Assembly: GCA_051362555.1 (NCBI GenBank)
Contig: CM120643.1
Coordinates: 11,194,144 to 11,258,143, forward strand
Length of the DNA stretch: 64,000 nucleotides
Reading direction: 5' to 3'
From: Lingula anatina
Taxonomy: Eukaryota; Animalia; Brachiopoda
Shown here: positions 1 to 64,000 of the stretch, piece after piece
Numbering within the stretch: position 1 is the stretch's first letter
How the letters are laid out: the number at the start of each line of letters is the position of its first letter
Program-made: the position numbers and the translations under genes
The notes under the pieces: generated by a model
Seen by the model: the letters and a program-made list of their open reading frames with translations, nothing else
Told to the model about the DNA's origin: nothing
Databases searched by the model: none

Positions 1-3000
1 TTATAGTGTCAGGTAGGTGTGTTCGGTCATTGGTAGTAAGAATAAAGTGCTGGAAGAGTGGTGGTGTCAACATTAAGGAAGAAATAGAGCAAAAACTCTG
101 TCTCCCCCCCCCTCTCAGATTCTGTTCTCAGAGCTTATTTTTGGATCATCTTTAAAGCTAGAATTGGGGGCCTTGATGAAGTGACCCGGGCGCGTTTCCA
201 CATTTTTTATGAATGACAGGTGTGGTAGATTGATTTTCGTCAATTTTTTGAAAAATCGGAGACGGGTCGATTTTTGGTGATTTTGAGTGATTTTGAACAG
301 TGCCGGCACTGTGAGATTTCTTCAATTTTGGCCAGGTAGGGATGAAAATTTTTTTTTCTTCATTATAGTGTCAGGTAGGTGTGTTCCGTCATTTGTAGTA
401 AGAATAGAGTGCTGGAAGAGTGGTGGTGTCAACATTAAGGAAGAAATAGAGCAAAAACTCTGTCTCCGTCCCCCCCCCTCTCAGATTCTGTTCTCAGAGC
501 TTATTTTTGGATCATCTTTAAATCTAGAATTGGGGGCCTTGATGAAGTGACCCGGGCGCGTTTCCACATTTTTTATGAATGACAGGTGTGGTAGATTGAT
601 TTTCGTCACTTTTTGGAAAAATCGGAGACGGGTCGATTTTTGGTGATTTTGAGTGATTTTGAACAGTGCCGGCACTGTGAGATTTCTTCAATTTTGGCCA
701 GGTAGGGATGAAAAATTTTTTTCTTCATTATAATGTCAGGTAGGTGTGTTCGGTCATTTGTAGTAAGAATAAAGTGCTGGAAGAGTGGTGGTGTCAACAT
801 TAAGGAAGAAATAGAGCAAAAACTCTGTCTCCCCCCCCCCCTCTCAGATTCTGTTCTCAGAGCTTATTTTTGGATCATCTTTAAAGCTAGAAATGGGGGC
901 CTTGATGAAGTGACCCGGGCGCGTTTCCACATTTTTTATGAATGACAGGTGTGGTAGATTGATTTTCGTCACTTTTTGGAAAAATCGGAGACGGGTCGAT
1001 TTTTGGTGATTTTGAGTGATTTTGAACAGTGCCGGCACTGTGAGATTTCTTCAATTTTGTCCAGGTAGGGATGAAATTTTTTTTTCTTCATTATAGTGTC
1101 AGGTAGGTGTGTTCGGTCATTTGTAGTAAGAATAAAGTGCTGGAAAAGTGGTGCTGTCAACATTAAGGAAGAAATAGAGCAGAAACTCTGTCTCCCTCCC
1201 CCCTCTCAGATTCTGTTCTCAGAGCTTATTTTTGGATCATCTTTAAAGCTAGAATTGGGGGCCTTGATGAAGTGACCCAGGCGCGTTTCCACATTTTTTA
1301 TGAATGACAGGTGTGGTAGATTGATTTTCGTCACTTTTTGGAAAAATCGAAGACGGGTCGATTTTTGGTGATTTTGAGTGATTTTGAACAGTGCCGGCAC
1401 TGTGAGATTTCTTCAATTTTGGCCAGGTAGGGATGAAAAATTTTTTTCTTCATTATAGTGTCAGGTAGGTGTGTTCGGTCATTGGTAGTAAGAATAAAGT
1501 GCTGGAAGAGTGGTGGTGTCAACATTAAGGAAGAAATAGAGCAAAAACTCTGTCTCCCCCCCCCTCTCAGATTCTGTTCTCAGAGCTTATTTTTGGATCA
1601 TCTTTAAAGCTAGAATTGGGGGCCTTGATGAAGTGACCCGGGCGCGTTTCCACATTTTTTATGAATGACAGGTGTGGTAGATTGATTTTCGTCAATTTTT
1701 TGAAAAATCGGAGACGGGTCGATTTTTGGTGATTTTGAGTGATTTTGAACAGTGCCGGCACTGTGAGATTTCTTCAATTTTGGCCAGGTAGGGATGAAAA
1801 TTCTTTTTCTTCATTATAGTGTCAGGTAGGTGTGTTCTGTCATTTGTAGTAAGAATAGAGTGCTGGAAGAGTGGTGGTGTCAACATTAAGGAAGAAATAG
1901 AGCAAAAACTCTGTCCCCCCCCCCCTCTCAGATTCTGTTCTCAGAGCTTATTTTTGGATCATCTTTAAAGCTAGAATTGGGGGCCTTGATGAAGTGACCC
2001 GGGCGCGTTTCCACATTTTTTATGAATGACAGGTGTGGTAGATTGATTTTCGTCACTTTTTGGAAAAATCGGAGACGGGTCGATTTTTGGTGATTTTGAG
2101 TGATTTTGAACAGTGCCGGCACTGTGAGATTTCTTCAATTTTGGCCAGGTAGGGATGAAAATTTTTTTTCTTCATTATAGTGTCAGGTAGGTGTGTTCGG
2201 TCATTTGTAGTAAGAATAAAGTGCTGGAAGAGTGGTGGTGTCAACATTAAGGAAGAAATAGGGCAAAAACTCTGTCTCCCCCCCCCCCTCTCAGATTCTG
2301 TTCTCAGAGCTAATTTTTGGATCATTTTTAAAGCTAGAATTGGGGGCCTTGATGAAGTGACCCGGGCGCGTTTCCACATTTTTTATGAATGACAGGTGTG
2401 GTAGATTGATTTTCGTCACTTTTTGGAAAAATCGGAGACGGGTCAATTTTTGGTGATTTTGAGTGATTTTGAACAGTGCCAGCACTGTGAGATTTCTTCA
2501 ATTTTGGCCAGGTAGGGATGAAAATTTTTTTTCTTCATTATAGTGTCAGGTAGGTGTGTTCGGTCATTTGTAGTAAGAATAAAGTGCTGGAAGAGTGGTG
2601 GTGTCAACATTAAGGAAGAAATAGAGCAAAAACTCTGTCTCCCCCCCCCTCTCAGATTCTGTTCTCAGAGCTTTTTTTTGGATCATCTTTAAAGCTAGAA
2701 TTGGGGGCCTTGATGAAGTGACCCGGGCGCGTTTCCACATTTTTTATGAATGACAGGTGTGGTAGATTGATTTTCGTCACTTTTTGGAAAAATTGGAGAC
2801 GGGTCGATTTTTGGTGATTTTGAGTGATTTTGAACAGTGCCGGCACTGTGAGATTTCTTCAATTTTGGCCAGGTAGGGATGAAAATTTTTTTTCTTCATT
2901 ATAGTGTCAGGTAGGTGTGTTCGGTCATTTGTAGTAAGAATAAAGTGCTGGAAGAGTGGTGGTGTCAACATTAAGGAAGAAATAGAGCAAAAACTCTGTC

Positions 3001-6000
3001 TCCCCCCCCCCTCTCAGATTCTGTTCTCAGAGCTTTTTTTTGGATCATCTTTAAAGCTAGAATTGGGGGCCTTGATGAAGTGACCCGGGCGCGTTTCCAC
3101 ATTTTTTATGAATGACAGGTGTGGTAGATTGATTTTCGTCACTTTTTGGAAAAATCGGAGACGGGTCGATTTTTGGTGATTTTGAGTGATTTTGAACAGT
3201 GCCGGCACTGTGAGATTTCTTCACTTTTGGCCAGGTAGGGATGAAAATTTTTTTTCTTCATTATAGTGTCAGGTAGGTGTGTTCGGTCATTTGTAGTAAG
3301 AATAAAGTGCTGGAATAGTGGTGGTGTCAACATTAAGGAAGAAATAGAGCAAAAACTCTGTCTCCCCCCCCCCTCTCAGATTCTGTTCTCAGAGCTTTTT
3401 TTTGGATCATCTTTAAAGCTAGAATTGGGGGCCTTGATGAAGTGACCCGGGCGCGTTTCCACATTTTTTATGAATGACAGGTGTGGTAGATTGATTTTCG
3501 TCACTTTTTGGAAAAATTGGAGACGGGTCGATTTTTGGTGATTTTGAGTGATTTTGAACAGTGCCGGCACTGTGAGATTTTTTCAATTTTGGCCAGGTAG
3601 GGATGAAAATTTTTTTTCTTCATTATAGTGTCAGGTAGGTGTGTTCGGTCATTTGTAGTAAGAATAAAGTGCTGGAAGAGTGGTGGTGTCAACATTAAGG
3701 AAGAAATAGAGCAAAAACTCTGTCTCCCCCCCCCCCCCCCCCTCTCAGATTCTGTTCTCAGAGCTTTTTTTTGGATCATCTTTAAAGCTAGAATTGGGGG
3801 CCTTGATGAAGTGACCCGGGCGCGTTTCCACATTTTTTATGAATGACAGGTGTGGTAGATTGATTTTCGTCACTTTTTGGAAAAATTGGAGACGGGTCGA
3901 TTTTTGGTGATTTTGAGTGATTTTGAACAGTGCCGGCACTGTGAGATTTCTTCAATTTTGGCCAGGTAGGGATGAAAATTTTTTTTCTTCATTATAGTGT
4001 CAGGTAGGTGTGTTCGGTCATTTGTAGTAAGAATAAAGTGCTGGAAGAGTGGTGGTGTCAACATTAAGGAAGAAATAGAGCAAAAACTCTGTCTCCCCCC
4101 CCCCCCTCTCAGATTCTGTTCTCAGAGCTTATTTTTGGATCATCTTTAAAGCTAGAATTGGGGGCCTTGATGAAGTGACCCGGGTGCGTTTCCACATTTT
4201 TTATGCAGGTGTGGTAGATTGATTTTCGTCACTTTTTGGAAAAATCGGAGACGGGTCGATTTTTGGTGATTTTGAGTGATTTTGAACAGTGCCGGCACTG
4301 TGAGATTTCTTCAATTTTGGCCAGGTAGGGATGAAAATTTTTTTTCTTCATTATGGTGTCACGTAGGTGTGTTTGGTCATTTGTAGTAAGAATAAAGTGC
4401 TGAGAGAGTGGTGGTGTCAACATTAAGGAAGAAATAGAGCAAAAACTCTGTCTCCCCCCCCCCTCTCAGATTCTGTTCTCAGAGCTTATTTTTGGATCAT
4501 CTTTAAAGCTAGAATTGGGGGCCTTGATGAAGTGACCCGGGCGCGTTTCCACATTTTTTATGAATGACAGGTGTGGTAGATTGATTTTCGTCACTTTTTG
4601 GAAAAATCGGAGACGGGTCGATTTTTGGTGATTTTGAGTGATTTTGAACAGTGCCGGCACTGTGAGATTTCTTCAATTTTGGCCAGGTAGGGATGAAAAA
4701 TTTTTTTCTTCATTATAATGTCAGGTAGGTGTGTTCGGTCATTTGTAGTAAGAATAAAGTGCTGGAAGAGTGGTGGTGTCAACATTAAGGAAGAAATAGA
4801 GCAAAAACTCTGTCTCCCCCCCCCCCTCTCAGATTCTGTTCTCAGAGCTTATTTTTGGATCATCTTTAAAGCTAGAAATGGGGGCCTTGATGAAGTGACC
4901 CGGGCGCGTTTCCACATTTTTTATGAATGACAGGTGTGGTAGATTGATTTTCGTCACTTTTTGGAAAAATCGGAGACGGGTCGATTTTTGGTGATTTTGA
5001 GTGATTTTGAACAGTGCCGGCACTGTGAGATTTCTTCAATTTTGTCCAGGTAGGGATGAAATTTTTTTTTCTTCATTATAGTGTCAGGTAGGTGTGTTCG
5101 GTCATTGGTAGTAAGAATAAAGGGCTGGAAGAGTGGTGGTGTCAACATTAAGGAAGAAATAGAGCAAAAACTCTGTCTCCCCCCCCCCTCTCAGATTCTG
5201 TTCTCAGAGCTTATTTTTGGATCATCTTTAAAGCTAGAAATGGGGGCCTTGATGAAGTGACCCGGGCGCGTTTCCACATTTTTTATGAATGACAGGTGTG
5301 GTAGATTGATTTTCGTCAATTTTTTGAAAAATCGGAGACGGGTCGATTTTTGGTGATTTTGAGTGATTTTGAACAGTGCCGGCACTGTGAGATTTCTTCA
5401 ATTTTGGCCAGGTAGGGATGAAAATTCTTTTTCTTCATTATAGTGTCAGGTAGGTGTGTTCTGTCATTTGTAGTAAGAATAGAGTGCTGGAAGAGTGGTG
5501 GTGTCAACATTAAGGAAGAAATAGAGCAAAAACTCTGTCTCCCCCCCCCCTCTCAGATTCTGTTCTCAGAGCTTATTTTTGGATCATCTTTAAAGCTAGA
5601 ATTGGGGGCCTTGATGAAGTGACCCGGGCGCGTTTCCACATTTTTTATGAATGACAGGTGTGGTAGATTGATTTTCGTCACTTTTTGGAAAAATCGGAGA
5701 CGGGTCGATTTTTGGTGATTTTGAGTGATTTTGAACAGTGCCGGCACTGTGAAATTTCTTCAATTTTGGCCAGGTAGGGATGAAATTTTTTTTTCTTCAT
5801 TATAGTGTCAGGTAGGTGTGTTCGGTCATTTGTAGTAAGAATAAAGTGCTGGAAGAGTGGTGCTGTCAACATTAAGGAAGAAATAGAGCAGAAACTCTGT
5901 CTCCCTCCCCCCTCTCAGATTCTGTTCTCAGAGCTTATTTTTGGATCATCTTTAAAGCTAGAATTGGGGGCCTTGATGAAGTGACCCGGGCGCGTTTCCA

Positions 6001-9000
6001 CATTTTTTATGAATGACAGGTGTGGTAGATTGATTTTCGTCACTTTTTGGAAAAATCGGAGACGGGTCGATTTTTGGTGATTTTGAGTGATTTTGAACAG
6101 TGCCGGCACTGTGAGATTTCTTCAATTTTGGCCAGGTAGGGATGAAAAGTTTTTTTCTTCATTATAGTGTCAGGTAGGTGTGTTCGGTCATTGGTAGTAA
6201 GAATAAAGTGCTGGAAGAGTGGTGGTGTCAACATTAAGGAAGAAATAGAGCAAAAAATCTGTCTCCCCCCCCCCTCTCAGATTCTGTTCTCAGAGCTTTT
6301 TTTTGGATCATCTTTAAAGCTAGAATTGGGGGCCTTGATGAAGTGACCCGGGCGCGTTTCCACATTTTTTATGAATGACAGGTGTGGTAGATTGATTTTC
6401 GTCACTTTTTGGAAAAATCGGAGACGGGTCGATTTTTGGTGATTTTGAGTGATTTTGAACAGTGCCGGCACTGTGAGATTTCTTCAATTTTGGCCAGGTA
6501 GGGATGAAAATTTTTTTTCTTCATTATAGTGTCAGGTAGGTGTGTTCGGTCATTTGTAGTAAGAATAAAGTGCTGGAAGAGTGGTGGTGTCAACATTAAG
6601 GAAGAAATAGAGCAAAAACTCTGTCTCCCCCCCCCCCCCTCTCAGATTCTGTTCTCAGAGCTTATTTTTGGATCATCTTTAAAGCTAGAAATGGGGGCCT
6701 TGATGAAGTGACCCGGGCGCGTTTCCACATTTTTTATGAATGACAGGTGTGGTAGATTGATTTTCGTCACTTTTTGGAAAAATCGGAGACGGGTCGATTT
6801 TTGGTGATTTTGAGTGATTTTGAACAGTGCCGGCACTGTGAGATTTCTTCAATTTTGTCCAGGTAGGGATGAAATTTTTTTTTCTTCATTATAGTGTCAG
6901 GTAGGTGTGTTCGGTCATTGGTAGTAAGAATAAAGGGCTGGAAGAGTGGTGGTGTCAACATTAAGGAAGAAATAGAGCAAAAACTCTGTCTCCCCCCCCC
7001 TCTCAGATTCTGTTCTCAGAGCTTATTTTTGGATCATCTTTAAAGCTAGAAATGGGGGCCTTGATGAAGTGACCCGGGCGCGTTTCCACATTTTTTATGA
7101 ATGACAGGTGTGGTAGATTGATTTTCGTCAATTTTTTGAAAAATCGGAGACGGGTCGATTTTTGGTGATTTTGAGTGATTTTGAACAGTGCCGGCACTGT
7201 GAGATTTCTTCAATTTTGGCCAGGTAGGGATGAAAATTCTTTTTCTTCATTATAGTGTCAGGTAGGTGTGTTCTGTCATTTGTAGTAAGAATAGAGTGCT
7301 GGAAGAGTGGTGGTGTCAACATTAAGGAAGAAATAGAGCAAAAACTCTGTCTCCCCCCCCCCTCTCAGATTCTGTTCTCAGAGCTTATTTTTGGATCATC
7401 TTTAAAGCTAGAATTGGGGGCCTTGATGAAGTGACCCGGGCGCGTTTCCACATTTTTTATGAATGACAGGTGTGGTAGATTGATTTTCGTCACTTTTTGG
7501 AAAAATCGGAGACGGGTCGATTTTTGGTGATTTTGAGTGATTTTGAACAGTGCCGGCACTGTGAAATTTCTTCAATTTTGGCCAGGTAGGGATGAAATTT
7601 TTTTTTCTTCATTATAGTGTCAGGTAGGTGTGTTCGGTCATTTGTAGTAAGAATAAAGTGCTGGAAGAGTGGTGCTGTCAACATTAAGGAAGAAATAGAG
7701 CAGAAACTCTGTCTCCCTCCCCCCTCTCAGATTCTGTTCTCAGAGCTTATTTTTGGATCATCTTTAAAGCTAGAATTGGGGGCCTTGATGAAGTGACCCG
7801 GGCGCGTTTCCACATTTTTTATGAATGACAGGTGTGGTAGATTGATTTTCGTCACTTTTTGGAAAAATCGGAGACGGGTCGATTTTTGGTGATTTTGAGT
7901 GATTTTGAACAGTGCCGGCACTGTGAGATTTCTTCAATTTTGGCCAGGTAGGGATGAAAAGTTTTTTTCTTCATTATAGTGTCAGGTAGGTGTGTTCGGT
8001 CATTGGTAGTAAGAATAAAGTGCTGGAAGAGTGGTGGTGTCAACATTAAGGAAGAAATAGAGCAAAAAATCTGTCTCCCCCCCCCTCTCAGATTCTGTTC
8101 TCAGAGCTTTTTTTTGGATCATCTTTAAAGCTAGAATTGGGGGCCTTGATGAAGTGACCCGGGCGCGTTTCCACATTTTTTATGAATGACAGGTGTGGTA
8201 GATTGATTTTCGTCACTTTTTGGAAAAATCGGAGACGGGTCGATTTTTGGTGATTTTGAGTGATTTTGAACAGTGCCGGCACTGTGAGATTTCTTCAATT
8301 TTGGCCAGGTAGGGATGAAAATTTTTTTTCTTCATTATAGTGTCAGGTAGGTGTGTTCGGTCATTTGTAGTAAGAATAAAGTGCTGGAAGAGTGGTGGTG
8401 TCAACATTAAGGAAGAAATAGAGCAAAAACTCTGTCTCCCCCCCCCCCCCCTCTCAGATTCTGTTCTCAGAGCTAATTTTTGGATCATTTTTAAAGCTAG
8501 AATTGGGGGCCTTGATGAAGTGACCCGGGCGCGTTTCCACATTTTTTATGAATGACAGGTGTGGTAGATTGATTTTCGTCACTTTTTGGAAAAATTGGAG
8601 ACGGGTCGATTTTTGGTGATTTTGAGTGATTTTGAACAGTGCCGGCACTGTGAGATTTCTTCAATTTTGGCCAGGTAGGGATGAAAATTTTTTTTCTTCA
8701 TTATAGTGTCAGGTAGGTGTGTTCGGTCATTTGTAGTAAGAATAAAGTGCTGGAAGAGTGGTGGTGTCAACATTAAGGAAGAAATAGAGCAAAAACTCTG
8801 TCTCCCCCCCCCCCCTCTCAGATTCTGTTCTCAGAGCTTATTTTTGGATCATCTTTAAAGCTAGAATTGGGGGCCTTGATGAAGTGACCCGGGTGGGTTT
8901 CCACATTTTTTATGCAGGTGTGGTAGATTGATTTTCGTCACTTTTTGGAAAAATCGGAGACGGGTCGATTTTTGGTGATTTTGAGTGATTTTGAACAGTG

Positions 9001-10625
9001 CCAGCACTGTGAGATTTCTTCAATTTTGGCCAGGTAGGGATGAAAAATTTTTTTCTTCATTATGGTGTCACGTAGGTGTGTTTGGTCATTTGTAGTAAGA
9101 ATAAAGTGCTGAGAGAGTGGTGGTGTCAACATTAAGGAAGAAATAGAGCAAAAACTCTGTCTCCCCCCCCCCTCTCAGATTCTGTTCTCAGAGCTTATTT
9201 TTGGATCATCTTTAAAGCTAGAATTGGGGGCCTTGATGAAGTGACCCGGGTGCGTTTCCACATTTTTTATGCAGGTGTGGTAGATTGATTTTCGTCACTT
9301 TTTGGAAAAATCGGAGACGGGTCGATTTTTGGTGATTTTGAGTGATTTTGAACAGTGCCAGCACTGTGAGATTTCTTCAATTTTGGCCAGGTAGGGATGA
9401 AAAATTTTTTTCTTCATTATGGTGTCACGTAGGTGTGTTTGGTCATTTGTAGTAAGAATAAAGTGCTGAGAGAGTGGTGGTGTCAACATTAAGGAAGAAA
9501 TAGAGCAAAAACTCTGTCTCCCCCCCCCCCCTCTCAGATTCTGTTCTCAGAGCTTATTTTTGGATCATCTTTAAAGCTAGAATTGGGGGCCTTGATGAAG
9601 TGACCCGGGCGCGTTTCCACATTTTTTATGAATGACAGGTGTGGTAGATTGATTTTCGTCACTTTTTGGAAAAATCGGAGACGGGTCGATTTTTGGTGAT
9701 TTTGAGTGATTTTGAACAGTGCCGGCACTGTGAGATTTCTTCAATTTTGGCCAGGTAGGGATGAAAATTTTTTTTCTTCATTATAGTGTCAGGTAGGTGT
9801 GTTCGGTAATTTGTAGTAAGAATAAAGTGCTGGAAGAGTGGTGGTGTCAACATTAAGGAAGAAATAGAGCAAAAACTCTGTCTCCCCCCCCTCTCAGATT
9901 CTGTTCTCAGAGCTTATTTTTGGATCATCTTTAAAGCTAGAATTGGGGGCCTTGATGAAGTGACCCGGGCGCGTTTCCCCATTTTTTATGAATGACAGGT
10001 GTGGTAGATTGATTTTCGTCACTTTTTGGAAAAATCGGAGACGGGTCGATCCTGGGTGATTTTGAGTGATTTTCATAGGTGCCGGCACTGTGAGATTTCT
10101 TCAATTTTGGCCAGGTAGGGATGAAAATTTTTTCTTCATTATAATGATCGGTAGGCGTGTTTGGTCATTTGTTGTGAGTGTAAAGTACTGGAAGAGTGGT
10201 TGTGTCATTATTAAGGAAGAAATAAAGCAAAAACTCTCTCCACCCCCCCCCCCCCCTCTCCAAATCCTGTTCTCAGGAGTGCTTTTTGGCAATCTTTAAA
10301 GCTGAAATTGGGGGCTTTAATGAAGTGACCCGGGCACGTTTCCACATTTAATATTCAATTCAATTCAATTTCATTTTATTAAACCTTTAAGCCCTACGGC
10401 TCATCAGAATATAAAACAGTGACAATATAAAGTTATATCTAATCAACTACCATGACTACAATAACTACTACTGATACAAACAATAATAATAATAATAATA
10501 ATAATAATTGAAATTGAATTGAATATGAATGACAGGTGTGGTAGATTGATTTTAGTCACATTTTCGAAAAATCAGAGACGGGTCTATTCTCGGTGATTTT
10601 TGGGTGTTTTTAATAAGGGCCGACT
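1..10625. repeat. Satellite DNA array, ~362 bp monomer, about 29 head-to-tail copies (continues beyond window start)
   Basis: Monomer (...GTCAGGTAGGTGTGTTCGGTC...CTCTCAGATTCTGTTCTCAGAG...ACAGTGCCGGCACTGT...) recurs about every 357-369 bp. Most length variation is in a poly-C tract. The last ~1.5 monomers (from ~10050) are a divergent variant. Confidence 0.99.
10355..10526 (-). mobile_element. ~170 bp insertion inside a satellite monomer; probable truncated non-LTR retroelement 3' tail
   Basis: Splits the monomer motif CACATTT..TATGAATGACAGG, with AATAT on both sides (putative TSD). Minus strand reads AGCC-GTAG-GGCT stem-loop, AATAAA, then (TTGAA)n. An (AAT)n run and an inverted TTGAA run lie at the other end. 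Confidence 0.6.
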
Positions 10626-10877
10626 CATTCATTGAAACAGCATGTTTTAATCGATATTAAAACAAGTTCATTTTTTTTTTGGGGGGGGTATACCTTTTAA
10701 TCGATAAAATATCAGCATTCACCTTATTTCCTTGGTGTTGAGTTTTGTGGCAGTATCAAAGAAATATGAAATATGAAAGTATTCATGATAGAAGATGCAT
10801 GCGCGATATTTGTGGAATAAAGCGGTGTGTTTTAACAACTAGTGGTGTCAAATCTACATGTACATGTACATGTACAT

Positions 10878-11321
10878 CAGGGGCGGATCCAGGATTTATT
10901 AACGGTGGAGGGGTCCGGTTTTGTTACGGGTTCACCCCCTTGGCGTTAGGTTAGGGGCAAGCACTAGGGCCCTCTAAAATTTGGTGTTTTAGAGGGCGAA
11001 TTGCACGCATTTAGAACTATGATTCCGCTAGATGTTTTTGGTACAATTTTTGTAAATCAGAAATCGAAGGGTAGGGTCCAGAATCCCCCACCCCACCTCC
11101 GACACCCCCTAAATCCGCCACGTTACATATATTTGACTGTGAACATTCGTGAACAGTTTCAACCACAATGGAGGATAAAAGGGGTGTCAGGGGAGTCCGG
11201 ACCTTCCCCTTCAACTTCTGATTTACAAAAATCGTACCAAAAATGTCTAGCTGAATCATAGGTCTAAAAAACCAATTTTTTTTTTTTTTTGGGGGGGGGG
11301 GGCTACTAGAGCGTGCCACTG
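10878..11321. mobile_element. Two inverted copies of a small MITE-like element (CAGGGGCGGATCC...ATCCGCCACG type ends)
   Basis: Copy 1 spans 10878-11122 and copy 2 spans 11166-11321. 11010-11110 is the approximate reverse complement of 11170-11270. A ~44 bp direct repeat (11124-11167, 11322-11365) follows each copy. Confidence 0.55.
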
Positions 11322-11397
11322 TACATGTATTTGACCGTGAACATTCGTCAACAGTTTCAACCACAGTCCCTCACCTAAAATGAGCCATGCCTGTCTT

Positions 11398-11415
11398 TAA
11401 TTTGCATAACAATAA
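11398..11415 (+). promoter_or_regulatory. Octamer-Sox composite motif TAATTTGCATAACAATAA
   Basis: Contains octamer ATTTGCAT adjacent to Sox site AACAAT. An identical 18-mer occurs inverted at 18838-18855. Function not shown. Confidence 0.4.
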
Positions 11416-12263
11416 CTTGCTCATTGTAGTGCGAGGTGTCTTCCCGAATGCTCACTAGGCAGTAGGACACAACTGGGTGAAGACGCAACAGCATGTGTGG
11501 TGCAGACGCAAGGGCGAGCTTTTATGAGGTGTAGAAGCAAGTGCATGCTTCGTAAGTATTACTTTTTCTTCAGTGATCTATGACATTAGATGGAAAAAAC
11601 GTAGAAGAATGCAAGAAAATTTACGTCAAGTATATATGTTACAACTCTTTGTTATACTTTGCTTGTCGTTTTTGTTACTCAGTATGTATATATTAGTTAG
11701 CATATTAGTACATGTACATGTAGATTGGCATATTACTTCAAAGATCACGGACTATTTTAGGTGCTAATACCGTTCTTGTCACAGTTCTGAATTTTTGACC
11801 CATCAACATGTACATAAATTTAATAGAGAACGTTTATCAAAAATTCAAACGTCTCCTTTTACGACAATCACGATAGTTTGAAAGAAATAAAATACCCTTT
11901 TGATTTAAATTATCTTATGGTTACTTTTGTCTCTTTGAAGTTTCATTTCATTTCTTTAATTCAGTTTTTGTAGGTTTGTTTATTTTATCATACATGTATC
12001 CGTAAAAATGATTGTAAGCTATGTTGAAAAACCTAAAAATTAATAGAGAAATACAGTATGGTCCCCAAACGCGTGATGCATAGCGATTTTAGATATTACA
12101 AGATTAAATAGGAGGTTAAATAAATAAACGTCCCTTGTAATAACCTCCACAAATTAAACAAGTATGTTCAATGTTTTTTTTTTCAAAGCATGGTGTCTCT
12201 AATACCTTTATCATTAACTTAAGGTTTTAATTTTGGCGTAAGGTAACTTTGATGTCGATTGCT

Positions 12264-12800
12264 TTTTTATGTACAGACACAGATGTGCCTGTACTTATTG
12301 CCGTCACCTGCGTCTGTTGTCGCCGTCGTCGCCGAGCACTTTCACCGATAACACGATAAGTGAAAAACCATTTTACTTTTTGGCTTGAAACTTCCAGAAC
12401 TAATGAATATTCATAATCCGCAGGTCAAGTTCGAAAATCAGCATGATTGGGTCATTTTTACGTAAGTGATGCTGTTTTTTTCCCTTTTTTTTCAGCGTAT
12501 ATGCAACACCGATAACACAATTAGTGGAAATCCGTTTTACCTTTTGGCTTAAAACTTACAGAACTGATGAATATTCATAATACGCAGGACAAGTTTGAAA
12601 ATCAGCATGATTGGACCTTTTTTTTTTTTTTTTTTTTTTTTGCTTTCTTCAGCATATATGCAACACTGATAACACATTTCAGCTGATAAGCTAATTGTTT
12701 TGCAATTTACAGGAGTGATCAATCTTACTTAAATACAGTTTGGGTTTGAAAACCAGCTTGATTGGTTCAGTTTTGATGAAGTTATGCCCTTTTTTGTATA
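12264..12800 (+). mobile_element. Helentron/DINE-1-like (HINE) non-autonomous element with tandem core repeats
   Basis: T-rich start TTTTTATGTACAGACACAGA, a (CGT/CGC)n stretch, then 2-3 copies of a ~160 bp core (CACCGATAACACGATAAGTG...AACTGATGAATATTCATAAT...CAAGTTCGAAAATCAGCATGAT). Same family at 29575-29980 (+) and 31930-32220 (-). Confidence 0.6.
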
Positions 12801-13570
12801 TAAGTGTTTTTTCCTCAGATTCTCAGGCATGTTAATAGTCTCATTATTAAACTAATTAGATGCGTAGAAGAGTTCTTTTGACATTTTCTGCATCTTAACA
12901 TCATTGTTAGTTGATTATATAAAAATGTCAAAAATGGAAGTAAACTCATGAGTCATATCACTGAAGTTTGTCAGATTCAATCATTTACTACGTTCAGAAT
13001 CTCAGAATAGAGCAAATTGGACATTTAAAATTGTTCCATTGATATTTTCCCCATGTCAACAATTATCATAGTTGATCTTATTAACATGACAGTAAATGGA
13101 TCATTTTGCTTTATATAAAGTGTTGAAAATGGCAAGAAATGCATTTCAGTAGTGGTCAGTCTGTAATTGTCCCTTGAGTAATCATTAGTTAACTTCAGAG
13201 CTATTACGTCACTTTCCTAATTAAGTTTCAAGTGACCATTAAATGAGATTACATAAAACACACATGTTGTGATTTCCCTGTAAGCTCCCATCAGTTTAGC
13301 TCTGTGCCAGATACAGTTTGTGAAAGTCTAAATCATTAGTGTCGTGTAATTTATAATCAGTGATAATTATGTAGGTAAATGTTGTTTAATATTGCAAATA
13401 AGATTACAGAAGAAAAAACTATTTTGTGTAATGCCAACATTAATGCTATAGATGAATAACAGTGCTTTATTATCCTCAAACTCAATGGGGTTATTAATAT
13501 CATGTTAATACAGCTGGATTAAAAGTATATATAGCATCTTTATTGGTATATATTTTTCTTTTTTAATCTT
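12700..13570 (+). repeat. Dispersed repeat with a rearranged, mostly inverted copy at ~31070-31900 and a direct partial copy at ~32245-32380
   Basis: 12960-13075 matches the reverse complement of 31115-31218. 13160-13525 matches the reverse complement of 31570-31890. 12830-12900 matches 32310-32380. Confidence 0.75.
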
Positions 13571-15224
13571 AAATTTTTTAAACACTGGCATTTTCAAATA
13601 TGACTTAACTCCCATCCACCTGGCCCTGGTTTCAGAAAAAAACTTTAGTTCCCTGGCTTAATTGATTAGGATTTCCAAGAGAGTGCTTTTACACTGCTCC
13701 CAGTAGGGTAAGATGTGACCATGTAACCTTGGTAATTAAGTTCTTAGCCAGGGAAATTGACAAGTTTGTTTGTGAAACATGGGGGCCTGAACCTCTGTAC
13801 ATTTTCTGTATTTCCACATAAGCTATAATATTGGTGTTAATGCGGTTAAATATTATATAATATTGTTTTGCACTGTCATAATTTTTCACATGTTGGTATT
13901 TTCATTATGTGAATTTGAACTTTCATGGTCCTGAAACTGTAATCTTAGTGACCATCTTACCTGTTGTGCACGATTAGAATTTAGTGTTGACTTTGCTGTC
14001 ATAAGTATTATTTATTATTACATCAAAATTGACAAAGTGACCTATATTCTACGTCCTTATTTTCTGCTTTTGTCTGTACATTTGACGGCTTTGCTGCCTT
14101 TTTTGTGCTATCCGAGCCTGAACATCGGACAAGTCAGTAAACACCCACATCAGTTCAAGTGCCCTTTTCTTTTTGATGTAAAAAGCATGTGTCGTACTTC
14201 CCGAGCCTGCCGTTTAGTTATATATTGTTAACATTACCTTCTCATTTCAGGAGTCTACTGAGATACTGAGAACTGTACGACAGCCGCCTGCTAGCAACCA
14301 AGTCTTTCGTCCACGTTCTGGGACCCTACGAGCATTCATGCATCTGTTGTATTAAAGTTGAATAAATACATTTGTAATTCCTTGGTTTTTTTTCACTTTG
14401 ATATGAAATAATGATGATAAAAATATTAGTAATAATAAAGCGAAAGGGGTAAAATTATAAAGATATGATTACTGTCTGAGCACTTTTAAGTTTAGTCTGC
14501 TAAAACTGATCTGTAAATATTGAGTTTGTTTTTACAGTAACAGAATGTCTTAAATAATGCAGTGTTTTGTAAATAATTGAGTTTGAGTATTTTAAGAAAA
14601 CTACAAAATTTTACAACAGCCCACATTTATAAACACAATTTATATGAATTTACGACTCGCTTTTGAAAATCTATTCTACATTTTGTTCTATAGTTAAACG
14701 GTTTTTTAATATTTCTTGGAATGAATTAGTTCGTCCTCCCCGATGTCATTTTCATAATTTTATACGGGTCCATTTTTAAAGGGTTCTGGTTTTTGCTACA
14801 GAAAATTGATTCTAATTTTACGCCCTTCTCATCTCATGAATGCTTCAATTTTATACAAAAATGAGAAAGTTGACACACTTTTTGAAATGGTAACAGTTGA
14901 AATCTGCTTCTCCAACAAAACATGGGGTCTGTACGTTCTGATATTTTTTAAAGAATGAAAATAATATAAAAAATATATTGATCCTTTAGTTTTGTGACGT
15001 ATATTTATTTCCAAATAGTCCCAAATGCACAGACAAAAATATAGCATTAAACTGTGGAAAAGAAAATTTTTAGACCAAACATTTAATGTCTATTTCTGCA
15101 TTATACAAGTTTATATCATCCAAATACTTTGGTAACGTTATTAAAAATGTGTTCTTTATACACTTAATTACAGTGGCATTAAAATGTAATTTTGTGATTA
15201 TTTAACTTGCACCTCAAGTGGGAA

Positions 15225-15830
15225 TAAATTGCCCCACATGCCATCCCTCATTTGGAATGGACTCACCCTACCTGTCACCCTTCAAATTGAATGGACTCGC
15301 CCTACCTGTCACCCCTCAAATTGAATGGACTCGCCCCACCTGTCACCCCTCAAATGAAATGGACTCGCCCCACCTGTCACCCCTCAAATTGAATGGACTC
15401 GCCCCACCTGTCACCCCTCAAATGAAATGGACTCGCCCCACCTGTCACCCCTCTGACGAAATGGACTCGCCCCACCTGTCACCCCTCTGACGAAATGGAC
15501 TCGCCCCACCTGTCACCCCCTCTGACGAAATGGACTCGCCCCACCTGTCACCCCCTCTGACGAAATGGACTCGCCCCACCTGTCACCCCTCTGACGAAAT
15601 GGACTCGCCCCACCTGTCACCCCTCTGACGAAATGGACTCGCCCCACCTGTCACCCCTCTGACGAAATGGACTCGCCCCACCTGTCACCCCTCTGACGAA
15701 ATGGACTCGCCCCACCTGTCACCCCTCAAATGGAATGGACTCGCCCCACCTGTCACCCCTCAAATGGAATGGACTCGCCCCACCTGTCACCCCTCAAATC
15801 AAATGGACTTGACCCATTTGTCACACTTAA
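15225..15830. repeat. 34-bp minisatellite, about 17 copies (ATGGACTCGCCCCACCTGTCACCCCTCTGACGAA / ...CTCAAATTGA)
   Basis: Direct tandem repeats with a 34-35 bp period, no spacers, degenerate outer copies. Confidence 0.97.
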
Positions 15831-17651
15831 AAAAGGATTCCTCTCATGTCACCCACATCTATGCAATCATACAAACCAGACTCCTACGAAACTATAAAAC
15901 AAAGTCATTCTAGTGTGATATTTATTTATTTATTTATTTAGAACATCTTTTGCGACAGAAAATCATGGTGAGGAACTGTTATAAAGATAAATATATGCAC
16001 ACTTAGACTCTAGTCAAACTCTAGGCAAATAATTTTAAAAAATATGAATTATTGACATTTGGGAAATGTGGTTTGGACTTGCATTGGAACTTGTTCCTAA
16101 TACTTTCTCTATTTGTACTGGAATTTCAATACCAGCATTCACGCTTTATACTTAAAGAATCCAATATTAAATTTAAAAAGGGTGTTGAGCTAAATTTAAA
16201 ATTCAAGGAAAAAATATGTCGGCTTTTCCATGGACATTAAAAAATATCATTAGTACTGTATATTGTGTATACATTTATTGCTGTATACAGGATAGACCAA
16301 GGGGCGGCATGCTTTTTTATTTGAGCAGACATGATACATCTTTAAATTGGCAGATCCAGAATTTATATCAATTTTGTGACATACTACACTGCATAATTCT
16401 AATCTTGATTTCAGCACAAAAATGGTTAATTGCAACACTTATTTGTACAAATTCAATTTTTCTTTTTGTTTCAATTTGAAGGAACGAAATATATTTAAGA
16501 TAGAGAAGACTGTAATTAATATTACTTTGGCTTTTATGTCTTAGATCGCCATTCACAGGATCAGGCACAGAACACATACAAATTTTAAAATAGAAATGAC
16601 TCCTACAATGCAAATCAAATTAATGTAAACAAAGTAAATTAATTAATTACCCGAACTTCAACCTGCAACGTTGTGGAAATGTTACTTTCACCTTCAAGTT
16701 TGAATGTTGTGATACACAAATGCTTTAAAAATGTATTGTGGCATTTTAAACCCTTAAATAATACGTCATTGCACAATAATAAAATTGGAGAAAGACTGAT
16801 GAGTTTCAAATAGAATCAGATGCATCCCAATTAACGTATAATTTAAAATTAAAAATGCTCAATAACTGAGTATAACTTGAAAAGGGAACATGATCGACCA
16901 CATTTTTGAAAAACATTAAAATATGTTCAAATCTGATATGCACATGGTGTAGTCCTAAAATTTTTGACATTCACAACAAAAAACGTGTACCATTTTCGCC
17001 ATATTACATGTGCGCTGCGTGTTGGTTCGAGCACGTCAGTGCGTGCGTGTGTGCCTGTGCAAGGTTCCAAAATCTGAGGCTTTGGAGGATTCTATCAGTC
17101 AGATGCACGTGCATTTTGCAGGCTCACCGCAGAGTTGACAGTTCTGAAAAATCAAAATAATGTGTTAATTACGATATTAAAATGATATCCCAATGCAATG
17201 CAATTTGAACTGAGATAAGAAAATTGAAAAAAAAAACGCATTAATTTTAAAAGAGTTTATTCAAACCATTCCATAAATCTTACAAATTAAATGCATTACA
17301 CACACCAGCAATATTAAACTAAAATCACAGCAGGGAAGATGTATGTAAATTATCCTGACACTACCGTACACTTGCCTCAGTTTTCTGCGTCACATGCTAT
17401 ATGTAACCTTATTATACATAAAGGGAAACCATACACTACAAGGTGCGTCGGGGGAGGGGGGGGGGACAAGTTCTGACTGGGTGTGTATATTTATGACAAC
17501 TACAGTCAACAACTACAACACCGGGCGACTTGAGGCCTTACCTGCGGTAGGCCTATGTGTAACTGCCCGTAACACTCTTTATTTGTTTTCATTTATGGGG
17601 GTCATTTATTTATTTATTATCATTATTTTTTTTTCTTTTACAGTATGTCCT

Positions 17652-17884
17652 TTATTATCTCCGCCAAGGAGGTTATGTTTTCGCCCCTGTTTGTCTGTCA
17701 TGAACATAATTCAAAAAGTTATGGACCGATTTTGATTAATTTTTCAGGAACTGTCAGAGGTTGGCCAAGAAAGATATGATTAGTTTATGGTGGTGATCCG
17801 GATCTATAATCAATCAATAATCGATAATAATAAAAAAAATGCTGCCTTGGCAGAGGTCTGCGCTCTCGGAGTGCTTTTCTAGTT
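17652..17884 (+). mobile_element. Short Helentron/DINE-1-like non-autonomous element
   Basis: 5' subterminal IR ATCTCCGCCAAGG followed by GTTTGTCTGTC. 3' partner CCTTGGCAGAGG (17845-17856), small hairpin GCGCTC-TCG-GAGTGC and CTAG-TTT end. This is the known HINE/DINE-1 layout. Confidence 0.8.
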
Positions 17885-18120
17885 TATATATTATTCACAC
17901 GAACTGCATTTTCCTTTCTTTCACGTTTGGCTTCCTTTGCTTTCTCTCGCTCTACTAATTATAACGTTACAGGCCACCGCACATACCTAACCGCGCCGTC
18001 ACATGCCTCTGCCACATAATGCACTAAACAGTTCTCATTCCACTGTATATATACGGCTTCCTCTCTTGCTTCTTTTTCGCTTTAATATCAACCACAGAAC
18101 GGGACAGGGAAATTTCTAAA

Positions 18121-18312
18121 GATATTAGCTCACTTAGTAGGAGGATAAGGTAATTTATTTCAAACGTAAACCTCTTTGACTTTAGGTCCTTGCAACGTTT
18201 CTGTCTATCCTTTTACAACGATATTAGCTCACTCAGTCAGTGGACAGGTACTGTAGTCTATTTTAAGGCTTACGGCTTTGGGTCTTAACAGCGTTTCTGT
18301 CTATCTTTTTTC
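18121..18312 (+). repeat. Diverged ~100 bp tandem duplication, upstream of an AATAAA...AATCAATCA tail (~18493-18520); possible LINE 3' UTR
   Basis: GATATTAGCTCACT at 18121 and 18220; CGTTTCTGTCTATC at ~18196 and ~18292. Confidence 0.5.
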
Positions 18313-18837
18313 TTACTCATTCCTATGTACTTCGTGTAATTTTCAGTTTCATTTTTAGGTTATTTTTCTTGTATTTCTAATTTGTGTCCAATATTTATAC
18401 ATGTACATTTTACGTTACACTTTTGTTCCTTTTACCGGGAGGCCTACTTATTATTTTATTTCTTTTCTTTCAGTTTAACGGTTGGTTTTTGGGAATAAAT
18501 TGAATAAACCAAATCAATCAGTGTGAGTTTCTTGACCGAGTGCAGCTACAGTACGGTTACCTACATTGTAATATTTAAGGGCGACAACTTAGGAAACCAG
18601 TGCATTTACGTATGCACTGTACACGTACTACATTATTGGATCATTTAATTTCTTTCCACTTGTAAACGCTAGTAGACGATACTTTACTCACAAAACATTT
18701 TCTTCAACCGTGGTTCCACCAAACATGTACACAATGGGTCCGAGCTTCAACCACACATCATCTTGCAGGTCATCTTGTTACAGGGCCCAGCTGTCAGGTT
18801 ACCAGCCAGAAGCACAGCTCGCACTGCGATGCATGAC

Positions 18838-18855
18838 TTATTGTTATGCAAATTA
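18838..18855 (-). promoter_or_regulatory. Second Octamer-Sox composite motif (TTATTGTTATGCAAATTA on +)
   Basis: Exact reverse complement of 11398-11415, within ~100 bp of looser homology. Confidence 0.4.
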
Positions 18856-20869
18856 CAACTGGTACAGTGCATGGCACATTTTTATTGAAGGGGTAGTTGT
18901 GGAAATCGGTCTCAAAGAACGGCGAATCTACAGAATATTATTTTATTATTGTGACAAAACCATAACCCTGGCTGCATAGACCTATTTGTCACCATAGACC
19001 CTATTTCTTAAGGACAACAGTTTATATCAAATCAAAAATTGAAAATAACAATGACGATAAAAATAACAACTCAAATATTATTAAAGTGAATGATGCTCAT
19101 ACGGTCGGGGAATAGTGTTGCACGAGATGAAAAACATTTGTACGGTCCCCGGGCTATCTATTTTAATTGAAGATCTATACATTGCATGCAATCTGGCCCT
19201 CTCCGTGACAAGCTAAAATGTTTCCAATTGATTTAAAGCATGCCTACGAAGTTTCTGCGACTCCGCGGTAACTTCGTTGACTTAAAAACATGCCCCAGAA
19301 ACGGAAAGCCGCGGAAACGAATGCAGGCTCTCCTGGGTCCGGACAAATTACAGTTTGCAATTTTAGATAAAATCCGGTATAGTTTAGGATAAGAGAACGA
19401 TTTCACAACAATTTATTGCACGTTATCATGATGATGTATGCGTCGTCAATAATATTTCCTTTCTATTCTTCACTTAAAGGTCTGTAAAATGATGCTTAAG
19501 CGGGGATTGTCAGCAGCTGTTGTACCATACTGGGTGAATCTGTACAAATTGCAGGCCTACATGTATGCCAACTGCTGTCAGAAACACCCTGGCGATTGCT
19601 TTAGTGGAGATCAAGTAAGTTTTTCCCCAAACTATCACTCCTTTTATTAAAATGAAATGTATACTGTACTCAGTTTAACTAATTGGTGGTCAAATGATTG
19701 ATGTTTTTAACACTTGTGTAAAAACCCGTCTTCCGTGGCGAACTGTCAGCTGTTTTTTCATGTAATTTGCTGATTAAACAGAAAATTAATTATTTGAGCA
19801 TGTTCAACAATTCACTCTGCCTATTTCCATGTCAAAAAGAACTGGTGTATTTTTTTCTTTTTGCATAAAGTATTTATAGTAAATGAATAAAATAAGAAAG
19901 GAGAAAGAAATTTGGCAGAAAATCCAACGACTTAACATTTTCATAAAGCAAAGCTTGCAACAAAACCAAAAATAAAATTTTGAAATTCCTGTAACAATTT
20001 ACATAAAATACTATTGGCATCACGCAACATGTACGTAGTAGCCGAAGGAAAGATGAACAAATAATGAGTAATGACAAAAGCAACAGTGATTTTAGAACAA
20101 ATATCTATATCGCAAACAAGCTTATTACACGTAGTCTAGCTCACTTAATACAAATCACATGTACTGAAAAACGGGCTTTCTCAGATGACTGTTAACTAGG
20201 GCTCATTTTTAATAGGTTTAATTTTCCCACTATTTTTAACAACAAACTACATATTAACATGGACAATCAACAATGTGTCATGTTGCGCAGTGTTGAACGA
20301 CCCGCGTTTAATTGGACGCATATTCAATATCTATCTGCAAGATTTTATTGGGCTTGACTTTTGACTTTATCCTGTTTAGTGCGTTTATACAACGTATTTA
20401 AACAATGTGAGTAAAAAAATTCTAGTTCCTGAACGTAACGATCGGCCGTTGTGGAACGGCCCTCTGGTTTAATTAATCTCATTTCCCTGCTGATGATCTG
20501 TCGACCTCAGATTATTTTTTCAGTTAAGTGCTTTATTTATTTCCCCTCCTTTGTGATATTTCAAGAAAGGGAGAGAGAAAGAGAGAGAATTCAGAAAATG
20601 CGTAAAATATATTATAATATAGCGGGCAAAACTTTGATCTCTGTCGATTTTTGTATAACGGCCTCTTTCGATCATGAGCTTATGACTTGAGCAACAATAA
20701 TTTGAAATCATCTTTCTTTGTTTAGAAATTAAAGGTAATAAGTTTTTAAGTTTAAGGAAATGAAAGGTATCGCTCAGTATCGCTATTCAAAACGATTTTG
20801 TAGAGTTTATTACTGATACATTACGATACATTAATGTCAGCGAATAAAGTTTGTTGTGCACAGTCTGCT

Positions 20870-21310
20870 ATTCTAGTTCTTAATAAACTTGACCCAATAT
20901 TCAATACATTTTAGTCATGTATGACACATAAAGAGGAACTCTACCAAATTCGCTTAATGCTAGAAAATCTGTCACATTTTGTTTTAAGGAAGCCAGTCTT
21001 TTGCAAAAACGGGCATGGATTTGTTCGACTTTTGTGCACTGTTGAAATCACCATGGTTCTGCTGCATACAAGGTATATTAAAAGTAGTTTAACAGTTGCA
21101 TCAAACAGTTTAGAGGCTTCTTGATGGTCATAATATCATAAGTATTTTTGACAACGGAATATTCCGTTAGATGCCTTTGTCGCTTGTAATGATAGGCGTT
21201 CCTGTGTTCTAGACCATGCTAATCGAAGGGTGAACAGGATTCCTAAGTATTTGTAACTGGATACGACCTCAGTTCTATTTCCTTTATAAGTCCGTTTTTC
21301 ACATTTTACC
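20870..21310 (-). pseudogene. Degenerate non-LTR retrotransposon ORF2 fragment (RT thumb/C-terminal region, RTE-X/CR1-L2-like)
   Basis: Minus-strand translation across stops and frameshifts: EVVSSYKYLGILFT..LSLQATKA..KLFDATVK..YAAEPW*F..VEQIHARFCKRL..ALSEFGRVPL..YW. The YKYLG and downstream motifs are typical of LINE ORF2. Confidence 0.85.
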
Positions 21311-21754
21311 TGTAATACACAGTGGCGGGTTTCGATTTCTGGTCCCATCTCGTAATTACATTTTTACAATCCTGGGCACTTTTCAGATTTGCCCACATAT
21401 TGCTAATAAACAAATTACATACACACGATCAAAGAATTCTTATATCACTTTGTTAGAGAATGGTGTAAGTAAACACTGAAAACAGAAACTAAATATCACC
21501 ACCGAGTCCAAAGTTATGCTAAAGCATAGTCAGAAAAATTACCAAAAAGTTTTCCCGTTTTAGTCATATGAAACAAAAAGCAATCTGAAATAAACTAAAG
21601 CAGTGTTTGGCATAGCATTTTTTTTGGATTATAAAACACTCAATAGCATGGTAGAAGCAAAAAAAATTGAATATTAGCAGGTATGAGAAGTATCCCAGAA
21701 AAAAGTCCTTTAATGGCATGATGGTATTTCCGTTGAAATGTCCATTCCGAAACA

Positions 21755-21769
21755 AAACAAAACAAAAAA

Positions 21770-21808
<39 letters not shown>

Positions 21809-21822
21809 AATAAAAATAAAAA
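21755..21822. repeat. (AAAAC)n/(TAAA)n microsatellite
   Basis: Direct reading. Confidence 0.9.
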
Positions 21823-22020
21823 AGGAAAATGAATTTCAGAAAATTTCATAAGGCATACAGTATAATAAACTATCCTAATCATTACTTGGATGCATTGGTA
21901 TTGTTTGTATCAAATAATGAAAGCCTTGTAATGATCCTGGAGCTTGACATCGAGTGCAAAATAACCCTGCCGTATTTTTTCCGTTAAATTTGTCCATTCC
22001 AAAACATTGGGTTTCTCTTA

Positions 22021-22059
<39 letters not shown>

Positions 22060-22174
22060 ATGTTGACACCTAGCCTGTAACAATATACATATATATTTCT
22101 ATAAAGCCCGGGGCATACAGTATGTTATTTATTTTTATATAAGAAAACTCCCATTCAACTGTGTTTTTTTTTTA

Positions 22175-22330
22175 GATGCCTGTTAAGTAGAATACAAAAA
22201 GCTGGTGACTATATGAGTATGTTGGAAACAAGAGGAGGCATATCAATCTGTTCAGCTGATTGCACTTAGCAAGAGTCCCCGCAGAGCTGGGTTGATCCAC
22301 ACAGACTGATGGTGTGTCTATAGGAATGGG
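22175..22330 (+). pseudogene. Possible decayed KolX-like (P2X7 C-terminal-like) exon
   Basis: After a TTTTTTAG acceptor, mixed frames give YKKLVT..YEYVGNKRR, loosely like the YRxxVxxxxxxLGxxxR motif. It converges on the transposase-like remnant at 22441. Weak. Confidence 0.25.
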
Positions 22331-22440
22331 GTCTTACATACATGACAAACAAAAACTACAAAACAGTTTCACTTATTTGTTATGTCCTCTTGTATTGGGC
22401 ATTGCACAACCCAAGCATAATAATAACCAAACCTTCTAGA

Positions 22441-22705
22441 CTACTGGAACCTGCTCTTTTTGGCTTTAAGCAGTTCTTCTGTTGTGGGAGCAGGAACAGG
22501 TGCAGTATTTGGACTGAGGTTCCTTGGGTCCCATGGCTCAAGTTGCATCCGTGCTGTCATGGGACAAATGCTTGTCAGACTCAATGTCACTGCATGAGAC
22601 TGTAACGTGGGAATGTAATGATATCTTTATAACTTTTTCCCCTTCTACATGTACACTGGATAGGCCACCCATGCTCTTATGTGCTTGCTAATCCAATTTC
22701 CATAC
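22441..22705 (-). pseudogene. Decayed terminal exon of a Kolobok-like transposase
   Basis: After a TTTGTAG acceptor, one frame reads YGNWISKHIRAWVAYPVYM*KGKKL*RYHYIPTLQ...LEPWDPRNLSPNTAPVPAPTTEELLKAKKSRFQ*. The WV..PV..K.Y.YIP.LQ and DP....AP.P.P.T.EL....SRF pattern resembles Kolobok-type C-termini as I recall them. Two in-frame stops. Confidence 0.5.
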
Positions 22706-22829
22706 CTACAAAGTGAGGATCAAATAATTATAATTATCATCTAGCTACATGTAATTATAACTTGGACTTTAGAATGAAAAAAATTTTAATTCTTCCTTTG
22801 CTCTTAGATTAATTATCCCAGCAGGCACA

Positions 22830-22975
22830 CAACGTTGAATCAACGTTGGCAATTCAACGTTGAATCATGATTGATAGTTCAACATTGTTTCAACATTAGA
22901 AATCTCAATTAACGTTGATTATATGTTGATTTAGCATTGATTATATCTTGATTTAACATTAAATAAAAGTTGAGA
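22830..22975. repeat. Left subterminal repeats (CAACGTTGA(A/T)T-type ~11-mers)
   Basis: Direct reading; copies degenerate inward. Confidence 0.85.
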
Positions 22976-23858
22976 CAAATAGCATTTTCAATGTCTTTAT
23001 TTTGTCACTGCATAAAAGGAAAAATGCTGCTAATTTAAGTTAAAATATACATAGTTTACAACATAGCAATAATAAATAAAAAAAACTAAGAACAACACTT
23101 TTTTTTTTACAAAACAAAGCTGCACATCGAATCTGAACTAACACAAAAATTGTAATTAAGTATGCATGTACATTGGGGAGGGGAGGGAGAGATTTTTGCA
23201 CACCTTAACCTAAATTATACTGTACATTGTCATTTTTAAAGTAAATTATAATTCAAACATATCATTAATAATCATAATCGCTATAGTTCTGTATTAAATA
23301 AATCTTGAATAATGAATGAAAAAACATTGTTTTTTAGATGATGGAGAGTTCATTATAACAAAATTATAAATAATTAATCATGCAGTAATTAACTGTTTCA
23401 ATTCAACTTGCATGCTGTCTACAAACTCTGAAAAAAGAATTATGTATGGTACCCCAGCATAAAACCTCATGTCTCATATCAAACCCCATGTCCCTTTCAC
23501 TACTACAAATTCAAAAAAGGGCTATGGAAGTTAAATGTCAAGCAACATATCTTGTCAAAACACTGTATACAGTACGCATGACAACAGAACCAAATTGTAG
23601 AGTGAGTGAGTTACTGGCTGCGCTCGGAGCAGATTCTTACATCTTGACGCATGTGCAGTTAAGTTAGAGAGATAGAAATGGCTGTTGTGGTTGCTTTGAT
23701 AAATGTTTGTCGATTTTTGTGCAACAAGACGTAGAAGATGAGGTGCTTATACACACGACAGATATGAGTGCAATCTGATGAACTCCACAGTTTAGAGATA
23801 TAACTGTAAGCATTCTAGCAACGTCCTTCACCAAAATAATAGTTCAACTTCCTAATTG

Positions 23859-26800
23859 CTACTTTCTTCCTCCTCCATCTTTTCTTTCTGGTGCCCATTT
23901 TAGATACTTAACAATGCTGTCAGAGACTTCCTTCTCTGTAGATCTATATTTTGACATCATGACATCTGGAAAAAAAAGTGAAGTAAAAATGTAAGCATTT
24001 ATGTATCGAATGTATGCTGGCAGGTGTGCCTATCATAGCTCATTGAGGGATTCTAAGAATGAGGTTAAGATTGGGGTTAAATTCCAACTAGGGTGCAAAA
24101 TGTAAGAACTATTTTTTTAGGCTTAGGTGCCCAAATTGTAGCTGATAGATAGCTGATAAGTTTATTACAAAAATCAAATTGGGCACAAATTACAGCAGTA
24201 AATGTAAAACACAATGCAACATTAATTTAATTACCTTTGATCACCCTACAAAAGTTGGTGTGCCCAAAAGGAAATTTATTTTTCTTTCCTGAGAAATTCA
24301 TCGTAGACATGATTCTGTTTGTCATACACCTACAAATAATATTTATAAAACTAGAGGATCAGAGAGGCGATATCGCCTCTGGATATTGTACCACCAGCTG
24401 GAGTAAGCGCATTCATATGGAACCCCCCCCCCCACCAAAAATTTAAAAAATGGACGCCACCACCAGTCTATAAAATGCAATAAACAAGAGTTCTAAAAAT
24501 AAAAAAATAAAAAAAAAATCGAAAAACATAACTGTTAAAATGGTCCAATCAAGCAGATGTTCAAATTGACCTGTATTTTCCTAACACTGATCACTCCTGT
24601 GATTTTCTAGACAATAGGCCTACTGGTTTTCCTTGAAATGCGTTATCAGTATTGCATATATGCTGACAAAAGAGAAAACCTGGGGACAACAGTAAGCAGA
24701 TCTCTGCTAGTTTTGAAGATATGAAGGGCAAGAAAATATGCAGAGTTCAGTTTGTGGTGAAAAAGTAGGTCAAAGGTCAATTTCAAGGTCACAGTATATG
24801 ACTTCCTATATAAGTTCAATAGTAGCTATGGGCATTTCTTTGCGAATTATGGAGATATGAAGGCCAAGAAACATGCAAAGTGCAGTCCATTATAAATAGT
24901 AGGTCAAAGGTCAATTTCAAGGTCACAGTAAGATTGCCTGTGTATGACTTCCTATTCAAGTTCAATAGTAACTTTGGACGTATCTCTGCCAGTTTTCGAG
25001 ATATAAGGGATAGAAAATTTGCAAAGTTCAGTTCATGGTGAAAAGTAGGTCAAAGATCAATTTCAAGGTCACAATAAGATTGCCAGTATATGGCTTCCTA
25101 TTACAGTTCAACAGTAACTATGGGTGTATCTTTGCCAGTTTTGGAGATATAAGGGCTGGAAAATTTGCAAAGTTCAGTTCATGGTGAAAAGTAGGTCAAA
25201 GGTCAATTTCAGGGTCATATTTAGATTGCCAGTATATGACTTCCTATTCAAGTTCAATAGTAACTATGAGCGTATTTTTGCCAGTTTTGGAGATATAAAG
25301 ATCAGAAAACTTGCAAAGTGCAGTACTGAAAAGTAGGTCAAAGGTCAATTTCAAGGTCACAGTAAGATTACCTGTATATGACTTCCTATTCAAGTTCAAT
25401 AGTGACTATGGGCGTATCTTTGCCAATTTTGGAGATATAAAGATCAGAAAACTTGCAAAGTGCAGTTCATCATGAAAAGTAGGTCAAAGGTCAATTTCAA
25501 GGTCACAGTTAGATTACCAGTATATGACTTCCTATTCAAGTTCAATAGTAACTATGGGCGTATCTCTGTTAATTTTGGAGTATTTCACATTTTCCCCATT
25601 GAATATTGCGATGTTGTAATTTTTGATATAGCACAACGCCTAAACCATATCGAAAACAAAAAAATGGACGCCACCTCCAGTATTGCACTTGACAAGGTCT
25701 ACAAAATGCAATAAACAAGAGGTCTCTGGCATTTACCGTTCCAGAATTAGAGCGAGTTTTCAGTTTTATATCTAATGGCTACTTCTCCCGTGAAAATGCA
25801 CTGATTGACCCCAAACTCCCAAAGATGAAAGGAGTCCCCAATGGTAACCCCTCACTATAACAGGAGAGCTAAGGGCTGTGTAGTTTCCAAAAATTAGCAC
25901 AAACAATTATTTTTTTGCAGAAAATTCCCATTTTTAGAAAATTTTAGCTTGTTTGACCTTGAAAAAAAGGTCAAAAGTCAAATCCAAGGGCATATTTGGA
26001 ATCTCCACATATGACTTTCGGTCAGACTTCTATAGTAATTTTTCCCATAATTCCTTTGGTTTGGGAGATATTCAGCATTGAATTTTCAAAAATTTTGACA
26101 AGGGTGCGTTTCAACAAGTGTCACGCCCAGGCCAATGCACCAACTGAGACAAAAAAAAAACCAGGGTGTTCAAGTTGAGATTATATGTGACCTAAATCCA
26201 AGAGATGGGGACACAGGTCCTTGTGGTCTAGGAGGAGAAGCGGTAACGGTGACTTGTTTCCGGCGCCCGACTGCGGAGCCGGCGGAGCCGCAGGAGCCGG
26301 CAGAGCTGTACGAGACGGGTTGGGACTAAAACCATGAGTACCGCCAGCGTACACGCTGGTGGTACTAATAAAGGATATATTGAATAAAATCAGAAATGTC
26401 TTGGTTTGATCAAGAAAAGTCCAAAAAATTGGAATAATAACCTGCACTTATTTTTAAAATTCTGATAAAAAGGTTTTTACTGCCAAACAAACCAGTATAA
26501 CGTAGCTATACACATGTAGGTTCGACTTTTTAATGTAATTAATTTACTAACATAGACAGAAATGTGTCAAGTGTAAAAGTATTAGTTATCATTTCATAAA
26601 GGTTTGATCATTTCTTATACCCGAGTTCTAGGTTTCAGATAATGAAATGTATTTTACACATTAAACACAGGAAAAAATTAAGTAAATGCATATATATTAG
26701 TATTTGTCCTACCTTTGCATGGCCTTTTTAGTGTGATCACACATGTTAATCCCTCCTATTGCAGCAACTGTGGCTTTCTATCAAATGGAAAAAATAAATG

Positions 26801-29525
26801 TCATTATTATAAAAATAATAACTAGTTTTTGTAATTATATTATTGAAACTGTGTGACAAAACTTGCAAATATACAGGCATCAAACAGCAAAACATGCTTT
26901 CTTTTTGGTAATTTTAGGTACTGATGTTATATATGAAATGCCCACAGTCACAAGATGGACAGAGACATACATATGTAACATTGATCCATATTGCATGAAC
27001 TAATAAAAAAGGGAAAAAATCTTCATATTTGAGTTTTGAAAGAGTAAATCTTTTAAATTTTTAGCTACATGTACTTGTTTGAAATAATTGAATCAAATAA
27101 AAACCATAAGTACAAGCATGAAGTTGACTGATTATGTTGCCATTTTCTGCCTAAAATTAACTGAAATGTGATGAACTTTAACTGTTATAAGTATGTACAC
27201 AAATAAGCATTTGTGAGGCTAATTTTCAAAATAAAAAATGCATCTTCCTCTCACAGATTTGGCTTGTTGGATCAAATCAGTACAACACAAAGACGGTGGT
27301 GATTATTATTAGAGCAAGTGAAGAATGATTCAATTCAGTGAAAGATTTAAGTAGTTTTCAAGTTGTAGTTATACTGATCCTGATGTTACTCCATATCATT
27401 CTCATCATTTTTATCAAGTCCACCTGATCAATGATACATAGCATGGACATAATTTGAACAGAAAAGTAGTATACTTACACAAATATCATATTCTTCTTTG
27501 TCCTTCAATGCATTATCAAATTCACTGAAGGAATCCATGGTATCATGTTGTTGCATTTGCATTGTTCTCATCTCTGTGTTGTTATTAGATTGATTTTTCT
27601 TCATTAGATCTCTTATTTCTGCTAATATGTATAATACTCTTCTCTGAAAACCTGTGGAAAAAATTTACACTACATATACAAAAAAGACAATTGAGGAATT
27701 AGCAAATTTGTCCTCATCCTATGTTACAGGGTACAATTAGGCACTGAAACTTCATAAAATTTTTCCTTAGGTAAATTGCTATTTTTGCCCTTTCTAGTCA
27801 TTGCCTGTCTCAAATATTCATTCAAATTCACCCAATTGCAAAGTCTCCATAAGTAAGTGTTTAAATTTTGACTTAACAAAATGAAAATTAGTGTCAAAGA
27901 AAGAACCTGTGCATTATGTTAAGATTAGTTTCATATTCCCTAATTATTATATCATGTTCTATATATGGCATTAACCTAATTCTAAAATTTGAGAATAATA
28001 AATGACAACTTCACGTATGCCTTCTGCAAAAAAAAAAAAAAAAAAAAAAAAAAGGTTCACTCTTGGGGGTTGACATGTACAGATTTTGTCATGAAATTGA
28101 AAAAAAAAGTACATACGCTCTTCGGACATTGGAAATGTCGATCTCCTTGGTATTGGGCTACTTCTGCTATGATGACCCCCTCGACTCATACTCATGCTTC
28201 TCTGAGCCATGCGGTCACTGCTTCTGCTACATCTACCAACACGGTCCCTGCTTCTGCTACGTCTACCAACACGGTCCCTGCTTCTGCTACGTCTACCAAC
28301 ACGGTCCCTGCTTCTGCTACGTCTACCAACACGGTCACTGCTTCTGCTACGTCTACCAACACGGTCACTGCTTCTGCTACGTCTACCAACACGGTCCCTG
28401 CTTCTGCTACGTCTACCAACACGGTCACTGCTTCTGCTACGTCTACCAAACCGGTCCCTGCTTCTGCTACGTCTACCAACACTGTCACTGCTTCTGCTAC
28501 GTCTACCAACACGGTCACTGCTTCTGCTACGTCTACCAACAGGCACGCTCCTGTCAGGGGGCGTTGGGCTCCTTGGTGGTGGGCTTATTGTTCTAGGAGG
28601 AACCCTTCTGTCCATGTTAGCTGCCTCTAAAATGCCAATATACATTATGAGGCATCAGTTTTTCTGTCTTTTACCTTTGGCAAAAATGTTTAAAAGATGG
28701 TGCTTCTTAACATTGCATACTGAATTTCTTATTAAGCAATTTCTTAGTAGCACTCTTACCGCTACTACTGCCCCCCGTGGTGAATTCTGCTCCAAAGGTT
28801 TTTTTCTTGGGGATTCTCTTCCTAAAAACTCCTAAGTCTTCTTCATCAGTATCTTCTGTGCAGGTAATGTTAACTGTCTCGCAATCTTTCTTGTTGTCTG
28901 TATAATTAAAATATATTATTATCATATCTTTTGTTCCATCTTATGCATGTATCTAACGTAACTTTCTGCTTTGGTCAAGCAATCTTATTTATAAAAATGA
29001 AAAGTGCAGTATTATTTTACAGTATTGAAAATATTCTGAATTCATAGTCAATGTAGACTAACTATGGGCATAGGCAGGAGAGAGAAATCTGCTCATTAAC
29101 ATGTCCCTTTGCCAATGGATAATTCCAAAACCCTGCATACATGTAGTATACTACCTTTACTAATTAATATTGCCAGGTATGAAATGTAATAAATCTGCAA
29201 TTTTCTTAATATTAAAACGGAGAAAATTTTCAAATGGCACAAACTAGATCTTTTGCAAACATAAATGATATTGTTTATGAAGCTAAAGCATTAGTAGTGT
29301 GTGAAGATTAAACAGAATTCTGTACTGACCAGATGATTTCTTTACCCGCACAAGAGGGTACTTGATCCAAGTATTTTCAGGTACCCATCTTTCTCTAATT
29401 GCTCTCATGGCACCAAGGTTAGTAACATTAGGCGGCCACAGAACCTCATCGTCCACCACCCAGTGAGAAGGGATAACCTCCTCTACCTCCACATTGTTCT
29501 CCTCCCAAATAACTCTACTCCACAT
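23859..29525 (-). CDS. Intact 7-exon gene, 427 aa, DUF4806-like transposon accessory protein with a central RS-rich repeat
   Basis: Coding exons (minus): 29525-29330, 28897-28760, 28626-28117, 27651-27479, 26777-26713, 24329-24235, 23965-23859. All introns are GT-AG with matching phases (1,1,1,0,2,1). Total 1284 nt = 427 aa + TAG, no internal stop. N-term MWSRVIWEE..EEVIPSHWV..VLWPP..W..YPL; then FPMSEERFQRRVLYILAEIRDL; C-term AIGGINMCDHTKKAMQRCMTNRIMSTMNFSGKKNKFPF...IVKYLKWAPERKDGGGRK*. Family assignment is from recalled motifs, not a search. Confidence 0.88.
24348..26372 (-). mobile_element. ~2 kb Helentron/HINE-like element in coding intron 5 of the DUF4806-like gene
   Basis: One end is AAACTAGAG with hairpin AGAGGCGATATCGCCTCT (CTAGTTT on minus). 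The other end is hairpin GTACCGCCAGCGT-AC-ACGCTGGTGGTAC then TAATAA. It has an internal tandem array and GCGGAGCCG short repeats. Confidence 0.7.
24700..25582. repeat. ~146 bp tandem repeat, 6 copies, internal to the HINE-like element
   Basis: GTAGGTCAAAG(G/A)TCAATTTC at 24765, 24899, 25045, 25191, 25333, 25479. Confidence 0.95.
28212..28541 (-). repeat. Coding 30-bp minisatellite, about 11 copies, encoding (VGRRSRS[S/R]DR)n
   Basis: Unit CGGTC(A/C)CTGCTTCTGCTACGTCTACCAACA. Lies wholly within coding exon 3. Confidence 0.97.
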
Positions 29526-29574
29526 CTGTAATAAACAGAAAAAGTGTGATCTACTACATGCAGACCATTATTAT

Positions 29575-29980
29575 GATGTGTCTGTACATATATCCATCAT
29601 CTGCATCTGTCGTCGCCGTCGTTGCCGTCGCCGTGCACTTTTACCGATAACACGATAAGTGGAAAACCATTTTACCTTTTGACTTGAAACTTGCAGAACT
29701 GATGAATATTCATAATACACAGGTCAAGTTCGAAAATCAGCATGATCGTGTCACTTTTAGGGAATTTATGCTGTTTTTTCACTTTTTTCAGCATATATGC
29801 AGCACCGATAACACGATAAGTGGAAAACCATTTTACCTTTTGACTTGAAACTTACAGAACTGATGAATATTCATAATACGCCAGTCAAGTTCGAAAATCA
29901 GCATGATTGGGCCATTTTTAGGGAATTTATGCTGTTTTTTCACTTTTTTCAATATAAATGCAACACTGATAACACAATAT
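29575..29980 (+). mobile_element. HINE-like element, same family as 12264-12800, in the intron just upstream of the start-codon exon
   Basis: (CGT/CGC)n stretch, then two near-identical ~161 bp cores beginning ACCGATAACACGATAAGTGGAAAACC at ~29643 and ~29804. Confidence 0.7.
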
Positions 29981-30165
29981 AAGAACAAGGCAGCAAAGCT
30001 GTCAAATGTACAGACAAAAACCAGAAAATAAAAACGCAGGAAATAGGATACTGTCAATTCTGATGAACTAATGTATTATGCTTACTGTAACTGCATAGCC
30101 AACATCAAATTCTTATTTTGCATAACATTGGATTAGGATGAAAGTAAAATGTGTATCAAGCGTAA

Positions 30166-30382
30166 GACTAAGTTCCAATACCTAGATCAATCTAACAGGA
30201 TCAATGCAACTCCAAGGGGTTTCTCACTAAATTGCTTTCAGTTTGAGAGTCTTAGGATTCTGGCATGCCAGTTTCAGTAGGCGTGACAGACAACTAAGCC
30301 ACTTACATTGATTGCAATTTAGCGAGAATTCCCATGGAGATAGATCGATCCACAGTTAGCGTGATAGGGTCTGGAAATAGTC
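30166..30382. mobile_element. Fold-back MITE-like element (~105 bp imperfect inverted arms)
   Basis: CTCCAAGGGGTTTCTCACTAAATTGC pairs with GCAATTTAGCGAGAATTCCCATGGAG. Complementarity runs from GACTA/TAGTC at the ends to a short central loop near 30273. Confidence 0.65.
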
Positions 30383-30475
30383 CCTAAGGTGTCAGGCTGA
30401 TAAGAGTTAAACTTTGGAAATGCCAGAATGAGGTACAGTGAAAATTACACACAAAAAAAAATTGCTTAACTCATT

Positions 30476-30479
<4 letters not shown>

Positions 30480-30544
<65 letters not shown>
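30480..30544. repeat. (TA)n microsatellite
   Basis: Direct reading; a second (TA)n lies at ~33073-33112. Confidence 0.97.
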
Positions 30545-30548
<4 letters not shown>

Positions 30549-31929
30549 AATTTTTTTTTTTGGGCTGTATGTCAATCCTAAGAATCATTCTTGTAACTTA
30601 ACAAAATACAGAAAATGTTACAAAGTAAGAGTACAGGGCTCCTGGCAGATGGGAGTGATAAGTCACAACTTGAAAATGCCAGTATAGCACTCTATAAACC
30701 TGCATTGCCTCCAAAACAGAAAACAATCACACTGGTTTTCAAACACAAGCTGCGCACTTCTGTCTTATGAAACTTTTCACTAAGTTTCAGTATCGTAAGT
30801 AACATGGTTTTCCCTTTATCGCTATCCTGGCAGCAGTGTCCAAAATAGGGTTTTCTTCAACTTTCATGCAATAAAACATAATACTTAACAGCATAATGAC
30901 CATCAAATTTTTTATAAAAAAATAAAAGTATCATGAATATTCAGAAAATGTGATTTGGGAAGGTCTTCAAGGCCATGGAAGTTCAGAGTCACACTTTCAA
31001 AATGCCAAAATGTAAACAAGAGATAACTGTACTGAAATGATTTTCTTTCCATTTTCAACACCTTTTTTAAAACAAAATGATCAATAAACTGTCATTTTTA
31101 AATGTTCAACTAGGAAAATTGTTGACATAGGAAAAATAGCAATAGAACAATTTTCAATGTCCAATTTGCTCCATTTGCAGATGCTGAACATAGTGAATGA
31201 TTAAATCTGACAAACTGCAATGATGAGTTCCTTTCCATTTATGATACTTTATTACACAATGCACAATATTATAACAGGTTTACCGTCATTTTTATATAAT
31301 CAACAAACAATATTGTTAAGAAGCAGAAAATGTCAAAACAACACTTTTACATATCTTATTAGTTCCATAATGAGACTGTTAACATGCCTAAGAATTAAAT
31401 CTGAAGAAATAACAATTATATAAATATACAAAAATACAGAAAATGCACAGCACTTCTGGTGGATGGGAGCATAAAATCACATCTTGAAGATGCTTGTGTT
31501 TGAAAAATAATTAAAAAAAATTTTTTAATAAAACGTAAAAAATTCCAATAAAGCTGCTATTCAAACTTTTAATCTAGCTGTATTAACTTGATATTAATAA
31601 CCCCACCAAGTTTGAGAAAAATAAAGCACTGTTATTCATCTATAGCATGTTGGCATAACACAATCTTTTTGTTGTAAATTTATTTGCAATGTTAAACACC
31701 ATTTATCTGCACAATTATCACCAAATCCTAATTTTGTGACACAGTTAAGAGAGCTAAACCTATGGGACTTTACAGGGAAATCTCAAGGAGTGTTTTATGT
31801 AATCTCATTTAATGGCCAATTGAAAATTAATGAGTAGGCAAGTGACTTTATAGACCTTAATTTAATTAGTGATCACCCAAGGGACAATTTTATAGACTGT
31901 CATCCATACAGTACCATCATATAGCACAA

Positions 31930-32221
31930 AGGTGTTGCATACATGCTGAAAAAAGTGAAAAAACAGCATTACTTCCCTAAAAATGACCCGATGATGCTGA
32001 TTTTCAAACTTGACCTGCATATTATGAATATTCATTAGTTCTGCAAGTTTCAAACCAAAAGGTAAAATGGTTTTCCACTTATCGTGTTATCGGTGCTGCA
32101 TATATGTTGAAAAAAGTGAAAAAACAGCATATCTACCCTAATAATGACCCGATCATGCTGATTTTCGAACTTGACCTGAATATTCATTAGTTCTGCAAGT
32201 TTCTGTGTCTGTACATAAAAA
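31930..32221 (-). mobile_element. Inverted, internally deleted copy of the 12264/29575 HINE-like family
   Basis: Reverse-complement cores, ending in TCTGTGTCTGTACATAAAA (reverse complement of the 12264 start). Confidence 0.7.
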
Positions 32222-33068
32222 CGGATTGGCCAATTGTCATTATCCTCACAGGAGTGGTCAATCTTACTAAAATGCAGGTTGAGTTCGAAAATCAGCATCA
32301 ATTATTAGGCACGTTATCAGTCTCATTATTGAACTAATAAGATGCGTAAAAGTGTTTGTTTGATATTTCCTGCATCTTTACAACTGTAAATTCTGTAGTG
32401 TACGTAGCTGTACGAAGACATTTTCATGACTTGACAATGATTAATCAACATAGACATTTTTTGACATGTAATTTATTTTTTAAAAATTATATGATATCTT
32501 GTTGGCGTAAATTTTTCAAAATATACATTTGAATTGCAGACTATTAACTACATGTAATATTTAAATGTTAAAATTGCAATATTTCCTGAGCATTTTTTTT
32601 TTTTTGCTGATATATAAAAAGGTGCTAAAGGGAAATTGTACTAGTGTCTACAAGTCTTTCAAAAGTTAAATACCATATAAAAAATACTTCGCTATTAAAA
32701 AATGAAAAGAATGTACATTCAATGGAAATGTCTGCTTTTATTTCACAATAAAATATTGTATGATGTACAGTTACATAAAGAAAAGATAAAGTAAAAAACA
32801 AGATCACAGTATTGTAGGCAGGATTAATGGGAAAAAATCCAAGGAAACAGAAGTAAACTTCTATTATTTCTGAGAAGAATCTTTTTGCAAATAAAATATA
32901 TTATTCAAAAAGAAAACTGGTCATTTAGTAAAGGGGCGCTGGATAAAAATTAAATTTCAATCTGCTTTAGAAATTTGTAAAAAAAAATTCATTAATCTAA
33001 ATAGTGAAGTAATCATGCATGTAGCTGTTGTAAATTAACTTGAATGATGGATTCCTTCATGTATCCTC

Positions 33069-33114
<46 letters not shown>

Positions 33115-33464
33115 TGAGGTGCCTTCAATTTAACTTGCATGTTGGCTTTTCTGGAAAGAAAAAAAAAGATTTAGATGTATTTAAAAAAGAGAATTCTAGA
33201 TATGCAAAAATATTTGTGCACAATATCTTACTTACATTATGTAAATAGACTTGCAGTAACTGTTGTAAACTTATATGTTGGCTTCTCTGAAGAAAATACA
33301 TATAAATGTATTTAAAAAAGAGAATTCTGGGTATACAAAAATATATCAGTGGATATAAGAATATGAAGAACACATGCACACACACACACACATACATTTT
33401 TTAGATAGAGAGAGGGACAACTCTTCCATTATAACTGACTAATTTAAATGTCAGTTCAATATGA

Positions 33465-33885
33465 TTGAATCAATGTTGAATCAAGGTGAAAAACTTACTC
33501 AAACATCAACATTCAAAAATGCAAGTTGAATTAAAGTTGAAATATTGTTGGTTTATCAACTCAATCTTACTTCAAACTTGAATCAATGTTGATATGCCAA
33601 CTTTGAATTTGTTGTCGTTGAATCAAAGTTGAATCAATGTTGAAATGTCAACGTTGAATTTGTTGTCGTTGAATCAACGTTGAATCAACGTTGAAATGCC
33701 AATGTTGAATTTGTTGTCGTTGAATCAATGTTGAATCAATGTTGAAATGCCAACGTTGAATTTGTTGTCGTTGAATCAACGTTGAAATGTCAACGTTGAA
33801 TTATGGTCGTTGAATCAACATTGATTCAACGTTTATCAACGTCTCAACATAAATTCAACATTGATTCAACGTTGAATCAACGTTG
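33465..33885. repeat. Right subterminal repeat array (CAACGTTGAAT 11-mers arranged in ~54 bp higher-order units)
   Basis: TTGAATTTGTTGTCGTTGAATCAA recurs at ~33603, 33654, 33705, 33756, interleaved with palindromic TCAACGTTGA. Confidence 0.92.
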
Positions 33886-35013
33886 TGTGCCTGCTGGGAT
33901 GCTTTTATATTTTCAAGAAAGTTGGGAACATCTAATTTAAAACATTTTATTATGTACCAGTTGACAGTATTTCATAAAAAAGTGTGAATAAATTGTGAGT
34001 CACAAAGCTGCTTTTCAGTTACAGTATCCAACAAACATTAAATATTTCAGTAGGTGAGAAAGCGCGTAACCATATGCTAAAGCTGCCGGTAGTAGCAATA
34101 CCCAGTGCGAGTGTCTTGGGGACTGCGAATGTGTAACACGAGGAAACGTTAGCACTTACGTACGCTACTTACCTTTCACTACCAGGCATTTTGGATTCCC
34201 GGCCACCTTCCTACATGTATTTGAAAACTGCCCATAGTGAATATAACTCGCTTACCTGTTAAGGTTCTCTAAACATGGTCTATCTTCACCCATGATTTGT
34301 GTTTGTTTACATCTCGAATCTGACCAGAGACACCGCGTTATTTCAAACTGGGCCAATTAAGATGGCTTACAGACGGGGCGTGGCAGCTGCAGACGGTGAT
34401 TATTATTATTATTATTATTTGCGATATTAAGGCACAATATTAGCACTTTCACATAAATGTGATTTATTCTGAAATGAGAGGCCTATATATAAGTACCGGT
34501 AGCTATGGGCAAATGGCTTGGATAATATCAGTTTATTTTGTAATACGTTTATATGCACACATCATGAAAACAATTGACAAATAATTTCCCATTGAAATGC
34601 CTGCAAAACTGTATGAATAAATAATTTGGTGAAATATTTCATAACCCTATGGACAGCAGACTCACTGACATAACTGCCAATGACACAAAAATATACTGTC
34701 AAAATGTTACCGGTACTTTTCATAACGTCATGCAGTACTTGAACACGTGCACACCCCTTGTGTGTAAACAAACCACTGCACTGCTCAAAGTCGGAAGCTC
34801 CCTCCGCCAGCGGTCTCACACGGCACAGTACCTGTGCCTGGTCCTGCAAAAAAATTGATGCCTCAATTGACGCCCCAGCCTGCTCCTTGATATCAAAATT
34901 AAACCTAACAACACTAAAAAATACCAGAAAAAAAAAAAAAAAAAAAAAAAAAAACGGGAAAAATCACTAATTTTTTTCACAGCACTTCATTCGTTTATAA
35001 CAATACGTGATTA

Positions 35014-38000
35014 GCCAGATAGGGTTGAAAAAATTTTTTTCTTCATTATTGTGATCAGAAGGTGTGTTTGGTCATTTGTAGTCAGTATAAAGTACTAGAA
35101 CAGTGGTTTTGTCAACATTAAGGAAGAAATAGCGCAAAAACTCTCCCTGCCCCCCCTCTCTCCAAATCCTATTCTCAGGAGTGCTTTTTGGCAATCCTTA
35201 AAGCTGAAATTGGGGGCTTTAATGAAGTGACCTGGACGCGTTTCCACATTTTTTAAGAATGACAGGTGTGGTAGATTGATTACAGTCACATTTCGGAAAA
35301 ATCAGAGACGGGTCGATCCTGGGTGATTTTGAGTGATTTTCATAAGGTCCGGATATGGCAGTTTTCTTCAATTTTGGCCAGATAGGGTTGAAAAACTTTT
35401 TTCTTCATTATTGTGATCAGTAGGTGTGTTTGGTCATTTGTAGTCAGTATAAAGTACAAGAACAGTGGTTTTGTCAACATTAAGGAAAAAATAGAGCAAA
35501 AACTCTCCCTGCCCCACCTCTCTCCAAATCCTGTTCTCAGGAGTGCTTTTTGGCAATCTTTAAACCTGAAATTGGGGGCTTTAATAAAGTGACCCGGGCG
35601 CGTTTCCACATTTTTTATGAATGACAGGTGTGGGAGATTGATTTTAGTCACATTTCAGAAAAATCGGAGATGGGTCGATCCTGGGTGATTTTGAGTGATT
35701 TTCATAAGGTCCGGATATGACAGTTTTCTTCAATTTTGGCCAGATAGGATTGAAAAATTTTTTTCTTCATTATAATGTCAGGTAGGTGTGTTCGGTCATT
35801 TGTAGTAAGAATAAAGTGCTGGAATAGTGGTGGTGTCAACATTAAGGAAGAAATAGAGCAAAAACTGTCTCCCTCTCAGATTCTGTTCTCAGAGCTTATT
35901 TTTGGATCATCTTTAAAGCTAGAATTGGGGGCCTTGATGAAGTGACCCGGGCGCGTTTCCACATTTTTTATGAATGACAGGTGTGGTAGATTGATTTTCG
36001 TCACTTTTTGGAAAAATCGGAGACGGGTCGATTTTTGGTGATTTTGAGTGATTTTCATAAGGTCCGGATATGGCAGTTTTCTTCAATTTTGGCCAGATAG
36101 GGTTGAAAAACTTTTTTCTTCATTATTGTGATCAGTAGGTGTGTTTGGTCATTTGTAGTCGGTATAAAGTACAAGAACAGTGGTTTTGTCAACATTAAGG
36201 AAAAAATAGAGCAAAAATTCTGTCTCCCCCCCCCCCTCTCAGATTCTGTTCTCAGAGCTTATTTTAGGATCATCTTTAAAGCTAGAATTGGGGGCCTTGA
36301 TGAAGTGACCCGGGCGCGTTTCCACATTTTTTATGAATGACAGGTGTGGTAGATTGATTTTCGTCACTTTTTGGAAAAATCGGAGACGAGTCGATTTTTG
36401 GTGATTTTGAGTGATTTTGATCAGTGCCGGCACTGTGAGATTTCTTCAATTTTGGCCAGGTAGGGATGAAAATTTTTTTTCTTCATTATAGTGTCAGGTA
36501 GGTGTGTTCGGTCATTTGTAGTAAGAATAAAGTGCTGGAAGAGTGGTGGTGTCAACATTAAGGAAGAAACAGAGCAAAAACTCTGTCTCCCCCCCCCCTC
36601 TCAGATTCTGTTCTCAGAGCTTATTTTTGGATCATCTTTAAAGCTAGAATTGGGGGCCTTGATGAAGTGACCCGGGCGCGTTTCCACATTTTTTATGAAT
36701 GACAGGTGTGGTAGATTGATTTTCGTCACTTTTTGGAAAAATCGGAGACGGGTCGATTTTTGGTGATTTTGAGTGATTTTGATCAGTGCCGGCACTGTGA
36801 GATTTCTTCAATTTTGGCCAGGTAGGGATGACATTTTTTTTTCTTTATTATAGTGTCAGGTAGGTGTGTTCAGTCATTTGTAGTAAGCATAAAGTGCTGG
36901 AAGAGTGGTGGTGTCAACATTAAGGAAGAAATAGAGCAAAAACTCTGTCTCCCCCCCCCTCTCAGATTCTGTTCTCAGAGCTTATTTTTGGATCATCTTT
37001 AAAGCTAGAATTGGGGGCCTTGATGAAGTGACCCGGGCGCGTTTCCACATTTTTTATGAATGACAGGTGTGGTAGATTGATTTTCGTCACTTTTTGGAAA
37101 AATCGGAGACGGGTCGATTTTTGGTGATTTTGAGTGATTTTGAACAGTGCCGGCACTGTGAGATTTCTTCAATTTTGGCCAGGTAGGGATGAAATTTTTT
37201 TTTCTTTATTATAGTGTCAGGTAGGTGTGTTCGGTCATTTGTAGTAAGAATAAAGTGCTGGAAGAGTGGTGGTGTCAACATTAAGGAAGAAATAGAGCAA
37301 AAGCTCTGTCTCCCCCCCCCCCTCCCAGATTCTGTTCTCATAGCTTATTTTTGGATCATCTTTAAAGCTAGAATTGGGGGCCTTGATGAAGTGACCCGGG
37401 CGTGTTTCCACATTTTTTTTGAATGACAGGTGTGGTAGATTGATTTTCGTCACTTTTTGGAAAAATCGGAGACGGGTCGATTTTTGGTGATTGTGAGTGA
37501 TTTTGATCAGTGCCGGCACTGTGAGATTTCTTCAATTTTGGCCAGGTAGGGATGAACAATTTTTTTCTTCATTATAGTGTCAGGTAGGTGTGTTCGGTCA
37601 TTTGTAGTAAGAATAAAGTGCTGGAAGAGTTGTGGTGTCAACATTAAGGAAGAAATAGAGCAAAAACTCTGTCTCCCCCCCCTCTCAGATTCTGTTCTCA
37701 GAGCTTATTTTTGGGGGCTTTGATGAAGTGACCCGGGCGCGTTTCCACATTTTTTATGAATGACAGGTGTGGTAGATTGATTTTCGTCACTTTTTGGAAA
37801 AATCGGAGACGGGTCGATTTTTGGTGATTTTGAGTGATTTTGATCAGTGCCGGCACTGTGAGATTTCTTCAATTTTGGCCAGGTAGAGATGAAAAATTTT
37901 TTTCTACATTATAGTGTCAGGTAGGTGTGTTCAGTCATTTGTAGTAAGAATAAAGTGCTGGAAGAGTGGTGGTGTCAACATTAAGGAAGAAATAGAGCAA

Positions 38001-41000
38001 AAACTCTGTCTCCCCCCCCCCCCCCCCTCTCAGATTCTGTTCTCAGAGCTTATTTTTGGATCATCTTTAAAGCTAGAATTGGGGGCCTTGATGAAGTGAC
38101 CCGGGCGCGTTTCCACATTTTTTATGAATGACAAGTGTGGTAGATTGATTTTCGTCACTTTTTGGAAAAATCGGAGACGGGTTTATTTTTGGTGATTTTG
38201 AGTGATTTTGAACAGTGCCGGCACTGTGAGATTTCTTCAATTTTGGCCAGGTAGGGATGAAAATTTTTTTTCTTCATTATAGTGTCAGGTAGGTGTGTTC
38301 GGTCATTTGTAGTAAGAATAAAGTGCTGGAAGAGTGGTGGTGTCAACATTAAGGAAGAAATAGAGCAAAAACTCTGTCTCCCCCCCCCCCCCCCTCTCAG
38401 ATTCTGTTCTCAGAGCTTATTTTTGGATCATCTTTAAAGCTAGAATTGGGGGCCTTGATGAAGTGACCCGGGCGCGTTTCCACATTTTTTATGAATGACA
38501 GGTGTGGTAGATTGATTTTTGTCACTATTTGGAAAAATCGGAGACGGGTCGATTTTTGGTGATTTTGAGTGATTTTGAACAGTGCTGGCACTGTGAGATT
38601 TCTTCAATTTTGGCCAGGTAGGGATGACATTTTTTTTTCTTCATTATAGTGTCAGGTAGGTGTGTTCGGTCATTTGTAGTAAGCATAAAGTGCTGGAAGA
38701 GTGGTGGTGTCAACATTAAGGAAGAAATAGAGCAAAAACTCTGTCTCCCCCCCCCCCTCTCAGATTCTGTTCTCAGAGCTTATTTTTGGATCATCTTTAA
38801 AGCTAGAATTGGGGTCCTTGATGAAGTGACCCGGGCGCGTTTCCACATTTTTTATGAATGACGGGTGTGGTAGATTGATTTTCGTCACTTTTTGGAAAAA
38901 TCGGAGACGGGTCGATTTTTGGTGATTTTGAGTGATTTTGAACAGTGCCGGCACTGTGAGATTTCTTCAATTTTGGCCAGGTAGGGATGAAATTTTTTTT
39001 TCTTTATTATAGTGTCAGGTAGGTGTGTTCGGTCATTTGTAGTAAGAATAAAGTGCTGGAAGAGTGGTGGTGTCAACATTAAGGAAGAAATAGAGCAAAA
39101 ACTCTGTCTCCCCCCCCCCTCTCAGATTCTGTTCTCAGAGCTTATTTTTGGATCATCTTTAAAGCTAGAATTGGGGTCCTTGATGAAGTGACCCGGGCGC
39201 GTTTCCACATTTTTTATGAATGACAGGTGTGGTAGATTGATTTTCGTCACTATTTGGAAAAATCGGAGACGGGTCGATTTTTGGTGATTTTGAGTGATTT
39301 TGAACAGTGCCGGCACTGTGAGATTTCTTCAATTTTGGCCAGGTAGGGATGAAATTTTTTTTTCTTTATTATAGTGTCAGGTAGGTGTGTTCGGTCATTT
39401 GTAGTGAGAATAAAGTGCTGGAAGAGTGGTGGTGTCAACATTAAGGAAGAAATAGAGCCAAAACTCTGTCTCCCCCCCCCCCTCAGATTCTGTTCTCAGA
39501 GCTTATTTTTGGATCATCTTTAAAGCTAGAATTGGGGGCCTTGATGAAGTGACCCGGGCGCGTTTCCACATTTTTTATGAATGACAGTTGTGGTAGATTG
39601 ATCTTCGTCACTTTTTGGAAAAATCGGAGACAAGTCGATTTTTGGTGATTTTGAGTGATTTTGAACAGTGCCGGCACTGTGAGATTTCTTCAATTTTGGC
39701 CAGGTAGGGATGAATTTTTTTTTTCTTTATTATAGTGTCAGGTAGGTGTGTTCGGTCATTTGTAGTAAGAATAAAGTGCTGGAAGAGTGGTGGTGTCAAC
39801 ATTAAGGAAGAAATAGAGCAAAAACTATGTCTCCCCCCCCCCCCTCCCAGATTCTGTTCTCAGAGCTTATTTTTGGATCATCTTTAAAGCTAGAATTGGG
39901 GGCCTTGATGAAGTGACCCGGGTGCGTTTCCACATTTTTTATGAATGACAGGTGTGGTAGATTGATTTTCGTCACTATTTGGAAAAATCGGAGACGGGTC
40001 GATTTTTGGTGATTTTGAGTGATTTTGAACAGTGCCAGCACTGTTAGATTTTTTCAATTTTGGCCAGGTAGGGATGAAATTTTTTTTTCTTTATTATAGT
40101 GTCAGGTAGGTGTGTTCGGTCATTTGTAGTAAGAATAAAGTGCTGGAAGAGTGGTGGTGTCAACATTAAGGAAGAAACAGAGCAAAAACTCTGTCTCCCC
40201 CCCCCTCTCAGATTCTGTTCTCAGAGCTTATTTTTGGATCATCTTTAAAGCTAGAATTGGGGGCCTTGATGAAGTGATCCGGGCGCGTTTCCACATTTTT
40301 TATGAATGACAGGTGTGGTAGATTGATTTTTGTCACTATTTGGAAAAATCGGAGACGGGTCAATTTTTGGTGATTTTGAGTGATTTTGAACAGTGCCGGC
40401 ACTGTGAGATTTCTTCAATTTTGGCCAGGTAGGGATGACATTTTTTTTCTTTATTATAGTGTCAGGTAGGTGTGTTCGGTCATTTGTAGTAAGCATAAAG
40501 TGCTGGAAGAGTGGTGGTGTCAACATTAAGGAGGAAATAGAGCAAAAACTCTGTCTCCCCCACCTCTCAGATTCTGTTCTCAGAGCTTATTTTTGGATCA
40601 TCTTTAAAGCTAGAATTGGGGGCCTTGATGAAGTGACCCGGGCGCGTTTCCACATTTTTTATGAATGACAGGTGTGGTAGATTGATTTTCGTCACTTTTT
40701 GGAAAAATCGGAGACGAGTCGATTTTTGGTGATTTTGAGTGATTTTGATCAGTGCCGGCACTGTGAGATTTCTTCAATTTTGGCCAGGTAGGGATGAAAT
40801 TTTTTTTTCTTTATTATAGTGTCAGGTAGGTGTGTTCGGTCATTTGTAGTAAGAATAAAGTGCTGGAAGAGTGGTGGTGTCAACATTAAGGAAGAAACAG
40901 AGCAAAAACTCTGTCTCCCCCCCCCTCTCAGATTCTGTTCTCAGAGCTTATTTTTGGATCATCTTTAAAGCTAGAATTGGGGGCCTTGATGAAGTGACCC

Positions 41001-44000
41001 GGGCGCGTTTCCACATTTTTTATGAATGACAGGTGTGGTAGATTGATTTTCGTCACTTTTTGGAAAAATCGGAGACGGGTCGATTTTTGGTGATTTTGAG
41101 TGATTTTGATCAGTGCCGGCACTGTGAGATTTCTTCAATTTTGGCCAGGTAGGGATGACATTTTTTTTTCTTTATTATAGTGTCAGGTAGGTGTGTTCAG
41201 TCATTTGTAGTAAGCATAAAGTGCTGGAAGAGTGGTGGTGTCAACATTAAGGAAGAAATAGAGCAAAAACTCTGTCTCCCCCCCCCTCTCAGATTCTGTT
41301 CTCAGAGCTTATTTTTGGATCATCTTTAAAGCTAGAATTGGGGGCCTTGATGAAGTGACCCGGGCGCGTTTCCACATTTTTTATGAATGACAGGTGTGGT
41401 AGATTGATTTTCGTCACTTTTTGGAAAAATCGGAGACGGGTCGATTTTTGGTGATTTTGAGTGATTTTGAACAGTGCCGGCACTGTGAGATTTCTTCAAT
41501 TTTGGCCAGGTAGGGATGAAAATTTTTTTTCTTCATTATAGTGTCAGGTAGGTGTGTTCGGTCATTTGTAGTAAGAATAAAGTGCTGGAAGAGTGGTGGT
41601 GTCAACATTAAGGAAGAAATAGAGCAAAAGCTCTGTCTCCCCCCCCCCCTCCCAGATTCTGTTCTCAGAGCTTATTTTTGGATCATCTTTAAAGCTAGAA
41701 TTGGGGGCCTTGATGAAGTGACCCGGGCGTGTTTCCACATTTTTTATGAATGACAGGTGTGGTAGATTGATTTTCGTCACTTTTTGGAAAAATCGGAGAC
41801 GGGTCGATTTTTGGTGATTGTGAGTGATTTTGATCAGTGCCGGCACTGTGAGATTTCTTCAATTTTGGCCAGGTAGGGATGAACAATTTTTTTCTTCATT
41901 ATAGTGTCAGGTAGGTGTGTTCGGTCATTTGTAGTAAGAATAAAGTGCTGGAAGAGTTGTGGTGTCAACATTAAGGAAGAAATAGAGCAAAAACTCTGTC
42001 TCCCCCCCCTCTCAGATTCTGTTCTCAGAGCTTATTTTTGGGGGCTTTGATGAAGTGACCCGGGCGCGTTTCCACATTTTTTATGAATGACAGGTGTGGT
42101 AGATTGATTTTCGTCACTTTTTGGAAAAATCGGAGACGGGTCGATTTTTGGTGATTTTGAGTGATTTTGATCAGTGCCGGCACTGTGAGATTTCTTCAAT
42201 TTTGGCCAGGTAGAGATGAAAAATTTTTTTCTACATTATAGTGTCAGGTAGGTGTGTTCGGTCATTTGTAGTAAGAATAAAGTGCTGGAAGAGTGGTGGT
42301 GTCAACATTAAGGAAGAAATAGAGCAAAAACTCTGTCTCCCCCCCCCCCCCCTCTCAGATTCTGTTCTCAGAGCTTATTTTTGGATCATCTTTAAAGCTA
42401 GAATTGGGGGCCTTGATGAAGTGACCCGGGCGCGTTTCCACATTTTTTATGAATGACAAGTGTGGTAGATTGATTTTCGTCACTTTTTGGAAAAATCGGA
42501 GACGGGTTTATTTTTGGTGATTTTGAGTGATTTTGAACAGTGCCGGCACTGTGAGATTTCTTCAATTTTGGCCAGGTAGGGATGAAAATTTTTTTTCTTC
42601 ATTATAGTGTCAGGTAGGTGTGTTCGGTCATTTGTAGTAAGAATAAAGTGCTGGAAGAGTGGTGGTGTCAACATTAAGGAAGAAATAGAGCAAAAACTCT
42701 GTCTCCCCCCCCCCCCCCTCTCAGATTCTGTTCTCAGAGCTTATTTTTGGATCATCTTTAAAGCTAGAATTGGGGGCCTTGATGAAGTGACCCGGGCGCG
42801 TTTCCACATTTTTTATGAATGACAGGTGTGGTAGATTGATTTTTGTCACTATTTGGAAAAATCGGAGACGGGTCGATTTTTGGTGATTTTGAGTGATTTT
42901 GAACAGTGCTGGCACTGTGAGATTTCTTCAATTTTGGCCAGGTAGGGATGACATTTTTTTTTCTTCATTATAGTGTCAGGTAGGTGTGTTCGGTCATTTG
43001 TAGTAAGCATAAAGTGCTGGAAGAGTGGTGGTGTCAACATTAAGGAAGAAATAGAGCAAAAACTCTGTCTCCCCCCCCCCCTCTCAGATTCTGTTCTCAG
43101 AGCTTATTTTTGGATCATCTTTAAAGCTAGAATTGGGGTCCTTGATGAAGTGACCCGGGCGCGTTTCCACATTTTTTATGAATGACAGGTGTGGTAGATT
43201 GATTTTCGTCACTATTTGGAAAAATCGGAGACGGGTCGATTTTTGGTGATTTTGAGTGATTTTGAACAGTGCCGGCACTGTGAGATTTCTTCAATTTTGG
43301 CCAGGTAGGGATGAAATTTTTTTTTCTTTATTATAGTGTCAGGTAGGTGTGTTCGGTCATTTGTAGTGAGAATAAAGTGCTGGAAGAGTGGTGGTGTCAA
43401 CATTAAGGAAGAAATAGAGCCAAAACTCTGTCTCCCCCCCCCCCCCTCAGATTCTGTTCTCAGAGCTTATTTTTGGATCATCTTTAAAGCTAGAATTGGG
43501 GGCCTTGATGAAGTGACCCGGGCGCGTTTCCACATTTTTTATGAATGACAGTTGTGGTAGATTGATCTTCGTCACTTTTTGGAAAAATCGGAGACAAGTC
43601 GATTTTTGGTGATTTTGAGTGATTTTGAACAGTGCCGGCACTGTGAGATTTCTTCAATTTTGGCCAGGTAGGGATGACATTTTTTTTTCTTCATTATAGT
43701 GTCAGGTAGGTGTGTTCGGTCATTTGTAGTAAGCATAAAGTGCTGGAAGAGTGGTGGTGTCAACATTAAGGAAGAAATAGAGCAAAAACTATGTCTCCCC
43801 CCCCCCTCCCAGATTCTGTTCTCAGAGCTTATTTTTGGATCATCTTTAAAGCTAGAATTGGGGGCCTTGATGAAGTGACCCGGGTGCGTTTCCACATTTT
43901 TTATGAATGACAGGTGTGGTAGATTGATTTTCGTCACTATTTGGAAAAATCGGAGATGGGTCGATTTTTGGTGATTTTGAGTGATTTTGAACAGTGCCAG

Positions 44001-47000
44001 CACTGTTAGATTTTTTCAATTTTGGCCAGGTAGGGATGAAATTTTTTTTTCTTTATTATAGTGTCAGGTAGGTGTGTTCGGTCATTTGTAGTAAGAATAA
44101 AGTGCTGGAAGAGTGGTGGTGTCAACATTAAGGATGAAACAGAGCAAAAACTCTGTCTCCCCCCCCCTCTCAGATTCTGTTCTCAGAGCTTATTTTTGGA
44201 TCATCTTTAAAGCTAGAATTGGGGGCCTTGATGAAGTGATCCGGGCGCGTTTCCACATTTTTTATGAATGACAGGTGTGGTAGATTGATTTTTGTCACTA
44301 TTTGGAAAAATCGGAGACGGGTCAATTTTTGGTGATTTTGAGTGATTTTGAACAGTGCCGGCACTGTGAGATTTCTTCAATTTTGGCCAGGTAGGGATGA
44401 CATTTTTTTTCTTTATTATAGTGTCAGGTAGGTGTGTTCGGTCATTTGTAGTAAGCATAAAGTGCTGGAAGAGTGGTGGTGTCAACATTAAGGAGGAAAT
44501 AGAGCAAAAACTCTGTCTCCCCCACCTCTCAGATTCTGTTCTCAGAGCTTATTTTTGGATCATCTTTAAAGCTAGAATTGGGGGCCTTGATGAAGTGACC
44601 CGGGCGCGTTTCCACATTTTTTATGAATGACAGGTGTGGTAGATTGATTTTCGTCACTTTTTGGAAAAATCGGAGACGGGTCGATTTTTGGTGATTTTGA
44701 GTGATTTTGAACAGTGCCGGCACTGTGAGATTTCTTCAATTTTGGCCAGGTACTGATGAAATTTTTTTTTCTTTATTATAGTGTCAGGTAGGTGTGTTCG
44801 GTCATTTGTAGTAAGAATAAAGTGCTGGAAGAGTGGTGGTGTCAACATTAAGGAAGAAATAGAGCAAAAAGTGTGTCTCCCCCCCCTTCTCAGATTCTGT
44901 TCTCAGAGCTTATTTTTGGATCATCTTTAAAGCTAGAATTGGGGGCCTTGATGAAGTGACCCGGGCGCGTTTCCACATTTTTTATGAATGACAGGTGTGG
45001 TAGATTGATTTTCGTCACTATTTGGAAAAATCGGAGACGGGTTGATTTTTGGTGATTTTGAGTGATTTTGAACAGTGCCGGCACTGTGAGATTTCTTCAA
45101 TTTTGGCAAGGTAGGGATGAAATTTTTTTTTCTTTATTATAGTGTCAGGTAGGTGTGTTCGGTCATTTGTAGTAAGAATAAAGTGCTGGAAGAGTGGTGG
45201 CGTCAACATTAAGGAAGAAATAAAGCAAAAACTCTGTATCCCCCCCCCTCTCAGATTCTGTTCTCAGAGCTTATTTTTGGATCATCTTTAAAGCTAGAAT
45301 TGGGGGCCTTGATGAAGTGACCCGGGCGCGTTTCCACATTTTTTATGAATGACATGTGTGGTAGATTGATTTTCGTCACCATTTGGAAAAATCGGAGACG
45401 GGTCGATTTTTGGTGATTTTGAGTGATTTTGAACAGTGCCGGCACTGTGAGATTTCTTCAATTTTGGCCAGGTAGGGATGAAATTTTTTTTTCTTTATTA
45501 TAGTGTCAGGTAGGTGTGTTCGGTCATTTGTAGTAAGAATAAAGTGCTGGAAGAGTGGTGGTGTCAACATTAAGGAAGAAATAGAGCAAAAACTCTGTCT
45601 CCCCCCCCCCTCTCAGATTCTGTTCTCAGAGCTTAATTTTTGGATCATCTTTTAAGCTAGAATTGGGGGCCTTGATGAAGTGACCCGGGCGCGTTTCCAC
45701 ATTTTTTATGAATGACAGGTGTGGTAGATTGATTTTCGTCACTATTTGGAAAAATCGGAGACGGGTCGATTTTTGGTGATTTTGAGTGATTTTGAACAGT
45801 GCCGGCACTGTGAGATTTCTTCAATTTTGGCCAGGTAGGGATGAAATTTTTTTTTCTTTATTATAGTGTCAGGTAGGTGTGTTCGGTCATTTGTAGTAAG
45901 AATAAAGTGCTGATAGAGTGGTGGTGTCAACATTAAGGAAGAAATAGAGCAAAAACTCTGTCTCCCCCCCCCCTCCCAGATTCTGTTCTCAGAGCTTATT
46001 TTTGGATCATCTTTAAAGCTAGAATTGGGGGCCTTGATGAAGTGACCCGGGCGCGTTTCCACATTTTTTATGAATGACAGGTGTGGTAGATTGATTTTCG
46101 TCACTTTTTGGAAAAATCGGAGACGGGTCGATTTTTGGTGATTTTGAGTGATTTTGAACAGTGCCGGCACTGTGAGATTTCTTCAATTTTGGCCAGGTAG
46201 GGATGAAAATTTTTTTTCTTCATTATAGTGTCAGGTAGGTGTGTTCGGTCATTTGTAGTAAGAATAAAGTGCTGGAAGAGTGGTGGTGTCAACATTAAGG
46301 AAGAAATAGAGCAAAAACTCTGTCTCCCCCCCCCCCTCTCAGATTCTGTTCTCAGAGCTTATTTTTGGATCATCTTTAAAGCTAGAATTGGGGGCCTTGA
46401 TGAAGTGACCCGGGCGCGTTTCCACATTTTTTATGAATGACAGGTGTGGTAGATTGATTTTCGTCACTTTTTGGAAAAATCGGAGACGGGTCGATTTTTG
46501 GTGATTTTGAGTGATTTTGAACAGTGCCGGCACTGTGAGATTTCTTCAATTTTGGCCAGGTAGGGATGAAAATTTTTTTTCTTCATTATAGTGTCAGGTA
46601 GGTGTGTTCGGTCATTTGTAGTAAGAATAAAGTGCTGGAAGAGTGGTGGTGTCAACATTAAGGAAGAAATAGAGCAAAAACTCTGTCTCCCCCCCCCCCC
46701 CCCTCTCAGATTCTGTTCTCAGAGCTTATTTTTGGATCATCTTTAAAGCTAGAATTGGGGGCCTTGATGAAGTGACCCGGGCGCGTTTCCACATTTTTTA
46801 TGAATGACAGGTGTGGTAGATTGATTTTCGTCACTTTTTGGAAAAATCGGAGACGGGTCGATTTTTGGTGATTTTGAGTGATTTTGAACAGTGCCGGCAC
46901 TGTGAGATTTCTTCAATTTTGGCCAGGTAGGGATGAAAATTTTTTTTCTTCATTATAGTGTCAGGTAGGTGTGTTCAGTCATTTGTAGTAAGAATAAAGT

Positions 47001-50000
47001 GCTGGAAGAGTGGTGGTGTCAACATTAAGGAAGAAATAGAGCAAAAACTCTGTCTCCCCCCCCCCCCTCTCAGATTCTGTTCTCAGAGCTTATTTTTGGA
47101 TCATCTTTAAAGCTAGAATTGGGGGCCTTGATGAAGTGACCCGGGCGCGTTTCCACATTTTTTATGAATGACAGGTGTGGTAGATTGATTTTCGTCACTT
47201 TTTGGAAAAATCAGAGACGGGTCAATTTTTGGTGATTTTGAGTGATTTTGAACAGTGCCGGCACTGTGAGATTTCTTCAGTTTTGGCCAGGTAGGGGTGA
47301 AAATTTTTTTTCTTCATTATAGTGTCAGGTAGGTGTGTTCGTTCATTTGTAGTAAGAATAAAGTGCTGGAAGAGTGGTGGTGTCAACATTAAGGAAGAAA
47401 CAGAGCAAAAACTCTGTCTCCCCCCCCCTCTCAGATTCTGTTCTCACAGCTTATTTTTGGATCATCTTTAAAGCTAGAATTGGGGGCCTTGATGAAGTGA
47501 CCCGGGCGCGTTTCCACATTTTTTATGAATGACAGGTGTGGTAGATTGATTTTCGTCACTTTTTGGAAAAATCGGAGACGGGTCGATTTTTGGTGATTTT
47601 GAGTGATTTTGAACAGTGCCGGCACTGTGAGATTTCTTCAATTTTGGCCCGGTAGGGATGAAAATTTTTTTTCTTCATTATAGTGTCAGGTAGGTGTGTT
47701 CGGTCATTTGTAGTAAGAATAAAGTGCTGGAAGAGTGGTGGTGTCAACATTAAGGAAGAAATAGAGCAAAAACTCTGTCTCCCCCCCCCCCTCTCAGATT
47801 CTGTTCTCAGAGCTTATTTTTGGATCATCTTTAAAGCTAGAATTGGGGGCCTTGATGAAGTGACCCGGGCGCGTTTCCACATTTTTTATGAATGACAGGT
47901 GTGGTAGATTGATTTTCGTCACTTTTTGGAAAAATCGGAGACGGGTCGATTTTTGGTGATTTTGAGTGATTTTGAACAGTGCCGGCACTGTGAGATTTCT
48001 TCAATTTTGGCCAGGTAGGGATGAAAATTTTTTTTCTTCATTATAGTGTCAGGTAGGTGTGTTCGGTCATTTGTAGTAAGAATAAAGTGCTGGAAGAGTG
48101 GTGGTGTCAACATAAAGGAAGAAATAGAGCAAAAACTCTGTCTCCCCCCCCCCCTCTCAGATTCTGTTCTCAGAGCTTATTTTTGGATCATCTTTAAAGC
48201 TAGAATTGGGGGCCTTGATGAAGTGACCCGGGCGCGTTTCCACATTTTTTATGAATGACAGGTGTGGTAGATTGATTTTCGTCACTTTTTGGAAAAATCG
48301 GAGACGGGTCGATTTTTGGTGATTTTGAGTGATTTTGAACAGTGCCGGCACTGTGAGATTTCTTCAATTTTGGCCAGGTAGGGATGAAAATTTTTTTTCT
48401 TCATTATAGTGTCAGGTAGGTGTGTTCGGTCATTTGTAGTAAGAATAAAGTGCTGGAAGAGTGGTGGTGTCAACATAAAGGAAGAAATAGAGCAAAAACT
48501 CTGTCTCCCCCCCCCCCTCTCAGATTCTGTTCTCAGAGCTTATTTTTGGATCATCTTTAAAGCTAGAATTGGGGGCCTTGATGAAGTGACCCGGGCGCGT
48601 TTCCACATTTTTTATGAATGACAGGTGTGGTAGATTGATTTTCGTCACTTTTTGGAAAAATCGGAGACGGGTCGATTTTTGGTGATTTTGAGTGATTTTG
48701 AACAGTGCCGGCACTGTGAGATTTCTTCAATTTTGGCCAGGTAGGGATGAAAATTTTTTTTCTTCATTATAGTGTCAGGTAGGTGTGTTCAGTCATTTGT
48801 AGTAAGAATAAAGTGCTGGAAGAGTGGTGGTGTCAACATTAAGGAAGAAATAAAGCAAAAACTCTGTCTCCCCCCCCCCCTCTCAGATTCTGTTCTCAGA
48901 GCTTATTTTTGGATCATCTTTAAAGCTAGAATTGGGGGCCTTGATGAAGTGACCCGGGCGCATTTCCACATTTTTTATGAATGACAGGTGTGGTAGATTG
49001 ATTTTCGTCACTTTTTGGAAAAATCGGAGACGGGTCGATTTTTGGTGATTTTGAGTGATTTTGATCAGTGCCGGCACTGTGAGATTTCTTCAATTTTGGC
49101 CAGGTAGGGATGAAAATTTTTTTTCTTCATTATAGTGTCAGGTAGGTGTGTTCAGTCATTTGTAGTAAGAATAAAGTGCTGGAAGAGTGGTGGTGTCAAC
49201 ATTAAGGAAGAAATAGAGCAAAAACTCTGTCTCCCCCCCCCCCCTCTCAGATTCTGTTCTCAGAGCTTATTTTTGGATCATCTTTAAAGCTAGAATTGGG
49301 GGCCTTGATGAAGTGACCCGGGCGCGTTTCCACATTTTTTATGAATGACAGGTGTGGTAGATTGATTTTCGTCACTTTTTGGAAAAATCAGAGACGGGTC
49401 AATTTTTGGTGATTTTGAGTGATTTTGAACAGTGCCGGCACTGTGAGATTTCTTCAGTTTTGGCCAGGTAGGGGTGAAAATTTTTTTTCTTCATTATAGT
49501 GTCAGGTAGGTGTGTTCGTTCATTTGTAGTAAGAATAAAGTGCTGGAAGAGTGGTGGTGTCAACATTAAGGAAGAAATAGAGCAAAAACTCTGTCTCCCC
49601 CCCCTCTCAGATTCTGTTCTCAGAGCTTATTTTTGGATCATCTTTAAAGCTAGAATTGGGGGCCTTGATGAAGTGACCCGGGCGCGTTTCCACATTTTTT
49701 ATGAATGACAGGTGTGGTAGATTGATTTTCGTCACTTTTTGGAAAAATCGGAGACGGGTCGATTTTTGGTGATTTTGAGTGATTTTGAACAGTGCCGGCA
49801 CTGTGAGATTTCTTCAATTTTGGCCAGGTAGGGATGAAAATTTTTTTCTTCATTATAGTGTCAGGTAGGTGTGTTCGTTCATTTGTAGTAAGAATAAAGT
49901 GCTGGAAGAGTGGTGGTGTCAACATTAAGGAAGAAATAGAGCAAAAACTCTGTCTCCCCCCCCCCCCTCTCAGATTCTGTTCTCAGAGCTTATTTTTGGA

Positions 50001-53000
50001 TCATCTTTAAAGCTAGAATTGGGGGCCTTGATGAAGTGACCCGGGCGCGTTTCCACATTTTTTATGAATGACAGGTGTGGTAGATTGATTTTCGTCACTT
50101 TTTGGAAAAATCAGAGACGGGTCAATTTTTGGTGATTTTGAGTGATTTTGAACAGTGCCGGCACTGTGAGATTTCTTCAGTTTTGGCCAGGTAGGGGTGA
50201 AAATTTTTTTTCTTCATTATAGTGTCAGGTAGGTGTGTTCGTTCATTTGTAGTAAGAATAAAGTGCTGGAAGAGTGGTGGTGTCAACATTAAGGAAGAAA
50301 TAGAGCAAAAACTCTGTCTCCCCCCCCCCCTCTCAGATTCTGTTCTCAGAGCTTATTTTTGGATCATCTTTAAAGCTAGAATTGGGGGCCTTGATGAAGT
50401 GACCCGTGCGCGTTTCCACATTTTTTATGAATGACAGGTGTGGTAGATTGATTTTCGTCACTTTTTGGAAAAATCGGAGACGGGTCGATTTTTGGTGATT
50501 TTGAGTGATTTTGAACAGTGCCGGCACTGTGAGATTTCTTCAATTTTGGCCAGGTAGGGATGAAAATTTTTTTTCTTCATTATAGTGTCAGGTAGGTGTG
50601 TTCGGTCATTTGTAGTAAGAATAAAGTGCTGGAAGAGTGGTGGTGTCAACATTAAGGAAGAAATAGAGCAAAAACTCTGTCTCCCCCCCCCCCTCTCAGA
50701 TTCTGTTCTCAGAGCTTATTTTTGGATCATCTTTAAAGCTAGAATTGGGGGCCTTGATGAAGTGACCCGGGCGCGTTTCCACATTTTTTATGAATGACAG
50801 GTGTGGTAGATTGATTTTCGTCACTTTTTGGAAAAATCGGAGACGGGTCGATTTTTGGTGATTTTGAGTGATTTTGAACAGTGCCGGCACTGTGAGATTT
50901 CTTCAATTTTGGCCAGGTAGGGATGAAAATTTTTTTTCTTCATTATAGTGTCAGGTAGGTGTGTTCGGTCATTTGTAGTAAGAATAAAGTGCTGGAAGAG
51001 TGGTGGTGTCAACATTAAGGAAGAAATAGAGCAAAAACTCTGTCTCTCCCCCCCCCCCCCCTCTCAGATTCTGTTCTCAGAGCTTATTTTTGGATCATCT
51101 TTAAAGCTAGAATTGGGGGCCTTGATGAAGTGACCCGGGCGCGTTTCCACATTTTTTATGAATGACAGGTGTGGTAGATTGATTTTCGTCACTTTTTGGA
51201 AAAATCGGAGACGGGTCGATTTTTGGTGATTTTGAGTGATTTTGAACAGTGCCGGCACTGTGAGATTTCTTCAATTTTGGCCAGGTAGGGATGAAAAATT
51301 TTTTTCTTCATTATAGTGTCAGGTAGGTGTGTTCGGTCATTTGTAGTAAGAATAAAGTGCTGGAAGAGTGGTGGTGTCAACATTAAGGAAGAAATAGAGC
51401 AAAAACTCTGTCTCCCCCCCCCCCTCTCAGATTCTGTTCTCAGAGCTTATTTTTGGATCATCTTTAAAGCTAGAATTGGGGGCGTTGATGAAGTGACCCG
51501 GGCGCGTTTCCACATTTTTTATGAATGACAGGTGTGGTAGATTGATTTTCGTCACTTTTTGGAAAAATCGGAGACGGGTCGATTTTTGGTGATTTTGAGT
51601 GATTTTGAACAGTGCCGGCACTGTGAGATTTCTTCAATTTTGGCCAGGTAGGGATGAAAATTTTTTTCTTCATTATAGTGTCAGGTAGGTGTGTTCGGTC
51701 ATTTGTAGTAAGAATAAAGTGCTGGAAGAGTGGTGGTGTCAACATTAAGGAAGAAATAGAGCAAAAACTCTGTCTCCCCCCCCCCCCTCTCAGATTCTGT
51801 TCTCAGAGCTTATTTTTGGATCATCTTTAAAGCTAGAATTGGGGGCCTTGATGAAGTGACCCGGGCGCGTTTCCACATTTTTTATTAATGACAGGTGTGG
51901 TAGATTGATTTTCATCACTTTTTGGAAAAATCGGAGACGGGTCGATTTTTGGTGATTTTGAGTGATTTTGAACAGTGCCGGCACTGTGAGATTTCTTCAA
52001 TTTTGGCCAGGTAGGGATGAAAATTTTTTTTCTTCATTATAGTGTCAGGTAGGTGTGTTTGGTCATTTGTAGTAAGAATAAAGTGCTGGAAGAGTGGTGG
52101 TGTCAACATTAAGGAAGAAATAGAGCAAAAACTCTGTCTCCCCCCCCCCCTCTCAGATTCTGTTCTCAGAGCTTATTTTTGGATCATCTTTAAAGCTAGA
52201 ATTGGGGGCCTTGATGAAGTGACCCGGGCGCGTTTCCACATTTTTTATGAATGACAGGTGTGGTAGATTGATTTTCGTCACTTTTTGGAAAAATCGGAGA
52301 CGGGTCGATTTTTGGTGATTTTGAGTGATTTTGAACAGTGCCGGCACTGTGAGATTTCTTCAATTTTGGCCAGGTAGGGATGAAAATTTTTTTTCTTCAT
52401 TATAGTGTCAGGTAGGTGTGTTCGGTCATTTGTAGTAAGAATAAAGTGCTGGAAGAGTGGTGGTGTCAACATTAAGGAAGAAATAGAGCAAAAACTCTGT
52501 CTCTCCCCCCCCCCTCTCAGATTCTGTTCTCAGAGCTTATTTTTGGATCATCTTTAAAGCTAGAATTGGGGGCCTTGATGAAGTGACCCGGGCGCGTTTC
52601 CACATTTTTTATGAATGACAGGTGTGGTAGATTGATTTTCGTCACTTTTTGGAAAAATCGGAGACGGGTCGATTTTTGGTGATTTTGAGTGATTTTGAAC
52701 AGTGCCGGCACTGTGAGATTTCTTCAATTTTGGCCAGGTAGGGATGAAAAATTTTTTTCTTCATTATAGTGTCAGGTAGGTGTGTTCGGTCATTTGTAGT
52801 AAGAATAAAGTGCTGGAAGAGTGGTGGTGTCAACATTAAGGAAGAAATAGAGCAAAAACTCTGTCTCCCCCCCCCCTCTCAGATTCTGTTCTCAGAGCTT
52901 ATTTTTGGATCATCTTTAAAGCTAGAATTGGGGGCCTTGATGAAGTGACCCGGGCGCGTTTCCACATTTTTTATGAATGACAGGTGTGGTAGATTGATTT

Positions 53001-56000
53001 TCGTCACTTTTTGGAAAAATCGGAGACGGGTCGATTTTTGGTGATTTTGAGTGATTTTGAACAGTGCCGGCACTGTGAGATTTCTTCAATTTTGGCCAGG
53101 TAGGGATGAAAATTTTTTTCTTCATTATAGTGTCAGGTAGGTGTGTTCGGTCATTTGTAGTAAGAATAAAGTGCTGGAAGAGTGGTGGTGTCAACATTAA
53201 GGAAGAAATAGAGCAAAAACTCTGTCTCCCCCCCCCCCCTCTCAGATTCTGTTCTCAGAGCTTATTTTTGGATCATCTTTAAAGCTAGAATTGGGGGCCT
53301 TGATGAAGTGACCCGGGCGCGTTTCCACATTTTTTATGAATGACAGGTGTGGTAGATTGATTTTCGTCACTTTTTGGAAAAATCGGAGACGGGTCGATTT
53401 TTGGTGATTTTGAGTGATTTTGAACAGTGCCGGCACTGTGAGATTTCTTCAATTTTGGCCAGGTAGAGATGAAAATTTTTTTTCTTCATTATAGTGTCAG
53501 GTAGGTGTGTTCGGTCATTTGTAGTAAGAATAAAGTGCTGGAAGAGTGGTGGTGTCAACATTAAGGAAGAAATAGAGCAAAAACTCTGTCTCCCCCCCCC
53601 CCTCTCAGATTCTGTTCTCAGAGCTTATTTTTGGATCATCTTTAAAGCTAGAATTGGGGGCCTTGATGAAGTGACCCGGGCGTGTTTCCACATTTTTTAT
53701 TAATGACAGGTGTGGTAGATTGATTTTCATCACTTTTTGGAAAAATCGGAGACGGGTCGATTTTTGGTGATTTTGAGTGATTTTGAACAGTGCCGGCACT
53801 GTGAGATTTCTTCAATTTTGGCCAGGTAGGGATGAAAATTTTTTTTCTTCATTATAGTGTCAGGTAGGTGTGTTCGGTCATTTGTAGTAAGAATAAAGTG
53901 CTGGAAGAGTGGTGGTGTCAACATTAAGGAAGAAATAGAGCAAAAACTCTGTCTCCCCCCCCCCCCTCTCAGATTCTGTTCTCAGAGCTTATTTTTGGAT
54001 CATCTTTAAAGCTAGAATTGGGGGCCTTGATGAAGTGACCCGGGCGCGTTTCCACATTTTTTATGAATGACAGGTGTGGTAGATTGATTTTCGTCACTTT
54101 TTGGAAAAATCGGAGACGGGTCGATTTTTGGTGATTTTGAGTGATTTTGAACAGTGCCGGCACTGTGAGATTTCTTCAATTTTGGCCAGGTAGGGATGAA
54201 AATTTTTTTTCTTCATTATAGTGTCAGGTAGGTGTGTTCGGTCATTTGTAGTAAGAATAAAGTGCTGGAAGAGTGGTGGTGTCAACATTAAGGAAGAAAT
54301 AGAGCAAAAACTCTGTCTCCCCCCCCCCCCCTCTCAGATTCTGTTCTCAGAGCTTATTTTTGGATCATCTTTAAAGCTAGAATTGGGGGCCTTGATGAAG
54401 TGACCCGGGCGCGTTTCCACATTTTTTATGAATGACAGGTGTGGTAGATTGATTTTCGTCACTTTTTGGAAAAATCGGAGACGGGTCGATTTTTGGTGAT
54501 TTTGAGTGATTTTGAACAGTGCCGGCACTGTGAGATTTCTTCAATTTTGGCCAGGTAGAGATGAAAATTTTTTTTCTTCATTATAGTGTCAGGTAGGTGT
54601 GTTCGGTCATTTGTAGTAAGAATAAAGTGCTGGAAGAGTGGTGGTGTCAACATTAAGGAAGAAATAGAGCAAAAACTCTGTCTCCCCCCCCCCCCTCTCA
54701 GATTCTGTTCTCAGAGCTTATTTTTGGATCATCTTTAAAGCTAGAATTGGGGGCCTTGATGAAGTGACCCGGGCGTGTTTCCACATTTTTTATTAATGAC
54801 AGGTGTGGTAGATTGATTTTCATCACTTTTTGGAAAAATCGGAGACGGGTCGATTTTTGGTGATTTTGAGTGATTTTGAACAGTGCCGGCACTGTGAGAT
54901 TTCTTCAATTTTGGCCAGGTAGGGATGAAAATTTTTTTTCTTCATTATAGTGTCAGGTAGGTGTGTTCGGTCATTTGTAGTAAGAATAAAGTGCTGGAAG
55001 AGTGGTGGTGTCAACATTAAGGAAGAAATAGAGCAAAAACTCTGTCTCCCCCCCCCCCCTCTCAGATTCTGTTCTCAGAGCTTATTTTTGGATCATCTTT
55101 AAAGCTAGAATTGGGGGCCTTGATGAAGTGACCCGGGCGCGTTTCCACATTTTTTATGAATGACAGGTGTGGTAGATTGATTTTCGTCACTTTTTGGAAA
55201 AATCGGAGACGGGTCGATTTTTGGTGATTTTGAGTGATTTTGAACAGTGCCGGCACTGTGAGATTTCTTCAATTTTGGCCAGGTAGGGATGAAAATTTTT
55301 TTTCTTCATTATAGTGTCAGGTAGGTGTGTTCGGTCATTTGTAGTAAGAATAAAGTGCTGGAAGAGTGGTGGTGTCAACATTAAGGAAGAAATAGAGCAA
55401 AAACTCTGTCTCCCCCCCCCCCCCTCTCAGATTCTGTTCTCAGAGCTTATTTTTGGATCATCTTTAAAGCTAGAATTGGGGGCCTTGATGAAGTGACCCG
55501 GGCGCGTTTCCACATTTTTTATGAATGACAGGTGTGGTAGATTGATTTTCGTCACTTTTTGGAAAAATCGGAGACGGGTCGATTTTTGGTGATTTTGAGT
55601 GATTTTGAACAGTGCCGGCACTGTGAGATTTCTTCAATTTTGGCCAGGTAGGGATAAAATTTTTTTTTCTTCATTATAGTGTCAGGTAGGTGTGTTCGGT
55701 CATTTGTAGTAAGAATAAAGTGCTGGAAGAGTGGTGGTGTCAACATTAAGGAAGAAATAGAGCAAAAACTCTGTCTCCCCCCCCCCCTCTCAGATTCTGT
55801 TCTCAGAGCTTATTTTTGGATCATCTTTAAAGCTAGAATTGGGGGCCTTGATGAAGTGACCCGGGCGCGTTTCCACATTTTTTATGAATGACAGGTGTGG
55901 TAGATTGATTTTCGTCACTTTTTGGAAAAATCGGAGACGGGTCGATTTTTGGTGATTTTGAGTGATTTTGAACAGTGCCGGCACTGTGAGATTTCTTCAA

Positions 56001-59000
56001 TTTTGGCCAGGTAGGGATGAAAATTTTTTTTCTTCATTATAGTGTCAGGTAGGTGTGTTCGGTCATTTGTAGTAAGAATAAAGTGCTGGAAGAGTGGTGG
56101 TGTCAACATTAAGGAAGAAATAGAGCAAAAACTCTGTCTCCCCCCCCCCCCCTCTCAGATTCTGTTCTCAGAGCTTATTTTTGGATCATCTTTAAAGCTA
56201 GAATTGGGGGCCTTGATGAAGTGACCCGGGCGCGTTTCCACATTTTTTATGAATGACAGGTGTGGTAGATTGATTTTCGTCACTTTTTGGAAAAATCGGA
56301 GACGGGTCGATTTTTGGTGATTTTGAGTGATTTTGAACAGTGCCGGCACTGTGAGATTTCTTCAATTTTGGCCAGGTAGGGATGAAAATTTTTTTTCTTC
56401 ATTATAGTGTCAGGTAGGTGTGTTCAGTCATTTGTAGTAAGAATAAAGTGCTGGAAGAGTGGTGGTGTCAACATTAAGGAAGAAATAGAGCAAAAACTCT
56501 GTCTCCCCCCCCCCCCCTCTCAGATTCTGTTCTCAGAGCTTATTTTTGGATCATCTTTAAAGCTAGAATTGGGGGCCTTGATGAAGTGACCCGGGCGCGT
56601 TTCCACATTTTTTATGAATGACAGGTGTGGTAGATTGATTTTCGTCACTTTTTGGAAAAATCGGAGACGGGTCGATTTTTGGTGATTTTGAGTGATTTTG
56701 AACAGTGCCGGCACTGTGAGATTTCTTCAATTTTGGCCAGGTAGGGATGAAATTTTTTTTCTTCATTATAGTGTCAGGTAGGTGTGTTCGGTCATTTGTA
56801 GTAAGAATAAAGTGCTGGAAGAGTGGTGGTGTCAACATTAAGGAAGAAATAGAGCAAAAACTCTGTCTCCCCCCCCCCTCTCAGATTCTGTTCTCAGAGC
56901 TTATTTTTGGATCATCTTTAAAGCTAGAATTGGGGGCCTTGATGAAGTGACCCGGGCGCGTTTCCACATTTTTTATGAATGACAGGTGTGGTAGATTGAT
57001 TTTCGTCACTTTTTGGAAAAATCGGAGACGGGTCGATTTTTGGTGATTTTGAGTGATTTTGAACAGTGCCGGCACTGTGAGATTTCTTCAATTTTGGCCA
57101 GGTAGGGATGAAAATTTTTTTTCTTCATTATAGTGTCAGGTAGGTGTGTTCGGTCATTTGTAGTAAGAATAAAGTGCTGGAAGAGTGGTGGTGTCAACAT
57201 TAAGGAAGAAATAGAGCAAAAACTCTGTCTCCCCCCCCCCCCCCTCTCAGATTCTGTTCTCAGAGCTTATTTTTGGATCATCTTTAAAGCTAGAATTGGG
57301 GGCCTTGATGAAGTGACCCGGGCGCGTTTCCACATTTTTTATGAATGACAGGTGTGGTAGATTGATTTTCGTCACTTTTTGGAAAAATCGGAGACGGGTC
57401 GATTTTTGGTGATTTTGAGTGATTTTGAACAGTGCCGGCACTGTGAGATTTCTTCAATTTTGGCCAGGTAGGGATGAAAATTTTTTTTCTTCATTATAGT
57501 GTCAGGTAGGTGTGTTCAGTCATTTGTAGTAAGAATAAAGTGCTGGAAGAGTGGTGGTGTCAACATTAAGGAAGAAATAGAGCAAAAACTCTGTCTCCCC
57601 CCCCCCCCTCTCAGATTCTGTTCTCAGAGCTTATTTTTGGATCATCTTTAAAGCTAGAATTGGGGGCCTTGATGAAGTGACCCGGGCGCGTTTCCACATT
57701 TTTTATGAATGACAGGTGTGGTAGATTGATTTTCGTCACTTTTTGGAAAAATCGGAGACGGGTCGATTTTTGGTGATTTTGAGTGATTTTGAACAGTGCC
57801 GGCACTGTGAGATTTCTTCAATTTTGGCCAGGTAGGGATGAAATTTTTTTTCTTCATTATAGTGTCAGGTAGGTGTGTTCGGTCATTTGTAGTAAGAATA
57901 AAGTGCTGGAAGAGTGGTGGTGTCAACATTAACGAAGAAATAGAGCAAAAACTCTGTCTCCCCCCCCCCCCTCTCAGATTCTGTTCTCAGAGCTTATTTT
58001 TGGATCATCTTTAAAGCTAGAATTGGGGGCCTTGATGAAGTGACCCGGGCGCGTTTCCACATTTTTTATGAATGACAGGTGTGGTAGATTGATTTTCGTC
58101 TCTTTTTGGAAAAATCGGAGATGGGTCGATTTTTGGTGATTTTGAGTGATTTTGAACAGTGCCGGCACTGTGAGATTTCTTCAATTTTGGCCAGGTAGGG
58201 ATGAAAATTTTTTTTCTTCATTATAGTGTCAGGTAGGTGTGTTCGGTCATTTGTAGTAAGAATAAAGTGCTGGAAGAGTGGTGGTGTCAACATTAAGGAA
58301 GAAATAGAGCAAAAACTCTGTCTCCCCCCCCCCCCTCTCAGATTCTGTTCTCAGAGCTTATTTTTGGATCATCTTTAAAGCTAGAATTGGGGGCCTTGAT
58401 GAAGTGACCCGGGCGCGTTTCCACATTTTTTATGAATGACAGGTGTGGTAGATTGATTTTCGTCACTTTTTGGAAAAATCGGAGACGGGTCGATTTTTGG
58501 TGATTTTGAGTGATTTTGAACAGTGCCGGCACTGTGAGATTTCTTCAATTTTGGCCAGGTAGGGATGAAAATTTTTTTTCTTCATTATAGTGTCAGGTAG
58601 GTGTGTTCGGTCATTTGTAGTAAGAATAAAGTGCTGGAAGAGTGGTGGTGTCAACATTAAGGAAGAAATAGAGCAAAAACTCTGTCTCCCCCCCCCCCTC
58701 TCAGATTCTGTTCTCAGAGCTTATTTTTGGATCATCTTTAAAGCTAGAATTGGGGGCCTTGATGAAGTGACCCGGGCGCGTTTCCACTTTTTTATGAATG
58801 ACAGGTGTGGTAGATTGATTTTCGTCACTTTTTGGAAAAATCGGAGACGGGTCGATTTTTGGTGATTTTGAGTGATTTTGAACAGTGCCGGCACTGTGAG
58901 ATTTCTTCAATTTTGGCCAGGTAGGGATGAAAATTTTTTTTCTTCATTATAGTGTCAGGTAGGTGTGTTCGGTCATTTGTAGTAAGAATAAAGTGCTGGA

Positions 59001-62000
59001 AGAGTGGTGGTGTCAACATTAAGGAAGAAATAGAGCAAAAACTCTGTCTCCCCCCCCCCCTCTCAGATTCTGTTCTCAGAGCTTATTTTTGGATCATCTT
59101 TAAAGCTAGAATTGGGGGCCTTGATGAAGTGACCCGGGCGCGTTTCCACATTTTTTATGAATGACAGGTGTGGTAGATTGATTTTCGTCACTTTTTGGAA
59201 AAATCGGAGACGGGTCGATTTTTGGTGATTTTGAGTGATTTTGAACAGTGCCGGCACTGTGAGATTTCTTCAATTTTGGCCAGGTAGGGATGAAAATTTT
59301 TTTTCTTCATTATAGTGTCAGGTAGGTGTGTTCGGTCATTTGTAGTAAGAATAAAGTGCTGGAAGAGTGGTGGTGTCAACATTAAGGAAGCAATAGAGCA
59401 AAAACTCTGTCTCCCCCCCCCCCCTCTCAGATTCTGTTCTCAGAGCTTATTTTTGGATCATCTTTAAAGCTAGAATTGGGGGCCTTGATGAAGTGACCCG
59501 GGCGCGTTTCCACATTTTTTATGAATGACAGGTGTGGTAGATTGATTTTCGTCACTTTTTGGAAAAATCGGAGACGGGTCGATTTTTGGTGATTTTGAGT
59601 GATTTTGAACAGTGCCGGCACTGTGAGATTTCTTCAATTTTGGCCAGGTAGGGATGAAAATTTTTTTTCTTCATTATAGTGTCAGGTAGGTGTGTTCGGT
59701 CATTTGTAGTAAGAATAAAGTGCTGGAAGAGTGGTGGTGTCAACATTAAGGAAGAAATAGAGCAAAAACTCTGTCTCCCCCCCCCCCCCCTCTCAGATTC
59801 TGTTCTCAGAGCTTATTTTTGGATCATCTTTAAAGCTAGAATTGGGGGCTTTGATGAAGTGACCCGGGCGCGTTTCCACATTTTTTATGAATGACAGGTG
59901 TGGTAGATTGATTTTCGTCACTTTTTGGAAAAATCGGAGACGGGTCGATTTTTGGTGATTTTGAGTGATTTTGAACAGTGCCGGCACTGTGAGATTTCTT
60001 CAATTTTGGCCAGGTAGGGATGAAAATTTTTTTTCTTCATTATAGTGTCAGGTAGGTGTGTTCGGTCATTTGTAGTAAGAATAAAGTGCTGGAAGAGTGG
60101 TGGTGTCAACATTAAGGAAGAAATAGAGCAAAAACTCTGTCTCCCCCCCCCCCTCTCAGATTCTGTTCTCAGAGCTTATTTTTGGATCATCTTTAAAGCT
60201 AGAATTGGGGGCCTTGATGAAGTGACCCGGGCGCGTTTCCACATTTTTTATGAATGACAGGTGTGGTAGATTGATTTTCGTCACTTTTTGGAAAAATCGG
60301 AGACGGGTCGATTTTTGGTGATTTTGAGTGATTTTGAACAGTGCCGGCACTGTGAGATTTCTTCAATTTTGGCCAGGTAGGGATGAAAATTTTTTTTCTT
60401 CATTATAGTGTCAGGTAGGTGTGTTCGGTCATTTGTAGTAAGAATAAAGTGCTGGAAGAGTGGTGGTGTCAACATTAAGGAAGAAATAGAGCAAAAACTC
60501 TGTCTCCCCCCCCCCCCCTCTCAGATTCTGTTCTCAGAGCTTATTTTTGGATCATCTTTAAAGCTAGAATTGGGGGCCTTGATGAAGTGACCCGGGCGCG
60601 TTTCCACATTTTTTATGAATGACAGGTGTGGTAGATTGATTTTCGTCACTTTTTGGAAAAATCGGAGACGGGTCGATTTTTGGTGATTTTGAGTGATTTT
60701 GAACAGTGCCGGCACTGTGAGATTTCTTCAATTTTGGCCAGGTAGGGATGAAAATTTTTTTTCTTCATTATAGTGTCAGGTAGGTGTGTTCGGTCATTTG
60801 TAGTAAGAATAAAGTGCTGGAAGAGTGGTGGTGTCAACATTAAGGAAGAAATAGAGCAAAAACTCTGTCTCCCCCCCCCCCCCTCTTAGATTCTGTTCTC
60901 AGAGCTTATTTTTGGATCATCTTTAAAGCTAGAATTGGGGGCCTTGATGAAGTGACCCGGGCGCGTTTCCACATTTTTTATGAATGACAGGTGTGGTAGA
61001 TTGATTTTCGTCACTTTTTGGAAAAATCGGAGACGGGTCGATTTTTGGTGATTTTGAGTGATTTTGAACAGTGCCGGCACTGTGAGATTTCTTCAATTTT
61101 GGCCAGGTAGGGATGAAAATTTTTTTTCTTCATTATAGTGTCAGGTAGGTGTGTTCGGTCATTTGTAGTAAGAATAAAGTGCTGGAAGAGTGGTGGTGTC
61201 AACATTAAGGAAGAAATAGAGCAAAAACTCTGTCTCCCCCCCCCCCCTCTCAGATTCTGTTCTCAGAGCTTATTTTTGGATCATCTTTAAAGCTAGAATT
61301 GGGGGCCTTGATGAAGTGACCCGGGCGCGTTTCCACTTTTTTATGAATGACAGGTGTGGTAGATTGATTTTCGTCACTTTTTGGAAAAATCGGAGACGGG
61401 TCGATTTTTGGTGATTTTGAGTGATTTTGAACAGTGCCGGCACTGTGAGATTTCTTCAATTTTGGCCAGGTAGGGATGAAAATTTTTTTTCTTCATTATA
61501 GTGTCAGGTAGGTGTGTTCGGTCATTTGTAGTAAGAATAAAGTGCTGGAAGAGTGGTGGTGTCAACATTAAGGAAGAAATAGAGCAAAAACTCTGTCTCC
61601 CCCCCCCCCCTCTCAGATTCTGTTCTCAGAGCTTATTTTTGGATCATCTTTAAAGCTAGAATTGGGGGCCTTGATGAAGTGACCCGGGCGCGTTTCCACA
61701 TTTTTTATGAATGACAGGTGTGGTAGATTGATTTTCGTCACTTTTTGGAAAAATCGGAGACGGGTCGATTTTTGGTGATTTTGAGTGATTTTGAACAGTG
61801 CCGGCACTGTGAGATTTCTTCAATTTTGGCCAGGTAGGGATGAAAATTTTTTTTCTTCATTATAGTGTCAGGTAGGTGTGTTCGGTCATTTGTAGTAAGA
61901 ATAAAGTGCTGGAAGAGTGGTGGTGTCAACATTAAGGAAGAAATAGAGCAAAAACTCTGTCTCCCCCCCCCCCCCTCTCAGATTCTGTTCTCAGAGCTTA

Positions 62001-64000
62001 TTTTTGGATCATCTTTAAAGCTAGAATTGGGGGCCTTGATGAAGTGACCCGGGCGCGTTTCCACTTTTTTATGAATGACAGGTGTGGTAGATTGATTTTC
62101 GTCACTTTTTGGAAAAATCGGAGACGGGTCGATTTTTGGTGATTTTGAGTGATTTTGAACAGTGCCGGCACTGTGAGATTTCTTCAATTTTGGCCAGGTA
62201 GGGATGAAAATTTTTTTTCTTCATTATAGTGTCAGGTAGGTGTGTTCGGTCATTTGTAGTAAGAATAAAGTGCTGGAAGAGTGGTGGTGTCAACATTAAG
62301 GAAGAAATAGAGCAAAAACTCTGTCTCCCCCCCCCCCTCTCAGATTCTGTTCTCAGAGCTTATTTTTGGATCATCTTTAAAGCTAGAATTGGGGGCCTTG
62401 ATGAAGTGACTCGGGCGCGTTTCCACATTTTTTATGAATGACAGGTGTGGTAGATTGATTTTCGTCACTTTTTGGAAAAATCGGAGACGGGTCGATTTTT
62501 GGTGATTTTGAGTGATTTTGAACAGTGCCGGCACTGTGAGATTTCTTCAATTTTGGCCAGGTAGGGATGAAAATTTTTTTTCTTCATTATAGTGTCAGGT
62601 AGGTGTGTTCGGTCATTTGTAGTAAGAATAAAGTGCCGGAAGAGTGGTGGTGTCAACATTAAGGAAGAAATAGAGCAAAAACTCTGTCTCCCCCCCCCCC
62701 CTCTCAGATTCTGTTCTCAGAGCTTATTTTTGGATCATCTTTAAAGCTAGAATTGGGGGCCTTGATGAAGTGACCCGGGCGCGTTTCCACATTTTTTATG
62801 AATGACAGGTGTGGTAGATTGATTTTCGTCACTTTTTGGAAAAATCGGAGACGGGTCGATTTTTGGTGATTTTGAGTGATTTTGAACAGTGCCGGCACTG
62901 TGAGATTTCTTCAATTTTGGCCAGGTAGGGATGAAAATTTTTTTTCTTCATTATAGTGTCAGGTAGGTGTGTTCGGTCATTTGTAGTAAGAATAAAGTGC
63001 TGGAAGAGTGGTGGTGTCAACATTAAGGAAGAAATAGAGCAAAAACTCTGTCTCCCCCCCCCCCTCTCAGATTCTGTTCTCAGAGCTTATTTTTGGATCA
63101 TCTTTAAAGCTAGAATTGGGGGCCTTGATGAAGTGACCCGGGCGCGTTTCCACATTTTTTATGAATGACAGGTGTGGTAGATTGATTTTTGTCACTTTTT
63201 GGAAAAATCGGAGACGGGTCGATTTTTGGTGATTTTGAGTGATTTTGAACAGTGCCGGCACTGTGAGATTTCTTCAATTTTGGCCAGGTAGGGATGAAAA
63301 TTTTTTTTCTTCATTATAGTGTCAGGTAGGTGTGTTCGGTCATTTGTAGTAAGAATAAAGTGCTGGAAGAGTGGTGGTGTCAACATTAAGGAAGAAATAG
63401 AGCAAAAACTCTGTCTCCCCCCCCCCCCTCTCAGATTCTGTTCTCAGAGCTTATTTTTGGATCATCTTTAAAGCTAGAATTGGGGGCCTTGATGAAGTGA
63501 CCCGGGCGCGTTTCCACATTTTTTATGAATGACAGGTGTGGTAGATTGATTTTCGTCACTTTTTGGAAAAATCGGAGACGGGTCGATTTTTGGTGATTTT
63601 GAGTGATTTTGAACAGTGCCGGCACTGTGAGATTTCTTCAATTTTGGCCAGGTAGGGATGAAAATTTTTTTTCTTCATTATAGTGTCAGGTAGGTGTGTT
63701 CGGTCATTTGTAGTAAGAATAAAGTGCTGGAAGAGTGGTGGTGTCAACATTAAGGAAGAAATAGAGCAAAAACTCTGTCTCCCCCCCCCCCCCCTCTCAG
63801 ATTCTGTTCTCAGAGCTTATTTTTGGATCATCTTTAAAGCTAGAATTGGGGGCCTTGATGAAGTGACCCGGGCGCGTTTCCACATTTTTTATGAATGACA
63901 GGTGTGGTAGATTGATTTTCGTCACTTTTTGGAAAAATCGGAGACGGGTCGATTTTTGGTGATTTTGAGTGATTTTGAACAGTGCCGGCACTGTGAGATT
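35014..64000. repeat. Satellite DNA array, same ~363 bp monomer and orientation, about 80 copies (continues beyond window end)
   Basis: Same monomer as the left array. Divergent or chimeric monomers at 35014-36230, SNP-rich monomers to ~46000, nearly homogeneous beyond. Confidence 0.99.

What the first reader, a model, noticed from the sequence alone, without database searches (positions are those of the whole stretch)
22817..33898. EnSpm/CACTA-like element with no visible transposase but a fully intact spliced DUF4806-like gene, in a satellite island
Seen: near-perfect TIRs, an AT TSD, palindromic subterminal arrays, and a 7-exon 427-aa ORF with canonical splice sites and consistent phases. 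Its introns carry other repeats, and the other recognisable coding remnants in the island are decayed. Known: CACTA/EnSpm elements encode a second DNA-binding protein (TnpA in maize Spm) that binds subterminal repeats. Inference: this protein may be the animal counterpart binding TCAACGTTGA arrays, or a chromatin/anti-silencing factor that lets the element persist in satellite heterochromatin. The element would then be a non-autonomous partner mobilised in trans.
Basis: partly seen in the sequence, partly recalled or inferred. Interest (0 to 1): 0.8.

Follow-up and report, generated by a model that had tools for sequence, protein, structure and literature searches.

The report
Transposase-less transposon keeps BEN helper gene
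An 11-kb cut-and-paste transposon copy in an animal genome (likely the brachiopod Lingula) lacks a transposase but keeps an intact seven-exon gene whose protein is predicted to carry a BEN DNA-binding fold and likely serves the element family as a helper by binding palindromes under its ends, while this copy itself is likely a young, silent passenger.

Summary
In detail: ends match at 31 of 32 nt (CCC…GGG), AT flanks both sides, 21 TCAACGTTGA-like palindromes lie only under the ends, and a 7-exon, 427-aa ORF is intact. No transposase was found; much of the upstream DNA is a nested repeat. The protein has a Trp-rich domain of unassigned fold, an RS-repeat linker and a DUF4806 domain; a relative's model matches BEN domains (BEND6, Z 10.8). 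Introns 4 and 5 are spliced as predicted, but in a roughly 90% identical paralogue; no read of at least 99% identity to exons 1-5 appeared in the two runs checked for it, and exons 1-4 had near-zero depth in four more. Sister copies are broken (frameshift, deletions), and neutral drift leaves such a young ORF intact about half the time, so intactness does not show selection on this copy. Best reading: a non-autonomous derivative of an animal CMC/EnSpm-type element that kept its accessory BEN gene, a likely analogue (not homologue) of maize TnpA. Binding and the transposase partner are untested here. This scan noted the same arrangement on other genomes before; I found it in no paper searched.

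The parts
22815..22816 (.). AT, left copy of the probable 2-bp target-site duplication
22817..22848 (+). left terminal inverted repeat (CCC start)
   Evidence: 31 of 32 nt match to the right end
22829..22918 (.). left subterminal array, 4 palindrome copies (the first two inside the TIR)
23001..23858 (-). probable 3' UTR; one AATAAA at about 23001
   Evidence: low read depth from other copies at 23518-24029; extent inferred
23859..23965 (-). exon 7: last BEN helix, family C-terminal motif and stop
24235..24329 (-). exon 6 (BEN core)
   Evidence: junction to exon 5 in 7 paralogue reads
24349..26370 (.). nested high-copy repeat(s) in intron 5, with a 146-bp x 5.4 tandem array at 24792-25580; borders approximate
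26713..26777 (-). exon 5
   Evidence: both borders marked by spliced paralogue reads
27479..27651 (-). exon 4 (start of the DUF4806 region)
   Evidence: junction to exon 5 in 4 paralogue reads
28117..28626 (-). exon 3, with the 30-bp x 11 minisatellite (28212-28541) encoding the RS-rich linker
28760..28897 (-). exon 2 (acidic then basic linker)
29330..29525 (-). exon 1: Trp-rich 65-aa domain; ATG directly after an acceptor-like sequence, so an upstream leader exon is likely
29575..32382 (.). nested repeat with long inverted arms; a relative lies outside the element at 12282-14103
33470..33886 (.). right subterminal array, 17 palindrome copies, partly in a 51-bp unit
33867..33898 (-). right terminal inverted repeat
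33899..33900 (.). AT, right copy of the probable target-site duplication

Best explanation
This is an 11.1-kb DNA transposon copy with CCC-type ends, palindrome arrays and no transposase, likely derived from a two-gene animal CMC/EnSpm element, and the gene it kept encodes a protein predicted to have a BEN DNA-binding domain that likely acts as the family's accessory end-binding factor. Steps: (1) shown: ends, arrays, intact spliced frame, no transposase, several related copies, some broken; (2) predicted: BEN fold of the C-terminal domain, from a 43-46% identical relative; (3) inferred: two BEN domains bind each 10-bp TCAACGTTGA palindrome, as Insv and BANP/BEND6 bind 10-bp TC...GA palindromes, coating the ends to help a transposase supplied in trans and to set the element's transcription, the job TnpA does in maize with a different fold; (4) inferred: this copy is intact because it is young, is cut off from its leader exon by the nested insertion, and contributes little; the protein is made by a diverged paralogue.
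For: Ends and arrays match the CCC termini and 2-bp repeats described for animal CACTA-related elements (PMC1636069). The same 22-nt end occurs in 5 metagenome contigs; 3 of 5 have further copies of the palindrome behind it and L004 is a 984-bp two-ended element flanked by AA/AA. 397 relatives at E<=0.001; 38 of the best 150 have both domains; named ones come from molluscs, a crustacean and fish. 57 of 64 relatives match DUF4806 at E<=0.05; the window protein scores 297.6 bits on a profile of 62 non-Lingula rows. Model of P0019 (pLDDT 88): the five best of 48,161 chains are BEN domains, best BEND6 Z 10.8, rmsd 1.9 over 83 residues (Foldseek agrees in rank, E 0.087). Insv binds TCCAATTGGA as a homodimer (PMC4281564); BANP and BEND6 were solved on TCTCGCGAGA using helix 5 (PMC10206803). 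Copy decay: P0001 is frameshifted inside the last helix; DNA contigs show a 752-nt gap taking 481 coding nt (2 of 2 runs), an 83-nt gap in exon 4 (1 of 2) and a copy joining intron 3 to sequence resembling the right array (2 of 2). Family-level constraint: 5 of the 7 coding differences shown in DNA contigs are silent (40 of 90 rows shown). Spliced paralogue reads at introns 4 and 5 (4 and 7 reads, 1 of 2 RNA runs).
Against: No transposase-bearing partner was seen here: no genome was held, no long fusion was found, and none of 5 loci with the same end carries a transposase or this gene. The two-gene parent rests on PMC1636069 (a second spliced ORF in SmTRC1, not shown to be DUF4806) and on earlier unchecked AI notes. 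In animals the HTH DNA-binding domain is typically fused to the transposase, so the arrays may be bound by the transposase itself. P0001 and the single exons hit no DUF4806 model directly. The fold comes from a relative, and Z 10.8 is within the range the tool warns about for helical domains, though all top rows are one family. BEN domains differ in helix-5 contacts and preferred sites, so the likeness of palindromes is only a hint. RNA samples are of unknown tissue and 6-30% of each run was read.
Confidence: 0.68

Rival explanations
1. Same element, different job: the transposase's own DNA-binding domain reads the arrays, and the BEN protein is a chromatin or RNA-processing regulator (repressor, insulator or anti-silencing factor; its RS-rich linker could recruit splicing factors to the element's own alternatively spliced transcript).
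For: DBD typically fused to the transposase in animals. BEN-solo proteins act as repressors and at insulators (listing, 85). 8 of 38 two-domain relatives have 12 or more RS/SR dipeptides in the linker, built from different repeat units. The two-ended 984-bp element L004 keeps the ends and motif without the gene.
Against: The RS-rich hits are favoured by an RS-rich query and 30 of 38 linkers are not RS-rich. No RNA-recognition domain was found. The 10-bp palindrome resembles known BEN sites.
Confidence: 0.3
2. A helper-only family: copies without transposase but with the BEN gene multiply as their own lineage because the gene aids their mobilisation or protects them from silencing in cis, so this copy's intact frame is selected.
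For: Near-identical sequence covers all of exons 1-5 in both DNA runs at several times the depth of single variants (depth is not a copy number). 5 of 7 shown coding differences are silent. Nested insertions lie outside exons.
Against: Broken sisters; no reads of at least 99% identity and near-zero depth on exons 1-4; neutral survival 0.35-0.62 at 0.4% divergence; a protein acts in trans, so a single copy gains little; a sister contig differs just upstream of 29572, so the upstream structure is not shared by all copies.
Confidence: 0.2
3. A domesticated host gene that binds or organises the surrounding 363-bp satellite, with TIRs left as relics.
For: Location between two satellite blocks. A slow-evolving relative in salmonid and esociform fish looks domesticated, so domestication of this family can happen.
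Against: Near-perfect ends, several decaying sister copies, no expression of this copy; the palindrome and its core occur 0 times in about 39 kb of satellite.
Confidence: 0.05

Closest known systems
SmTRC1 and animal TRC elements of the CACTA/EnSpm (CMC) group (PMC1636069; abstract, results and conclusion read, parts 1-4 of 6)
   Same: CCC termini, 2-bp flanking repeats, many internally deleted copies, a second spliced ORF (SmTRC-PrA) proposed as a TnpA analogue; the Aedes element begins CCCAG like this one.
   Different: No Transposase_21 ORF here; PrA had no detectable relatives in that study, whereas this protein belongs to a wide family with a BEN-like fold; whether PrA is a DUF4806 protein was not tested.
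Maize En/Spm TnpA and defective Spm derivatives (PMC2613891, passages; bioRxiv 10.64898/2026.08.24.746577, abstract, section 6 and passages)
   Same: Asymmetric subterminal motif arrays, a multi-exon second gene, likely leader exon with room for the transposase upstream, mobilisation of deletion copies in trans.
   Different: TnpA-like proteins have tandem tri-helical HTH domains, derive from transposase and appear restricted to flowering plants; this protein has a BEN-like fold, so at most an analogue. Termini CCC with 2-bp repeat, not CACTA with 3-bp.
DUF4806 (PF16064), a BEN subtype (PMC10789644 and bioRxiv 10.1101/2023.12.06.570431, passages citing Pan et al. 2023, which was not held)
   Same: C-terminal domain belongs with DUF4806 by relatives, language-model features and fold.
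   Different: Those passages treat DUF4806 as host chromatin genes; none mentions a transposon. Here the gene lies inside TIRs.
BEN-solo factors Insv, BANP, BEND6 (PMC4281564, PMC10206803; passages)
   Same: Single C-terminal BEN fold; known sites are 10-bp palindromes TC...GA.
   Different: 8-19% identity in the structural alignments; host genes; added Trp-rich N-domain and RS linker here; binding site unknown.

Membership tests
Animal CMC/EnSpm (TRC-type) ends, non-autonomous | TIRs beginning CCC | tested here: met
   31 of 32 nt; feature from PMC1636069
Animal CMC/EnSpm (TRC-type) ends, non-autonomous | 2-bp direct repeat at both flanks | tested here: met
   AT/AT; AA/AA in L004 with the same end
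Animal CMC/EnSpm (TRC-type) ends, non-autonomous | Empty site with one copy of the dinucleotide | not tested
Animal CMC/EnSpm (TRC-type) ends, non-autonomous | Subterminal motif arrays | tested here: met
   21 matches, 0 of 100 shuffles
Animal CMC/EnSpm (TRC-type) ends, non-autonomous | Several dispersed copies | tested here: inconclusive
   variant and deleted copies in DNA contigs; related proteins on three Lingula contigs; their ends were not seen
Autonomous CMC/EnSpm element | DDE transposase (Transposase_21-related, C(2)C and H(3-4)H motifs) | tested here: not met
   longest frame upstream 91 aa; 0 of 148 frames with a transposase family; 1935 of 4373 upstream bases match a repeat outside the element. 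Short spliced remnants below Pfam sensitivity are not excluded.
DUF4806 (PF16064) | Pfam match at the curated cut-off | tested here: inconclusive
   P0001 and single exons: no match; 57 of 64 relatives match at E<=0.05, 3 named ones above the cut-off; Atlas features 0.93
BEN domain | Five-helix BEN fold with C-terminal helix 5 | tested here: met
   model of relative P0019: top 5 rows BEN, Z 10.8, rmsd 1.9, 83 residues; window protein aligns over the whole domain
BEN domain | Sequence-specific DNA binding | not testable with these tools
   needs a binding assay
TnpA-like proteins | Tandem tri-helical HTH domain | tested here: not met
   C-domain matches BEN; N-domain is mostly beta; definition
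TnpA-like proteins | Binds the element's subterminal repeats and is needed for transposition | not testable with these tools
   needs binding and transposition assays
Tudor-like domain (N-terminal 65 aa) | Structural match to Tudor barrels | tested here: inconclusive
   model pLDDT 96; ARID4B Tudor Z 3.2, rmsd 1.9, 44 residues, tied with eRF1 Z 3.4; Foldseek no clear match; Atlas gives only unnamed clusters
SR splicing proteins | RRM plus RS domain | tested here: not met
   RS-rich linker present; no RRM in P0001 or exons

The most novel reading that the evidence does not exclude
DUF4806 proteins are the animal answer to TnpA: a transposon-borne BEN factor, unrelated in fold to the plant protein, that reads 10-bp TC...GA palindromes under CMC element ends, and this mobile pool has fed host transcription factors, as in salmonid and esociform fish where the whole module sits behind a zinc-finger-gene N-terminal exon.
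Probability: 0.35. Interest if true: 0.75.

Novelty: new variant of a known kind. Interest (0 to 1): 0.47.

Why it matters
Animal CACTA-related elements were proposed in 2006 to have a TnpA analogue, with no family or fold assigned (PMC1636069). This locus supplies a candidate protein and, in the same 11 kb, a sharply defined candidate site, so one binding assay can test the idea. If true, a large 'unknown function' family (69 and 54 genes in two Hydra species, PMC7642931 table) would be transposon accessory genes, and BEN host factors would have a mobile source. The copy itself is likely an ordinary silent derivative, and the scan has noted the arrangement before on other genomes.

Tried and rejected
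Whole-genome search for sisters and a partner: no genome held. Long fusions of this domain with a transposase: none among 7,980 candidates of 950-2710 aa (weak). Genomic context of relatives: none in viral or prokaryote contigs; 5 metagenome contigs share the end but hold neither gene. L003 seemed to carry a TNF-receptor gene as cargo; a signal-peptide exon lies outside the TIR, so the fragment sits in a host intron: rejected. Hidden transposase at 30400-33400: rejected at Pfam sensitivity (148 frames sent, all 86 upstream frames of 28 aa or more and 62 of 89 others, frames in the tandem arrays and most exon frames left out). Satellite binding: motif absent. Homodimer prediction for the relative's C-domain: no answer, score 0.02. 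Run search listed no RNA holder. N-domain fold: no family named. RefSeq name 'kinase fray2-like' has no Pfam support and is taken as a low-complexity label. The tree is the quick version; 17 near-duplicate rows were dropped. Paper searches: 'DUF4806' gave 7 papers, 5 listed, passages of all 5 read, none tying it to a transposon; 'BEN domain'+'transposase' 19 papers, seen as listings only, showed no such report. Pan et al. 2023 was not held and Repbase entries and supplements were not seen; either may already note the link.
Full report
1. Observation. The element spans 22817-33898. Its ends agree at 31 of 32 nt and begin CCC; AT flanks both sides. The palindrome TCAACGTTGA, allowing one mismatch, occurs 21 times in 64 kb, 4 times under the left end and 17 under the right, against a shuffle mean of 2.72 and maximum of 7. 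It is absent from the 362/363-bp satellite that fills 1-10349 and 35014-64000. Seven minus-strand exons joined at six GT-AG introns give 427 aa without a stop.

2. Host and copies. Exon 1 is 95% identical to a RefSeq protein of Lingula anatina, P0001, so the window is likely from this brachiopod. P0001 runs through the same six junctions, has one repeat unit fewer, five replacements outside the repeat, and leaves the frame inside the last helix. Two shorter Lingula paralogues lie on other contigs and group with the window protein (support 97, quick tree). Contigs of two DNA runs cover exons 1-5 in many short pieces; minor variants show a 752-nt gap (both runs), an 83-nt gap in exon 4 (one run) and a junction from intron 3 into sequence resembling the right subterminal array (both runs). 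One contig continues differently just upstream of 29572, with letters not found in this element. So the family has several copies, some broken. Of the 7 coding differences shown for DNA contigs 5 are silent (40 of 90 rows were shown), which hints at constraint in the family's past. A neutral simulation keeps the frame and splice sites intact in 0.35-0.62 of trials at 0.4% substitution, my rough per-lineage estimate from the P0001 differences, and in 0.02-0.17 at 1.5%. An intact frame therefore needs only youth.

3. No transposase. The longest stop-free frame between exon 1 and the right end is 91 aa. Of these 4373 bases, 1935 match a repeat whose relative lies outside the element at 12282-14103; the nested block spans about 29575-32382. 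None of 148 frames hit a transposase family. About 1 kb of AT-rich DNA remains before the right array.

4. The protein. It has a 65-aa Trp-rich domain, a linker with an RS-rich repeat from a 30-bp minisatellite, and a domain of about 150 aa. A full-library search gave 397 relatives at E<=0.001; 38 of the best 150 have both domains. Named relatives come from mussels, oysters, lobster, gar and salmonids; five Mytilus californianus members lie on five different contigs. P0001 itself hits no Pfam model, but 57 of 64 relatives match DUF4806 at E<=0.05, the Atlas ranks DUF4806 first, and the window protein scores 297.6 bits on a profile without Lingula rows, reaching 16 profile positions further than P0001. 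A model of relative P0019 (pLDDT 88) matches BEN domains: BEND6 Z 10.8, rmsd 1.9 over 83 residues, then BANP, Bsg25A, NACC1 and BEND3 (same families lead the Foldseek list without reaching E 0.001). This agrees with DUF4806 being called a BEN subtype (PMC10789644; bioRxiv 10.1101/2023.12.06.570431). The N-domain folds confidently (pLDDT 96) but has no clear match; a Tudor likeness is weak (Z 3.2).

5. Expression. In four RNA runs (6-25% of each read) exons 1-4 had near-zero depth; exon 7 and the 3' UTR had depth 2-4 in two runs, with differences in all covering reads at several places. In two more runs 24 and 22 reads lay on 26600-29560, none at 99% identity or more; in one run 4 and 7 reads leave exon 5 exactly into exon 4-like and exon 6-like sequence of a diverged paralogue. 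The intron positions 4 and 5 are thus real, but the transcribed gene is another copy. Tissues are not known, so germline expression is not excluded.

6. The ends elsewhere. The same 22-nt end occurs in 5 metagenome contigs. Three have more copies of the palindrome behind it, and L004 is a 984-bp two-ended element flanked by AA/AA. None carries this gene or a transposase.

7. How it likely works. Animal CACTA-related elements have CCC ends, 2-bp repeats and a second spliced ORF proposed to act like TnpA (PMC1636069). In maize TnpA binds subterminal repeats, both proteins are needed, and deletion copies move in trans (PMC2613891). BEN domains insert helix 5 into the major groove; Insv binds TCCAATTGGA as a homodimer and BANP and BEND6 were solved on TCTCGCGAGA. 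The element's motif has the same length and the same outer bases. I infer that the protein coats the arrays and aids or regulates a transposase supplied by an autonomous relative, and that this copy lost its transposase region, was interrupted upstream, and is a passenger (0.68 overall; binding to the arrays about even odds). Against: in animals the transposase usually carries its own HTH domain and TnpA-like proteins appear limited to flowering plants, and I saw no autonomous partner. Earlier AI notes on other genomes report such partners; I could not check them.

8. Known versus new. By its ends this is a non-autonomous element of the animal CMC/EnSpm type; it fails the test for an autonomous element and for TnpA homology. 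A DUF4806/BEN accessory gene in such elements did not appear in the papers searched, though Pan et al. 2023 and Repbase were not seen. The scan has noted it on other genomes. What this window adds is a clean candidate site, evidence that a sister lost exactly the recognition helix, spliced reads for a paralogue, and a side finding: in salmonid and esociform fish the module follows an N-terminal segment shared with zinc-finger proteins (6 DUF4806 and 21 other hits) and evolves slowly. Verdict: new variant of a known kind; interest 0.47.

Noticed in passing
proteins P0031, P0173-P0177: In Salvelinus, Oncorhynchus, Salmo, Coregonus, Dallia and Umbra the Trp-rich plus DUF4806 module follows an N-terminal segment 59-82% identical to that of teleost C2H2 zinc-finger proteins; in Umbra the fusion and a zinc-finger gene have consecutive locus tags, and the clade has very short branches. 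It looks like an old domestication by exon capture, comparable to KRAB-transposase fusions (comparison and the KRAB-like/FiNZ label are recalled; PMC11603059 passages read). Gar P0046 has a similar-looking extension but falls elsewhere in the tree.
   Followed up: partly
window 28212-28541 and relatives P0002, P0005, P0016, P0050: RS-rich linkers built from different tandem units occur in 8 of 38 two-domain relatives; databases name them as kinase-like or SRRM2-like.
   Followed up: partly
window 12282-14103 and 29575-32382: Two copies of a repeat family with 161-bp units and long inverted arms; parts are abundant in poly(A) RNA reads. A 140-bp piece also occurs at 24537-24678.
   Followed up: partly
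window 24349-26370: Intron 5 holds a high-copy repeat with a 146-bp tandem array; depth above 1000 in RNA runs, mostly 90-95% identical reads from other loci.
   Followed up: no
window about 10620-35013: The 24-kb island interrupts the satellite nearly in register (about 25 bp of the unit missing), same orientation on both sides; no terminal repeats seen at the island's borders.
   Followed up: partly
window 20520-21360, minus strand: Broken frames that resemble the tail of a non-LTR retrotransposon ORF (recalled likeness; no Pfam hit).
   Followed up: no
window 15231-15824: GC-rich 34-bp minisatellite, 17.4 copies.
   Followed up: no
L003 1959-3789: A one-ended fragment with the same terminus and palindromes sits in an intron of a host TNF-receptor/death-domain gene.
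   Followed up: yes
L004, 984 bp ending at 6105: Small two-ended element with the same terminus, the palindrome near both ends and AA/AA flanks.
   Followed up: yes
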